UHGV virus genome: UHGV-0129366
Direction: 5' to 3' (one strand)
DNA: 44,625 nt
From: a virus
Part shown: positions 1 through 44,625 of the stretch, one piece after another
How the letters are laid out: each line of letters begins with the position of its first letter
Numbering within the stretch: the first letter of the stretch is position 1
Made by a program: the position numbers and the translations under genes
The notes under the pieces: model-generated
What the model saw: only the letters and a program-made list of their open reading frames with translations
The model's database searches: none
Told to the model about the DNA's origin: nothing

Positions 1-49
1 GCCACTATTCTAGTTGTTCTTAACTGGCTGATATTGATTCAAATCGCGT

Positions 50-2782
50 TCAGGTTTTTCTTATTAACCATGCTTCCAGAGCGGCAACACTGCGTGTAAT
101 TTCTTCGTGTGGAAGGGGGGCAGATAATGGCTGCTGCTCCAGTTGTGCGCATTGCTGGCTGGCGCTACGCATTCCCAGACTCGAGCAACTGCTTTTTAGC
201 TGATGTGCGGCACGCTTTATTTTCTCGTTATCCTGACTGGCGCGGGCAATGTCGATTTCATCGAGAAGCGGCAGGGCATGTTGTTTAAATAATATCAGCC
301 ATTCGTGGATCTTCTCCGCCCCCATTAAATGAGCATCTTCATTGAGTTGCGATACATCCAGCGGTTGATCATTTTTGACTTGCAGTTGGAGATAGTGCGC
401 CAGTAATTGACCGAGCACTTCACGCGGCACCGGTTTAGGGATAATCCCGCGAAATAGCGAACTGGTACGCTGGCGCAGTGTTTCGTCGATGACATGAGCG
501 CTAAAGCCAATCAAAACCAGCGACGGATATTGCTGTGCCAGTTGCCGGGCAAGCGTAATGCCGTCGATATCCGGCAGATCAAAATCCACCAGTGCGACAG
601 CAAATGGTTCACTATTTTGCAGTGTCTCTAAAGCCTGCGCGGCATTTCCTACGGCAACGACCTGCGCCCCACTGCTGTTCAACATCTCAACGGTAATCCG
701 CTGGGTTAGCGGGTTATCTTCAATTAACAGCAAACGTAAACCGTCCAGACGCACCGCCTGATTGACTGTTTTTGGCACGGGTGCAGTGGCAATACGTAAC
801 GGCAAGCGTAAACAAAAACAGCTTCCAACCTCCGGCGTGCTGGTGGCGCTCAGTTCGCCACCCATCGCCTGGGCCAGACGGCTACTGATAGTCAGCCCCA
901 GCCCGGTGCCGCCGCGTTTGCCGCTAACCTGAACAAATGGCTGGAAGATTTCAGCCAGTTTCGCGGGATCAATACCGCAGCCGCTGTCTTCCACTTCGAC
1001 CAGCCATTGTTCGCCATCAGTGCGACTACGCAGAATAATGTGCCCTTCGTCGGTGAAACGCAGGGCGTTGCTCAACAGGTTGGTAATGACCTGACGAATA
1101 CGCCGCGGATCGCCCATTAACGCAGTCGGTACATCGTCGGCAATTTCTGTTGCCAGGCGAATCGGGCGACCTTTCACCCTTCCGCTCATTAATTGCAGGG
1201 TACTTTCCAGCAGCGGGCGCGGTTCAAAGGGTTCATCGCTGACCGAAACATTCTTGCCGCCTGCTTCGATAGCCGAATAATCGAGAATATCGTTGAGGAT
1301 GGTCAGCAACGATTCACCAGAGTCGGTAATCGCCCGCAAATCATCGCGCTGGGCGTTAAGTGCGGGGTTATCTGCCAGCAGTTGCGCGGTGCCGAGAATA
1401 CCGTACAGCGGTGTGCGGATCTCATGGCTCATCGCCGCCAGAAACGCCGATTTTGCCTGGCTGGCTTTTTCTGCTTCCGCCCGTGCCTGTCGGTGTTCTA
1501 TCACCAGTTCCTGCAATTCAGCTGTACGCGCTTTGACCTGCGCCGCCAGCTGTTCGCGGTGGCGATTCAGTGCATGAACACTGCTGCGAAACGCATCCAT
1601 CAGCCGCCCGATGGTATCCAGTTCCCGTACGCCAGCGGTTTCCGGGAAAGGGGAGTCGATATCACCATCCAGCAAGCGTTGCAGCGCCTGCGTTTGTTCT
1701 GCAAGAGGGCGCGTGACTGAGCGATAAACCACGCGCCAGAGGATCAGAATCAGTGCGCAAAGAGAAACTAATCCCAGCAATAACAGGCTGTATTGCCCGC
1801 GTGCACTGGCTTTTTCCAGATGTGCCAGCCCGTGCTGATTACGCAGCTCAATGGTGTCGACCAGCTGACTGACTTCGCTACTAAACTGCGCGAATTGGGC
1901 GATGTTATTTTGGGCGAGAGTTTGCAGGTGATTGCTGATTTCACTGTCCTGCTGATACAGCGCCAGCAAATCGCTATATTGGCTAACGGTAGTTAACGTT
2001 GTTGCTACCTGAGTACGAACACCCGGATCTTCAATGCGTATTTGCCGACGTTGCAGAATTTTCACCGCATTATTGAGCTGCTTTTCCAGCGTTGGCGCAT
2101 TTTTCTGGATCTGTTCCAGCCCCAGATTCATCACCATTTGCTGCACCCGCAGGGCGCTAAGGCGCAGTTCATTCATCTGGTTAACATACTCAAGATCGAT
2201 ATCAATCAGCCGATCGAGTGCACTTTCTGCGGCCTGACGCTGATGTTGTTCGATCAAATCGTAAATCCCGGCCTGGGTCGCTCCGGCGGAGGTTGCCGCA
2301 TTATTCGCCTGACCTTGCGCCAGGCGTGCGATTTCATCGGCGGCGGCGACTATCTGCTGACTGAGTTGCTGTTGTTGCTGGCGAAGTTGCAAACGCTGCC
2401 CCACCAGTTCCCCTTGCTGACGTAACGAACGGGAGATCTCCTGCTCCTGTTGTTCAATAGCGGTGGTGTCAAAACCTTGTTCCCGTAACGCTTGCAGCAA
2501 CGCATTAATCTTCAGGCTTTGTGCGGTGAGCATTCGCCCCTGCGCCTGCCACATCTTTTCGTTATCGGCACTGGTCAGGTTCTGCGCGGCGAAAAGTTCC
2601 CAGGCGCTGGCTTCGCTCAACTGGCGCGCCATATTCATGGTAGGAATCAATGCCTGAGTGTTGTCTTTTTCCACCTGGCTGATAAAGCGCAGGTTGTACC
2701 ATCCCACCAGGGTACTGGTCAGGGTTAACAGCGCCATCAGGGCAAAGCCCATCCAGAGTCTTCGGGTCAGGGTTAAATTCAC
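50..2782 (-). CDS. torS: TMAO-responsive hybrid sensor histidine kinase TorS
   Basis: 910-aa ORF beginning [21 protein letters not shown]; HisKA H-box (SHEIRTPL), HATPase motifs (GTGLGLTIS), receiver domain (LLLIEDNP) and C-terminal HPt; recalled as E. coli TorS. Confidence 0.93.
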
Positions 2783-2876
2783 GGTCGGTGCACTTTAGGT
2801 GAATAAGTTGTATATTTAAAATCTCTTTGACTATCAATGAATTAATATAAGCAGGTCATTATTAGTCAAAATAAAA
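2783..2876. other. attL: Candidate attL (core plus P-prime arm) between torS start and int 3' end
   Basis: AT-rich 94-bp junction; segment agtcaaaataaaatcatttgtcgatttcaattttgtccc resembles the lambda P-prime arm next to int; flanking core-side sequence differs from lambda. Confidence 0.45.
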
Positions 2877-3950
2877 TCATTTGTCGATTTCAATTTTGTC
2901 CCATTCCCGTCCACGGCTATCCCTATACCGCGCAGCCATTGAATCTGATTTATGCCCGAGAAGACGTTGAGCAAACTTATCGCCAATCTGGTTCCGGTAT
3001 AGCCTTGCTGACAGGCTACGCAGTTCATGGAATGTTGGCGGGTTTCCATCAAATGAGAGTCCAGATGCATTTCTCGCCTTTGTAAAATACTTTGATACTG
3101 TTTTCGGGGAAAGCGGATCGTGATGCTTTGATGCGATTATAGTTTCACTGCTGCTGGCCTCCCTGCATTTCTGTAGTGTATCAGCCAATGAGATATTGAG
3201 CGCGTCAATCGTTAGCATTAGCGGAATGGCGAGTTTAGCCCCTGTTTTACTCTGTTCAATGTGAAGATGGTTGTCGTTTATGTCTGACCATTTCATTCTG
3301 CATAAATCGCCCACTCTCTGCCCTGTAACGACAGCCAAATCCATCGCCAGCCTTAGCCAGATAGGGAGAGGTTCGGCTGCATGGTAAATCTCGACATACT
3401 CATTAGCTGTCAGCCTTGAGCGCCTTACTTCTGACTTTGCTGTACGGGTTGCTGTTACCGGATTCGTTGCCACATGCCCCTCGGCTATTGCTTCACGAAA
3501 AACGTCAACAAGGGTTGACCTGATTAATTTTGCGGAAGCTGCTTTACCTTCTGCTACGTAGGTGTTTAGCATTGCTGCCACATCTTTCGTTGATATGTCA
3601 GTGAGCGGTTTGTCCGGCAATTTTCTTCGGATTGCCCTGATTTTGCTGGCGTAGTCGAGTAGAGTTTTCGGCCTGATCCCCCTTTCGGTGAGGATTCTTT
3701 CATATCGGTCAAGCCACACATGAAGAGTGATTGCGTCACCGCCTTTAATTCTGTCTATCAGTGATTTGCGTCCGCTGTCTGAGAGTAACTCAATATTGGC
3801 CTGTATTGCTTCAGTGATTGCTATCCTCCTGTCTCGGCCTAATCCAAACTCTTTACCCGTCCTTGGGTCCCTGTAGCAGTAATATCCATTGTTTCTTATA
3901 TAAAGGTTAGGGGGTAAATCCCGGCGCTCATGACTTCGCCTTCTTCCCAT
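2877..3950 (-). CDS. int: Tyrosine integrase, lambda/HK022 Int family
   Basis: 357 aa, N-terminus MGRRRSHERRDLPPNLYIRNNGYYCYRDPRTGKEFGLGRDRRIAITEAIQAN and C-terminus near-collinear with lambda Int; catalytic R-K-H-R-H-Y context (HELRSLSARLY, LLGHKSD). Confidence 0.95.
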   Translation of the reverse strand: MGRRRSHERRDLPPNLYIRNNGYYCYRDPRTGKEFGLGRDRRIAITEAIQANIELLSDSGRKSLIDRIKGGDAITLHVWLDRYERILTERGIRPKTLLDYASKIRAIRRKLPDKPLTDISTKDVAAMLNTYVAEGKAASAKLIRSTLVDVFREAIAEGHVATNPVTATRTAKSEVRRSRLTANEYVEIYHAAEPLPIWLRLAMDLAVVTGQRVGDLCRMKWSDINDNHLHIEQSKTGAKLAIPLMLTIDALNISLADTLQKCREASSSETIIASKHHDPLSPKTVSKYFTKARNASGLSFDGNPPTFHELRSLSARLYRNQIGDKFAQRLLGHKSDSMAARYRDSRGREWDKIEIDK

Positions 3951-4146
3951 TTCTGATCCTCTTCAAAAGGCTACCTGTTACTGGTCGATTTAAGTCAACC
4001 TTTACCGCTGATTCGTGGAACAAATACTCTCTTCCATCCTTAACCGGAGGAGGGAATATCCTGCACTCGCGTACCCATCGACGAACTGTTTCAAGGCTTC
4101 TTGGACGTCGCTGGCGTGCGTTCCACTCCTGGAGTGTCAAGTACAT
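3928..4146 (-). CDS. xis: Excisionase Xis
   Basis: 72 aa, MYLTLQEWNARQRRPRSLETVRRWVRECRIFPPPVKDGREYLF..., one substitution from lambda Xis as recalled; overlaps int start as in lambda. Confidence 0.93.
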   Translation of the reverse strand: MYLTLQEWNARQRRPRSLETVRRWVRECRIFPPPVKDGREYLFHESAVKVDLNRPVTGSLLKRIRNGKKAKS

Positions 4147-4173
4147 CGCAAAGTCTCCGCAATTACACGCAAG

Positions 4174-4193
4174 AAAAAACCGCCATCAGGCGG
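4174..4193 (-). terminator. Putative rho-independent terminator upstream of xis
   Basis: Minus-strand hairpin ccgcc/tgat/ggcgg followed by a T-run (plus-strand A-run 4174-4179). Confidence 0.4.
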
Positions 4194-4353
4194 CTTGGTG
4201 TTCTTTCAGTTCTTCAATTCGAATATTGGTTACGTCTGCATGTGCTATCTGCGCCCACAGCATCCAGTGGTCATAGCAGTCATTGATGTTCTCTGCTTCG
4301 ATAACTCTGTTGAATGGTTCTCCATTCCATTCACCTGTGACTCGGAAGTGCAT
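4186..4353 (-). CDS. Small hypothetical protein (55 aa)
   Basis: ORF MHFRVTGEWNGEPFNRV... with GGAG Shine-Dalgarno 8 nt upstream; below the ORF-track cutoff; ends in the terminator hairpin. Confidence 0.3.
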   Translation of the reverse strand: MHFRVTGEWNGEPFNRVIEAENINDCYDHWMLWAQIAHADVTNIRIEELKEHQAA

Positions 4354-4425
4354 TTATCATCTCCATAAAACAAAACTCGCCGTAGCGAGTTCAGATAAAA
4401 GAAATCCCCGCGAGTGCGAGGATTG

Positions 4426-4710
4426 TTATTCATTGCCGATATTCACCTTTATCGCGAATACCTTTACCGGTTTATCGCCGAAGTGCGGATGTGTGATTGT
4501 CTTGATTTCATACCCTTCATACGGGACGTCTATTCTGCGACTGGAGTCGTCGCGCTTCGGATATCCCTTTGTGATAATCAGGCGGTCATATTCCCGGAAC
4601 ATAATTCGCTTATTCCAGTAGTCATTACACAGGCGATACTCTTCCGTTTTCTCTCCGCGAATCATGGCATCGAAGTATTCACCTTTGACGGCAAGTTGAA
4701 GGTTAGCCAC
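4426..4710 (-). CDS. ASCH/DUF3850-like (PUA-fold) protein
   Basis: 94 aa; motif KGEYFDAMIRGEKTEEYRLCNDY...REYDRLII matches the remembered DUF3850/ASCH pattern. Confidence 0.45.
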   Translation of the reverse strand: MANLQLAVKGEYFDAMIRGEKTEEYRLCNDYWNKRIMFREYDRLIITKGYPKRDDSSRRIDVPYEGYEIKTITHPHFGDKPVKVFAIKVNIGNE

Positions 4711-5326
4711 GGTTAACCTCCTGCGGCGGTTCTGGTAGCGGCATCCAGAACAAGGCGTTCCCTAACCACGATAAAGTGCCGTCGCTCAACTCCACGTATT
4801 CCCCTTGCACCTGTCCTGCCATATACTCACCGTGCTTTGAATAAATTAAAATCCAATCATCTTGAGCGGGCATTCGCTCACTACAGCTTATCCAACCACC
4901 CGGAGTTACCGGAGAGTTGCCGCGTTCTTTAATGTGCAAGCGAGGCTCACCATCTTTTGGTTCAGGCCACTGACGCTCCATGTTGATCTTCAATTTATCT
5001 TCCATAGCAGCGGTAATTTCAGCATCGCTGATGCCAGCACGGCGTTGTGCATCCCACAACAGAAACTGCATATCAGCCCACTCGCTAAGATCGTCTGGTT
5101 CGGCTGCGGCTTCCAGTGCCTCTTTTGAGAGGTGTTTCAGTGGACCAATGGGGCCAACGCAGCCAAATGTGGAGTCAGACCATTTGGCATGCTCGTGGCG
5201 AATCTGTTCGCGTTCCAGTGATGCCAGTGCAATTCGTGCCAGTTCCATTTGTTCGCCACGGGTAAGCCCGTTTTCAAGCGGGTATTTAATGAACAATTCA
5301 ATACGTTCTTTAGTAATAGTGGTCAT
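4703..5326 (-). CDS. MazG-like dNTP pyrophosphohydrolase N-domain with DUF551-like C-terminus
   Basis: 207 aa; acidic EexxE...EWAD motif block (LSKEALEAAAEPDDLSEWADMQFLL) typical of MazG-type NTP-PPases; Trp-rich C-terminal region. Confidence 0.45.
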   Translation of the reverse strand: MTTITKERIELFIKYPLENGLTRGEQMELARIALASLEREQIRHEHAKWSDSTFGCVGPIGPLKHLSKEALEAAAEPDDLSEWADMQFLLWDAQRRAGISDAEITAAMEDKLKINMERQWPEPKDGEPRLHIKERGNSPVTPGGWISCSERMPAQDDWILIYSKHGEYMAGQVQGEYVELSDGTLSWLGNALFWMPLPEPPQEVNRG

Positions 5327-5336
5327 TTGTTAGTCC

Positions 5337-6092
5337 TTAAACTGCTAGTTGCAATTGCATTTCAAAGCGGTCGCGTTGTTCACAATACGCAAGAGAACCA
5401 GGGCTATTGTGTGCCTCAATCCGTTCTACCATTAATGCTGCGCGTGTCTCTTTACTTGCAGGTGCATAAGCCCCAGACCAGGCTTTATCAATACCGATGT
5501 TTCGAGCGACGTTCGTACTATCTGCGCTGGCTAAGGGTAATTTTGTGAATATCAGCGGATTTAACATGCGCAATCCATGTAGTTTCGTAACCGGCTGACC
5601 ATGCCCATCAACAATGTGACGAATCAGGTCTTTCATTCTGGCTACCGCAAGAGTTGGGCGCTTTACGTCATAGTCGCCACAACTACCGATAGCCACTCGC
5701 GGAAACTCATTGCACAAATGAATAAATCGCTCGTCACTTTCATTCATGTGCCACACTGGAACGCCAGCTAGTTTTCCGTGAGGCCACTCATTCAGAAGCG
5801 CATCATTTTCCTCCTCTCCGCCATCAATAATATCCGGGATAATGGCAAAATCGAATCCTGGGTGATTCTTCCAGCGAGCAACAAACTCGTAGTAATCGCT
5901 CCAGTCGATTTTGTTTTTGCCAGCTGCTTTCCAGGCGGTGAATGCACCGTTGTCCAGCGCGAACGACTGACAGTATTCAGCCGCGAGATTGATCTGGCCT
6001 GAATGCGCAAAACTGATAAACGCATGTCGCCCTTTCCATGCTCTCATTGCGCACGTATCAGGAGTAATAGGCCCACCGTGGTAGTGAATCAT
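5337..6092 (-). CDS. tRNA-guanine transglycosylase-fold protein, DpdA-like candidate DNA transglycosylase
   Basis: Collinear motif matches to bacterial Tgt: LDNGAF vs LTDSGGFQ, AIIPDII vs MIFDEC, ADSTNVARNIG vs FDCVMPTRNARNG; no C-terminal zinc-binding CxCxxC...H region; start set at ATG 6092 with AAGGAG SD. Confidence 0.5.
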   Translation of the reverse strand: MIHYHGGPITPDTCAMRAWKGRHAFISFAHSGQINLAAEYCQSFALDNGAFTAWKAAGKNKIDWSDYYEFVARWKNHPGFDFAIIPDIIDGGEEENDALLNEWPHGKLAGVPVWHMNESDERFIHLCNEFPRVAIGSCGDYDVKRPTLAVARMKDLIRHIVDGHGQPVTKLHGLRMLNPLIFTKLPLASADSTNVARNIGIDKAWSGAYAPASKETRAALMVERIEAHNSPGSLAYCEQRDRFEMQLQLAV

Positions 6093-6093
6093 C

Positions 6094-6738
6094 TCACTCT
6101 CCTTTGATGCGAATGCCAGCGGCGCGGGAATCATTCCATCGCTTTACTTCTTCACGAATTACGTCAATGCATTCTTTCGAATCCATTAGGTAATCTTCAT
6201 CAAAAAGCCTTTCCTGTTCGTTTTCTATCGCAACAATGATTGCTTCAACTAACTTTTGTGCCTGAGAACCACTTTCTAACTCTGCAATGCGCTTCTCTGC
6301 GGCCTCTGCCCTGCATTGTTCCCGTTGGAACATTTTGTGGGTGCGGTCGAGCGCCTCAAGTCTGGCTGCTGATGTTTTCTCTTCTGCTTCAAGCTCAACG
6401 CGCAGCTTCCCTACCGTTAGCGCAATATCCTCGTTCTCCTTGTCGCGGGATTTTATGTATTGCTGGTTTCTTTCCCGTTCATCCAGTAGTGCCAGCGCAA
6501 CATTTGGATTAAAGGCAGCAATAAATTCAGCGTTTGCGTAAGCCTGAGCATCTGTTTCAACCAGGCAGTTAACATGACATTCTGCAATCACGCCACCGGG
6601 TTCTCCTTTCCATTTTTGACAAACAAAAACTCCTGTTAAATTGCCGTGCTGGTTAACAGATGTATGCCCTACGATGTAGCTTCCTTTAGTTGCTTTCTCT
6701 GCCTTTTCACGCAGTGCCTGATAGTTAATCTCGCTCAC
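6094..6738 (-). CDS. Ead/Ea22-like early protein
   Basis: 214 aa; N-terminus [19 protein letters not shown]...AEFIAAFNPNVALALLDERE typical of the Ea22-like family, followed by coiled-coil. Confidence 0.55.
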   Translation of the reverse strand: MSEINYQALREKAEKATKGSYIVGHTSVNQHGNLTGVFVCQKWKGEPGGVIAECHVNCLVETDAQAYANAEFIAAFNPNVALALLDERERNQQYIKSRDKENEDIALTVGKLRVELEAEEKTSAARLEALDRTHKMFQREQCRAEAAEKRIAELESGSQAQKLVEAIIVAIENEQERLFDEDYLMDSKECIDVIREEVKRWNDSRAAGIRIKGE

Positions 6739-6980
6739 TCTTCATCCTCCAAGTCGGCAACGGCGTCCATCACATCAGAACCGCGAATAACCTCAAAAGC
6801 ACGGCAGGCCATTTGAAATACCAGTTGCTCTTGCGGGTGAGGAGACTCCCAATATTTGAAGCCTGGGCGATGCGTGTACCCCATCATTGAATAAAAATCA
6901 CCAGCAAGCTTAATCGCGGCATCGACAAGCTCTCTGTTAGTCATTCTTTTTCCGCTCACTGGTTGCCTCCTTTGCGCCAC
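6735..6980 (-). CDS. Hypothetical early protein
   Basis: 81-aa ORF in the early-left operon, ATGA-coupled to the downstream gene. Confidence 0.4.
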
Positions 6981-7156
6981 ATCGCATTCAGATATTTGTT
7001 TTGATTCACTGACGGAAAAGAATTTCTCTTAAGCAATTCCTCTCTCGATGGCATTGGCTTTACGCGTTGGCGAATAATCATTTCTGCCGGAAGAATGCCG
7101 GGATTGTATGCAAGTCCTCTCATGGTAAATTCCTCAGTCATTACTGATAGCGCCAT
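6956..7156 (-). CDS. Hypothetical early protein
   Basis: 66-aa ORF in operon context; no recognisable motif. Confidence 0.3.
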
Positions 7157-7430
7157 AGCGTGAGCGGTAATTACGCAGGCGCGGGTCGATATATTCAGGG
7201 AATTTGTCTATTGTCGCTTTTCGCAACGGTCTCATTGCTGTTTCGTTTGTTCGGTCCTTCTCCTGTTTTAGCGCGAGTTGTATATCGCGTCGGTACATCC
7301 GTTCTGCTTTTGTTTCTGGTGTCAGAGCAAGAAACGCGTCGAAATTGTTTTTGATATTCTCCAGCACCTCCGCCTTGGAGCTACCGGAGCAGTTGCGCGG
7401 GTCATCCGCACCATACAGAGGCGCTGGCAT
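7134..7430 (-). CDS. Hypothetical early protein
   Basis: 98-aa ORF in operon context. Confidence 0.4.
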
Positions 7431-7453
7431 AATGGGAGCCTTATTTTCAGTAA

Positions 7454-8041
7454 TCAGAAAGCAGGGTAATCGTTCTGGCTGTAACCATAATCATCTGCAT
7501 GATTCTGGCTTACGTTTTTAGAGCGATTGTCTTTATCTTTGAGGCTGGCAACCATGTCGGCGATAGTTTCTGGTTGCTTGCCTTCTGCCTTTTCTTTAAG
7601 GGTTTGACCTGTTTGTGCAATAAACGGGATGCGTATTTCCATCTGGTAGCTGTCTGCGCCAGTCTTTTTGTTTGTGGTTAATACTTTCTGGAGCACTAAC
7701 CCGATTTTCTTTCCATGAAATTCAGGTGCAACAAATTTACTGGCGGAAACCATATGCTGCGTTAATTGTCCAATCCCGGCACACCCCATCATGGCGTGAA
7801 CGACATTTGCGCCAAATTTGTTTTCCGTTCCGTCATTTTTCTGAACACAAACGCTAAGATACTGGATTTTACGTCCGTCGTCGGATTCTCCAGAAAACTC
7901 AATAAATTTGGCTCCTTTTTCTGATTTCTTTAGTTCTGCTTCAGTAATGGTAATGATATGGGCGCCAGTTTCGTTAATAAAACCACCTTGCCCTGCGGTC
8001 AGTGCTGCTTCTTCGTTATAAGTAAAAATCACGTTGCTCAT
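7454..8041 (-). CDS. Phage SSB-like ssDNA-binding protein (Sak4 partner)
   Basis: 195 aa directly downstream of and overlapping the Sak4-like gene; acidic C-terminal tail ...DDYGYSQNDYPAF resembling SSB tails. Confidence 0.5.
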   Translation of the reverse strand: MSNVIFTYNEEAALTAGQGGFINETGAHIITITEAELKKSEKGAKFIEFSGESDDGRKIQYLSVCVQKNDGTENKFGANVVHAMMGCAGIGQLTQHMVSASKFVAPEFHGKKIGLVLQKVLTTNKKTGADSYQMEIRIPFIAQTGQTLKEKAEGKQPETIADMVASLKDKDNRSKNVSQNHADDYGYSQNDYPAF

Positions 8042-8718
8042 GCGGCGTTTTCCTTAATTTGATGAACATTATTGATGCCGTAGTAATCACAAACAGTGGC
8101 ATCGACGAAAGAGAGATCGTTATCAATCTCATTGGAATCAAACATTCCTATTGGGGATTTAACAGTGTCTGCACCGTTGTTTTTCGTGGTGAAAAAGAAC
8201 TGGTCATCGCGGGTAAGGGTGCGAAGAACTATAGTAAACATGCCTTCGACAGTGATTTTCTCGTCCAGCATTTTGCCGATAGTCTTCATTTTCACACGCC
8301 CCATAGGGGTTTCTTCGGTGTGTGCGAGAAAATAGACTCTCAGGTCATCAGGTGCATCCTGTGCAGCCTTAATCACCTCCCATGCGTGGCGGCCTATCTC
8401 AGTGAATTTATCAAACGATTTTTCTTCTGAGCGGCGCATAAACTCATTGCTCATCACATACTGGAAGTCATCAACAATAACGATTCTTTTCCCGTATTCG
8501 TGAGCACGCTTAATTACGGCAACTATTACGTCCCATTTGTCAGTGGTAACTACGGTTCCTTTTTTTGCTCTGGCATCCCATGCCAGCCAGTCTTTTGATT
8601 TAAATGGAAGCGGCTTGCCTATTGGTTTTATAAGTATTGCTTCCTCTGGATTGATATTTCTCATGCTGGTTGATTTTCCGGTGCCAGATTCACCGAGTAT
8701 TAATGTCGCAGTTCCCAT
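8038..8718 (-). CDS. Sak4-like RecA-fold single-strand annealing ATPase
   Basis: 226 aa; Walker A GESGTGKS near N-terminus and Walker B-like IVIVDD; position equivalent to lambda bet/exo. Confidence 0.7.
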   Translation of the reverse strand: MGTATLILGESGTGKSTSMRNINPEEAILIKPIGKPLPFKSKDWLAWDARAKKGTVVTTDKWDVIVAVIKRAHEYGKRIVIVDDFQYVMSNEFMRRSEEKSFDKFTEIGRHAWEVIKAAQDAPDDLRVYFLAHTEETPMGRVKMKTIGKMLDEKITVEGMFTIVLRTLTRDDQFFFTTKNNGADTVKSPIGMFDSNEIDNDLSFVDATVCDYYGINNVHQIKENAA

Positions 8719-8726
8719 AATTTGCC

Positions 8727-8927
8727 TCAGAATGGTAATTCGGATGGGGAGGAAAGAAACTCACGCTCATTCATGCGCTCTCTTTGTGCCTGCCATAAGC
8801 AAAGTTGTTTCTTTGATTTATCTCCCGCTTTACGCCAGTAACGAGCCTCAGCAATGTGATATTCTCTTTTTAATCGACTTAACTCTGGAGTTTTCGCCAG
8901 TTCTACCGGAATCATTTTGACCTCCAT
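8727..8927 (-). CDS. Hypothetical protein (gam-equivalent position)
   Basis: 66-aa ORF between kil and the Sak4 gene; no similarity to lambda Gam noticed. Confidence 0.35.
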   Translation of the reverse strand: MEVKMIPVELAKTPELSRLKREYHIAEARYWRKAGDKSKKQLCLWQAQRERMNEREFLSSPSELPF

Positions 8928-9025
8928 TTTCTGTAGGCTTCGACGGCCTCACGAAACATCTTTTCATCGCCAATAAAAGCGGCGATAGTGAATTTAGTCT
9001 GGATAGCCATAAGTGTTTTATCCAT
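8912..9025 (-). CDS. kil: Kil-like host cell division inhibitor
   Basis: MDKTLMAIQTKFTIAAFIGDEKMFREAVEAYRKW resembles lambda Kil as recalled; sits immediately downstream of cIII as in lambda. Confidence 0.55.
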   Translation of the reverse strand: MDKTLMAIQTKFTIAAFIGDEKMFREAVEAYRKWRSK

Positions 9026-9158
9026 TCTTTGGGACTCCTGGCTGATTAAGTATGTCGATAAGGCGTTTCCATCCGTCACGTAATTTACGGGTGATTCGTT
9101 CAAGTAAAGATTCGGAAGGGCAGCCAGCAACAGGCCACCCTGCAATGGCATATTGCAT
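9018..9158 (-). CDS. cIII: CIII, FtsH inhibitor
   Basis: MQYAIAGWPVAGCPSESLLERITRKLRDGWKRLIDILNQPGVPKNG matches lambda CIII; AAGGAG SD upstream. Confidence 0.85.
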   Translation of the reverse strand: MQYAIAGWPVAGCPSESLLERITRKLRDGWKRLIDILNQPGVPKNG

Positions 9159-9379
9159 GGTGTGCTCCTTATTTATACATAACGAAAAACGCCTCGAGTG
9201 AAGCGTTATTGGTATGCATATAAAAAGGCCCTCACACTGGAGGGCAAAGAAGATTTCCAATAATCAGAACAAGTCGGCTCCTGTTTGGTTACGAGCGACA
9301 TTGCTCCGTGTATTCACTCGTTGGAATGAATACACAGTGCAGTGTTTATTCTGTTGTTTATGCCAAAAATAAAGGACGA

Positions 9380-10003
9380 TTATGCGACCTCGGAAGGAAG
9401 TCCAATCATCTTATTCAAATCTTCTACCCGTAAAGCAGGAAGTGCTGTACTTGCTTTATCTGCTTCTTTTGGTAGCAACTCTTTGCTTTCAGGCCAAACT
9501 TCAATAAGTCGCTTAACTGTTGTGACTGAGTTCAAAGCAGCCCATACATTTGATTCGATATCCTTTTTCTTGGCTTCAAGTTTTTGTTGCAATGCGCAGA
9601 TTTCATCAAACCTTTTTGTTATTTCGTGTTCTGCGCTAAACATGCATTTATCTTTGGTCGGAGTAGGGAGCAATATATCTTCGCCGTTGCCGTCTTTCCC
9701 ATATGAATACCAGCCAACCCTTCTGCCAGATACAGTCAGATAAATTGAAGTTGAACGGGCATCGCATGAGTAAAATGAACATCCCAGCTTTTCAAGTTCT
9801 TCGCTTATAGCCATTAACTTGGATGATAACTGATCCACTTCCTCAGTTTTCTTTTTACCGCCAAACGCAACAACTCTGGCGTCAAGTGCAAGCTGGTTCT
9901 TTAACTTTGTTACTTCTTCAAGCTCAGTGAAAACCCCAGATTTAATTAAAGCGTTACGAGCGATTTTCTCTTTCATTCTCGTAGTTAAGCGGATTGATGA
10001 CAT
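9380..10003 (-). CDS. Hypothetical early protein (about 207 aa)
   Basis: Start moved to internal ATG 10003 (MSSIRLTT...) preceded by GAGG; lies between N and cIII where lambda carries ral/ea10. Confidence 0.45.
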   Translation of the reverse strand: MSSIRLTTRMKEKIARNALIKSGVFTELEEVTKLKNQLALDARVVAFGGKKKTEEVDQLSSKLMAISEELEKLGCSFYSCDARSTSIYLTVSGRRVGWYSYGKDGNGEDILLPTPTKDKCMFSAEHEITKRFDEICALQQKLEAKKKDIESNVWAALNSVTTVKRLIEVWPESKELLPKEADKASTALPALRVEDLNKMIGLPSEVA

Positions 10004-10064
10004 ATTAATTCCTCTCAAATAAGTGGTTTGCTGCCTAATTTCATTTTCTGGCGACCAACACAAG

Positions 10065-10337
10065 TCATCTTGCTGTCAGTTGTTTGGATTTCCGGTAGCC
10101 TGCCGCGTAAAGAGCTACATTTGGAAGACAAGTTGAGCCTTCATATTTTCTGGTCAACGTTGTCAGTGTTATTACTTCTGCTCTCATTGCTGGTTTGCGC
10201 TTGCATTGCAAGACCACTCGAGAGGGGGTTGGTCTGTGTAGCTTGTCGGAGCTAATCGCCTCCTGACTTTGCAGGTTTGCGCGACGAGCTCTACGACGAG
10301 AAGCTGAGGTGCCTTTAAATTCTGTTTTTCTGGACAT
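10065..10337 (-). CDS. N: Antiterminator N, P22 gene-24-like
   Basis: Arg-rich motif TSASRRRARRA near N-terminus; C-terminus LPNVALYAAGYRKSKQLTAR resembles P22 gp24; strong GGGAGGA SD; first gene after pL/nutL. Confidence 0.8.
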   Translation of the reverse strand: MSRKTEFKGTSASRRRARRANLQSQEAISSDKLHRPTPSRVVLQCKRKPAMRAEVITLTTLTRKYEGSTCLPNVALYAAGYRKSKQLTAR

Positions 10338-10362
10338 AGATTCCTCCCGAATAAACTTTGGT

Positions 10363-10410
10363 GATGCAATCTCGAAGCTCCTCCTGAGACGGTTGCTTCG
10401 GCATTGCATC
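10363..10410 (-). promoter_or_regulatory. Long imperfect inverted repeat in the N leader (candidate RNase III processing hairpin)
   Basis: 16-nt arms gatgcaatgccgaagc / gcttcgagattgcatc (2 mismatches) around a 16-nt loop, between nutL and the N SD. Confidence 0.35.
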
Positions 10411-10435
10411 CCACAGCTTATGTGGTTGGGTGATC

Positions 10436-10481
10436 TGGCTTTTCAGCCACGTAGTCGAGAGTCGACGTTGTTTAAAGAGCC
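10436..10481 (-). promoter_or_regulatory. nutL: Candidate nutL (boxA plus boxB)
   Basis: boxA-like GGCTCTTTAA and a boxB-like hairpin UGGCU-GAAA-AGCCA 22 nt downstream; same spacing and loop as the nutR candidate. Confidence 0.45.
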
Positions 10482-10526
10482 TGCCAGTCTGTTCCATTTA
10501 GCTTCCAGCGTCCTGCTGATGTGTTT

Positions 10527-10589
10527 AGTATCACCGCCGGAGGTATTTTCGTCAACACCGCTAGAGATAAAATATTACCGCAAATGGTT
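10527..10589 (-). promoter_or_regulatory. OL1-OL3 operators with pL promoter
   Basis: tatcaccgccggaggta, caacaccgctagagata and tattaccgcaaatggtt are close to lambda OL1/2/3; minus strand TTGACG-17nt-GATACT promoter overlaps OL2/OL1. Confidence 0.75.
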
Positions 10590-10736
10590 ATGTGCATGTT
10601 TTTACTATTGATTTATTTTTTTAAAGTTTTGCAGAGCTAGTCTGGATGTGTAGGAGCTGAATTGCGCAATGTGATAAGTGTGATTTATATTTATTCAATA
10701 AATACAATTCGTTAGGTGTGTTTTTGACGGGCTGAT

Positions 10737-10766
10737 GGTAAAAGAAAACCCGGCGCGGAGGCCGGG
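10737..10766 (-). terminator. Rho-independent terminator ending the cI operon
   Basis: GC hairpin cccggc/gcggag/gccggg followed on the minus strand by TTTTCTTTT, directly after the second rexAB-slot gene. Confidence 0.6.
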
Positions 10767-10781
10767 CTGAAGGGGCTCATT

Positions 10782-11711
10782 CTAATCGATTGATTTAATA
10801 TCCCATTGAGGTCGAGAAACCAGAGTGTATCTGGGCTTGCCCTTACCAACAGTTTTTTTCAGGAACGTGGCTGTTGCAACGCTTCCTAAGTGCTTGTTTA
10901 TAATATCTGGGTCATCTACAGCTTTGTCAATGCTAGCGGTTCTGATATCAGTGTTACCTAAAACTATAAATTCACATTGGCGCTTGTTAGGAAGAGTTCC
11001 CAAAAATATAACGTTCTCAATAATTTTTTCCTGCTGAATGTTATCATTGCTGAGATGTTGATATACAGCTTCAAGCTGTTTTGGCTCTCTAAAAACGATG
11101 CTAAAACCTTGGCTTTTAAGTGTAAAAACTGTTTTATTTTCATGCAGATAATGAATGAATGCTCTGATTTTATCTAAGGCCCGAGAGTCTAAGTTTTCTA
11201 TAGCATCAGACAATTCTTCATCATCATTATCCAAGCTTGCCTGAAATATTTTTCTGGCCTTATTAATAGCTTTTGCTACTGGGGTTTCTTCATCGAATTC
11301 AAGAGGAGCATCAGGTCTAAACTCTTCAAGTACGAATCCGAAAGAACCACGGGCTGACGCGGTAATCATGAGATGATTATTTTCTATGTTTGGTATCTTG
11401 CCTGATGCAGGAAGTGGGCCATTGAAAGAGGTTGCCAAGTAAGCTATTGCATCATTAAAACAAGATATAGCTTTTGTTCCAAATACTGCTGAAATGCCAT
11501 GCGTGCCAACTACTGTTGGGCCTCTAAAAGTTAACACAGCATGCGTAGGTTCATGTTCTCGAACGTCAGCTTGTGAAATTAATCGCTCAACTTTCTCCAG
11601 ACGGTCTTCTAAGCTTTTTCGGCTAATAGAATGACTTGTTGGCATATTTTTTAATAGATTACTTATTTGCTCGCGCTCACTGAGAGCGAAAACATAATCA
11701 TTACGATTCAT
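10782..11711 (-). CDS. Uncharacterised protein, second gene of the rexAB-slot operon (309 aa)
   Basis: Long ORF, start overlaps the upstream gene stop by 4 bp (ATGA); no family recognised; contains an R-x6-H stretch (RAFIHYLH) of unknown significance. Confidence 0.6.
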   Translation of the reverse strand: MNRNDYVFALSEREQISNLLKNMPTSHSISRKSLEDRLEKVERLISQADVREHEPTHAVLTFRGPTVVGTHGISAVFGTKAISCFNDAIAYLATSFNGPLPASGKIPNIENNHLMITASARGSFGFVLEEFRPDAPLEFDEETPVAKAINKARKIFQASLDNDDEELSDAIENLDSRALDKIRAFIHYLHENKTVFTLKSQGFSIVFREPKQLEAVYQHLSNDNIQQEKIIENVIFLGTLPNKRQCEFIVLGNTDIRTASIDKAVDDPDIINKHLGSVATATFLKKTVGKGKPRYTLVSRPQWDIKSID

Positions 11712-12286
11712 TGTTTGACCCCCTCAGTAGTAGCCGAATTAAGTATAGTCATTGCCACAACATCAAGTTGTGGGTTTAACGGGATTTGGATAAATCCCTT
11801 CCACGACAGATCGCGTCTATGTGCCCACATACTGTACCAATATACAGTCATTTCAACAAGCTCATGACTTGGTAGATTAAGTTCTTGGAAGTAGGAATCT
11901 ACGAAAAACTCCTTCTTAACAAAATCATGATCAAATAGCTCTGGCTTTCTACCGATTACGATTGCATCATTATCGCCATTACTGAATTGAAAAAAGGTCA
12001 CAACATCGACATCATTCGGTGGCCTTTTTTCAATAAGTTCAATATGTTCTGTGAAGCTTCCATCTACCCACTGAAAACCTTCAACTAGCCCTGCTTGAGT
12101 GAGTGAAACACGAAAGTTAAGAAAACCCTTAAGGATTTTAATCCTTGCAGGGCTAAGCGAAAAAGTACTAACAAAGCGTACTATATCCATTTTGTATGGG
12201 GAACGAGTATGGCTTGTAGGATCAGCCTCGTCTATTGGGGGGATTAACCCCATCTCATTCCATAGAGAGACAGTTGGTATACTCAA
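11708..12286 (-). CDS. Uncharacterised protein, first gene of the rexAB-slot operon (192 aa)
   Basis: Begins 86 bp downstream of cI on the same strand; segment VDGSFTEHIELIEKRPPNDVDVV loosely resembles a GS...DxD nucleotidyltransferase-fold signature. Confidence 0.6.
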   Translation of the reverse strand: MSIPTVSLWNEMGLIPPIDEADPTSHTRSPYKMDIVRFVSTFSLSPARIKILKGFLNFRVSLTQAGLVEGFQWVDGSFTEHIELIEKRPPNDVDVVTFFQFSNGDNDAIVIGRKPELFDHDFVKKEFFVDSYFQELNLPSHELVEMTVYWYSMWAHRRDLSWKGFIQIPLNPQLDVVAMTILNSATTEGVKQ

Positions 12287-12372
12287 TGCTTAACCTTTAT
12301 AACGAACTGAATATTCGGCAAAATATTGTTTTTAGGTATTGGCTGCTGTGCTTGTCGGACGTTTATTTCGTG

Positions 12373-13089
<717 letters not shown>

Positions 13090-13096
13090 TTAAATC

Positions 13097-13162
13097 TATC
13101 ACCGCAGGGGATAAATATCTAACACCGCAGATGTTGACTATTTTACCTCTGGCGGTGATAAT
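13097..13162. promoter_or_regulatory. OR3-OR2-OR1 operators with PR and PRM
   Basis: OR3 tatcaccgcaggggata 13097-13113, OR2 taacaccgcagatgttg 13120-13136, OR1 tacctctggcggtgata 13144-13160; PR -35 ttgact 13134-13139 and -10 gataat 13157-13162. Confidence 0.9.
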
Positions 13163-13177
13163 GACTGTATGTACTAA

Positions 13178-13387
<210 letters not shown>

Positions 13388-13394
13388 GTAACCC

Positions 13395-13440
13395 CGCTCT
13401 TTGTAACAACGGACATTCGTCCTACGTCGCTGAAAAGCGA
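13395..13440 (+). promoter_or_regulatory. nutR: Candidate nutR (boxA plus boxB)
   Basis: boxA CGCTCTTTG 13395-13403; boxB hairpin UCGCU-GAAA-AGCGA 13427-13440. Confidence 0.5.
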
Positions 13441-13525
13441 GCCCCAAGATATCTGACCAACTCAGGCCATATGCGTTTCCACGCATACCAGTCAACTAAC
13501 TATTCACTATTGGAAATCTTAAGAA

Positions 13526-13825
13526 ATGGAAAGAACAAGTTACAGCAAACTATCACAGCGCGACGTTGATCGCGCAGAAACAGATTTACTCATCAACCTG
13601 TCAGCGATTACCCAGCGCGGTCTGGCAAAGATGATTGGCTGTCATGAATCGAAGATAAGCAGAACGGACTGGAGATTTATTGCTTCGGTCTTGTGTGCTT
13701 TCGGAATGGCATCAGACATCAGTCCGATTAGCAGGGCTTTTAAGTATGCGCTTGATGGACTCACCAATAAAAAACGCCCGGTGTGCAAGACCGAGCGTTC
13801 TGAACAAATCCAGATGGAATTTTAA
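13526..13825 (+). CDS. cII: CII-like transcriptional activator
   Basis: 99 aa; C-terminus TNKKRPVCKTERSEQIQMEF matches lambda CII C-terminus; N-terminal HTH region divergent. Confidence 0.75.
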   Translation: MERTSYSKLSQRDVDRAETDLLINLSAITQRGLAKMIGCHESKISRTDWRFIASVLCAFGMASDISPISRAFKYALDGLTNKKRPVCKTERSEQIQMEF

Positions 13826-13847
13826 CAACATCCAGCGAGGTAATTAT

Positions 13848-13991
13848 ATGCGAAAAACGCAGGAAAATAAACGCGTTAATCACCGAAAAGATGTGCTACG
13901 TGACCAGTTTTATCAGGGGGTTAATCCAGCAATAGCTGTGCCACTGAGAGAAATACTTAACAGGTACAAAACTTCGGAGAAGTCAAAATGA
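13848..13991 (+). CDS. Small basic hypothetical protein (47 aa)
   Basis: ATG with GCGAGG SD 7 nt upstream; stop overlaps the O-like start (ATGA). Confidence 0.3.
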   Translation: MRKTQENKRVNHRKDVLRDQFYQGVNPAIAVPLREILNRYKTSEKSK

Positions 13992-14809
13992 GCATGAATC
14001 TTATGGCTAAGGCCATGAATATAAAGGTTGGCAACCCACTGAGAAAACTGGTTCTGATTAAACTTGCCGATAACGCCAATGATAATGGCGAATGCTGGCC
14101 TTCATATCAACATGTCGCTGACCAGTGTGAGGTGAGCAGATCGACAGTAAAAAGTCACATTAGGGCACTGGAAGAGATGGGGCTTTTGAAAAGGGAATTC
14201 AGAAGAAAAGGAGAGCTTAACCAGTCAAACGTTTTTTATCTGACGCTGGATAATGCACAACAAATCCAGCCAGAATCAGGTGGGGCAGGAGCTGCCCGGG
14301 GTGGGGCAGGAGCTGCCCGGGGTGGGGCAGGAGCTGCCCTAGGGGGTGGGGCAGGAGCTGCCCTAGGGGGTGGGGCAGGAGCTGCCCCCAGAACCTATCA
14401 CTCTTTTGAACCAGTCAATGAACCTAAAAACATTATGTTCGAACATGTCCGAACAGAGTGTGAAAAAACTCCTGACCGTCACGAAGAAACCGACAAGGCA
14501 TTCGAGGAAATATTCTGGTGTGCAGGCATGCGGAAAGCCGGGAAGAAAAACGCAGCTTCAGCATTCAGAACACAGTTCAGGGAATGGCGTAAAACTACCA
14601 GGGGTACGGCAAGCGAGTTTGCCACGATGCTGGCAGAAGACATCGCATGCAGGAATGGTAAGCAGTTCGGATTCGACAGGTTGTTACCATCGAGCTACCT
14701 GAACGGTCAACGCTGGAACGACGAGAAGCCAGAAACTATTCAACCACAATCCAAACCATCATCCGCAATCACCGTATCGAAAACTGGCTACGTGTTTTTC
14801 GACAGGTGA
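13988..14809 (+). CDS. Replication initiator, lambda O-like, with internal origin iterons
   Basis: 273 aa; N-terminal DNA-binding region; Gly/Ala-rich linker encoded by tandem DNA repeats; position after cII and before the helicase. Confidence 0.65.
   Translation: MSMNLMAKAMNIKVGNPLRKLVLIKLADNANDNGECWPSYQHVADQCEVSRSTVKSHIRALEEMGLLKREFRRKGELNQSNVFYLTLDNAQQIQPESGGAGAARGGAGAARGGAGAALGGGAGAALGGGAGAAPRTYHSFEPVNEPKNIMFEHVRTECEKTPDRHEETDKAFEEIFWCAGMRKAGKKNAASAFRTQFREWRKTTRGTASEFATMLAEDIACRNGKQFGFDRLLPSSYLNGQRWNDEKPETIQPQSKPSSAITVSKTGYVFFDR
14279..14389 (+). repeat. Five tandem iterons (candidate ori) inside the O-like gene
   Basis: tggggcaggagctgccc at 14281, 14302, 14323, 14347 and 14371 (periods 21, 21, 24, 24); each copy is internally palindromic (gggcag/ctgccc). 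Confidence 0.6.
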
Positions 14810-14812
14810 ACC

Positions 14813-14920
14813 ATGAAATCAAAAATCAAATCGTTACTGGTCGCTGGTTATAACCACGGCTGGTTAAGTATTTCGTTTGTCGATTTCTGGTTTAAAAATC
14901 TCAATCTGAGGGAATCATGA
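14813..14920 (+). CDS. Possible small hydrophobic protein (35 aa)
   Basis: ORF MKSKIKSLLVAGYNHGWLSISFVDFWFKNLNLRES between O-like and primase genes; stop overlaps the primase start; weak SD. Confidence 0.2.
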   Translation: MKSKIKSLLVAGYNHGWLSISFVDFWFKNLNLRES

Positions 14921-16797
14921 CTCCAAGTGAACTTAGCTACCTGCTTTGGGCGCAGGTTGACAGGGTGGCTCCACACCTGTTGCCAAACGGCAAGAAAGAG
15001 GGGCATGAGTGGGTTGCCGGTAACGTCAACGGTGACAAGGGAAACAGCCTTAAGGTCAACCTTAGCGGCAAGAAAAAATGGGCTGATTTCGCTGAGGGAG
15101 ACGGCGGTGACATGCTTGATTTGTGGATGGCATGTCGTGGAATTAACCTGCATCAGGCTATGCAGGAAGCGAAAGCATTTCTCGGTATCAAGGATGACGA
15201 TCACCATTTCGATGCCAGACGTGAGAAGAAATTCTCCAGACCTGATCGCAAGAAAATCGCCCGCTACGTTACCAGAACAGAATCCCATCTTGAGTACCTG
15301 CAATCGCGTGGCATATCGCCAGAAATCGTAAAGCGCTACGAGGTTGTCAGCGGCAAGGTGTGGAATGGAGAGCGGGAACTGGATGCTCTGGTGATTCCGT
15401 ACAAACGCGATGGTGAGTTGTTGCAGGTCAAGCGAATCAGCACTGAGCGCCAGGACGGGAAGAAAGTCATTATGGCAGAAGGTGATTGCGAACCTTGCCT
15501 GTTCGGATGGCAGGCTCTGGACGCTGGCGTGAGGGCGGTTGTGCTTTGCGAAGGCGAAATTGATTGTATGAGCTATGCGCAATACGGCATCTCGGCGTTA
15601 TCCGTGCCGTTTGGTGGCGGGAAAGGCGCTAAGCAACAGTGGATTGAGTTTGAGTATCACAACCTCGACAGGTTTGAGGAAATATTCATCTCGATGGACG
15701 TTGATGATGTTGGTCGTGAAGCCGCAAGGGAAATCGCAAGCCGACTCGGTGAACATCGTTGCCGTCTTGTTACTCTGCCGTACAAAGACATCAACGAATG
15801 CCTGATGAACGGTGTTACCGAGGATGAAATCTGGCAGTACATCGGCACGGCATCCTACTTCGATCCTGAAGAACTCTACAGCGCGCGAGAGTTTTACCAG
15901 GACACTATCAACGCTTTCTACGGCAAGCAGCAGTATCTGTTTAATCCACCGTGGGAATCTCTGGCAGATAAATTCCAGTTCCGTGAGGCAGAGTTGACGC
16001 TGGTCAATGGTGTGAACGGTCACGGAAAAACGGAGGTTGTCGGGCATATGGCACTTGAGGCAATGCGTCAGGGTGTGAAGACGTGCATCGCGTCACTTGA
16101 GCTGAAGCCTGGTATTCTCCTTAAGCGCCTTACCCGTCAGGCGACGTGCTGCAAGATGCCGCCAGTGCTGGAAATTGACTCTGCATTTAAATTTTATGAC
16201 GAAAGACTTTGGGTGTTTGGCCTGACCGGAACGGCGAAAGCCGACAGGCTGATCGAAATATTCGACTACGCTCGCCGCCGATACGGGATCCAGTTATTCA
16301 TCATCGACAGCCTGATGAAATGTGGCATAGGCGACGATGACTATAACGGGCAGAAGGCGTTTGTTGACTCGATTTGCGACTTCAAAAACAAAACAAACTC
16401 CCACGTCATTCTCGTTACTCACTCGCGAAAAGGAGACAGCGAAGAAAAACCAACCGGGAAAATGGACGTAAAAGGCTCTGGAGCGATAACAGACCTGACA
16501 GACAATCTTTTCATCATCTGGCGTAACAAGGCTCGCGAGAGAGCGTTACAGAGAGTTCAGAGTGGTGAAAAGATGTCAGAGAAGGACGAACAGCTACTGG
16601 CATCTCCGGCATCTGTTTTGATGCTTGAAAAACAACGTAACGGCGAAGGTTGGGAAGGTGGTGTCCCGTTGTTCCTTGACGAGCAATCGCACCAGTTCCT
16701 GCAACTTGAATCAGGATCGCCATATAGCTACATCGCTAATATGCCGAAATCGGAATATGACGAGGCGTGGCGACAGGAAAACGTGACGGAGTATTAA
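14917..16797 (+). CDS. Bifunctional DNA primase/replicative helicase
   Basis: 626 aa; TOPRIM-like motifs (VVLCEGEIDCMSY, FISMDVDDVGREAA) followed by Walker A NGVNGHGKT and Walker B LFIIDSLMK. Confidence 0.8.
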   Translation: MTPSELSYLLWAQVDRVAPHLLPNGKKEGHEWVAGNVNGDKGNSLKVNLSGKKKWADFAEGDGGDMLDLWMACRGINLHQAMQEAKAFLGIKDDDHHFDARREKKFSRPDRKKIARYVTRTESHLEYLQSRGISPEIVKRYEVVSGKVWNGERELDALVIPYKRDGELLQVKRISTERQDGKKVIMAEGDCEPCLFGWQALDAGVRAVVLCEGEIDCMSYAQYGISALSVPFGGGKGAKQQWIEFEYHNLDRFEEIFISMDVDDVGREAAREIASRLGEHRCRLVTLPYKDINECLMNGVTEDEIWQYIGTASYFDPEELYSAREFYQDTINAFYGKQQYLFNPPWESLADKFQFREAELTLVNGVNGHGKTEVVGHMALEAMRQGVKTCIASLELKPGILLKRLTRQATCCKMPPVLEIDSAFKFYDERLWVFGLTGTAKADRLIEIFDYARRRYGIQLFIIDSLMKCGIGDDDYNGQKAFVDSICDFKNKTNSHVILVTHSRKGDSEEKPTGKMDVKGSGAITDLTDNLFIIWRNKARERALQRVQSGEKMSEKDEQLLASPASVLMLEKQRNGEGWEGGVPLFLDEQSHQFLQLESGSPYSYIANMPKSEYDEAWRQENVTEY

Positions 16798-16968
16798 ATG
16801 ACCATCTACATCACTGAGCTAATAACAGGCCTGCTGGTAATCGTAGGCCTTTTGTTTGTATGTAAGCAAAATCGATTTTAAGCCACATAAATAAGCCTGT
16901 GGCGACCTAATCATAATTAGGTGGCGAGATGCAAAAGTTAGTCAGAATGCGATTCAGGAGGTTTAAGG

Positions 16969-17415
16969 GTGAGGCAAATATACATGCTTCGCAACGAAGC
17001 AATCAGAAATAACGCCATAGACGCAATACTCTCACTTCCCATCGACGACAAGTCACCCCACGAAGTCCACGTTAAAGAACCCAAGCGTAGCAAAGCGCAG
17101 AATGACCGTATGTGGCCGATGCTGAACGATGTTTCGCGTCAGGTGCTATGGCATGGTCAACGGCTGGCGCCGGAAGACTGGAAAGACCTGTTCACTGCCC
17201 TGTGGCTTAAGACCAAAAAACTGGAGCAACGAAGTGTGCCTGGTATCGACGGTGGCGTTGTCATGCTTGGCGTGCGTACCAGCAAAATGCGAAAGGCCAG
17301 CATGACTGAGCTTATCGAAATCATGTTTTGGTTCGGCTCAGAGCGCAACGTGCGGTGGAGTGATGACTCCCGGCGAGAGTATGAATGGTCACAACGAACA
17401 GGGAGGGAGGCATGA
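16969..17415 (+). CDS. ninB: NinB (Orf-family recombination mediator)
   Basis: 148 aa with DQNRKLW-like [21 protein letters not shown] block resembling lambda NinB. Confidence 0.85.
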
Positions 17416-17606
17416 GGCGACAGCGACGAAGTATCACCGACATCATCTGCGAAAACTGCAAATACCTTCCAACGAAACGCTCCAGAAATAAACGCAAGCC
17501 AATCCCCAAAGAATCTGACGTAAAAACCTTCAATTACACGGCTCACCTGTGGGATATCCGGTGGCTAAGACATCGTGCGAGGAATACAAGGGGATTGACG
17601 CGATGA
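17412..17606 (+). CDS. ninE: NinE
   Basis: [53 protein letters not shown] matches lambda NinE; ATGA overlap with ninB. Confidence 0.85.
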
Positions 17607-17685
17607 TTTATCCGGGGCTATATTCCTCACACGCCAGCAAAATCTGGCGTCGGGATTGGCGTCCCGGATAGAAACCGCGACAGAG

Positions 17686-17708
17686 ACACGCCGCGAGCGT
17701 GTTTTTTA
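17686..17708 (+). terminator. Putative intrinsic terminator in the ninE-roi intergenic region
   Basis: Hairpin acacg/ccgcgag/cgtgt followed by TTTTTATT. Confidence 0.4.
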
Positions 17709-17868
17709 TTGTCGTATGCACGCGCACATCTGAATTATGGTGGGCTGTGTGGGGGCGGAGAGATCCGCGCCGGTCGGTTTCCCGGTTACGCCAACCCTGC
17801 ACAGTTCACCGCCAGACGATTGGCGTCGTCGGTGGTGAGTCATTTAGAAACCACCGGAGAGCGTCACC

Positions 17869-18546
17869 ATGACAACTCAAATTTCTGTCGAAACTCTTTC
17901 CCCGATCACCCACAACCAGATCCCCGTTATTACAACTGAACTTCTTGCGCAGTTATACGGAACAAAAATCAAAAACATTTCGGATAACTTTCTTAACAAC
18001 ACGACGCGATTCGTGGTAGGGAAGCATTACTTTAAAATTGAAAGGAACGAATTACGCGAGTTTAAGAACAGACCCGAAACAATCGGGTTAGTTGGTAAAA
18101 ATGCCCGCTCCCTCATCCTCTGGACAGAACGCGGAGCAGCCCGTCACGCCAAAATGCTCGAAACCGATCAGGCGTGGGAAGTGTTCGAAAAACTGGAAGA
18201 CTGCTATTTCAGCCAGTGCGAGAAAAATACTGGCAAACAAGAGAAGAAGCCCAACGGGCTTTCCGCAAAAGAAACAGACAGCCTTGTTTGGCTGTGGGAT
18301 TATGCCAACCGCTCACAGGCATTGTTCCGTGAGTTGTATCCCGCATTAAAACTGATTCAGTCTGGCTATTCCGGCATATGCCACGACTACGGCTATGAGT
18401 TCTCGTATATCATCGGGAGGGCGAGGGGCGTTTTAATTAATCACACGCGGGATATAGATATTTATGAGCCTGACGGGCCGACGAACCTTCTGGCATGGGA
18501 AAGGCTTAAGAACAAAGAGTTGCCGCCTTCACTGCATCGCTACTGA
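17869..18546 (+). CDS. Roi/antirepressor-like DNA-binding protein
   Basis: 225 aa; N-terminal region [37 protein letters not shown] resembles the ORF6N/KilA-N-type fold; C-terminal 100 aa is about 85 percent identical to the C-terminus of the ant-like protein at 40656-41579. Confidence 0.6.
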
Positions 18547-18588
18547 CAATTGACAACTTAACAAACCCAGCTTCGGCTGGGTTTTTTA
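18232..18588 (+). repeat. Copy 1 of an approximately 360-bp dispersed direct repeat (partner at 41265-41621)
   Basis: By-eye alignment of the two gene 3' ends plus terminator, roughly 80 percent nucleotide identity. Confidence 0.6.
18565..18588 (+). terminator. Rho-independent terminator
   Basis: cccagc-ttcg-gctggg followed by TTTTTT; an identical hairpin follows ant at 41599-41621. Confidence 0.7.
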
Positions 18589-18614
18589 TTGCTGAATTTT
18601 CAATATGAGAGGAC

Positions 18615-19343
18615 ATGACAATGAATGAGCTGATAAATAGCAACGTCATCAAAATGACAAGCATTGAAATCGCTGAGTTGGTGGGAAGCCAACACGGTAA
18701 TGTCAGAATATCAATAGAACGTCTGGCAAAGCGTGGGGTGATTCAACTTCCTCCAATGCAAAAAGTTGAAAATAAACAAACAATTAGCCCTAACAAATTC
18801 ACAAGCGTGTATATATTCGAAGGCGAACAAGGTAAGCGAGACAGCATTATTGTCGTCGCTCAGTTGTCGCCGGAATTCACCGCTCGTCTTGTTGACCGTT
18901 GGCGAGAACTCGAAGGGGCAACCGCGAAAATACCACAAACCTTTTCTGAGGCATTGCGCCTTGCGGCCGACCTTGAAGACCAGAAGGCTGAACTGGAGAA
19001 ACAGCTTGCTCTCGCAGCACCTAAAGTTGAGTTTGCCGATCGCGTTGGCGAGGCCAGCGGAATTTTGATTGGAAACTTTGCAAAGGTTGTTGGAATTGGT
19101 CCAAACAAACTGTTTGCGTGGATGCGCGATCACAAAATCCTTATTGCTTCAGGTTCCCGGCGCAATGTGCCAATGCAGGAATATATGGATCGCGGCTATT
19201 TCACAGTGAAAGAAACAGCGGTCAACACAAATCACGGAATACAGATATCGTTCACCACAAAAATCACCGGGCGTGGTCAACAGTGGCTGACCAGAAAGCT
19301 GCTCGATAACGGAATGCTGAAAGTAACAGGGGAGGCTGCTTAA
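18615..19343 (+). CDS. Rha/KilAC-type phage regulatory (antirepressor-like) protein
   Basis: 242 aa; N-terminal Rha-like motif SIEIAELVGSQHGNVRISIERL. Confidence 0.6.
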   Translation: MTMNELINSNVIKMTSIEIAELVGSQHGNVRISIERLAKRGVIQLPPMQKVENKQTISPNKFTSVYIFEGEQGKRDSIIVVAQLSPEFTARLVDRWRELEGATAKIPQTFSEALRLAADLEDQKAELEKQLALAAPKVEFADRVGEASGILIGNFAKVVGIGPNKLFAWMRDHKILIASGSRRNVPMQEYMDRGYFTVKETAVNTNHGIQISFTTKITGRGQQWLTRKLLDNGMLKVTGEAA

Positions 19344-19633
19344 TGGCTAACCTACGCAAAGAAGCGCGCGGCAGAGAATGTCAGGTACGTATTTACGGCG
19401 TATGCAATGGCAATCCTGAAACTACAGTTCTGGCACATTACCGGATGGCTGGAATTTGCGGAACGGGAATGAAACCTGACGACCTGATCGGCGCATGGGC
19501 TTGTAGTGACTGCCACGCGGAGATCGACCGACGCACAAGGATTCTCGACAACAAAGACGCCAGACTTTACCACCTCGAAGGCGTGATCAGGACGCAGGCG
19601 ATACTGCTGAAGGAGGGGAAGATTAAGTCATGA
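19343..19633 (+). CDS. YbcO-like (DUF1364) putative nuclease
   Basis: 96 aa; ARGRECQVRI...CNGNPETTVLAH...CSDCHAEIDRR cysteine/histidine pattern as in DLP12 YbcO. Confidence 0.7.
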   Translation: MANLRKEARGRECQVRIYGVCNGNPETTVLAHYRMAGICGTGMKPDDLIGAWACSDCHAEIDRRTRILDNKDARLYHLEGVIRTQAILLKEGKIKS

Positions 19634-19992
19634 ACGAATATCAGTTTGTGCTTCCATACCCGCCGTCGGTGAACACCTACTGGCGAAGACGGGGAAGCCA
19701 ATACTACATCAGCGATAAAGGCCAGAAATACCGAAAAGACGTTCAGCAAATAATCCGCCAACTCAAGTTAGACATTTTCACCAAATCAAGACTCCGCATC
19801 AAAGTCATCGCAGACGTTCCAGACTCCCGCCGCCGCGACCTCGACAACATCCTGAAAGGTTTCCTCGACTCCCTTATCCACGCCGGATTTGCGGAAGACG
19901 ACGAGCAATTCGATGACATTCGCGTAATTCGTGGTGTGAAAGTACCAGGCGGACGGCTTGGAATAAAAATCACCGAACTGGAGAACGTATGA
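19630..19992 (+). CDS. rusA: Holliday junction resolvase RusA
   Basis: 120 aa; LPYPPSVNTYWRRRG...DSRRRDLDNILKGFLDSL...GGRLGIKITEL matches the RusA family. Confidence 0.9.
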   Translation: MNEYQFVLPYPPSVNTYWRRRGSQYYISDKGQKYRKDVQQIIRQLKLDIFTKSRLRIKVIADVPDSRRRDLDNILKGFLDSLIHAGFAEDDEQFDDIRVIRGVKVPGGRLGIKITELENV

Positions 19993-20132
19993 ACAAAGCA
20001 TTCGAACGATATATGCGCCAGCGTTATGGCAATCGCTATGACCTGACGCGAGATGTTGAAGGTTTCTACTGTAGTGAAATTGTGAAACGAATGTTTGAAG
20101 TTTGGTGTCATTGCAAAGGATGGGAGGTCTGA
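19989..20132 (+). CDS. Small hypothetical protein (47 aa)
   Basis: ATGA-coupled to the rusA stop; its stop overlaps the Q-like start (TGATG); contains CxxE...CHC residues. Confidence 0.3.
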   Translation: MNKAFERYMRQRYGNRYDLTRDVEGFYCSEIVKRMFEVWCHCKGWEV

Positions 20133-20746
20133 TGCGGCTAACTCCAGTATTCAGCATGGTTAACTTCATTAATGACGCGCACTTTCGCCGCGTATGGAGA
20201 CACCCGAAGAAAACCATCAACTCTAGCCAGAAAGCATGGGTTCATTACATGTTACAGGTATGGGGCAAGGTTAATACCGGAGATTGCTCTCCAGGTGGTG
20301 CAATTAACGTTATCGGTCGTCTGATGATTCGCAGTCAGTGGAGCGATGACAAGGCTAAGCAGATAGAGTCTGTCGTCATGCGCCTGTACGAAGAAGATGG
20401 GCTGCGCGGAGATGAGCTATACAAGAAAGCTCGCGAACTGGTCATTCCTCAATCATCGTTTAGCCACATCATCACTCTCGCCAAAGAATCAGATGATGCG
20501 GCTTTCGTTGAACGTGTGATGGTTAAAACGTTTCACCGTGAAAGCCCTGTCCGCGATGTAGCTATTAAGCGATATTGCAATCGCAATTGCACGCAAGATA
20601 TAGCCAGGATTATTTCTTATATAACAGGTGCTGATATTCAGTATTGTCGTAAGCGAGTGGTGTGGTGTGAGAAAGTGCTGGAGTCAGAAATGTTTTATGC
20701 AATGAAACGAGAATTGGAGAAAGAATTTCCATTAATAGCGGCCTGA
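20132..20746 (+). CDS. Putative late-gene antiterminator Q (family uncertain)
   Basis: 204 aa after rusA and before the late terminator and lysis genes; C-terminal Cys pairs (CNRNC, CRKRVVWC); no similarity to lambda Q noticed, so the call is positional. Confidence 0.5.
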   Translation: MRLTPVFSMVNFINDAHFRRVWRHPKKTINSSQKAWVHYMLQVWGKVNTGDCSPGGAINVIGRLMIRSQWSDDKAKQIESVVMRLYEEDGLRGDELYKKARELVIPQSSFSHIITLAKESDDAAFVERVMVKTFHRESPVRDVAIKRYCNRNCTQDIARIISYITGADIQYCRKRVVWCEKVLESEMFYAMKRELEKEFPLIAA

Positions 20747-20904
20747 ACTGAAATAATTTTGTAAATGCGTTGCTTCCGAGAAATGAAAGTGGTATTTTTT
20801 GTATATGCTCGGAGCAAAAGCGAACTGAGCAGTGAAATTGAAATCCTGATTTCCCCGGTCGTCGATAATATTTAGGGTCGACATACTGGCTAGATTAGGT
20901 AAGA

Positions 20905-20932
20905 GCCTCGGCAGAAACGTCGGGGCTTTTTT
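20905..20932 (+). terminator. tR-prime-like terminator of the short late leader transcript
   Basis: Hairpin gcctcggc/agaaac/gtcggggc (two G-U pairs) followed by TTTTTT, about 160 nt after the Q-like stop. Confidence 0.45.
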
Positions 20933-21262
20933 GTTTGCATAACAGGTAAGAGCATTGAACCCGCAGACCTCGCGGAATTGGTGAAAGGTGCCGCGCAGTG
21001 CTCTTATCGTTGTGGTGAATGCGCAGGCTGATGCGCGAAAGACATTGCAGCTATTGCGGAAAAGAGCTGTTCGGCGGGGCAATTAAACGCCCGTGAGAGT
21101 CTGAAATAACCGCAAGCCGGAGATCAGCACCGGTCGCCACAATCCAAACTGAGCCGTAGCCACTGGCTGTCCTGAATTCATCAGTGATAGTTACGCTGCG
21201 GCCTTCTTTTTTCCCTTCCCAATATAAGAACTACGCAATCCGTTACTGGCGGAGGCGTTGCT

Positions 21263-21478
21263 ATGAAATCAATGGACAAAATCTCAACTGGCATTGCCTA
21301 CGGCACCTCCGCAGGCAGTGCTGGCTACTGGTTTTTACAGTGGCTTGATCAGGTCAGTCCGTCACAGTGGGCTGCGATTGGTGTACTGGGGAGTCTGGTT
21401 CTGGGCTTCCTGACTTATCTGACAAATCTGTACTTCAAAATCAGAGAAGACAAGCGTAAGGCTGCACGGGGAGAGTAA
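21263..21478 (+). CDS. S: Phage-21-type pinholin/antiholin S (dual start)
   Basis: 71 aa [53 protein letters not shown]... matches S21/EssD; the MKSM dual-start motif is present. Confidence 0.9.
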
Positions 21479-21482
21479 TTCA

Positions 21483-21833
21483 ATGACTCAAAACTATGAA
21501 CTGATTGTGAAAGGGATCCGCAATTTTGAGAATAAAGTTACGGTAACTTTAGCGTTACGGGACAAAAAACGCTTTGACGGTGAAATTTTTGACCTGGACA
21601 TCTCGCTGGACCGTGTTGAAGGTGCCGCGCTGGAGTTTTATGAGGCAGCAGCCAGAAGGAGCATCAGACAGGTCTTCCTGGATGGCGCTGCCGGGTTATG
21701 TGAAGGGGATGAGCAGTCGCCGGAAAAGCGCCCCATAATTTTAGAGGCGCAGAATGTGTGGATAACCTACAAAGGAAAGCTACCAGGAAGAATTACTGGT
21801 TCTCTGAAGACTCCTCCGGAATCACAACCTTAA
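21483..21833 (+). CDS. Hypothetical protein inserted between holin and endolysin (116 aa)
   Basis: ORF with GGGGAGAG SD; no family recognised. Confidence 0.5.
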   Translation: MTQNYELIVKGIRNFENKVTVTLALRDKKRFDGEIFDLDISLDRVEGAALEFYEAAARRSIRQVFLDGAAGLCEGDEQSPEKRPIILEAQNVWITYKGKLPGRITGSLKTPPESQP

Positions 21834-21896
21834 GTCACTGACCGGAACAGATAAACCTGTCCGTGGGCAGAAACCGATAAATCCTGATAAATATCC

Positions 21897-22430
21897 ATGA
21901 ACGCAAAAATCAGATACGGCCTGTCGGCTGCCGTTCTGGCGCTGATTGCTGCAGGCTCGTCTGCTCCTCAAATACTTGACCAGTTTCTGGATGAAAAAGA
22001 GGGTAACCACACTACGGCATACCGCGATGGTTCCGGTATATGGACCATCTGTCGTGGTGCCACAATGGTGGATGGTAAGCCCGTCATACCGGGAATGAAG
22101 CTGTCGAAGGAAAAATGCGACCAGGTTAACGCTATTGAACGTGATAAGGCGCTGGCATGGGTGGAGCGCAATATTAAAGTACCACTGACCGAACCACAGA
22201 AAGCGGGTATAGCGTCATTTTGTCCCTATAACATTGGCCCCGGTAAGTGTTTCCCGTCGACGTTTTATAAGCGGCTGAATGCCGGTGATCGTAAGAGTGC
22301 ATGTGAGGCGATTCGCTGGTGGATAAAAGATGGTGGGCGCGATTGCCGCATACGTTCAAATAACTGCTATGGACAGGTTATTCGTCGTGACCAGGAAAGC
22401 GCATTAGCCTGTTGGGGGATAGATCAGTGA
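21897..22430 (+). CDS. R: SAR endolysin (T4-lysozyme fold)
   Basis: 177 aa; N-terminal SAR segment [18 protein letters not shown]; catalytic E-x8-D-x5-T ([16 protein letters not shown]). Confidence 0.9.
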
Positions 22431-22894
22431 GCAGAGTCGCCGCGATTATTTATGCTCTGGTTATCTGCATCATCGTCTGCCTGTCGTGGGCGGTCAATCA
22501 TTACCGTGATAACGCCATCGCCTACAAAGAACAGCGTGATAAAAAAGTCAGTGAGCTGAAGCAGGCGACCGCCACCATTACTGACATGCAGCAACGCCAG
22601 CGTGCTGCTGATGTACTCGATGCTAAATACACGAAGGAGTTGGCTGATGCGAAAGCTGAAAATGATGCTCTTCGGCGCAAGCTTGATAATGGTGGTCGGG
22701 TGCTCGTCAAAGGAAAATGCTCTGTGCCATCCTCAGCCGAAACCTCCAGCGCCTCCGGCATGGGCAATGATGCCACCGTCGAACTCTCTCCAGTTGCTGG
22801 ACGAAACGTTCTCGGTATCCGGGACGGAATCATCAGAGACCAGACAGCACTGAGAACGCTTCAGGAATATATCAGGACGCAATGCCTTCGATGA
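22412..22894 (+). CDS. Rz: Rz i-spanin
   Basis: N-terminal TM segment [17 protein letters not shown] then coiled-coil; overlaps endolysin end; the start may be the GTG at 22427. Confidence 0.8.
22647..22853 (+). CDS. Rz1: Rz1 o-spanin lipoprotein embedded in Rz
   Basis: +1 frame inside Rz; [22 protein letters not shown] lipobox signal then Pro-rich PKPPAPPAW. Confidence 0.75.
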
Positions 22895-23115
22895 TAGAGA
22901 TAATTTTACTCATCATCCTTCACATCTGGCTCTGTAGACAGGGTGGTGATCACTTCTGGAGTGAATCCAGATTAAACATCTCATTGCTGATGCTTGATAT
23001 TGAGCATCTGGCGCGCGGTAAGGGGCTGCGTTGAGATAAGAGTCAGTCATTACAAATACCAGGATTTAGCCTCGCATTCGCGGGGCTTTTTATTCCCAAC
23101 TCTATAGGTAATTTT

Positions 23116-23595
23116 ATGACCCAGCATATTGGCGTAAAGCTGATTAACGCCTTTCCGATGACGAGACAGGCATATAACGATTTTCGTGGCTGGCAGCTTC
23201 CTGCCGGAGAAAACGGCGAGGACGAAGGCTATCTGGTTGAATATCTGGATGGCGGAAAACCTAACACCGATCGCTTTGATGGCTACGTTAGCTGGAGTCC
23301 AAAAGAAGTATTCGAAAAGGCTTATCGTCCGGTATCAGGGCTAAGTTTCGGCCTTGCCATGGAAGCGTTAAAACAGGGCAAAAGTTTGCAGCGGGCAGGA
23401 TGGAATGGGAAAGACCAGTTTGTTTATCTCGTGAAAGGGGAAAAATTAGCGTCTGCGTTGGGTTATGGCTTTGGCGAATATGTTGGCGAGCCAACTTTCA
23501 ATGACACGCTTGTATTGAAAAACTCACAGAACCGCCTTGCTACATGGGTTCCATCCATTGGCGACCTGATGGCTGAAGACTGGCAAATCATTTAA
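23116..23595 (+). CDS. DUF2829-domain protein (Tad2-like candidate anti-defence protein) with an unknown N-terminal domain
   Basis: C-terminal half FGLAMEALKQGKSLQRAGWNGKDQFVYLV...DLMAEDWQII matches the remembered DUF2829 pattern; flanked by terminator-like hairpins. Confidence 0.5.
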   Translation: MTQHIGVKLINAFPMTRQAYNDFRGWQLPAGENGEDEGYLVEYLDGGKPNTDRFDGYVSWSPKEVFEKAYRPVSGLSFGLAMEALKQGKSLQRAGWNGKDQFVYLVKGEKLASALGYGFGEYVGEPTFNDTLVLKNSQNRLATWVPSIGDLMAEDWQII

Positions 23596-23832
23596 CCATG
23601 TAGGCATTACAAAGCCTATCTACGGGTGGGCTTGATAATGAAACCGGAGTTAATTTCTGGTCACTAATTAACGGCAGTACAGCGAAACAACCCAAGCCAG
23701 TAAGTGGGGAAATAACACTGGCAGCCACTGAAAGATGAACCTCCAGCCTTATGGCAAAAAAGATTCTTTGTGGTGGCGGACTGATGGAAAGACATCCGCT
23801 GAATCGATGATGAACAAGTGGAAGAGGTTGTG

Positions 23833-24003
23833 ATGGTTTCCGTGAACAAAGATCCGAAGGAAGGCGTTGAATACATCACTGGTGCTGATGGTGTGAAAAG
23901 GCCAATGGCTTATTACAAAGCGGCCGAAGAGAGGGCAAGAATGGAAAATCCCCCTAAATGCGGATCATTTTTCGACATGCTGGACCTTCAATGGAAGTTG
24001 TGA
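23833..24003 (+). CDS. Small hypothetical protein (56 aa)
   Basis: ATG with GAAGAGG SD; followed by a hairpin plus T-run near 24013-24040. Confidence 0.35.
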   Translation: MVSVNKDPKEGVEYITGADGVKRPMAYYKAAEERARMENPPKCGSFFDMLDLQWKL

Positions 24004-24142
24004 ACAACTAACAGGTCGCTCAGGCGGCCTTTTTTATTGCCATCACAAAAGCCATTCCTTACTGAGTGGCTTTGATAATGGCTTATACCCTACACGGGAT
24101 AACTTAACTGATATCCCTTTTAACGGATAAACGGAGCCAACA

Positions 24143-24385
24143 ATGGCAGAGATTATTCCCATGACTGAAGAACAGAAATTCCAGTTAGAGATTTACAAAC
24201 TGGTCATGAACCAGAACGCAGCCGCAGAAGAAGCATTTCAATTCATTGGAACTGACGAGCTGAAGCTTGAACTATTCAAAATTCACTTCCAGTCAGGCGG
24301 CGCTAATTCGGATATCACGATCCGCACATTTGAAGCGGTGCGTAAATCGAAGGAAGCGTTAGACCTGTTCACTACCGGAGCATAA
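24143..24385 (+). CDS. Hypothetical protein upstream of terminase
   Basis: 80-aa ORF with ACGGAG SD. Confidence 0.4.
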   Translation: MAEIIPMTEEQKFQLEIYKLVMNQNAAAEEAFQFIGTDELKLELFKIHFQSGGANSDITIRTFEAVRKSKEALDLFTTGA

Positions 24386-24387
24386 AC

Positions 24388-24828
24388 ATGGCGCGCCCAA
24401 CAAAGTATCAAGAGGCGTACGCCGAACAGGCACGCAAACTGTGCTTGCTGGGCTACACCGATGCAGAGCTTGCTGATTTCTTCGAAGTCAGTGAGTCAAC
24501 TATTAACAAGTGGAAGCTTGATTATCCTGAGTTTTCGGAGTCCATAAAAAAGGGTAAGGCCGTCGCTGATGCAGAAGTTAGTGATCGTCTTTATCAACGC
24601 GCTATGGGCTTCGTGGCTCCAGATATCGATATTCGTGTTATTGAAAACAGAATTGTCGAAACTCCGCTTGAGAAGTATTACCCGCCTGATACAACCGCTG
24701 CCATTTTCTGGCTTAAGAACCGACAGAAGGATAAATGGCGCGACAAGGTTGATCACGAGCTAACAGGCAAAGACGGCGGCGCAATTCAGATTGAAACATC
24801 ACCGATGAGCACTCTATTCGGAAAATGA
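24388..24828 (+). CDS. terS: Terminase small subunit (Sf6 gp1-like)
   Basis: 146 aa; N-terminal HTH region; C-terminus ...GKDGGAIQIETSPMSTLFGK as in Sf6-type TerS; overlaps terL start. Confidence 0.85.
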   Translation: MARPTKYQEAYAEQARKLCLLGYTDAELADFFEVSESTINKWKLDYPEFSESIKKGKAVADAEVSDRLYQRAMGFVAPDIDIRVIENRIVETPLEKYYPPDTTAAIFWLKNRQKDKWRDKVDHELTGKDGGAIQIETSPMSTLFGK

Positions 24829-26240
24829 CCTCGATTAATCCTATCTTTGAACCGTTCATTGAGGCGCATCGCTACAAAGTTGCCAAAGGCGGTCGAGGTA
24901 GCGGTAAATCATGGGCAATTGCGAGGCTGCTTGTTGAAGCGGCGCGTCGGCAGCCTGTGCGCATACTCTGCGCTCGTGAACTGCAAAACAGTATCAGCGA
25001 TTCGGTAATCCGGTTGCTTGAAGATACCATTGAGCGGGAAGGGTATTCGGCTGAGTTTGAAATTCAGCGTTCCATGATTCGTCATCTTGGAACGAATGCT
25101 GAATTCATGTTCTACGGCATCAAAAACAACCCGACGAAGATTAAATCGCTCGAAGGCATTGATATCTGCTGGGTGGAAGAAGCGGAAGCGGTAACGAAGG
25201 AATCATGGGATATCCTGATACCAACCATCCGTAAGCCATTTTCCGAAATATGGGTGAGCTTTAACCCAAAGAACATCCTCGACGATACCTATCAGCGATT
25301 CGTCGTAAATCCTCCCGATGATATTTGCCTGCTGACGGTGAACTACACCGACAACCCGCACTTTCCTGAAGTTCTCCGTCTGGAGATGGAAGAGTGCAAA
25401 CGCAGAAATCCGACACTGTATCGTCACATCTGGCTTGGTGAGCCAGTAAGCGCAAGTGATATGGCAATCATCAAACGTGAATGGCTTGAAGCCGCAACCG
25501 ATGCGCACAAGAAACTCGGATGGAAAGCGAAAGGCGCGGTTGTTTCTGCGCATGACCCATCAGATACAGGGCCGGATGCCAAAGGTTATGCATCGCGTCA
25601 CGGTTCGGTAGTTAAGCGTATTGCCGAAGGTCTGCTGATGGACATCAACGAGGGCGCTGACTGGGCTACTTCGCTGGCGATTGAAGACGGCGCTGACCAT
25701 TACCTGTGGGATGGTGATGGTGTTGGTGCCGGGCTACGCAGACAGACAACGGAAGCGTTCTCCGGCAAGAAAATCACCGCCACGATGTTCAAGGGCAGTG
25801 AATCGCCATTCGATGAAGATGCGCCGTATCAGGCCGGAGCATGGGCTGATGAAGTCGTACAGGGTGACAACGTTCGCACTATTGGCGATGTGTTCCGCAA
25901 TAAGCGAGCACAATTCTATTACGCGCTGGCTGACAGGCTGTATCTGACATATCGGGCGGTTGTTCACGGTGAGTATGCAGACCCAGACGACATGCTGAGT
26001 TTCGACAAAGAAGCGATAGGCGAGAAGATGCTGGAGAAGCTGTTTGCAGAACTGACGCAGATTCAGCGCAAATTCAATAACAACGGGAAGCTGGAGCTTA
26101 TGACTAAGGTCGAAATGAAGCAGAAGCTCGGTATTCCATCTCCTAACCTGGCTGATGCGTTGATGATGTGTATGCATTGTCCGGAGTCGGCTGCGCAACC
26201 CGACTATTCCAGTTACTCAATTCCTTGTGGTGTAGGTTGA
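24825..26240 (+). CDS. terL: Terminase large subunit
   Basis: 471 aa; Walker A KGGRGSGKS, Walker B DICWVEEAE, C-terminal nuclease domain. Confidence 0.92.
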   Translation: MTSINPIFEPFIEAHRYKVAKGGRGSGKSWAIARLLVEAARRQPVRILCARELQNSISDSVIRLLEDTIEREGYSAEFEIQRSMIRHLGTNAEFMFYGIKNNPTKIKSLEGIDICWVEEAEAVTKESWDILIPTIRKPFSEIWVSFNPKNILDDTYQRFVVNPPDDICLLTVNYTDNPHFPEVLRLEMEECKRRNPTLYRHIWLGEPVSASDMAIIKREWLEAATDAHKKLGWKAKGAVVSAHDPSDTGPDAKGYASRHGSVVKRIAEGLLMDINEGADWATSLAIEDGADHYLWDGDGVGAGLRRQTTEAFSGKKITATMFKGSESPFDEDAPYQAGAWADEVVQGDNVRTIGDVFRNKRAQFYYALADRLYLTYRAVVHGEYADPDDMLSFDKEAIGEKMLEKLFAELTQIQRKFNNNGKLELMTKVEMKQKLGIPSPNLADALMMCMHCPESAAQPDYSSYSIPCGVG

Positions 26241-26241
26241 T

Positions 26242-28440
26242 ATGGCAGAAAAAAAGATGACTGACTGGCATCGCAAGGTGCTGTGCAACTTTGATAATGC
26301 CTGGTCAGCAACGCAGGATATGCGTGAGCAGATTATTGAGGCTCAACGTTTCGTCCGGGTGTCCGGCGCACAGTGGGAAGGCAGCACAAACGCTGGTTAC
26401 TCATTTGATGAAGGCAGGTTTGAGCATTACCCGCGCTTTGAACTGAATAAGATTGCCCGTGAATGTGATCGCATCATTGGCGAGTATCGACAGAATCGCA
26501 TCAGCGTTAAATTCAGGCCGAAGGATGACAAGGCATCGGAAGCGTTAGCCGAAAAGATGAACGGCAAATTCCGCGCTGATTATCAGGAAACATCCGGTGG
26601 CGAAGCGTGTGATAACGCATTTGATGATGCTGTAACGGGCGGATTCGGTTGTTTCCGCATGTGTGCTGATTACGAAGATGAAATGGATCCGAGTAACGAG
26701 CAGCGACGCATCAGCCTTCTTCCTGTTTACGACCCGGCGACATGCGTCTTCTTCGATCAGGACAGCAAGCAATATGACCGCTCTGATGCTATGTGGGCTA
26801 TGGAAATGTTCTCCATGACGCCTAAAGCGTTCGAGGCTGAATACCCTGATTCCATCGCGGCAAGCCTTTCTCGTGATGACACTGGTACTCAGTATGACTG
26901 GTCAACGCCTGACGCCATCTATGTTGGACGCTACTACGAAGTCCGCATAGAGAAGGTGAAGCTCACAGCATGGCGTAACCCTGTCAGCGGAGAAACGGCA
27001 ATCTATGATGAAGAGCAAATCAAAGATATTGTCGACGAGCTGACCGATGGTGCATTCGAACTGATTGGCGAGCGAACGGTGAAGAAACGCCGAGTTTATT
27101 GCGGTCTTCTGTCTGGCGCTGAATGGCTGGAAGAACCGAAGCGTATTCCGGGCGAACATATTCCTCTCATCCCGGTATATGGGCGTCGTTCATTTGTTGA
27201 TAATCAGGAGCGAATCGAAGGCCACGCAGCAAAAGCGATGGATGCACAGCGTCTTGAGAACCTGATGGTTTCCATGATTGCAGATAACGCCACTCAGGCT
27301 GGCGGTGATGGCATTCCTATCGTGGATGTTGATTTCATTCCCGGCCCATTAATGAACCACTGGGCAGAGAGGAATAAGAAAAGACCTGCAGTTCTTCCTA
27401 TGACCAGCAAGAAGGACAAAAACGGAACGGTCATTTCAGAGGCTCAGGTTGCTGGCTGGACACCTCCGACACAAATGCCTCCAGCTCTTGCAGGGCTATT
27501 GCAGTACACCGGAACGGCTATTCAGCAAATTACAGGTGCGTCGCAGCTTGAGAACATGCCGAGCAACGTCGCTACCGATACCGTTGATAGCATCTTTAAC
27601 CGGATGGACACGCAGTCCTATATCTACATGGACAACATGGCTAAATCCATGCGCCGTGCTGGCGTCGTGTGGCTTTCTATGGCTCGTGAAGTCTATGGCA
27701 GCGATACGCCAATGCGCATCGTTAATGAGGATGACAGCGATGACGTGGCGCTGATGACTGGTGAAGTGGTTGACCGTCAGACAGGGCAGGTTATCGCGCT
27801 TAACGACCTTTCGCAGGGTAACTATGAAGTGACTGTCGATGTCGGTCAGTCGTTCGCTACTCGCCGTGATGCAACGGTTAAGTCGTTACTTTCCATGCTG
27901 GCACTTATCCCGCCAGGAACGCCGAAGCATGACCTTGTATCGTCGATGATTCTCGACAATATGGACGGCGAAGGGATGGACGACCTGAAAGAATACAACC
28001 GCAATCAGTTGCTTCTGTCTGGCGTTATCAAGCCGAGAACGCCTGAAGAACAGCAAATGGTTGAGCAGGCGAAACAACAACAGGCCAGTCAGCCAGATCC
28101 GGCTATGGTTGCAGCGCAAGGTCAGCTTCTGGCTGGTCAGGCTGAATTGCAGAAAGCGCAGAACGAACAGGCAGCCATTCAGGTTAAAGCATTCCAGGCA
28201 CAGACTGATGCTCAGGTTGCAGCGGCAAATGTTGTGAAAATCCTCGCATCTGCCGATAGCCAGCAGAAATCTGATATCCGCGAGGCTCTGAAACTGCTCG
28301 GACAGTTCCAGCAACAGCAAGGAGACAATGCCCGTGCTGATGCAGAGCTTGTCCTGAAAAGTCAGGCACAGGGCCATGCGCAGCGCATGGACATCAGCAG
28401 CATCCTGCAAAAATCAACTCAGCAACAACCACAGCAGTAA
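26242..28440 (+). CDS. Portal protein (P22 gp1-like)
   Basis: 732 aa; C-terminal Gln-rich barrel PETPEEQQMVEQAKQQQ...ADAELVLKSQAQGHAQRMDI parallels P22 gp1. Confidence 0.92.
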   Translation: MAEKKMTDWHRKVLCNFDNAWSATQDMREQIIEAQRFVRVSGAQWEGSTNAGYSFDEGRFEHYPRFELNKIARECDRIIGEYRQNRISVKFRPKDDKASEALAEKMNGKFRADYQETSGGEACDNAFDDAVTGGFGCFRMCADYEDEMDPSNEQRRISLLPVYDPATCVFFDQDSKQYDRSDAMWAMEMFSMTPKAFEAEYPDSIAASLSRDDTGTQYDWSTPDAIYVGRYYEVRIEKVKLTAWRNPVSGETAIYDEEQIKDIVDELTDGAFELIGERTVKKRRVYCGLLSGAEWLEEPKRIPGEHIPLIPVYGRRSFVDNQERIEGHAAKAMDAQRLENLMVSMIADNATQAGGDGIPIVDVDFIPGPLMNHWAERNKKRPAVLPMTSKKDKNGTVISEAQVAGWTPPTQMPPALAGLLQYTGTAIQQITGASQLENMPSNVATDTVDSIFNRMDTQSYIYMDNMAKSMRRAGVVWLSMAREVYGSDTPMRIVNEDDSDDVALMTGEVVDRQTGQVIALNDLSQGNYEVTVDVGQSFATRRDATVKSLLSMLALIPPGTPKHDLVSSMILDNMDGEGMDDLKEYNRNQLLLSGVIKPRTPEEQQMVEQAKQQQASQPDPAMVAAQGQLLAGQAELQKAQNEQAAIQVKAFQAQTDAQVAAANVVKILASADSQQKSDIREALKLLGQFQQQQGDNARADAELVLKSQAQGHAQRMDISSILQKSTQQQPQQ

Positions 28441-28530
28441 TTAACCCATAACGTGCAATGGCTGTCTTTATGAGGCCTGGCACCCTATTGCCTTCCGATG
28501 GGCTGAACATCGAGTAAACAGGGGTAACAA

Positions 28531-29427
28531 ATGGACCAGATGGCAGAAAACACACCAGAAGTTGAAATCGAAACCGACGCGTCAGAGCAGATTCCTGATG
28601 ATGTCGAACTGGCTGAAGAAGTCGAAACAGCAGATGGCAGTGAGTCCTCAGGAAATGATGCAGAGGAAGCTACTGACACTGATGACGACGAATCAGAACA
28701 GGAATTCTACTTTGGTGACGAAAAGCTGGATTCGCCAACCAGCGAAGATGGCGCAGAGCATGGACTGGTAAAACACCTGCGCAAGACGATTAAAGAGAAA
28801 GACCGTGAGCTGAAAGAGCTGATGCGTCAGTCTCAGAAACCCGTCGAGCAGCAGCCGGTAATCACTCAACCACCGCGAATGCCAAAACTGGATGATGAGG
28901 ACATCGGTTTCGATGAAGAAATCTATCAGCAACGCATGGCTAAGTGGGCAGAGGATAACGGCAAATACCAGGAGCAAGTACGAGAGCGGAAACGAGAGGA
29001 AGAGGCGCGTACCGCAACGCTTCAGCAGAAAGCAGCCAATTACATGCATAGAGTAAAAGCACTGAAAGTGGCTGGTTACCAGGATGCAGAGCAGGCTGTA
29101 CGCGAAGATGTTCCTGTTCACATTCAGGACATGATCCTTCTTGAGTCAGAGAAGCCGGAAATCGTTGTTCTGGCACTCGGTCGCAACGCTGAACTGCGCA
29201 AGCAACTGGCAGAAGCTACCAACCCCGTAGCAATTGGTCGTCTGCTGGAACGTATCGAATCGAAGGCCAGAATCATGCCAAAAGCAAAAACCACGGCAGC
29301 CACAACCCCGACAGTTAAGGGGAGCAACGGCGCAGTAATCAATAACCTCGACAAACTTCTCGAAAAAGCGCGCGACACCGGTGATTACACCGAATACCGG
29401 GCGGCGAAGAACAAAGCTAAAAAATAA
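28531..29427 (+). CDS. Scaffolding protein (P22 gp8-like)
   Basis: 298 aa, highly acidic N-terminus, helical/charged, between portal and coat. Confidence 0.8.
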   Translation: MDQMAENTPEVEIETDASEQIPDDVELAEEVETADGSESSGNDAEEATDTDDDESEQEFYFGDEKLDSPTSEDGAEHGLVKHLRKTIKEKDRELKELMRQSQKPVEQQPVITQPPRMPKLDDEDIGFDEEIYQQRMAKWAEDNGKYQEQVRERKREEEARTATLQQKAANYMHRVKALKVAGYQDAEQAVREDVPVHIQDMILLESEKPEIVVLALGRNAELRKQLAEATNPVAIGRLLERIESKARIMPKAKTTAATTPTVKGSNGAVINNLDKLLEKARDTGDYTEYRAAKNKAKK

Positions 29428-29447
29428 TCCATCGGAGCTAAATACCT

Positions 29448-30707
29448 ATGTCTAACCAGTTAACAAAAGACCTCGAAATCCTCTTTGAGAGCGTCATTGA
29501 TAGTTTTGAGGCGTCCAATGTCGTTTCCCGCGAGTGCAGCAAGTTCCGACCGGGCGACATTGAAATGCAGCGCGCTGGCGACGTTGTTTATCGCCCTCAG
29601 GGCTACCACCTGAAAACCGTGAGCGGACTTGATCTGACTTCGGCCACTGCAAACTCACTCGTTCAGCGTCAGGTGCCTGCTCGCTTCCGCGAGCCAGAGA
29701 ACGTCATCTACGAACTGGACGCAAAAGAAATGCGCGATCCGTGGCACAAAGAGCAGGCTGGCAAGGCGGCGGGTCGCCAGTTGGCGGCGTGGGTTGATAA
29801 CATGATCGTCGATGAGGTGGTCGCTCGCTCCACCAACGTGGTCACCATTAAATCGGCGTCCACCGGTAGCACTCTCGGCGAAGAACTCTGGAACGCATCG
29901 GCTGACGTTGATGCAATGATGCTGTCCATTGGTGTGCCTCAGGGTGGTCAGCGCAAGGCGTTCTACAACCCGTTCAACTACAAAGACCTGGCTAAGGAGC
30001 TTGGCTCTCGCGCATATGCGGTCGGTGCAACTCTGACAGCCTATGAGAAAGCTCAGATTCCACCTGTGGCATCCTTCGACAGTTTCCGCGTTGATTATGC
30101 TGGCGCAATGAAGGCTGGTTCAGCTACCGCTGTAACTCTCGGCGGCGCAGTAAAACACAAAGTTACCGCGATGGATTCCAACGGCGCGCCTACCGATAAC
30201 CGCCAGGGTGACATCACCGTATCCACTGCTGGCGTACTGGCTGTCGGCGATGCATTCACTATCGCAGGCGTTAACAGTGTCCACATGATCAAGAAGGTGG
30301 ATACAGGTAAGCCGCAGGTATTCCGCGTCCTGGCAGTAAATGGCACTACCGTTACCATCAGCCCGAAAATTCTGCCACCAGACAACGCGGATAAGGCGTC
30401 TATTCCTTACCAGAACGTTACCGCCAATCCGGTGGCAAACGCGGCGATCACCATCCTCAACAAGAAGGCTGCGGCTTCCAACATCTTCTTCGCTGAGGGT
30501 TCTGTTGAGCTGATGTATGGCAAGTTGGCATTCCCTACCGGCCAGGGTCCGCAGGTTATGACCGCAAGGACCGAGCAGGGTGCGACCATCATCATGGCTT
30601 ACCAGTTCGACGCTAAATCTGGCAAAACGTGGACTCGCTTCACCACGCTGGCTGGCGCAAGCGTACTGGTCCCGGAATTCACCGGCCTGGTACTGGCTAA
30701 CCAGTAA
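29448..30707 (+). CDS. Major coat protein (P22 gp5-like)
   Basis: 419 aa after the scaffold gene; followed by a strong terminator. Confidence 0.85.
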   Translation: MSNQLTKDLEILFESVIDSFEASNVVSRECSKFRPGDIEMQRAGDVVYRPQGYHLKTVSGLDLTSATANSLVQRQVPARFREPENVIYELDAKEMRDPWHKEQAGKAAGRQLAAWVDNMIVDEVVARSTNVVTIKSASTGSTLGEELWNASADVDAMMLSIGVPQGGQRKAFYNPFNYKDLAKELGSRAYAVGATLTAYEKAQIPPVASFDSFRVDYAGAMKAGSATAVTLGGAVKHKVTAMDSNGAPTDNRQGDITVSTAGVLAVGDAFTIAGVNSVHMIKKVDTGKPQVFRVLAVNGTTVTISPKILPPDNADKASIPYQNVTANPVANAAITILNKKAAASNIFFAEGSVELMYGKLAFPTGQGPQVMTARTEQGATIIMAYQFDAKSGKTWTRFTTLAGASVLVPEFTGLVLANQ

Positions 30708-30712
30708 TCCAA

Positions 30713-30737
30713 GGGGCTTCGGCCCCTCTTTTTTTTT
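30713..30737 (+). terminator. Rho-independent terminator after the coat gene
   Basis: ggggc-ttcg-gcccc followed by an 11-nt T-run. Confidence 0.7.
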
Positions 30738-30747
30738 GGAGATCGAA

Positions 30748-30936
30748 ATGTCTCAAATCATGCTTTATAAGCCGGGATCGATGATCACCTGCGGCCCCCA
30801 CTCGCTGGATTACATCATCGTTGATGACGAAGAAGTTAAATCTCACCTGAAAAAAGGCTGGGTAAAAACTCCTGAAGAAACCGCAACGAAGCAAAAAGTG
30901 GCTAAGGCGGAAGAAGATGGCGAAAACGAAGGGTGA
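30748..30936 (+). CDS. Small hypothetical protein (62 aa) between coat and gp4-like genes
   Basis: ATG with GGAG SD right after the terminator; 3' end overlaps the gp4-like start in another frame. Confidence 0.4.
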   Translation: MSQIMLYKPGSMITCGPHSLDYIIVDDEEVKSHLKKGWVKTPEETATKQKVAKAEEDGENEG

Positions 30937-31378
30937 TCTCGTTCTAAAGGCTTTACGAAAAGCCGGGCTGTATTCCAATGCCACGTTGACAGATGCTGAC
31001 CCTCAGGCAATTGAAGATGCCATTAATGACCTCGAAGACATGATGGCAGCATGGCAGGCTAAAGGTATCGAGCTTGGATATCAGTTTGCTGATACAGAAA
31101 ACGGCATCATGCCGTTACCTGACGATGATTCAGGTATCCCTGCATGGGCAAATGATGGCGTCGCTTTGAAACTCGCTGTGCAAGTGTGCATGGATAACGT
31201 CATTCAGCCGTCAGACGCTCTCCTTACCGCTGCTGACAGTGCATATCAAACAATCTGTATCGCTTTAACCAAAATACCACCACTTGAGCGACGAAATGAC
31301 ATGCCTCGCGGGGCGGGGTTAAAAAGCGCGTTTACGTGGAATCGGTTTTACATCGAGAAAGATGATCCGAGTACGTGA
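30917..31378 (+). CDS. Head completion/tail adaptor protein (P22 gp4-like)
   Basis: 153 aa; KTKGDLVLKALRKAGLYSNATLTDADPQAIEDAINDLEDMMAAW parallels P22 gp4. Confidence 0.8.
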   Translation: MAKTKGDLVLKALRKAGLYSNATLTDADPQAIEDAINDLEDMMAAWQAKGIELGYQFADTENGIMPLPDDDSGIPAWANDGVALKLAVQVCMDNVIQPSDALLTAADSAYQTICIALTKIPPLERRNDMPRGAGLKSAFTWNRFYIEKDDPST

Positions 31379-31387
31379 GGTGAATAA

Positions 31388-32806
31388 ATGCCGATTCAGC
31401 AACTTCCGCTTATGAAAGGTGTCGGCAAAGACTTTCGAAACGCCGACTATATCGACTATCTGCCAGTGAATATGCTGGCTACGCCCAAAGAAATACTCAA
31501 CAGCAGCGGATATCTTCGCTCATTCCCGGGCATTGCCAAACGTTCTGATGTGAACGGCGTATCGCGGGGCGTCGAGTACAACATGGCGCAGAATGCTGTT
31601 TATCGCGTATGTGGTGGTAAGCTGTACAAAGGAGAAAGTGAAGTCGGTGACGTCGCCGGAAGTGGTCGCGTATCAATGGCGCATGGTCGAACATCACAGG
31701 CGGTAGGCGTTAATGGTCAACTGGTCGAATACCGCTATGATGGCACGGTTAAAACCGTCTCAAACTGGCCTACAGACAGCGGATTCACGCAGTATGAGTT
31801 AGGCTCAGTCCGCGACATTACGCGCTTGCGTGGGCGTTATGCGTGGTCAAAAGACGGCACTGATTCATGGTTTATCACTGACCCTGAAGACGAATCGCAT
31901 CCTGACCGTTACAGCGCACAATATCGCGCAGAATCTCAGCCGGACGGCATCATCGGCATCGGAACATGGCGAGACTTCATCGTCTGCTTTGGCTCATCGA
32001 CGATTGAATATTTCTCCCTGACGGGCGCAACCACTGTTGGTGCCGCTTTGTATGTCGCCCAGCCATCGTTGATGGTGCAAAAAGGAATCGCCGGAACCTA
32101 CTGCAAAACGCCGTTTGCTGATTCGTATGCGTTCATCAGCAATCCGGCAACAGGTGCGCCGTCTGTGTACATCATCGGCTCCGGTCAGGTGTCACCAATC
32201 GCCAGCGCGAGCATTGAGAAAATCCTCCGCTCCTACACTGCTGATGAACTGGCTGATGGCGTGATGGAGTCTCTGCGCTTTGATGCTCATGAGTTGCTGA
32301 TTATCCACCTTCCGCGCCATGTTCTCGTGTACGACGCATCTTCAAGCGCCAATGGTCCGCAATGGTGTGTGCTGAAAACAGGCTTGTATGACGATGTGTA
32401 CCGCGCTATCGACTTCATTTACGAAGGCAATCAGATAACGTGCGGAGATAAGCTGGAATCGGTTATCGGCAAATTGCAGTTCGATATCAGCAGCCAGTAT
32501 GGGCTACAGCAAGAACACCTGTTGTTTACACCACTCTTCAAAGCTGAGAACGCCAGATGTTTTGATCTGGAAGTTGAATCATCGACTGGTGTCGCTCAGT
32601 ACGCTGACCGCCTGTTCCTCTCTGCAACCACTGACGGCATCAATTACGGACGTGAGCAGATGATTGAGCAGAATGAACCGTTCGTTTACGACAAACGCGT
32701 TTTGTGGAAGCGAGTAGGGCGCATCAGGAAAAATGTCGGCTTCAAATTGCGCGTTATCACGAAGTCACCTGTCACTCTGTCTGGCGCTCAGATAAGGATC
32801 GAGTAA
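31388..32806 (+). CDS. Tail hub protein (P22 gp10-like)
   Basis: 472 aa, the P22 gp10 length, in the conserved position. Confidence 0.8.
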
Positions 32807-33507
32807 TGGCTGATTCGAATCTCAACACCCCTGTTATTGTGCAGGCGACGCGGCTCGATACATCAATCCTTCCACGCAATATATTCAGCCAGTCTTACCT
32901 GCTGTATGTCATTAATCAGGGGGCTGATGTCGGCGCAATTGCCGGGAAGGCAAATCAGGCTGGTCAGGGCGCTTACGATGCTCAGGTGAAAAACGATGAA
33001 CAGGACGTCGAACTGGCAGATCACGATTCAAGAATCACCGCAAACACAAAAGCGATAAATCTCCTTGAGGTCAGGTTAACAACCGCCGAAGGGAAGATAG
33101 TCGTACTGCGTAGCGATGTTGATTACTTGCTGGATGAGGTTATCGATATTCAGGCGCATCTGGTCACTGTTGACAAAAGACTGGATGACGTAGAAAACGA
33201 TGTCTCTGGCATTAAGAGTGATTACGTATCGAAAACCGTAACAGAATCGCAGTCTCTTGCGTCACCGCTGGATGTAAAAACATCATATTCAGTTGATGGA
33301 ATTCAGGTTGTTGGAGCAAGAAATACCGGATGGACTGCAGCCACAGGTACGCCACTTCTTGGCTCATTCAACGCTAACCAGTCATACACTGTCGGCACTA
33401 CGTACACACAATCCGAAGTCGCAGCTCTCGCTACAGGTTTGCAGCAGGCGCGGCAGCGTATTCTGGCGCTTGAAACAGCACTTAGATTACATGGGCTGAT
33501 TGACTGA
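32806..33507 (+). CDS. Tail needle protein (P22 gp26-like)
   Basis: [25 protein letters not shown]...[21 protein letters not shown]... and C-terminus [15 protein letters not shown] match P22 gp26; start at 32806 (TAATG overlap). Confidence 0.88.
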
Positions 33508-33962
33508 TGATTACATTCAAACCAACGCGAAACATCGACCTGATAGAAGCAGTAGGAAATCACCCTGACATTATTGCTGGAAGCAACAACGGTGATGGAT
33601 ACGACTACAAGCCTGAATGCCGTTACTTTGAGGTTAACGTGCACGGTCAGTTTGGCGGCATTGTTTACTACCAGGAGATTCAGCCGCTTACATTCGATTG
33701 CCACGCCATGTACCTGCCAGAGGTTCGCGGATTCAGCAAGGAAATCGGGCTGGCGTTCTGGCGATACATTCTGACTAACACCACCGTTCAGTGCGTCACA
33801 TCGTTCGCTGCACGCAAATTCCGCCACGGGCAGATGTACTGCGCAATTATTGGCCTTAAGCGTGTAGGAACCATCAAGAAATACTTCAAAGGCGTGGATG
33901 ACGTGACTTTTTACAGCGCCACACGCGAAGAACTAATCGACTTCCTGAATCACGGGAGATAG
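33507..33962 (+). CDS. gp14-position head assembly/ejection-associated protein
   Basis: 151 aa; call is positional (between needle and gp7-like genes). Confidence 0.5.
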   Translation: MITFKPTRNIDLIEAVGNHPDIIAGSNNGDGYDYKPECRYFEVNVHGQFGGIVYYQEIQPLTFDCHAMYLPEVRGFSKEIGLAFWRYILTNTTVQCVTSFAARKFRHGQMYCAIIGLKRVGTIKKYFKGVDDVTFYSATREELIDFLNHGR

Positions 33963-33964
33963 CC

Positions 33965-34657
33965 ATGTTATATGCATTTAAGCTGGGCAGAAAACTGCGC
34001 GGCGAGGAACCTTATTGCCCTGAAAAAGGCGGGAAAGGTGGCAGTTCTGATAAAAGTGCAAAGTATGCCGCAGAAGCTCAGAAGTATGCCGCAGACCTGC
34101 AAAATAAGCAGTTCAACACCATCATGAACAACCTGAAGCCGTTTACTCCTCTGGCTGGGAAGTATGTCGGCAGCCTTGAGAACTTATCGTCTCTGGAAGG
34201 GCAAGGTCAGGCACTTAACCAGTATTACAACTCTCAGCAGTACAAAGATCTTGCTGGTCAGGCTCGCTATCAGAGTCTGGCTGCAGCGGAAGCAACAGGT
34301 GGATTGGGTTCCACCGCAACCAGTAATCAGTTAGCAACAATCGCACCAACGCTTGGTCAGCAATGGCTATCTGGACAAATGAACAATTACAACAACCTGG
34401 CAAATATCGGTCTTGGCGCTCTTCAGGGACAGGCAAACGCCGGGCAAACATATGCCAACAACATGAGTCAGATTTCACAGCAAAGCGCGGCGCTGGCGGC
34501 GGCAAACGCCAACCGACCGTCAGCATTGCGGCAGGGTGTTAGTGGTGCTGCATCCGGTGCGCTTTTGGGTGGTGGTATAGCCAGTGCTCTCGAGCTATCA
34601 ACTCCGTGGGGTGCTGGTATCGGTGCTGGTCTTGGTCTGCTTGGTTCGCTGTTTTAA
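33965..34657 (+). CDS. Ejection protein (P22 gp7-like)
   Basis: 230 aa, Gly/Ala/Gln-rich with hydrophobic C-terminus; position and size as P22 gp7. Confidence 0.7.
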   Translation: MLYAFKLGRKLRGEEPYCPEKGGKGGSSDKSAKYAAEAQKYAADLQNKQFNTIMNNLKPFTPLAGKYVGSLENLSSLEGQGQALNQYYNSQQYKDLAGQARYQSLAAAEATGGLGSTATSNQLATIAPTLGQQWLSGQMNNYNNLANIGLGALQGQANAGQTYANNMSQISQQSAALAAANANRPSALRQGVSGAASGALLGGGIASALELSTPWGAGIGAGLGLLGSLF

Positions 34658-34667
34658 GGGGTAATCA

Positions 34668-36083
34668 ATGGCTGCTTGGCAACAGGGTATTAATTCTGGT
34701 GGTTTTCTGGCTGGCATCGGTACGCAAAATGAGAATGCGCCAAAGGCAAGCGACATTAACGCAACGCTTGGTCTGATCCGCGAAAACAATGAACTGGCTC
34801 GCTCAGGTACAAATAACGTTGGTCTGACCGCGTTACGTGGTCTGGCTGGAGTTGCTGATATTTACAATCAGGAACAGCAACAGAAAGCGATTAGTGCGTT
34901 CAATAAGGTTCATGCTGATGCATGGGCTTCTGGTGATCCATCGGGACTATTTAAGTTTGCCCAGGAAAATCCAGCGTTTGTTGCACAGGCACAACAGGCG
35001 TTTTCAGGTCTTAATGATCAGCAACGCAACGATATGGGCGATTTAGCCATGAGAGCTAACGTCGCTCTTTCTCAGGGACCGGAAGCCTACAGTAAATTCA
35101 TTACTGACAACAAGGACAGGTTAAATCGCGTGGGGGCGAATGCTGACTGGATGATTCAGACAGGTATCCAGAATCCAGAGCAGCTATCACACATGCTGAC
35201 TACTATGTCTCTCGGTGCGCTTGGACCAGAAAAGGCGTTTGCTGTTCAGGACAAGATGGCTGGTCGTGAAATTGACCGAGGCAGACTGGCAGAGACAATC
35301 CGCAGCAATCAGGCTGGAGAAGCACTTCAGGCGAGAGGGCAAAACCTTTCCTATCAGTCAGCAATGACTGGGCACAATATCGCAGCACAACGCTTGGCTC
35401 TGGATCAGCAAGAGTTTGGGTTTAAGATGCAGCAAGCGCAGGAAAAGGCTCAGCAGTTGATTAGCGAAGCACCTAAGCTGTCAGTAAACATGGAAAAAGG
35501 CATCGAGACGGCTGTAAACAATGCCACAGCATCATCAAACTCAGCCAATTCCATGAGTGCGCTTGCTCAACAGTTCAGAGCAGAAAAACCAACGACAGGT
35601 TTGTTCGGTAACGCACAGAACATGTTCGCAAAACTTACCGGAAGCGATACGACATTGCGTGATTTGCGCATTCGCCAAAATGCCCTTGTTAACAGTCAGG
35701 TTCTTAAATTCCTACCTCCCGGCCCAGCAACGGATAAAGACGTTGAGATCGTTCGACAGGGTGCGCCAACTGACATGGATAACCCTGAGACGGTCGCAAG
35801 ATGGCTTGATGCAATGGCAAACCTTGAGCGACGAAACGCGCAGTTTAATGAGTTTAAAGCCGAGTGGATGAGCGCGAATGGCAACCCTGGACAATCGCGT
35901 AATGGCGGTCAGATATTGGGGTTGGATGTTAAAAAAGGTGAATCATTGGGGAGTGCCGTTAAGCGGTATATGTCATTGAATACTGACGCAGCGCCAGCAC
36001 AAGATTCGACACCTTCAGGAGAACCACGGAATCAGGTTGGATCATATACCTCAAAATCAGGCATTCAATTTACGGTGGAATGA
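34668..36083 (+). CDS. Ejection protein (P22 gp20-like)
   Basis: 471 aa; position and size as P22 gp20. Confidence 0.75.
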
Positions 36084-37921
36084 TGAAAGTTACTGCAAAC
36101 GGTAAGACATTTACCTTTCCTGATGGTACGAGCACGGAAGATATTGGCACCGCCATTGATGAGTATTTTGCTGGTCAGGCTGTTCAGCAACAAACAGTTA
36201 ATCAGGCCAATAATGCACCAACACGGGAAGAACCATCATTGATGCAACAAGCTGGCGATTGGCTCACTGGTGGTCAAAGTGCAGGGCAAATTGCGGAACA
36301 GGCTGGTCGTGGTCTGGTAAACATACCATTTGACGTATTGCAGGGCGGCGCAAGTCTGATTAATGCAATCAGCCAGGGGCTTGGTGGCCCCAAGGTTTTG
36401 GACGATGTCTATCGTCCAGTCGATCGACCAACAGACCCTTATGCGCAAGCTGGAGAAACAATTGGCGGGTATTTAGTTCCAGGAGTTGGAACGGCAGGAA
36501 GCATGGCTATTGGATCACTGGCAGAGGCCGCAAATCAGAAAGGCGATTTCGCACAAAATGCAGCTAAAAATGCCGGAGTTAACCTTGCCGCTCAGGGGGT
36601 TCTTTCCGCAGCAGCAAAGGGAATAGGGCGTGGAATAACGGCTATAAAAGGTGATATTGCGCCAGAAGTGGCGAAGAAAATTGCCACATCAGAATCGATG
36701 GGCGTGACACCAATGACATCTGATGTTATCCCGCCGAAAAATGCTTTCACTCGCGGCCTAACTCAGGATGCCGAGGGGGCTTTGCTCGGGACAGGCTCAA
36801 AGCGAGCGGAGCAATATGCAACGCGTAGTAAGCTGGTAAGTAATTATTTTGACCGTTTTGGTGAGTACAACCCTGATGATGTGGTGAAATCTCTTACCAC
36901 CACGTTAAGGGGGCGGAAGGATGCCGCTGGCGCTGTTATCAATGACGTCACCAATAAAATGGGTAATGCCGCAGTTGATACCACAAATACCATGAATGCT
37001 CTGAATACAGCGATCGCAAGACAGGAACGACTTGGGACGTCTGCCAATCAAAGCCTGCTTACATCCTTGCGTAACCTACGTGAAGAATTAGCAAACCCTG
37101 CAACTGATTTGGATGTTACGTTTGATCTCTTGCGTCAGCACAGAACAGCATTTAGATCTAATGTTCAGGGAGATGCTATGGTCTTCCCCAACCAGGCAAA
37201 AGCAGCTACCAATATGGTAGAGAATGCAATGTCAAAAGACCTTCGTAACGCAGTTGCTAAAAACCTCGGTGCATCAGACGCAGCAAAATACCTTAAAGCA
37301 AATTCCGATTATGCAAACGTTTATAATAAGGTGCTTAATAAAAACATTGCTAACAAACTCAACAAGGCAAGCAGTGAAGCCAGTCCTGAACTTATAAATA
37401 CCGTTGTATTAAGCAGAAAACCATCTGACGTGAAACGAATCTGGAGCGCATTGGATAATAAAGGGAAAGATGCTATGCGTGCAGCTTATGTCAGCAAAAT
37501 AGCGGAAAAGGCCGGTGACTCTCCAGCCAAGTTCATCACTGAAGTTAATAAGCTGAAATCTCAGTCAGGCGGTGAAATTTACAACACTATTTTTTCTGGA
37601 AAGCACATGAAAGAGCTTGATTCTCTTCATGAAGTTCTACAGCAAACAGCAAGGTCAGACACCGCAAATGTAGTAACTCAGACGGGGCAATCGCAAGCCA
37701 ACAGGATAAGGACGATTGGCGCAACTGCGACTCTTGGCGTATCAATGGGGCTTGAGGCTGGTTTCGGTGCAATGATGCGCTTGTATGAGTCCAAAGCAGC
37801 AAGGAATGCTCTCTTACGTTTGGCAAACACCAAAGCAGGAACACCAGCCTATGAAAGAGCGTTGAGTAACGCTGCAAATGCCATCAGACCGCTGCTTGCC
37901 ACTGAGGCAACACAGCAGTAA
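36080..37921 (+). CDS. Ejection protein (P22 gp16-like)
   Basis: 613 aa; position and size as P22 gp16; overlaps the preceding gene. Confidence 0.75.
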
Positions 37922-37945
37922 CGTATGGGGAATTGGATTCAATCG

Positions 37946-38335
37946 TTAACATTTTCTTTTTACTTTTCCAACAAAAGCTTTGGTTGAATCCATATTCCCA
38001 TAACCAGAAATGGTTTTCGACATTAAAACTGTTCCATTAGGATGTATTACCCATGAGTCGATAACTCGTTGAGTTTCGCCATTCGCGCCGATTCCAATGA
38101 TGGAGTTTTTAGACAATGCTTTGTAAGCCATGCCGCCCGCATCTGTCCCAGAATATGTGATGCTGGCATCTTCACTGCTTGTCTTAATGATGAATGTTCC
38201 ACTAAAACCATCTTCTTCCGGATGGAAATTATTTCGTTCTGAATAGCTTATTCCGCGCATATCTCCAACGACCCAGCACTCTGCTGTAGCCCCAAAAGAT
38301 ATGAATAAGAACATAGCAGCAAGAAATTGCTTCAC
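37946..38335 (-). CDS. Secreted (signal-peptide) hypothetical protein
   Basis: GTG start 5 nt after AAGGAGG; predicted signal peptide MKQFLAAMFLFISFGATA then mature protein; in the sieA-equivalent variable slot. Confidence 0.5.
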   Translation of the reverse strand: MKQFLAAMFLFISFGATAECWVVGDMRGISYSERNNFHPEEDGFSGTFIIKTSSEDASITYSGTDAGGMAYKALSKNSIIGIGANGETQRVIDSWVIHPNGTVLMSKTISGYGNMDSTKAFVGKVKRKC

Positions 38336-38365
38336 ACCAACCTCCTTAGTTTTGAGCAGGATACC

Positions 38366-38731
38366 ATGAAAAAAGTTAACATTGGAAACGTACCAAAGAT
38401 GCTCGTTCCGCTCTTTGAGAGCGGTACAATTGTGTTTTGTAGAGACTTTCCAGAATGGCAACGCCTGCATCAAAAACTTGGCGTTGACGTGCATGACTCG
38501 GACGCCAACGGAGCGTCTCATACAATGAGCAGCGAGAATGGTGTTTTGCATGTGATAGGCGTGTTCAATGGCAAACTATCTACTATTGCCCATGAGTGCG
38601 CTCACATGGCATTCGATATCTGCTCAAGGGTCGGTGTTGATGTTGAACCAGGAAGAGCCAATGAGACTTACTGCTACTTAATGAGCAGGCTTGTTGAGTT
38701 CTGCGAGCGACATATCAAAAAGCCGGAGTGA
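38366..38731 (+). CDS. Small HExxH-motif protein (putative zinc metallopeptidase-like)
   Basis: 121 aa from ATG 38366; HECAH motif; divergent from the secreted-protein gene. Confidence 0.4.
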   Translation: MKKVNIGNVPKMLVPLFESGTIVFCRDFPEWQRLHQKLGVDVHDSDANGASHTMSSENGVLHVIGVFNGKLSTIAHECAHMAFDICSRVGVDVEPGRANETYCYLMSRLVEFCERHIKKPE

Positions 38732-38744
38732 CCCGGCTTGAGTA

Positions 38745-38924
38745 TTACTTTTTGCTGTCTGGAGTTCGCTTATCCAATACCCAGCCATGACCTGGCTTTG
38801 TTGTTGGTGGAAGCCTTTCGTTGTCCTTGACGGTTGCAAAATTGTCTTTCTTACCGCCGCGTGGGCCAACTTCTTGGTATATTCCGCCGTTTTTTCCTGT
38901 GTTTTCACCTGGTTTTTTCGCCAT
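38745..38924 (-). CDS. Small Gly/Lys-rich hypothetical protein (59 aa)
   Basis: MAKKPGENTGKNGGIYQEVGPRGG... with GAGG SD; start moved to internal ATG 38924. Confidence 0.4.
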   Translation of the reverse strand: MAKKPGENTGKNGGIYQEVGPRGGKKDNFATVKDNERLPPTTKPGHGWVLDKRTPDSKK

Positions 38925-39016
38925 GATATACCTCAACATATACCCGTTATTGGGCGATTAAATATTGATCTCATTTTATAAGTAGTCAATATGGCCCAGG
39001 TAAATGCAAAAATTAA

Positions 39017-39039
39017 CCCACCGTCAGGTGGGTTTTTTT
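39017..39039 (+). terminator. Rho-independent terminator (possibly bidirectional)
   Basis: cccacc-gtca-ggtggg followed by TTTTTTT. Confidence 0.55.
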
Positions 39040-39071
39040 ATCTTCTCTACTTTAAAGATTAAGGAAATACC

Positions 39072-39257
39072 ATGACCATAGAAGAACGTCTGAACAACAT
39101 TGAGTTGAATCAAACCCTGCTTGACCAGCGACTTTCAGATCTTGAGCTTAAAGATCTAGATGTGCAAATATCAGAAGCAGAAGCCAAGCTCTCCAGCTTA
39201 AACCACCGCAGGAAGCAAATCCGCGACAGAATTACTCGTGGACGCGGAGGCTGTTAA
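39072..39257 (+). CDS. Small coiled-coil hypothetical protein (61 aa)
   Basis: AAGGAA SD; heptad-like sequence; begins just after the terminator. Confidence 0.4.
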   Translation: MTIEERLNNIELNQTLLDQRLSDLELKDLDVQISEAEAKLSSLNHRRKQIRDRITRGRGGC

Positions 39258-39334
39258 GGTGTGATGGTAATCCTTGCTCACTAAATTTAAGGATGCGAAT
39301 CTTTCCGGCCATAGGAGTAATCATGATTTACCCA

Positions 39335-39871
39335 TCAAACAACCCACCAGTTTGCCTGATTGGATACCAGCCTTGCAGTTTTTATGGAATTAATTATGCC
39401 ATGCTCAAGAGCCTTGTTAGCATCCAAAATGGTCGAGTCTGCTATCAGGGATGCCCACCTAATATGGGTTCCGATGTCGATATTGAACGTCTCAACGAAG
39501 CGATCAAGATCGTTATCGAGGCATTTCCCGTACTCTCTCAATCTGGCATGGTCGGCGGCTGGGGAGGCAAAGCACCATAATAGAGGATGTAACAGGAATC
39601 TTGATAATGGGTTTGCGAAACGTTCTGAGCCAGCCAGGAAAACGATATTAGCTATGGATTCAACATTGCTTATGTTGTGAGTTCTAACGGTAACAGGGAG
39701 TGACTTAAGAAAGTTATACGCAGTAAAGCCAGCGGCAGTTTCCCCTCCCTGACTTGATATATGGATATTTAATTCAGTTGCGCCTTGAGATAATGCGGTG
39801 AGACAGTGGTTCTGAAGTTGCCCAACAGTGGCAGTGTTAACGGGGCATAAGAAATGAATTGTGTGCAGCAT
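39335..39871 (-). CDS. ClpP/crotonase-fold serine protease-like protein, translationally coupled to mnt
   Basis: 178 aa; HISSQGGETAAGFTAYNFL parallels the ClpP YINSPGG...AG block; Ser (VESIAN), His (LLHPLL) and Asp candidates in ClpP order; start ATG overlaps the mnt stop. Confidence 0.5.
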   Translation of the reverse strand: MLHTIHFLCPVNTATVGQLQNHCLTALSQGATELNIHISSQGGETAAGFTAYNFLKSLPVTVRTHNISNVESIANIVFLAGSERFANPLSRFLLHPLLWCFASPAADHARLREYGKCLDNDLDRFVETFNIDIGTHIRWASLIADSTILDANKALEHGIINSIKTARLVSNQANWWVV

Positions 39872-40125
39872 TATTTATCATCCTTGCCATAAATCTTTTT
39901 AAGTGTCTCAAACACAACGGCCTTGAACTGCTCTGCTTGCTGATCAGCCAAGCGTTCAGCTTCGTCTCGATAGCCTGCAATCGGTGATGGCTTTGAGAGA
40001 GCATCCTGAACGATTTGTAATAACTCAGAGTTCATTGACCTTCCGTTAGCCTCTGCTCTTAATTTCAATTTTTCTCTTACTTCCAAAGGCATACGGAAGT
40101 TAAAGTGCGGATCGTTTCTAGCCAT
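39871..40125 (-). CDS. mnt: Mnt repressor (ribbon-helix-helix)
   Basis: 84 aa MARNDPHFNFRMPLEVREKLKLRAEANGRSMNSELLQIVQDALS... closely resembles P22 Mnt. Confidence 0.9.
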   Translation of the reverse strand: MARNDPHFNFRMPLEVREKLKLRAEANGRSMNSELLQIVQDALSKPSPIAGYRDEAERLADQQAEQFKAVVFETLKKIYGKDDK

Positions 40126-40147
40126 GCCATCACCCCAAGTTAGTGTA

Positions 40148-40200
40148 TTGACATGATAGAAGCACTCTACTATATTCTCAATAGGTCCACAGTGGACCTA
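40148..40200. promoter_or_regulatory. immI control region: Pant with Oarc and Omnt operators
   Basis: -35 ttgaca 40148-40153, -10 tatatt 40171-40176; Oarc atgatagaagcactctactat 40153-40173; Omnt palindrome taggtccacagtggaccta 40182-40200. Confidence 0.8.
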
Positions 40201-40215
40201 TATTGTGAGGTAAAT

Positions 40216-40374
40216 ATGAAAGGAATGAGCAAAATGCCGCAGTTCAATTTGCGGTGGCCTAAAGAAGTATTGGATTTGGTGCGTAAGGTGGCGGAAGAGA
40301 ACGGGCGATCTGTTAACTCTGAGATTTACAAGCGAGTGTTGGACAGCCTGAAGAGAGAGGGGATAACGGTATGA
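40216..40374 (+). CDS. arc: Arc repressor
   Basis: MKGMSKMPQFNLRWPKEVLDLVRKVAEENGRSVNSEIYKRVLDSLKREG matches P22 Arc; GTGAGG SD. Confidence 0.92.
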   Translation: MKGMSKMPQFNLRWPKEVLDLVRKVAEENGRSVNSEIYKRVLDSLKREGITV

Positions 40375-40592
40375 GGTTTATTGAGGTTGATGAGATTGGC
40401 TATGAGAATGCACTTGGTAGAGGTAAATCTTTAGTTAACATTGATGGCATTGAATCGATAAGGAGTGGTGAATTTACGGAGATCAGAATGATGTCAGGCG
40501 GAATCATTCCTTGCCGTGATTCAGTAGAGTCAATCAAATCAAAAATGAGTGGTCAGTGGCTTTATAGCTACAGTGACTTACAAAAACAGTGA
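40371..40592 (+). CDS. Hypothetical 73-aa protein inserted between arc and ant
   Basis: ATGA-coupled to the arc stop; no family recognised. Confidence 0.45.
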   Translation: MRFIEVDEIGYENALGRGKSLVNIDGIESIRSGEFTEIRMMSGGIIPCRDSVESIKSKMSGQWLYSYSDLQKQ

Positions 40593-40655
40593 AGCCCCAA
40601 CTGCGGGAACAGTCAGGGCTTCGGTATCGTAAAACCACGCATAGGAATTAACGAC

Positions 40656-41579
40656 ATGACGAGTGTAGCAATTGCAGAACATACAATCAACGTTCCATTC
40701 CACGGAACAAATCTCTTTTTGGTCAGCATTAACAATGAACCTTACGTTCCTATGAAACCCGTTGTAGAAGGCATGGGTATGGTTTGGGCTGCTCAATTTG
40801 TTAAATTAAAACAGAGATTTGTCAAAGGTATTTCGGAAATCGAAATACCTTCTGCTGGCGGTAAACAGTTAATGATATGCCTTGCCTTTCGTAAGTTTGC
40901 GGCTTGGCTTTCAAGCATTCAGCCAAACAAAGTCCGCCCTGAAATCCGCGACAAGGTAATCCAGTATCAGGAAGAGTGTGACGATGTGCTCTACGAGTAC
41001 TGGACTAAAGGTCATGTAGTTAACCCACGCAAAGCTAAAAAGGCGTTGCCGAGTAAAATTACCACTGAACAGCAGGAAGCCATTAAACAACTCGTCATGA
41101 GTCGCGGTCAGTCTCTGCCAAAAGAAAAACAGGCGAAGGCAATGATTACCATGTGGTCGTCACTGAAATCTCATTTTGGGTGTTCATACAAAGAAATCAG
41201 CGAGGAGCAGTTTACCGAAGCTCTGTCACTTGCAGCTCGCGTTCCGCTTGAAGGTGAGTTTATCGGCAAACAAGAGAAGAAAACCAACGAGCTTTCTGCA
41301 AAAGAAGCAAACAGCCTTGTATGGTTATGGGATTATGCCAACCGTTCACAGGCATTATTCCGCGAACTGTATCCGGCGCTAAAACAAATTCAATCGAACT
41401 ATTCCGGCAGATGCTACGACTACGGTCATGAGTTCTCGTATGTTATCGGAATGGCGAGAGACGTTTTAATCAATCACACACGAGATGTTGATATTAATGA
41501 GCCAGACGGACCAACGAATCTTTCCGCATGGATGAGACTTAAGAATAAAGAATTACCTCCTTCAGTACATAACTACTGA
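40656..41579 (+). CDS. ant: Antirepressor-like protein
   Basis: 307 aa downstream of arc in the Pant operon; not similar to P22 Ant as recalled; C-terminal 100 aa shared with the Roi-like protein at 17869-18546. Confidence 0.6.
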
Positions 41580-41621
41580 CAGATAACCAACGCAACGACC
41601 CAGCTTCGGCTGGGTTTTTTT
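41265..41621 (+). repeat. Copy 2 of the dispersed direct repeat
   Basis: See copy 1. Confidence 0.6.
41599..41621 (+). terminator. Rho-independent terminator after ant
   Basis: cccagc-ttcg-gctggg followed by TTTTTTT; duplicate of the terminator at 18565-18588. Confidence 0.7.
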
Positions 41622-41679
41622 ATGCCCAAAATTCACCGTAGCCATGCTGCGGCGATTCCTTGTATCTGGAGCAAATTAA

Positions 41680-44625
41680 ATGACAGATATCACCGCAAAT
41701 GTTGTGGTAAGCATGCCTTCGCAACTCTTCACTATGGCGCGTTCTTTTAAAGCAGTAGCTAATGGCAAAATTTATATCGGTAAAATTGACACTGACCCTG
41801 TAAATCCTGAAAACCAGATTCAGGCTTATGTGGAGAACGAAGACGGTTCTCACGTTCCTGTTTCGCAACCAATAATCATTAACGCTGCCGGATATCCGGT
41901 ATATAACGGACAGATTGCCAAGTTTGTAACTGTGCAAGGCCATTCCATGGCTGTATATGATGCGTATGGTTCGCAGCAGTTCTATTTTCCCAATGTGCTG
42001 AAGTATGATCCTGATCAGTTACGGCAGCAATTAGAAGACCCAGATGGAGCGAATAAATACCCAAAACTTCAGATAGCAAGATGGAGAGACAGTTATGATG
42101 TAAGAGGTTGGGGGGCTATTGGTGATGGTGTTCATGATGATACATCAGCTCTATCAGAATTACTTTCTGTTGCAACAGGTGGTGAAAAGATAGATGGGCG
42201 AGGGCTTACTTTTAAAGTATCAACTCTTCCAGATGTCAGTCGATTTAAAAATGCTCGTTTTTTATTTGAGAGAATACCGGGTCAGCCTCTTTTTTATGTT
42301 TCTGAAGATTTTATCCAGGGAGAGTTATTTAAAATTACAGATACACCGTGGTACAACGCCTGGACGCAGGATAAAACGTTTGTATATGACAATGTCATCT
42401 ATGCGCCTTTTATGGCTGGAGACCGCCATGGTGTAAATAACCTCCATGTTGCATGGGTTCGCTCAGGAGATGACGGGAAGACCTGGACAACGCCGGAATG
42501 GCTTACAGATTTACATGAAAACTATCCCACAGTTAACTATCACTGCATGAGTATGGGGGTTGTCAGAAATCGCCTTTTTGCTGTAATTGAGACGCGGACC
42601 GTGAGCGGAAATAAACTGCAGGTTGCAGAGTTGTGGGATCGCCCAATGAGTCGCAGCCTTCGCGTTTATGGTGGTATAACGAAAGCAGCAAATCAGCAAG
42701 TCGCTTATATTCGCATTACTGATCACGGATTATTTGCTGGTGATTTTGTCAACTTCTCAAACTCTGGTGTTACAGGTGTTACCGGGAATATGACGGTGAC
42801 TACTGTTATTGATAAAAATACTTTTACAGTTACGACGCAAAATACCCAGGATGTGGATCAGAATAACGAGGGTAGATACTGGAGTTTTGGTACATCATTT
42901 CACTCGTCACCATGGAGAAAAACCAGTCTTGGAACTATTCCTTCTTTTGTTGACGGAAGCACTCCTGTTACTGAGATTCACAGTTTTGCGACGATTAGCG
43001 ATAACAGTTTTGCTGTTGGCTACCATAATGGTGATATTGGTCCACGCGAGCTTGGGATACTCTATTTCTCTGATGCTTTCGGTTCTCCTGGTAGCTTTGT
43101 TCGCAGACGCATACCTGCAGAATATGAGGCGAATGCATCTGAGCCATGTGTAAAATATTATGATGGCATTCTGTATCTGACGACCAGGGGGACATTAAGT
43201 ACTCAACCCGGTAGTTCATTGCACAGAAGCTCTGATTTAGGTACATCATGGAATTCTCTTCGCTTCCCAAATAATGTTCATCACTCAAACCTTCCTTTTG
43301 CCAAAGTTGGCGATGAGCTGATTATTTTTGGCAGTGAGCGCGCATTTGGTGAGTGGGAAGGAGGAGAACCTGATAACCGTTATGCAGGAAACTATCCAAG
43401 AACATTTATGACCAGAGTTAACGTCAATGAGTGGAGTCTGGATAATGTAGAGTGGGTTAATGTTACTGATCAGATTTATCAGGGCGGAATAGTTAACTCT
43501 GCGGTTGGTGTTGGTTCAGTTTGTATCAAAGACAACTGGCTGTACTACATTTTCGGTGGGGAAGACTTTCTAAACCCATGGAGCATAGGGGATAACAACA
43601 GAAAATATCCTTATGTTCACGATGGTCACCCGGCTGATTTGTATTGTTTCAGGGTGAAAATTAAACAGGAAGAATTTGTTTCAAGGGATTTTGTCTACGG
43701 AGCCACTCCTAACAGAACGCTTCCTACTTTTATGTCGACGTCAGGCGTGAGGACGGTTCCTGTACCCGTTGATTTCACAGATGATGTTGCCGTCCAGTCA
43801 CTGACTGTCCATGCAGGTACATCAGGACAAGTTCGCGCGGAAGTCAAACTTGAGGGTAATTACGCCATTATTGCGAAGAAAGTACCGTCTGATGATGTTA
43901 CCGCTCAGAGATTAATCGTTAGCGGCGGTGAAACAACGTCTTCAGCAGATGGTGCAATGATAACGTTGCATGGTTCCAGAAGCAGTACTCCACGTCGCGC
44001 GGTATATAACGCACTCGAACATCTTTTTGAGAACGGAGATGTTAAACCTTATCTTGATAATGTAAATGCTCTTGGTGGTCCGGGAAACAGGTTCTCGATA
44101 GTTTATCTTGGCTCCAATCCTGTGGTTACCAGTGACGGAACATTAAAGACAGAGCCGGTCTCTCCTGACGAAGCATTGCTGGATGCTTGGGGTGACGTCA
44201 GGTATATCGCTTATAAATGGCTGAACGCTGTCGCTATAAAGGGGGAAGAAGGGGCGAGGATACATCATGGTGTAATCGCGCAGCAACTTCGTGATGTTCT
44301 TATTTCTCACGGACTCATGGAAGAAGAAAGCACAACATGCCGCTATGCCTTTCTTTGCTATGACGATTATCCCGCAGTATATGATGACGTCATTACTGGC
44401 CAAAGGGAAATGCCGCTGACTGATAATGACGGGAGCATCATTGTTGATGAGGATGATAATCCAGTGATGGTAATAGAAGACATCATTGAGCGCGTTGAAA
44501 TAACGCCAGCAGGATCTAGATGGGGGGTCAGACCTGATCTCTTATTCTATATCGAGGCGGCATGGCAGCGCAGAGAAATGGATAAGATAAAAGCTAGGTT
44601 AGACTTAATAGAAGGGAAGCACTAA
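41680..44625 (+). CDS. Tailspike: P22-type head-binding domain fused to an endosialidase-like beta-propeller and a C-terminal self-cleaving chaperone domain
   Basis: 981 aa; N-terminal 110 aa [48 protein letters not shown]... as in P22 gp9; Asp-box motifs SGDDGKTW and SSDLGTSW; C-terminal region [11 protein letters not shown]... typical of intramolecular chaperone domains. Confidence 0.8.

Follow-up and report, generated by a model that had tools for sequence, protein, structure and literature searches.

A probable accessory gene cassette between arc and the sar terminator in the immI region of a P22-like phage

In phage P22, the promoter Pant is active immediately after infection, until Arc represses it (Susskind and colleagues; PMC2629481, PMC12111858). 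Mnt holds Pant off in lysogens, the antisense RNA sar blocks translation of ant, and transcripts of the late operon also cross the immI region (PMC2629481, PMC12111858). The segment that contains these genes, the ant moron, is known in P22-like phages as a home of exclusion genes and of variable cargo (PMC2629481). Phage P1 also has an immI region, consisting of c4, icd and ant1-ant2. There, the 73-codon icd lies upstream of ant1 under antisense control by C4 and, according to its annotation, is needed for the expression of ant.

Immunity genes of the window

The stretch of DNA analyzed here, called the window, is the whole 44,625-nt sequence of UHGV virus genome UHGV-0129366. We compared a 73-codon ORF (ORF73), located between arc and ant, and its surroundings with these described systems. 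Around ORF73, the window corresponds to the immI region, or ant moron, of a P22-like phage (genus Lederbergvirus); the closest named relatives across this stretch are CUS-3, UPF_BP1, epsilon34, Emek, and P22. The following features were located, with window coordinates and strand.

39335-39871, minus strand: ClpP-like ORF
39871-40125, minus strand: mnt repressor gene, 84 aa, divergent from arc (Pfam Arc, 3.4e-27, and Repressor_Mnt, 3.8e-12; position as P22 mnt)
40148-40176, plus strand: Pant-like promoter TTGACA-17-TATATT with the Arc operator sequence (11/12 consensus; identical to the P22 Pant/O-arc stretch)
40181-40153, minus strand: Pmnt-like promoter TTGAGA-17-TATCAT, face-to-face with Pant (promoter scan)
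40216-40374, plus strand: arc, 52 aa (Pfam Arc, 2.6e-26; aligned with P22 arc)
40357-40362, plus strand: GAGGGG, a Shine-Dalgarno-like motif for ORF73 within arc, 8 nt 5' of the ATG (sequence reading)
ATG at 40371 to TGA at 40590-40592, plus strand: ORF73, 73 aa, PHROG 11805
40588-40654, minus strand: sar antisense RNA gene (Rfam RF00262; position as the annotated sar RNA of P22-pbi)
40591-40622, minus strand: sar terminator stem-loop with a 14-bp stem, 4-nt loop, and U-run; right junction of the cassette slot
40690-40662, minus strand: candidate Psar, TTGATT-17-TACACT, inside the ant 5' end (by inspection; place of the annotated P22 Psar)
40643-40646, plus strand: ant Shine-Dalgarno sequence AGGA, 9 nt before the ATG and covered by sar (sequence and extent of the sar match)
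40656-41579, plus strand: ant antirepressor gene, 307 aa (Pfam P22_AR_N, 4.8e-40, and P22_AR_C, 5.8e-30)
41597-41616, plus strand: intrinsic terminator 3' of ant, an 8-bp GC-rich stem followed by TTTTTAT
From 41680: tailspike gene

Gene order and orientation are equal to those of P22 immI, including the tailspike gene as the next gene after the post-ant terminator, and P22 and Emek likewise have an annotated terminator at this position. The Pant/O-arc sequence is identical to that of P22, the hexamers of Pmnt are conserved as well, the sar terminator is near-identical, and sar is antisense to the ant leader. By contrast, the P22 arc stop codon and the hairpin are separated by 4 nt, whereas a 222-nt ORF is found at this place in the window. 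Arc ends in ...DSLKREGITV in the window and in ...FKKEGRIGA in P22. The ant allele also differs from that of P22, being of the Stx-phage/CUS-3 type, and showed 94% nucleotide identity to ant of Stx phages. The original prediction, made from the sequence, had placed arc, a coupled 73-aa ORF, a hairpin, and ant in this order, and the coordinates bear this out. Taking all the evidence presented below together, we lean toward the explanation that the interval consists of the sar terminator and of an accessory cassette, ORF73, inserted between the end of arc and the terminator edge.

The hairpin upstream of ant and the sar RNA

The arms of the hairpin are gaagccc (40591-40597) and gggcttc (40616-40622). 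On the plus strand, it comprises a 7-bp outer stem, a 2x2 mismatch, and four more pairs, with no U-run. The C.A mismatches of the plus strand turn into G.U pairs on the minus strand, so that the stem there is unbroken, with 14 bp and a 4-nt loop followed by ACUGUUUUUG, and the scan flagged it as terminator-like. The combination of the 14-bp stem and a U-run is present on the minus strand only. The hairpin had been predicted as a 7-bp stem at about 40592-40627; its arms were as described, but it spans 40591-40622.

The Rfam sar model (RF00262) was matched along its whole length (positions 1-68 of 68) at 76.6 bits (threshold, 43; E = 1.2e-15). The end of the match lies 2 nt ahead of the ATG of ant (40656), and the Shine-Dalgarno sequence of ant falls within it; sar is thus complementary to this sequence, to the stop codon of ORF73, and to the intercistronic region. 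When aligned with P22-pbi, the hairpin GAAGCCCCAACTGCGGGAACAGTCAGGGCTTCGG differs at two bases from the annotated P22 t-sar, the 3' end of the sar RNA, and its sequence is nearly invariant among P22, Emek, 611R6, and one divergent metagenomic locus. The E value of the Rfam match and this near-invariance place the hairpin far beyond chance. The sar model also scored above threshold directly downstream of the ORF in all 24 loci of the ORF73 family (described below).

Furthermore, 20 sar alleles were aligned with MAFFT and analyzed with RNAalifold. Stem-loop I was not alignable and so yielded no covariation support, and the terminator stem was nearly invariant, partly as a result of the search pattern. 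All 14 terminator pairs are kept across these alleles, although the pattern used for their selection fixes most of the stem bases. One-sided changes among the alleles (G.U to A-U and U-A to U.G) preserve pairing on the minus strand only. The candidate Psar precedes the modelled 5' end of sar by 7-8 nt; by our own count it agrees with the consensus at 8 of 12 positions, under the cut-off of 9/12 used in the promoter scan, which gave no call.

These results indicate that the hairpin is almost certainly the terminator stem-loop of sar and not a new element. The idea that this interval might be a regulatory RNA region was therefore right, but the region is not new: it is the known sar gene, already cited in the original prediction, with its RF00262 match and in the P22 position relative to ant. 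As in P22, a sar RNA of the 68-nt class would be transcribed leftward from a promoter inside the ant 5' end, would stop in a Rho-independent manner at the hairpin, and would pair with the ribosome-binding region of ant.

ORF73 and the slot between arc and sar

The ATG of ORF73 (40371-40373) overlaps the arc stop codon (40372-40374) as ATGA at 40371-40374, and its TGA extends over the first 2 nt of the hairpin. The final arc codons (...DSLKREGITV*) carry the ORF73 Shine-Dalgarno motif and constitute the left junction of the cassette. This overlap, together with the GAGGGG inside arc, confirms the ATGA arrangement with arc that had been pointed out for the 73-aa ORF. We collected 24 loci with ORF73 or its homologue from named phages, E. 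coli prophages, IMG/VR contigs, and one metagenomic contig, representing E. coli and Salmonella phages. The arc/ORF73 junction ...GAGAGAGGGGATAACGGTATGA is conserved in 23 of them, and the divergent locus, L004, has ...GAGGGGGTGGCGGTGTGA. None of the 24 loci has a disrupted ORF, and in each the ORF overlaps arc by ATGA or GTGA and stops at the hairpin-edge TGA.

The sole divergent homologue, P0008 of L004, is 84 aa in length and 65% identical to ORF73. Its gene is found at the same place, next to a different arc allele, and relative to ORF73 has an insertion of 33 nt (11 codons) that keeps the reading frame. Comparison of the window ORF73 with P0008 gave a dN of 0.25 and a dS of 1.21 (dN/dS, ~0.21). 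Existing records list ORF73 as a CDS for a hypothetical protein in Salmonella phage Emek (orf73; 100% amino acid identity) and Escherichia phage 611R6 (96%), and also as a CDS in RefSeq E. coli prophages. It matched PHROG 11805, a PHROG without assigned function, at an E value of 2.8e-53, with residues 1-73 on profile positions 1-73 of 73. Because the ORF is intact in 24 loci, shows a dN/dS of ~0.21 and an in-frame indel, and is backed by the CDS annotations and the PHROG match, we regard ORF73 as very probably a translated gene, judging from sequence.

The distribution of ORF73 is patchy. Seven close matches were obtained in a word-index homologue search, and an exhaustive phmmer search of 1.84 billion 50%-cluster representatives gave two real matches and one spurious repeat protein. 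Homologues were absent from GTDB species-representative genomes. IMG/VR contained 16 loci, all with 90-100% identity. Among 5426 complete E. coli genomes, ORF73 was found in 51, always as a single chromosomal copy, and a query consisting of the ORF plus sar was matched in 309 of the same genomes. Two distinct phages (three records) carried it among 50,697 phage records. Damaged copies were also observed, with a 45-aa in-frame deletion, a 48-aa truncation, or a C-terminal frameshift. The GC content of ORF73 is 38.7%, compared with 47.7% for the window. ORF73 is paired with at least five ant leader alleles and two arc types, pointing to recombination on both sides of the ORF, with the invariant hairpin as one joint. 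A literature search found no publication on the ORF73 protein accessions or PHROG 11805.

In phiv205-1, the same place is occupied by an unrelated 57-aa ORF (ORF57), which is GTGA-coupled to an arc ending in DSLKREGVTV and terminates at the same hairpin-edge TGA. IMG/VR was then scanned with the sar-terminator pattern. At least 120 contigs were obtained, 111 of which had enough upstream sequence, and the slot was classed by the ORF ending at the hairpin. The contigs were not dereplicated, and the following counts, given for the matches listed, represent rough proportions.

Empty slot, with arc ending 0-7 nt before the hairpin as in P22: ~65 of 111 contigs (~59%)
Small ORFs with CxxC...CxxC: 24 of 111 contigs
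ORF57, including two deletion remnants: 10 of 111 contigs
ORF73: 6 of 111 contigs
89-aa ORF with a transmembrane segment and a coiled coil: 5 of 111 contigs
80-aa ORF: 1 of 111 contigs

A cassette of some kind is therefore present in ~46 of the 111 sar-bearing IMG/VR contigs among the matches listed, and at least four unrelated small-gene families besides ORF73 fill the slot. One CxxC version scores above the threshold of Pfam zf-C4_ClpX (43 bits; threshold, 27; 4.1e-11), with weak matches for others. The 80-aa ORF matches Pfam FlbD at 1.7e-4, so that the same slot also houses a second, separate FlbD-like protein (see below for ORF73). The left junction ...CTGAAGAGAGAGGGGATAACGGTATGA and the right junction ...AAA(CAG/AGT)TGAAGCCCC are common to all cassettes; as a consequence of the latter, most cassettes end in K-Q or K-S.

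The slot of CUS-3 contains a 67-aa CxxC cassette (ClpX-zinc-finger-like). In the CUS-3 record, the whole mnt-ant interval is annotated as "bsq2; boundary sequence," and arc and the ORF are unannotated. CUS-3 has been stated to lack arc (PMC2629481), and this annotation is probably what lies behind the statement. The original prediction had proposed a comparison with CUS-3-like immI regions; the slot of CUS-3 is indeed occupied, but by the 67-aa CxxC ORF and not by ORF73 itself.

Read from these sequences, the arc-to-sar interval is a swap site, newly recognized here, and no paper describing genes between arc and sar was found in a literature search. Between syntenic relatives, the slot content is present, absent, or replaced with identical junctions, as in a moron; a promoter or terminator of its own, which belongs to the classical moron definition, was not found for ORF73 in the scan. 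ORF73 is cargo of the hypervariable ant moron, and it is probably an optional cassette rather than a core regulator. The proposal of a new immI component thus holds in the sense of an extra gene in the Pant operon. A regulatory sense is not favored, as the slot can be empty or swapped, the ORF combines freely with ant leaders, and it belongs to the known PHROG 11805.

The ORF73 protein and its possible roles

The 73-aa product of ORF73 has a pI of 5.0 and a net charge of -2.5, and its sequence contains no signal peptide or transmembrane segment. AlphaFold2 with a seven-sequence alignment gave a model (pLDDT, 83; pTM, 0.70) with five beta-strands, a helix at residues 52-60, and a short C-terminal helix. 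Outside the core, conservation is highest in an aromatic C-terminal tail, MSGQW.Y.Y.DL, which was modelled at lower confidence. FlbD (PF06289) was the only Pfam family matched by all seven members, though weakly (best E, 0.007), and ORF73 itself scored 14.6 bits, below the gathering threshold of 24.7 (E = 0.025). In hhalign against 41 FlbD proteins, residues 20-59 were placed on FlbD residues 12-51 with a probability of 9.7%.

A Foldseek search against the BFVD viral models returned dozens of phage proteins of 60-80 aa at a probability of 1.00, with TM scores up to 0.81. Several of these bear a label derived from Pfam, "Flagellar and swarming motility protein" (TM, 0.6-0.8; E, 1e-3 or worse). 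[quoted passage not shown] A PDB sequence search with ORF73 gave just an insignificant match to FAIM1, and no match was obtained for ORF73 in NCBIfam or for ORF73 and P0008 in the PADLOC defence profiles. The context of phage FlbD-like genes was approached by tblastn of the FlbD consensus against phages, which gave one irrelevant match.

From the predicted model, we conclude that ORF73 probably has a fold of the FlbD-like/half-LytTR (RemA-like) class; membership in FlbD proper is not established. ORF73 resembles FlbD/SwrD (PF06289; phage proteins, phrog_8458) in size, acidic charge, a beta-strand core followed by a helix, and the hhalign register. Unlike FlbD/SwrD, however, it is encoded in a phage immunity operon, flanked by arc and ant, and not in a flagellar operon. 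The structural neighbors of ORF73 include proteins of phages named for Mycobacterium, Enterococcus, and Gordonia hosts, which are non-motile, suggesting that the FlbD-like fold in phages is not tied to flagella. SwrD raises flagellar motor power (Hall et al. 2018, as cited in PMC9195833), and this role cannot be transferred to ORF73.

By analogy with the P22 literature, we infer that ORF73 would be transcribed together with arc and ant from Pant, and also by read-through from the late operon. It would be translated through coupling to arc, by means of the ATGA overlap and the Shine-Dalgarno motif inside arc. Since sar covers only the stop codon of ORF73, it should not silence ORF73 as it does ant. 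The protein would therefore be made whenever Arc is made and be absent in an uninduced lysogen. The small size, acidity, low GC content, patchy distribution, and replaceability of ORF73, along with this timing, are consistent with a hypothetical optional accessory that binds a protein in the lytic phase. We tentatively suggest that the product may bind another protein during lytic growth, as an accessory for host takeover or counter-defence.

This arrangement recalls the acr-aca operons, in which a small autorepressor from the operon itself turns off a strong early promoter; here, the repressor would be Arc. As in those operons, unrelated small, often acidic ORFs located beside the repressor gene swap between related phages. 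There are also differences. Arc is a ribbon-helix-helix protein (Pfam Arc), whereas Aca proteins are mainly helix-turn-helix proteins, and the repressor gene comes first here. In addition, the known cargo of the operon is an antirepressor, and an anti-defence activity of the cassettes is hypothetical. It is speculative and rather unlikely that the arc-to-sar interval is a dedicated site for counter-defence or host takeover run like acr-aca, with a Pant burst, shut-off by Arc, and an ORF exempt from sar. If this were true, ORF73 and the second FlbD-like cassette would encode new inhibitors, built on the FlbD fold, of a protein of the host or of a rival prophage, and the ClpX-zinc-finger-like cassettes would be ClpX decoys.

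The structural matches raise another reading, in which ORF73 would add a new regulator to immI: a DNA-binding protein of the RemA/LytTR kind, perhaps assembled into a ring, working alongside Arc and Mnt at Pant, Pmnt, or some other phage promoter. RemA, a half-LytTR module, assembles into octamers that wrap DNA by means of R50, R51, and R53 (PMC8481266). The best PDB matches agree with this reading, in that the RemA monomer corresponds to half of a LytTR domain and is oligomeric in action. However, ORF73 is acidic (pI, 5.0) and lacks both the inserted helix and the arginine cluster of RemA; the stretch opposite R50/R51/R53 is RSGEF in a weak pairwise alignment, in which residue equivalence is approximate. 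ORF73 is also dispensable, the slot being swapped or, as in P22 and most of the sar-bearing loci among the matches listed, empty, and no co-variation of ORF73 with ant, arc, or mnt alleles was observed. We therefore consider a role as regulator quite improbable.

The position of the stop codon has to be considered separately from the protein. The cassettes and P22 arc all end 0-7 nt from the hairpin, and all cassettes use the same TGA, so that translation termination at the hairpin edge could matter in cis. In this case it would be the act of translating ORF73 that matters, with a ribosome at the TGA opening the mRNA hairpin and thereby tuning sar pairing or ant translation, like icd in P1. 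Both immI regions have a 73-codon ORF in the antirepressor operon, upstream of ant and beside the target of an antisense RNA. In P1, however, icd overlaps ant1 and is the target of C4, whereas ORF73 overlaps arc, lies 63 nt from ant, and is touched by sar at its stop codon only. A homology of ORF73 to P1 Icd was considered and rejected, as BLASTP gave no alignment at E values up to 100, and their equal length of 73 codons is a coincidence. This absence of sequence similarity argues against an icd-like role, as does the fact that ant has its own Shine-Dalgarno sequence and no overlap with ORF73, unlike icd and ant1. The ORF73 protein is moreover under purifying selection (dN/dS, ~0.21) and has a conserved C-terminal motif, and the common stop codon is explicable as a recombination joint in the conserved hairpin. 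A function of ORF73 translation in cis is thus quite unlikely.

It is very unlikely that ORF73 is a prophage-encoded gene for defence or superinfection exclusion, like sieA elsewhere in the ant moron. The ant moron is a known home of such genes and of variable cargo (PMC2629481), and one of the alternative cassettes is a small membrane protein. ORF73, however, has no promoter of its own and lies in the Pant operon that Mnt keeps off, so that expression in a prophage is not expected. It also gave no PADLOC match and has no signal peptide or transmembrane segment. Finally, that ORF73 is a decaying or spurious ORF without function would fit the narrow family (two real matches in 1.84 billion representatives and none in GTDB) and the damaged copies, but is extremely improbable given the intact ORF in 24 of 24 loci, the dN/dS of ~0.21 at a dS of ~1.2, the in-frame indel, and a confident fold prediction that fits a recurrent class of small phage proteins.

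Our preferred reading of ORF73 thus remains that of an optional accessory cassette. The hairpin itself adds nothing new, as sar was already known. The ORF is of modest weight: the heavily studied immI region of P22 has a precisely bounded position at which unrelated small genes are exchanged in many relatives. All genes of the slot appear to be coupled translationally to arc and stop at the TGA at the sar terminator edge. The record of CUS-3 is corrected, in which arc, a cassette ORF, and sar were hidden under the "boundary sequence" feature. The slot offers a well-understood expression context, made up of Pant, Arc, Mnt, and sar, and gives a short list of uncharacterized proteins likely to be made early, namely the FlbD-like and ClpX-zinc-finger-like proteins, ORF57, and the membrane ORF.

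Alternative cassettes in the slot that follows arc

The stretch from arc to the terminator of the antisense RNA sar was compared in phiv205-1 (locus L026), CUS-3 (L147), L082, L071, L086, L069, and other IMG/VR loci. Unrelated small ORFs substitute for one another in this slot, with identical junctions in phiv205-1, CUS-3, and the IMG/VR loci. The cassettes found were as follows.

ORF57 (phrog_17642), at L026 2816-2989 in phiv205-1
CxxC proteins of 60-74 aa, ClpX zinc-finger-like
TM/coiled-coil ORF of 89 aa (phrog_27312)
Second FlbD-like ORF of 80 aa

Damaged cassettes were also detected. Among P0002, P0006, and P0007, members of the family of the 73-aa ORF73, one copy carries an internal in-frame deletion that leaves 45 aa, one is truncated to 48 aa, and one has a C-terminal frameshift and reads on through the sar hairpin to give 90 aa. 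Similarly, ORF57 is cut to 12 codons in the 'MIRLDAAKKSKQ' loci (e.g., L052). These results indicate that turnover of the slot involves deletion in addition to replacement.

We also compared the U-tract of the sar terminator at window positions 40583-40592 and at the equivalent position in all loci. ORF73-type junctions have ACUGUUUUUG (five U) after the terminator, whereas P22 has AACUUUAC. The last cassette codons (…KQ*) therefore also constitute a better U-tract for sar termination.

The unannotated interval of CUS-3

In the CUS-3 record, the mnt-ant interval (L147 1077-1558, CP000711 6505-6986) is named 'bsq2; boundary sequence' with no CDS annotated. It nevertheless encodes a cassette ORF.

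L147 1301-1501, CxxC cassette ORF of CUS-3, 67 aa

Presumably, arc and sar also lie within this interval. CUS-3 has been published as lacking arc (PMC2629481), and the unannotated 'bsq2' interval is probably the source of that claim.

The ClpP-like and tailspike ORFs

Two further ORFs were noted.

39335-39871, minus strand, ClpP-like ORF of 178 aa (Pfam CLP_protease, 2.2e-11)
41680-44625, plus strand, tailspike ORF of 2946 nt

The start ATG of the ClpP-like ORF overlaps the mnt stop (TAATG). The two genes would be on one transcript and, therefore, the ClpP-like ORF would be expressed in the lysogen. Six Escherichia phages, phiv205-1 and EC.P3 among them, carry copies with 98.9% identity. Some records label this ORF 'head maturation protease'; its location in the ant moron, and not in the head-gene cluster, argues against that label.

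The tailspike ORF, whose stop codon ends at the final base of the window, is identical in length to siaK1, the CUS-3 endosialidase gene (2946 nt). Asp-box-like motifs in its translation suggest that the tailspike may be a K1-capsule-specific endosialidase.

Follow-up and report, generated by a model that had tools for sequence, protein, structure and literature searches.

The open reading frame at the right end of the window, as the whole 44,625-nucleotide stretch of DNA analysed here (UHGV virus genome UHGV-0129366) will be called, encodes with a probability of about 95% a receptor-destroying tailspike, which belongs to a temperate phage of the P22-like (Lederbergvirus) type with Escherichia coli K1 as its target; this frame and siaK1 of the prophage CUS-3 are one and the same gene. 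The CUS-3-type tailspike is already characterised. Since the catalytic part is identical to that of the CUS-3 enzyme and the chimeric architecture has been described before (Stummeyer et al., 2006), the protein itself brings no new biology and is a further textbook case of tailspike module swapping. Its value lies in marking the prophage as specific for the K1 capsule, which suggests a host of a K1 lineage (neonatal meningitis, urosepsis or avian pathogenic E. coli).

Domain layout and functional residues

The gene is read from the + strand as one uninterrupted frame, and its stop codon, TAA at 44623-44625, coincides with the end of the window. The signals, domains and functional codons are the following:

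41668..41671, +, GGAG ribosome-binding site, 8 nt 5' of the ATG, read from the sequence
41680..44625, +, tailspike gene of the siaK1 type, a single open frame of 981 aa with its ATG at 41680
41680..42018, +, aa 1-113, P22-type particle-binding domain (Head_binding, PF09008; Pfam E 3e-66, profile positions 1-113 of 113)
42019..42114, +, aa 114-145, linker or neck, the junction of two lineages; the alignment with endoNF of phage K1F begins at aa 114
42115..42315, +, aa 146-212, endosialidase N-terminal extension (End_N_terminal, PF12218; Pfam E 3e-37)
42316..43665, +, aa 213-662, six-bladed catalytic beta-propeller (End_beta_propel, PF12217; Pfam E 1e-233, full length)
42427-42429, 43045-43047, 43141-43143, 43186-43188 and 43339-43341, +, active-site codons of H250, R456, E488, R503 and R554, respectively
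42463..42486, +, aa 262-269, Asp-box 1, SGDDGKTW, from the sequence
42649..42897, +, aa 324-406, lectin-like beta-barrel nested in the propeller (End_beta_barrel, PF12195; Pfam E 1e-46)
43228..43251, +, aa 517-524, Asp-box 2, SSDLGTSW, from the sequence
43666..44130, +, aa 663-817, triple beta-helix stalk (End_tail_spike, PF12219; Pfam E 7e-78)
44131..44622, +, aa 818-981, C-terminal intramolecular chaperone domain (Peptidase_S74, PF13884, at aa 818-878, E 2e-10)
44131-44133 and 44146-44148, +, codons of the cleavage pair, S818 and K823, respectively

An antisense frame at 41620-41943 (- strand, 107 aa) overlaps and opposes the start of the tailspike gene; it has no Pfam match and was taken as spurious.

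Comparison with the PDB points to the same composition. Residues 1-120 match P22-type head-binding domains (e.g., 1lkt, 2vnl) with E values of 1e-45 to 1e-65, residues 146-817 match the endosialidase endoNF (1v0e, 3gvl) with E = 0, and residues 698-979 match the structure of the C-terminal chaperone of endoNF (3gw6) with E 4e-93. Judged by such values, the domain matches are far from chance level. The original prediction had described a P22 gp9 particle-binding N-terminus, an endosialidase part with sialidase Asp-boxes and a chaperone-like C-terminal domain, and each of these was recovered: the N-terminus as PF09008 with 77% identity to P22 gp9, both Asp-boxes at the positions given above, the endosialidase part as four Pfam domains between aa 146 and 817, and the chaperone as Peptidase_S74 from aa 818 onwards. 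The passage from one lineage to the other falls in the linker, where likeness to P22-like tailspikes fades at about aa 120-150. A match to the DNA of phage Gally covers only nt 1-449 of the tailspike gene.

The endoNF family, which we take to be GH58 of the CAZy classification, provides the reference for the functional residues. The K1F protein gp17 (endoNF), whose sequence and boundaries between mature protein and C-terminal domain (CTD) were taken from the K1F genome record, is 63.6% identical over aa 114-980 and 70% identical in the propeller. The propeller, barrel, stalk and chaperone domains are common to both proteins, whereas the N-terminus of endoNF is T7-fibre-like and the one of the present protein is P22-like; relative to endoNF, there are insertions of FVDGSTP at aa 423-429, of one Gly at aa 858, and of eight residues at aa 925-932. 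In a deep mutational scan of K1F, residues H350, R549, E581, R596 and R647 are given as catalytic or substrate-binding, and in the alignment all five are conserved, as H250, R456, E488, R503 and R554. The absence of catalytic residues had been named beforehand as a finding that would speak against an endosialidase; with the five active-site residues in place, this objection falls away. The second-shell residues Q330, D331, H527, S528, K585 and N699 are kept as well.

In the chaperone domain of endoNF, auto-cleavage is catalysed by a Ser/Lys dyad. The corresponding site here is NPVVT|SDGTLK, in which T817|S818 aligns with T910|S911 of endoNF and K823 aligns with K916. The K1F record lets its gp17-CTD begin at the Ser aligned to S818, and the mature spike is predicted to end at T817, the last residue of the stalk domain. 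The precursor has a computed mass of 109.3 kDa, of which 18.6 kDa would be released with the C-terminal domain to give a mature spike of 90.6 kDa. The structural marks of a phage endosialidase are all found in this protein: a propeller with Asp-boxes, the active-site residues, the barrel and stalk, and a chaperone with its Ser/Lys dyad.

By analogy with the characterised homologues, the 109-kDa precursor would trimerise with the aid of the chaperone domain (aa 818-981), which the dyad S818/K823 would then remove by cleavage between T817 and S818, leaving the 90.6-kDa mature spike. Residues 1-113 would dock the trimer onto a P22-type tail hub, for which the window encodes gp4-, gp10- and gp26-type tail proteins. 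The propeller (aa 213-662), with H250, R456, E488, R503 and R554, is expected to bind the alpha-2,8-polysialic acid of the capsule and cleave it internally, and this cleavage may open a way for the virion through the K1 capsule as far as the outer membrane.

Relationship to CUS-3 SiaK1 and to other tailspikes

Over 100% of the gene, the DNA is 98.8% identical to siaK1 of CUS-3 (CP000711), a prophage of E. coli RS218, and the encoded protein shares with SiaK1 (ABQ88383.1) its length of 981 aa, its domain order and 99.0% of its residues. The 10 amino acid differences are confined to the two ends, five of them in aa 9-121 (head-binding domain and linker) and five in aa 832-969 (chaperone domain), whereas no residue differs in the catalytic module (aa 122-831). 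The differences in the DNA are distributed along the gene as follows:

gene nt 1-361: 28 differences from CUS-3 siaK1
gene nt 362-2493 (window 42041..44172, +, 2132 bases): 0 differences
gene nt 2494-2907: 8 differences

Since nt 362-2493 are those of CUS-3 base for base, the catalytic module, with its barrel and stalk domains, is that of the characterised CUS-3 enzyme; a slightly diverged lineage is represented in the particle-binding head and the chaperone tail alone. A distribution of this kind would be expected after recombination at the borders of the modules. To call the protein reminiscent of CUS-3, as the original prediction did, understates the case, because the tailspike gene is the same.

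The CUS-3 protein is entered in its GenBank record (CP000711) as 'endosialidase tailspike protein', with an endo-alpha-sialidase activity of evidence class IDA, established by direct assay (PMID 16689790). A review lists it as an endo-N-acetylneuraminidase of 109 kDa, in agreement with the mass of 109.3 kDa computed here. The identity with SiaK1 suggests that the present protein is likewise an endosialidase that cleaves alpha-2,8-polysialic acid. The predicted specificity for polysialic acid is supported in this way, both by the shared residues 122-831 and by the five conserved active-site residues of endoNF.

One may ask whether the specificity has shifted away from plain K1, e.g., towards O-acetylated polysialic acid or towards K92 with its alternating alpha-2,8/2,9 linkages. 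A member of the family with 59.9% identity is found on the K92 phage phi92, and among the sites checked there is a sole change, at Q853 of endoNF, which presumably forms part of the sialic-acid binding site of the stalk and is M760 here. M760 is shared by CUS-3, because it falls in the region that is identical between the two. As the catalytic and stalk domains (aa 122-831) do not differ from those of SiaK1, any specificity would be that of the known enzyme, and the matching phage records name K1 strains as hosts; a shift is thus very improbable, and an enzyme with the specificity of SiaK1 is the reading followed here.

The N-terminal domain is shared with other P22-like phages. In aa 1-113 the identity is 77% to P22 gp9, 92% to the HK620 tailspike, and 97.5% to that of vB_EcoP-720R6. 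The P22, HK620 and Sf6 tailspikes have this head-binding domain in common with the present protein, and their genes likewise follow ant, but the likeness stops at the linker, at about aa 120-125. Beyond it, their receptor-binding parts are O-antigen-cleaving enzymes that lack a C-terminal S74 chaperone (P22 gp9 is annotated as an endorhamnosidase). These parts have a right-handed beta-helix fold.

The catalytic family, in turn, is found on phages with other means of attachment. Besides endoN92 of phi92, where a myovirus attachment module takes the place of the P22-type head, it includes the 63D/Phage #D endosialidase (55% identity), which has a siphovirus attachment module, and the K1E/K1-5 endosialidases (52-58% identity), which attach in an SP6-like manner with an adapter protein. 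The same division is drawn in a review, according to which CUS-3, HK620, Sf6 and P22 keep one N-terminal domain, and CUS-3 and K1F share the catalytic domain.

The prophage at torS|torT and the DNA beyond the tailspike

Towards its left end, the window contains chromosomal DNA and an integrase gene, and 5' of the tailspike gene it contains an immI region of the P22 type. The relevant features are:

50-2782, -, torS, chromosomal, at the left end of the window
2877-3950, -, integrase of the lambda/HK022 type (lambda family), next to torS
39871-40125, -, mnt, P22-type immI region
40153-40374 as listed, likely 40216-40374, +, arc, P22-type immI region
40371-40592, +, ORF of 73 aa, immI region
40588-40654, -, sar antisense RNA (Rfam, 76.6 bits)
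40656-41579, +, ant, immI region
41597..41616, +, terminator-like G+C-rich hairpin with a T-run, 3' of ant and 5' of the tailspike gene (corresponds to 9918-9937 of contig L005)

The immI region (39871..41579) adjoins the tailspike gene on its 5' side, which is the position of gene 9 in P22, so that both marks of a P22-like tailspike, the head-binding domain PF09008 and a place after mnt, arc and ant, are found together. Further upstream in the window, the genes for terminase, portal, scaffold, coat, gp4, gp10, gp26, gp14, gp7, gp20 and gp16 are all open, and the P22-type structural gene set is uninterrupted. If the likeness to P22 gp9 were incidental and the protein were a free, non-virion depolymerase, neither the full-length match to the head-binding profile (1-113 of 113, E 3e-66), nor the gene-9 position after mnt-arc-ant and the sar RNA, nor the partner tail proteins encoded upstream would be expected; nothing was found in favour of this view, which can hardly be entertained next to that of a virion tailspike.

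The hairpin at 41597..41616 falls within a stretch that is annotated in CUS-3 as the boundary sequence bsq1.

The ant gene, the boundary sequence and the 92 bp directly 3' of siaK1 are the same in CUS-3 as here. The surroundings as a whole are those of a mosaic relative, in which only parts of the window match the CUS-3 prophage, at 78-98% identity. CUS-3 is marked by the argW site and an IntS-type integrase, whereas the window has a left junction at torS and an integrase of the lambda family; the phage is therefore a P22-like prophage at torS|torT and not CUS-3 at argW. Imperfect candidate att cores resembling those of HK022 were located by eye, among them a putative attL core at 2790-2810. 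A comparison of the left junction with the DNA 3' of the tailspike in contig L005 gave as exact repeat just an 11-bp match, probably due to chance.

As the window stops at the stop codon of the tailspike, the DNA downstream was read from two contigs that encode the identical protein, L005 and L006, which differ from the last 12.9 kb of the window by 1 and 0 mismatches, respectively. In both, 689 bp separate the tailspike gene from torT, beyond which come torR, torCAD, cbpM/cbpA and agp. Directly 3' of the stop codon, 407 bp correspond in two pieces to the CUS-3 DNA 3' of siaK1; between the two pieces, CUS-3 has 843 bp carrying neuO and an array of AAGACTC heptamers. The cassette is flanked in CUS-3 by the 11-bp repeat TAAATATAAAA, which is present in a single copy in L005 and L006, and it is precisely these 843 bp with the O-acetyltransferase gene that are missing from the two contigs. 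A capsule-modifying O-acetyltransferase, which the original prediction had proposed to look for downstream, is accordingly absent in this lineage, and neuO 3' of the tailspike, a further mark of CUS-3, is lacking as judged from L005 and L006. The final 84-120 bp of the CUS-3 match (in L005) are the 3' remnant of an IntS-type (argW) integrase, of which this downstream DNA holds no other part. As a scar, this remnant shows that the phage has its tailspike end from what was once a CUS-3-like genome.

A prophage at another site and without neuO is ordinary mosaicism among P22-like prophages, and 59 of the 5426 complete E. coli genomes contain the junction without neuO. In the literature, CUS-3-like phages with neuO are placed at argW and, less often, at pgl-bioA; a search that did not reach all key papers found no description of the neuO-less form at torS|torT. 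Tentatively, the phage could represent a little-described CUS-3-like sub-lineage, defined by the torS|torT site in place of argW or pgl-bioA, by the loss of neuO as a clean 843-bp presence/absence bounded by TAAATATAAAA, and by an endosialidase module (nt 362-2493) that was recently recombined into a diverged head-binding/chaperone frame, although we consider this rather doubtful. If it were so, K1 tropism and the cargo for capsule O-acetylation would be separable, each spreading among P22-like prophages as a module of its own; even then, the tailspike would be a known enzyme. For surveys that equate neuO with the presence of the 'CUS-3 phage', a torS|torT lineage without neuO is of relevance, which is only a mildly useful addition.

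Occurrence and probable K1 hosts

Public assemblies contain the exact 981-aa protein in 55 blocks. Of the 5426 complete E. coli genomes, 194 carry the endosialidase module and 329 carry the polysialyltransferase gene neuS.

The gene could conceivably be an intact-looking relic in a defective prophage, its product no longer built into virions and infection no longer dependent on it. Frequent decay has been reported for CUS-3-like prophages, and among the matches listed, insertions of IS3 or IS903B split the tailspike gene in several complete genomes, so that the presence of the prophage is no proof of an active phage. The copy in the window, however, is intact: its frame is uninterrupted, all functional residues are retained, and the catalytic module has not taken up a single substitution relative to CUS-3. 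The genes from terminase to gp16 are open, too, and the same protein recurs across the public assemblies. A relic is therefore unlikely, and the prophage is presumably inducible.

Carriers of the module among the matches listed are UTI89, S88, IHE3034, UM146 and ATCC 11775, all of which we take to be K1 strains, together with CE10 and MS7163. CE10 is named O7:K1 in its own record, and MS7163 has been used as a K1 ST95 reference strain. K1 strains are likewise given as hosts by the phage records that match, and a K1 host range is predicted for the present phage.

The right end of the window as a whole has no match among the 5426 complete genomes. The genome AR_0017, in which a close relative occupies this site, has the same torS junction, with 99.9% identity over window positions 1-13781 and a tailspike that is 99.1% identical, but it diverges from the window in the nin, lysis and immI regions and so is usable as a proxy only. 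It contains a complete K1 region, with kpsFEDUCS, neuS, neuE (annotated as frameshifted), neuC, neuA, neuB, neuD and kpsTM. Given this cluster and the K1 strains among the carriers, the original prediction that the host is or was K1-encapsulated is likely to be correct, as far as such proxy genomes can stand for a capsule locus that lies outside the window.

Probable recombination and observed inactivation of the tailspike gene

The differences that separate the tailspike gene from siaK1, its counterpart in the E. coli K1 prophage CUS-3, are all (36 of 36 nucleotides) confined to the flanks of the gene, at window positions 41680-42040 and 44173-44586, and the 2132 bases between these flanks do not differ from siaK1 at all. 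Because the differences lie only in the flanks and the intervening stretch is identical, the comparison suggests that the catalytic module has undergone recent recombination at both of its borders. In several complete E. coli genomes (FY26, NCTC11151, SF-088, M15 and GPEC128-620), the same gene is split by insertions of the IS3 family or of IS903B, and it has therefore been repeatedly inactivated in lysogens. In AR_0017, the closest lysogen with the prophage at the same site, neuE of the K1 capsule cluster (L010, 9913-11062) is annotated as frameshifted, which is either a loss of the capsule in a K1-phage lysogen or an assembly error.

The right end of the prophage

In contigs encoding the identical tailspike protein, the 843 bp neuO cassette of CUS-3 is precisely missing just beyond the position at which the window ends (L005, 12947-13353). 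An 11-bp repeat, TAAATATAAAA, lies on both sides of the cassette in CUS-3 and is present as a single copy in L005, and when complete E. coli genomes are compared, 59 out of 5426 have the same junction lacking neuO. Past the tailspike gene, but before attR, an integrase of the IntS type (argW) is represented by only 84-120 bp from its 3' end (L005, about 13230-13353; prophage locus L003 of AR_0017, 45527-45610). This remnant looks like the scar of an integration-module swap, the prophage's own integrase being of a different type. Imperfect sequences that we take to be HK022-like att cores are located on the left at window positions 2790-2810 (GCACTTTAGGTGAATAAGTTG) and in L005 at 13560-13582 (CATCCTTAAGGTGAAAAAGGTTG), 614 nt past the tailspike stop codon, and these putative cores would bound the prophage.

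The torS end and other elements of the window

Further features of the window are as follows.

39-2782, minus strand: torS ORF, ending at position 50
9113-9171, minus strand: Lambda cIII thermoregulator RNA element (Rfam, 88.5 bits)
17618-17816, plus strand: c4-a1b1, isrK and C4 antisense RNA (P1/P7-type immunity RNA; Rfam matches at the gathering score)
39335-39871, minus strand: ClpP-like protease ORF, 178 aa (PF00574, E 2e-11)

In AR_0017, which is 99.9% identical over window positions 1-13781, torS is frameshifted according to PGAP and ends 11 nt further on; the difference reflects either a real change in the last few codons or a sequencing error common to both. The Rfam matches at 17618-17816 lie shortly 5' of a 225-aa ORF (17869-18546), and the stretch holding both is unlike the AR_0017 prophage. 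The ClpP-like ORF is located within the immI region, the P22-type mnt/arc/ant region, where it directly adjoins mnt.
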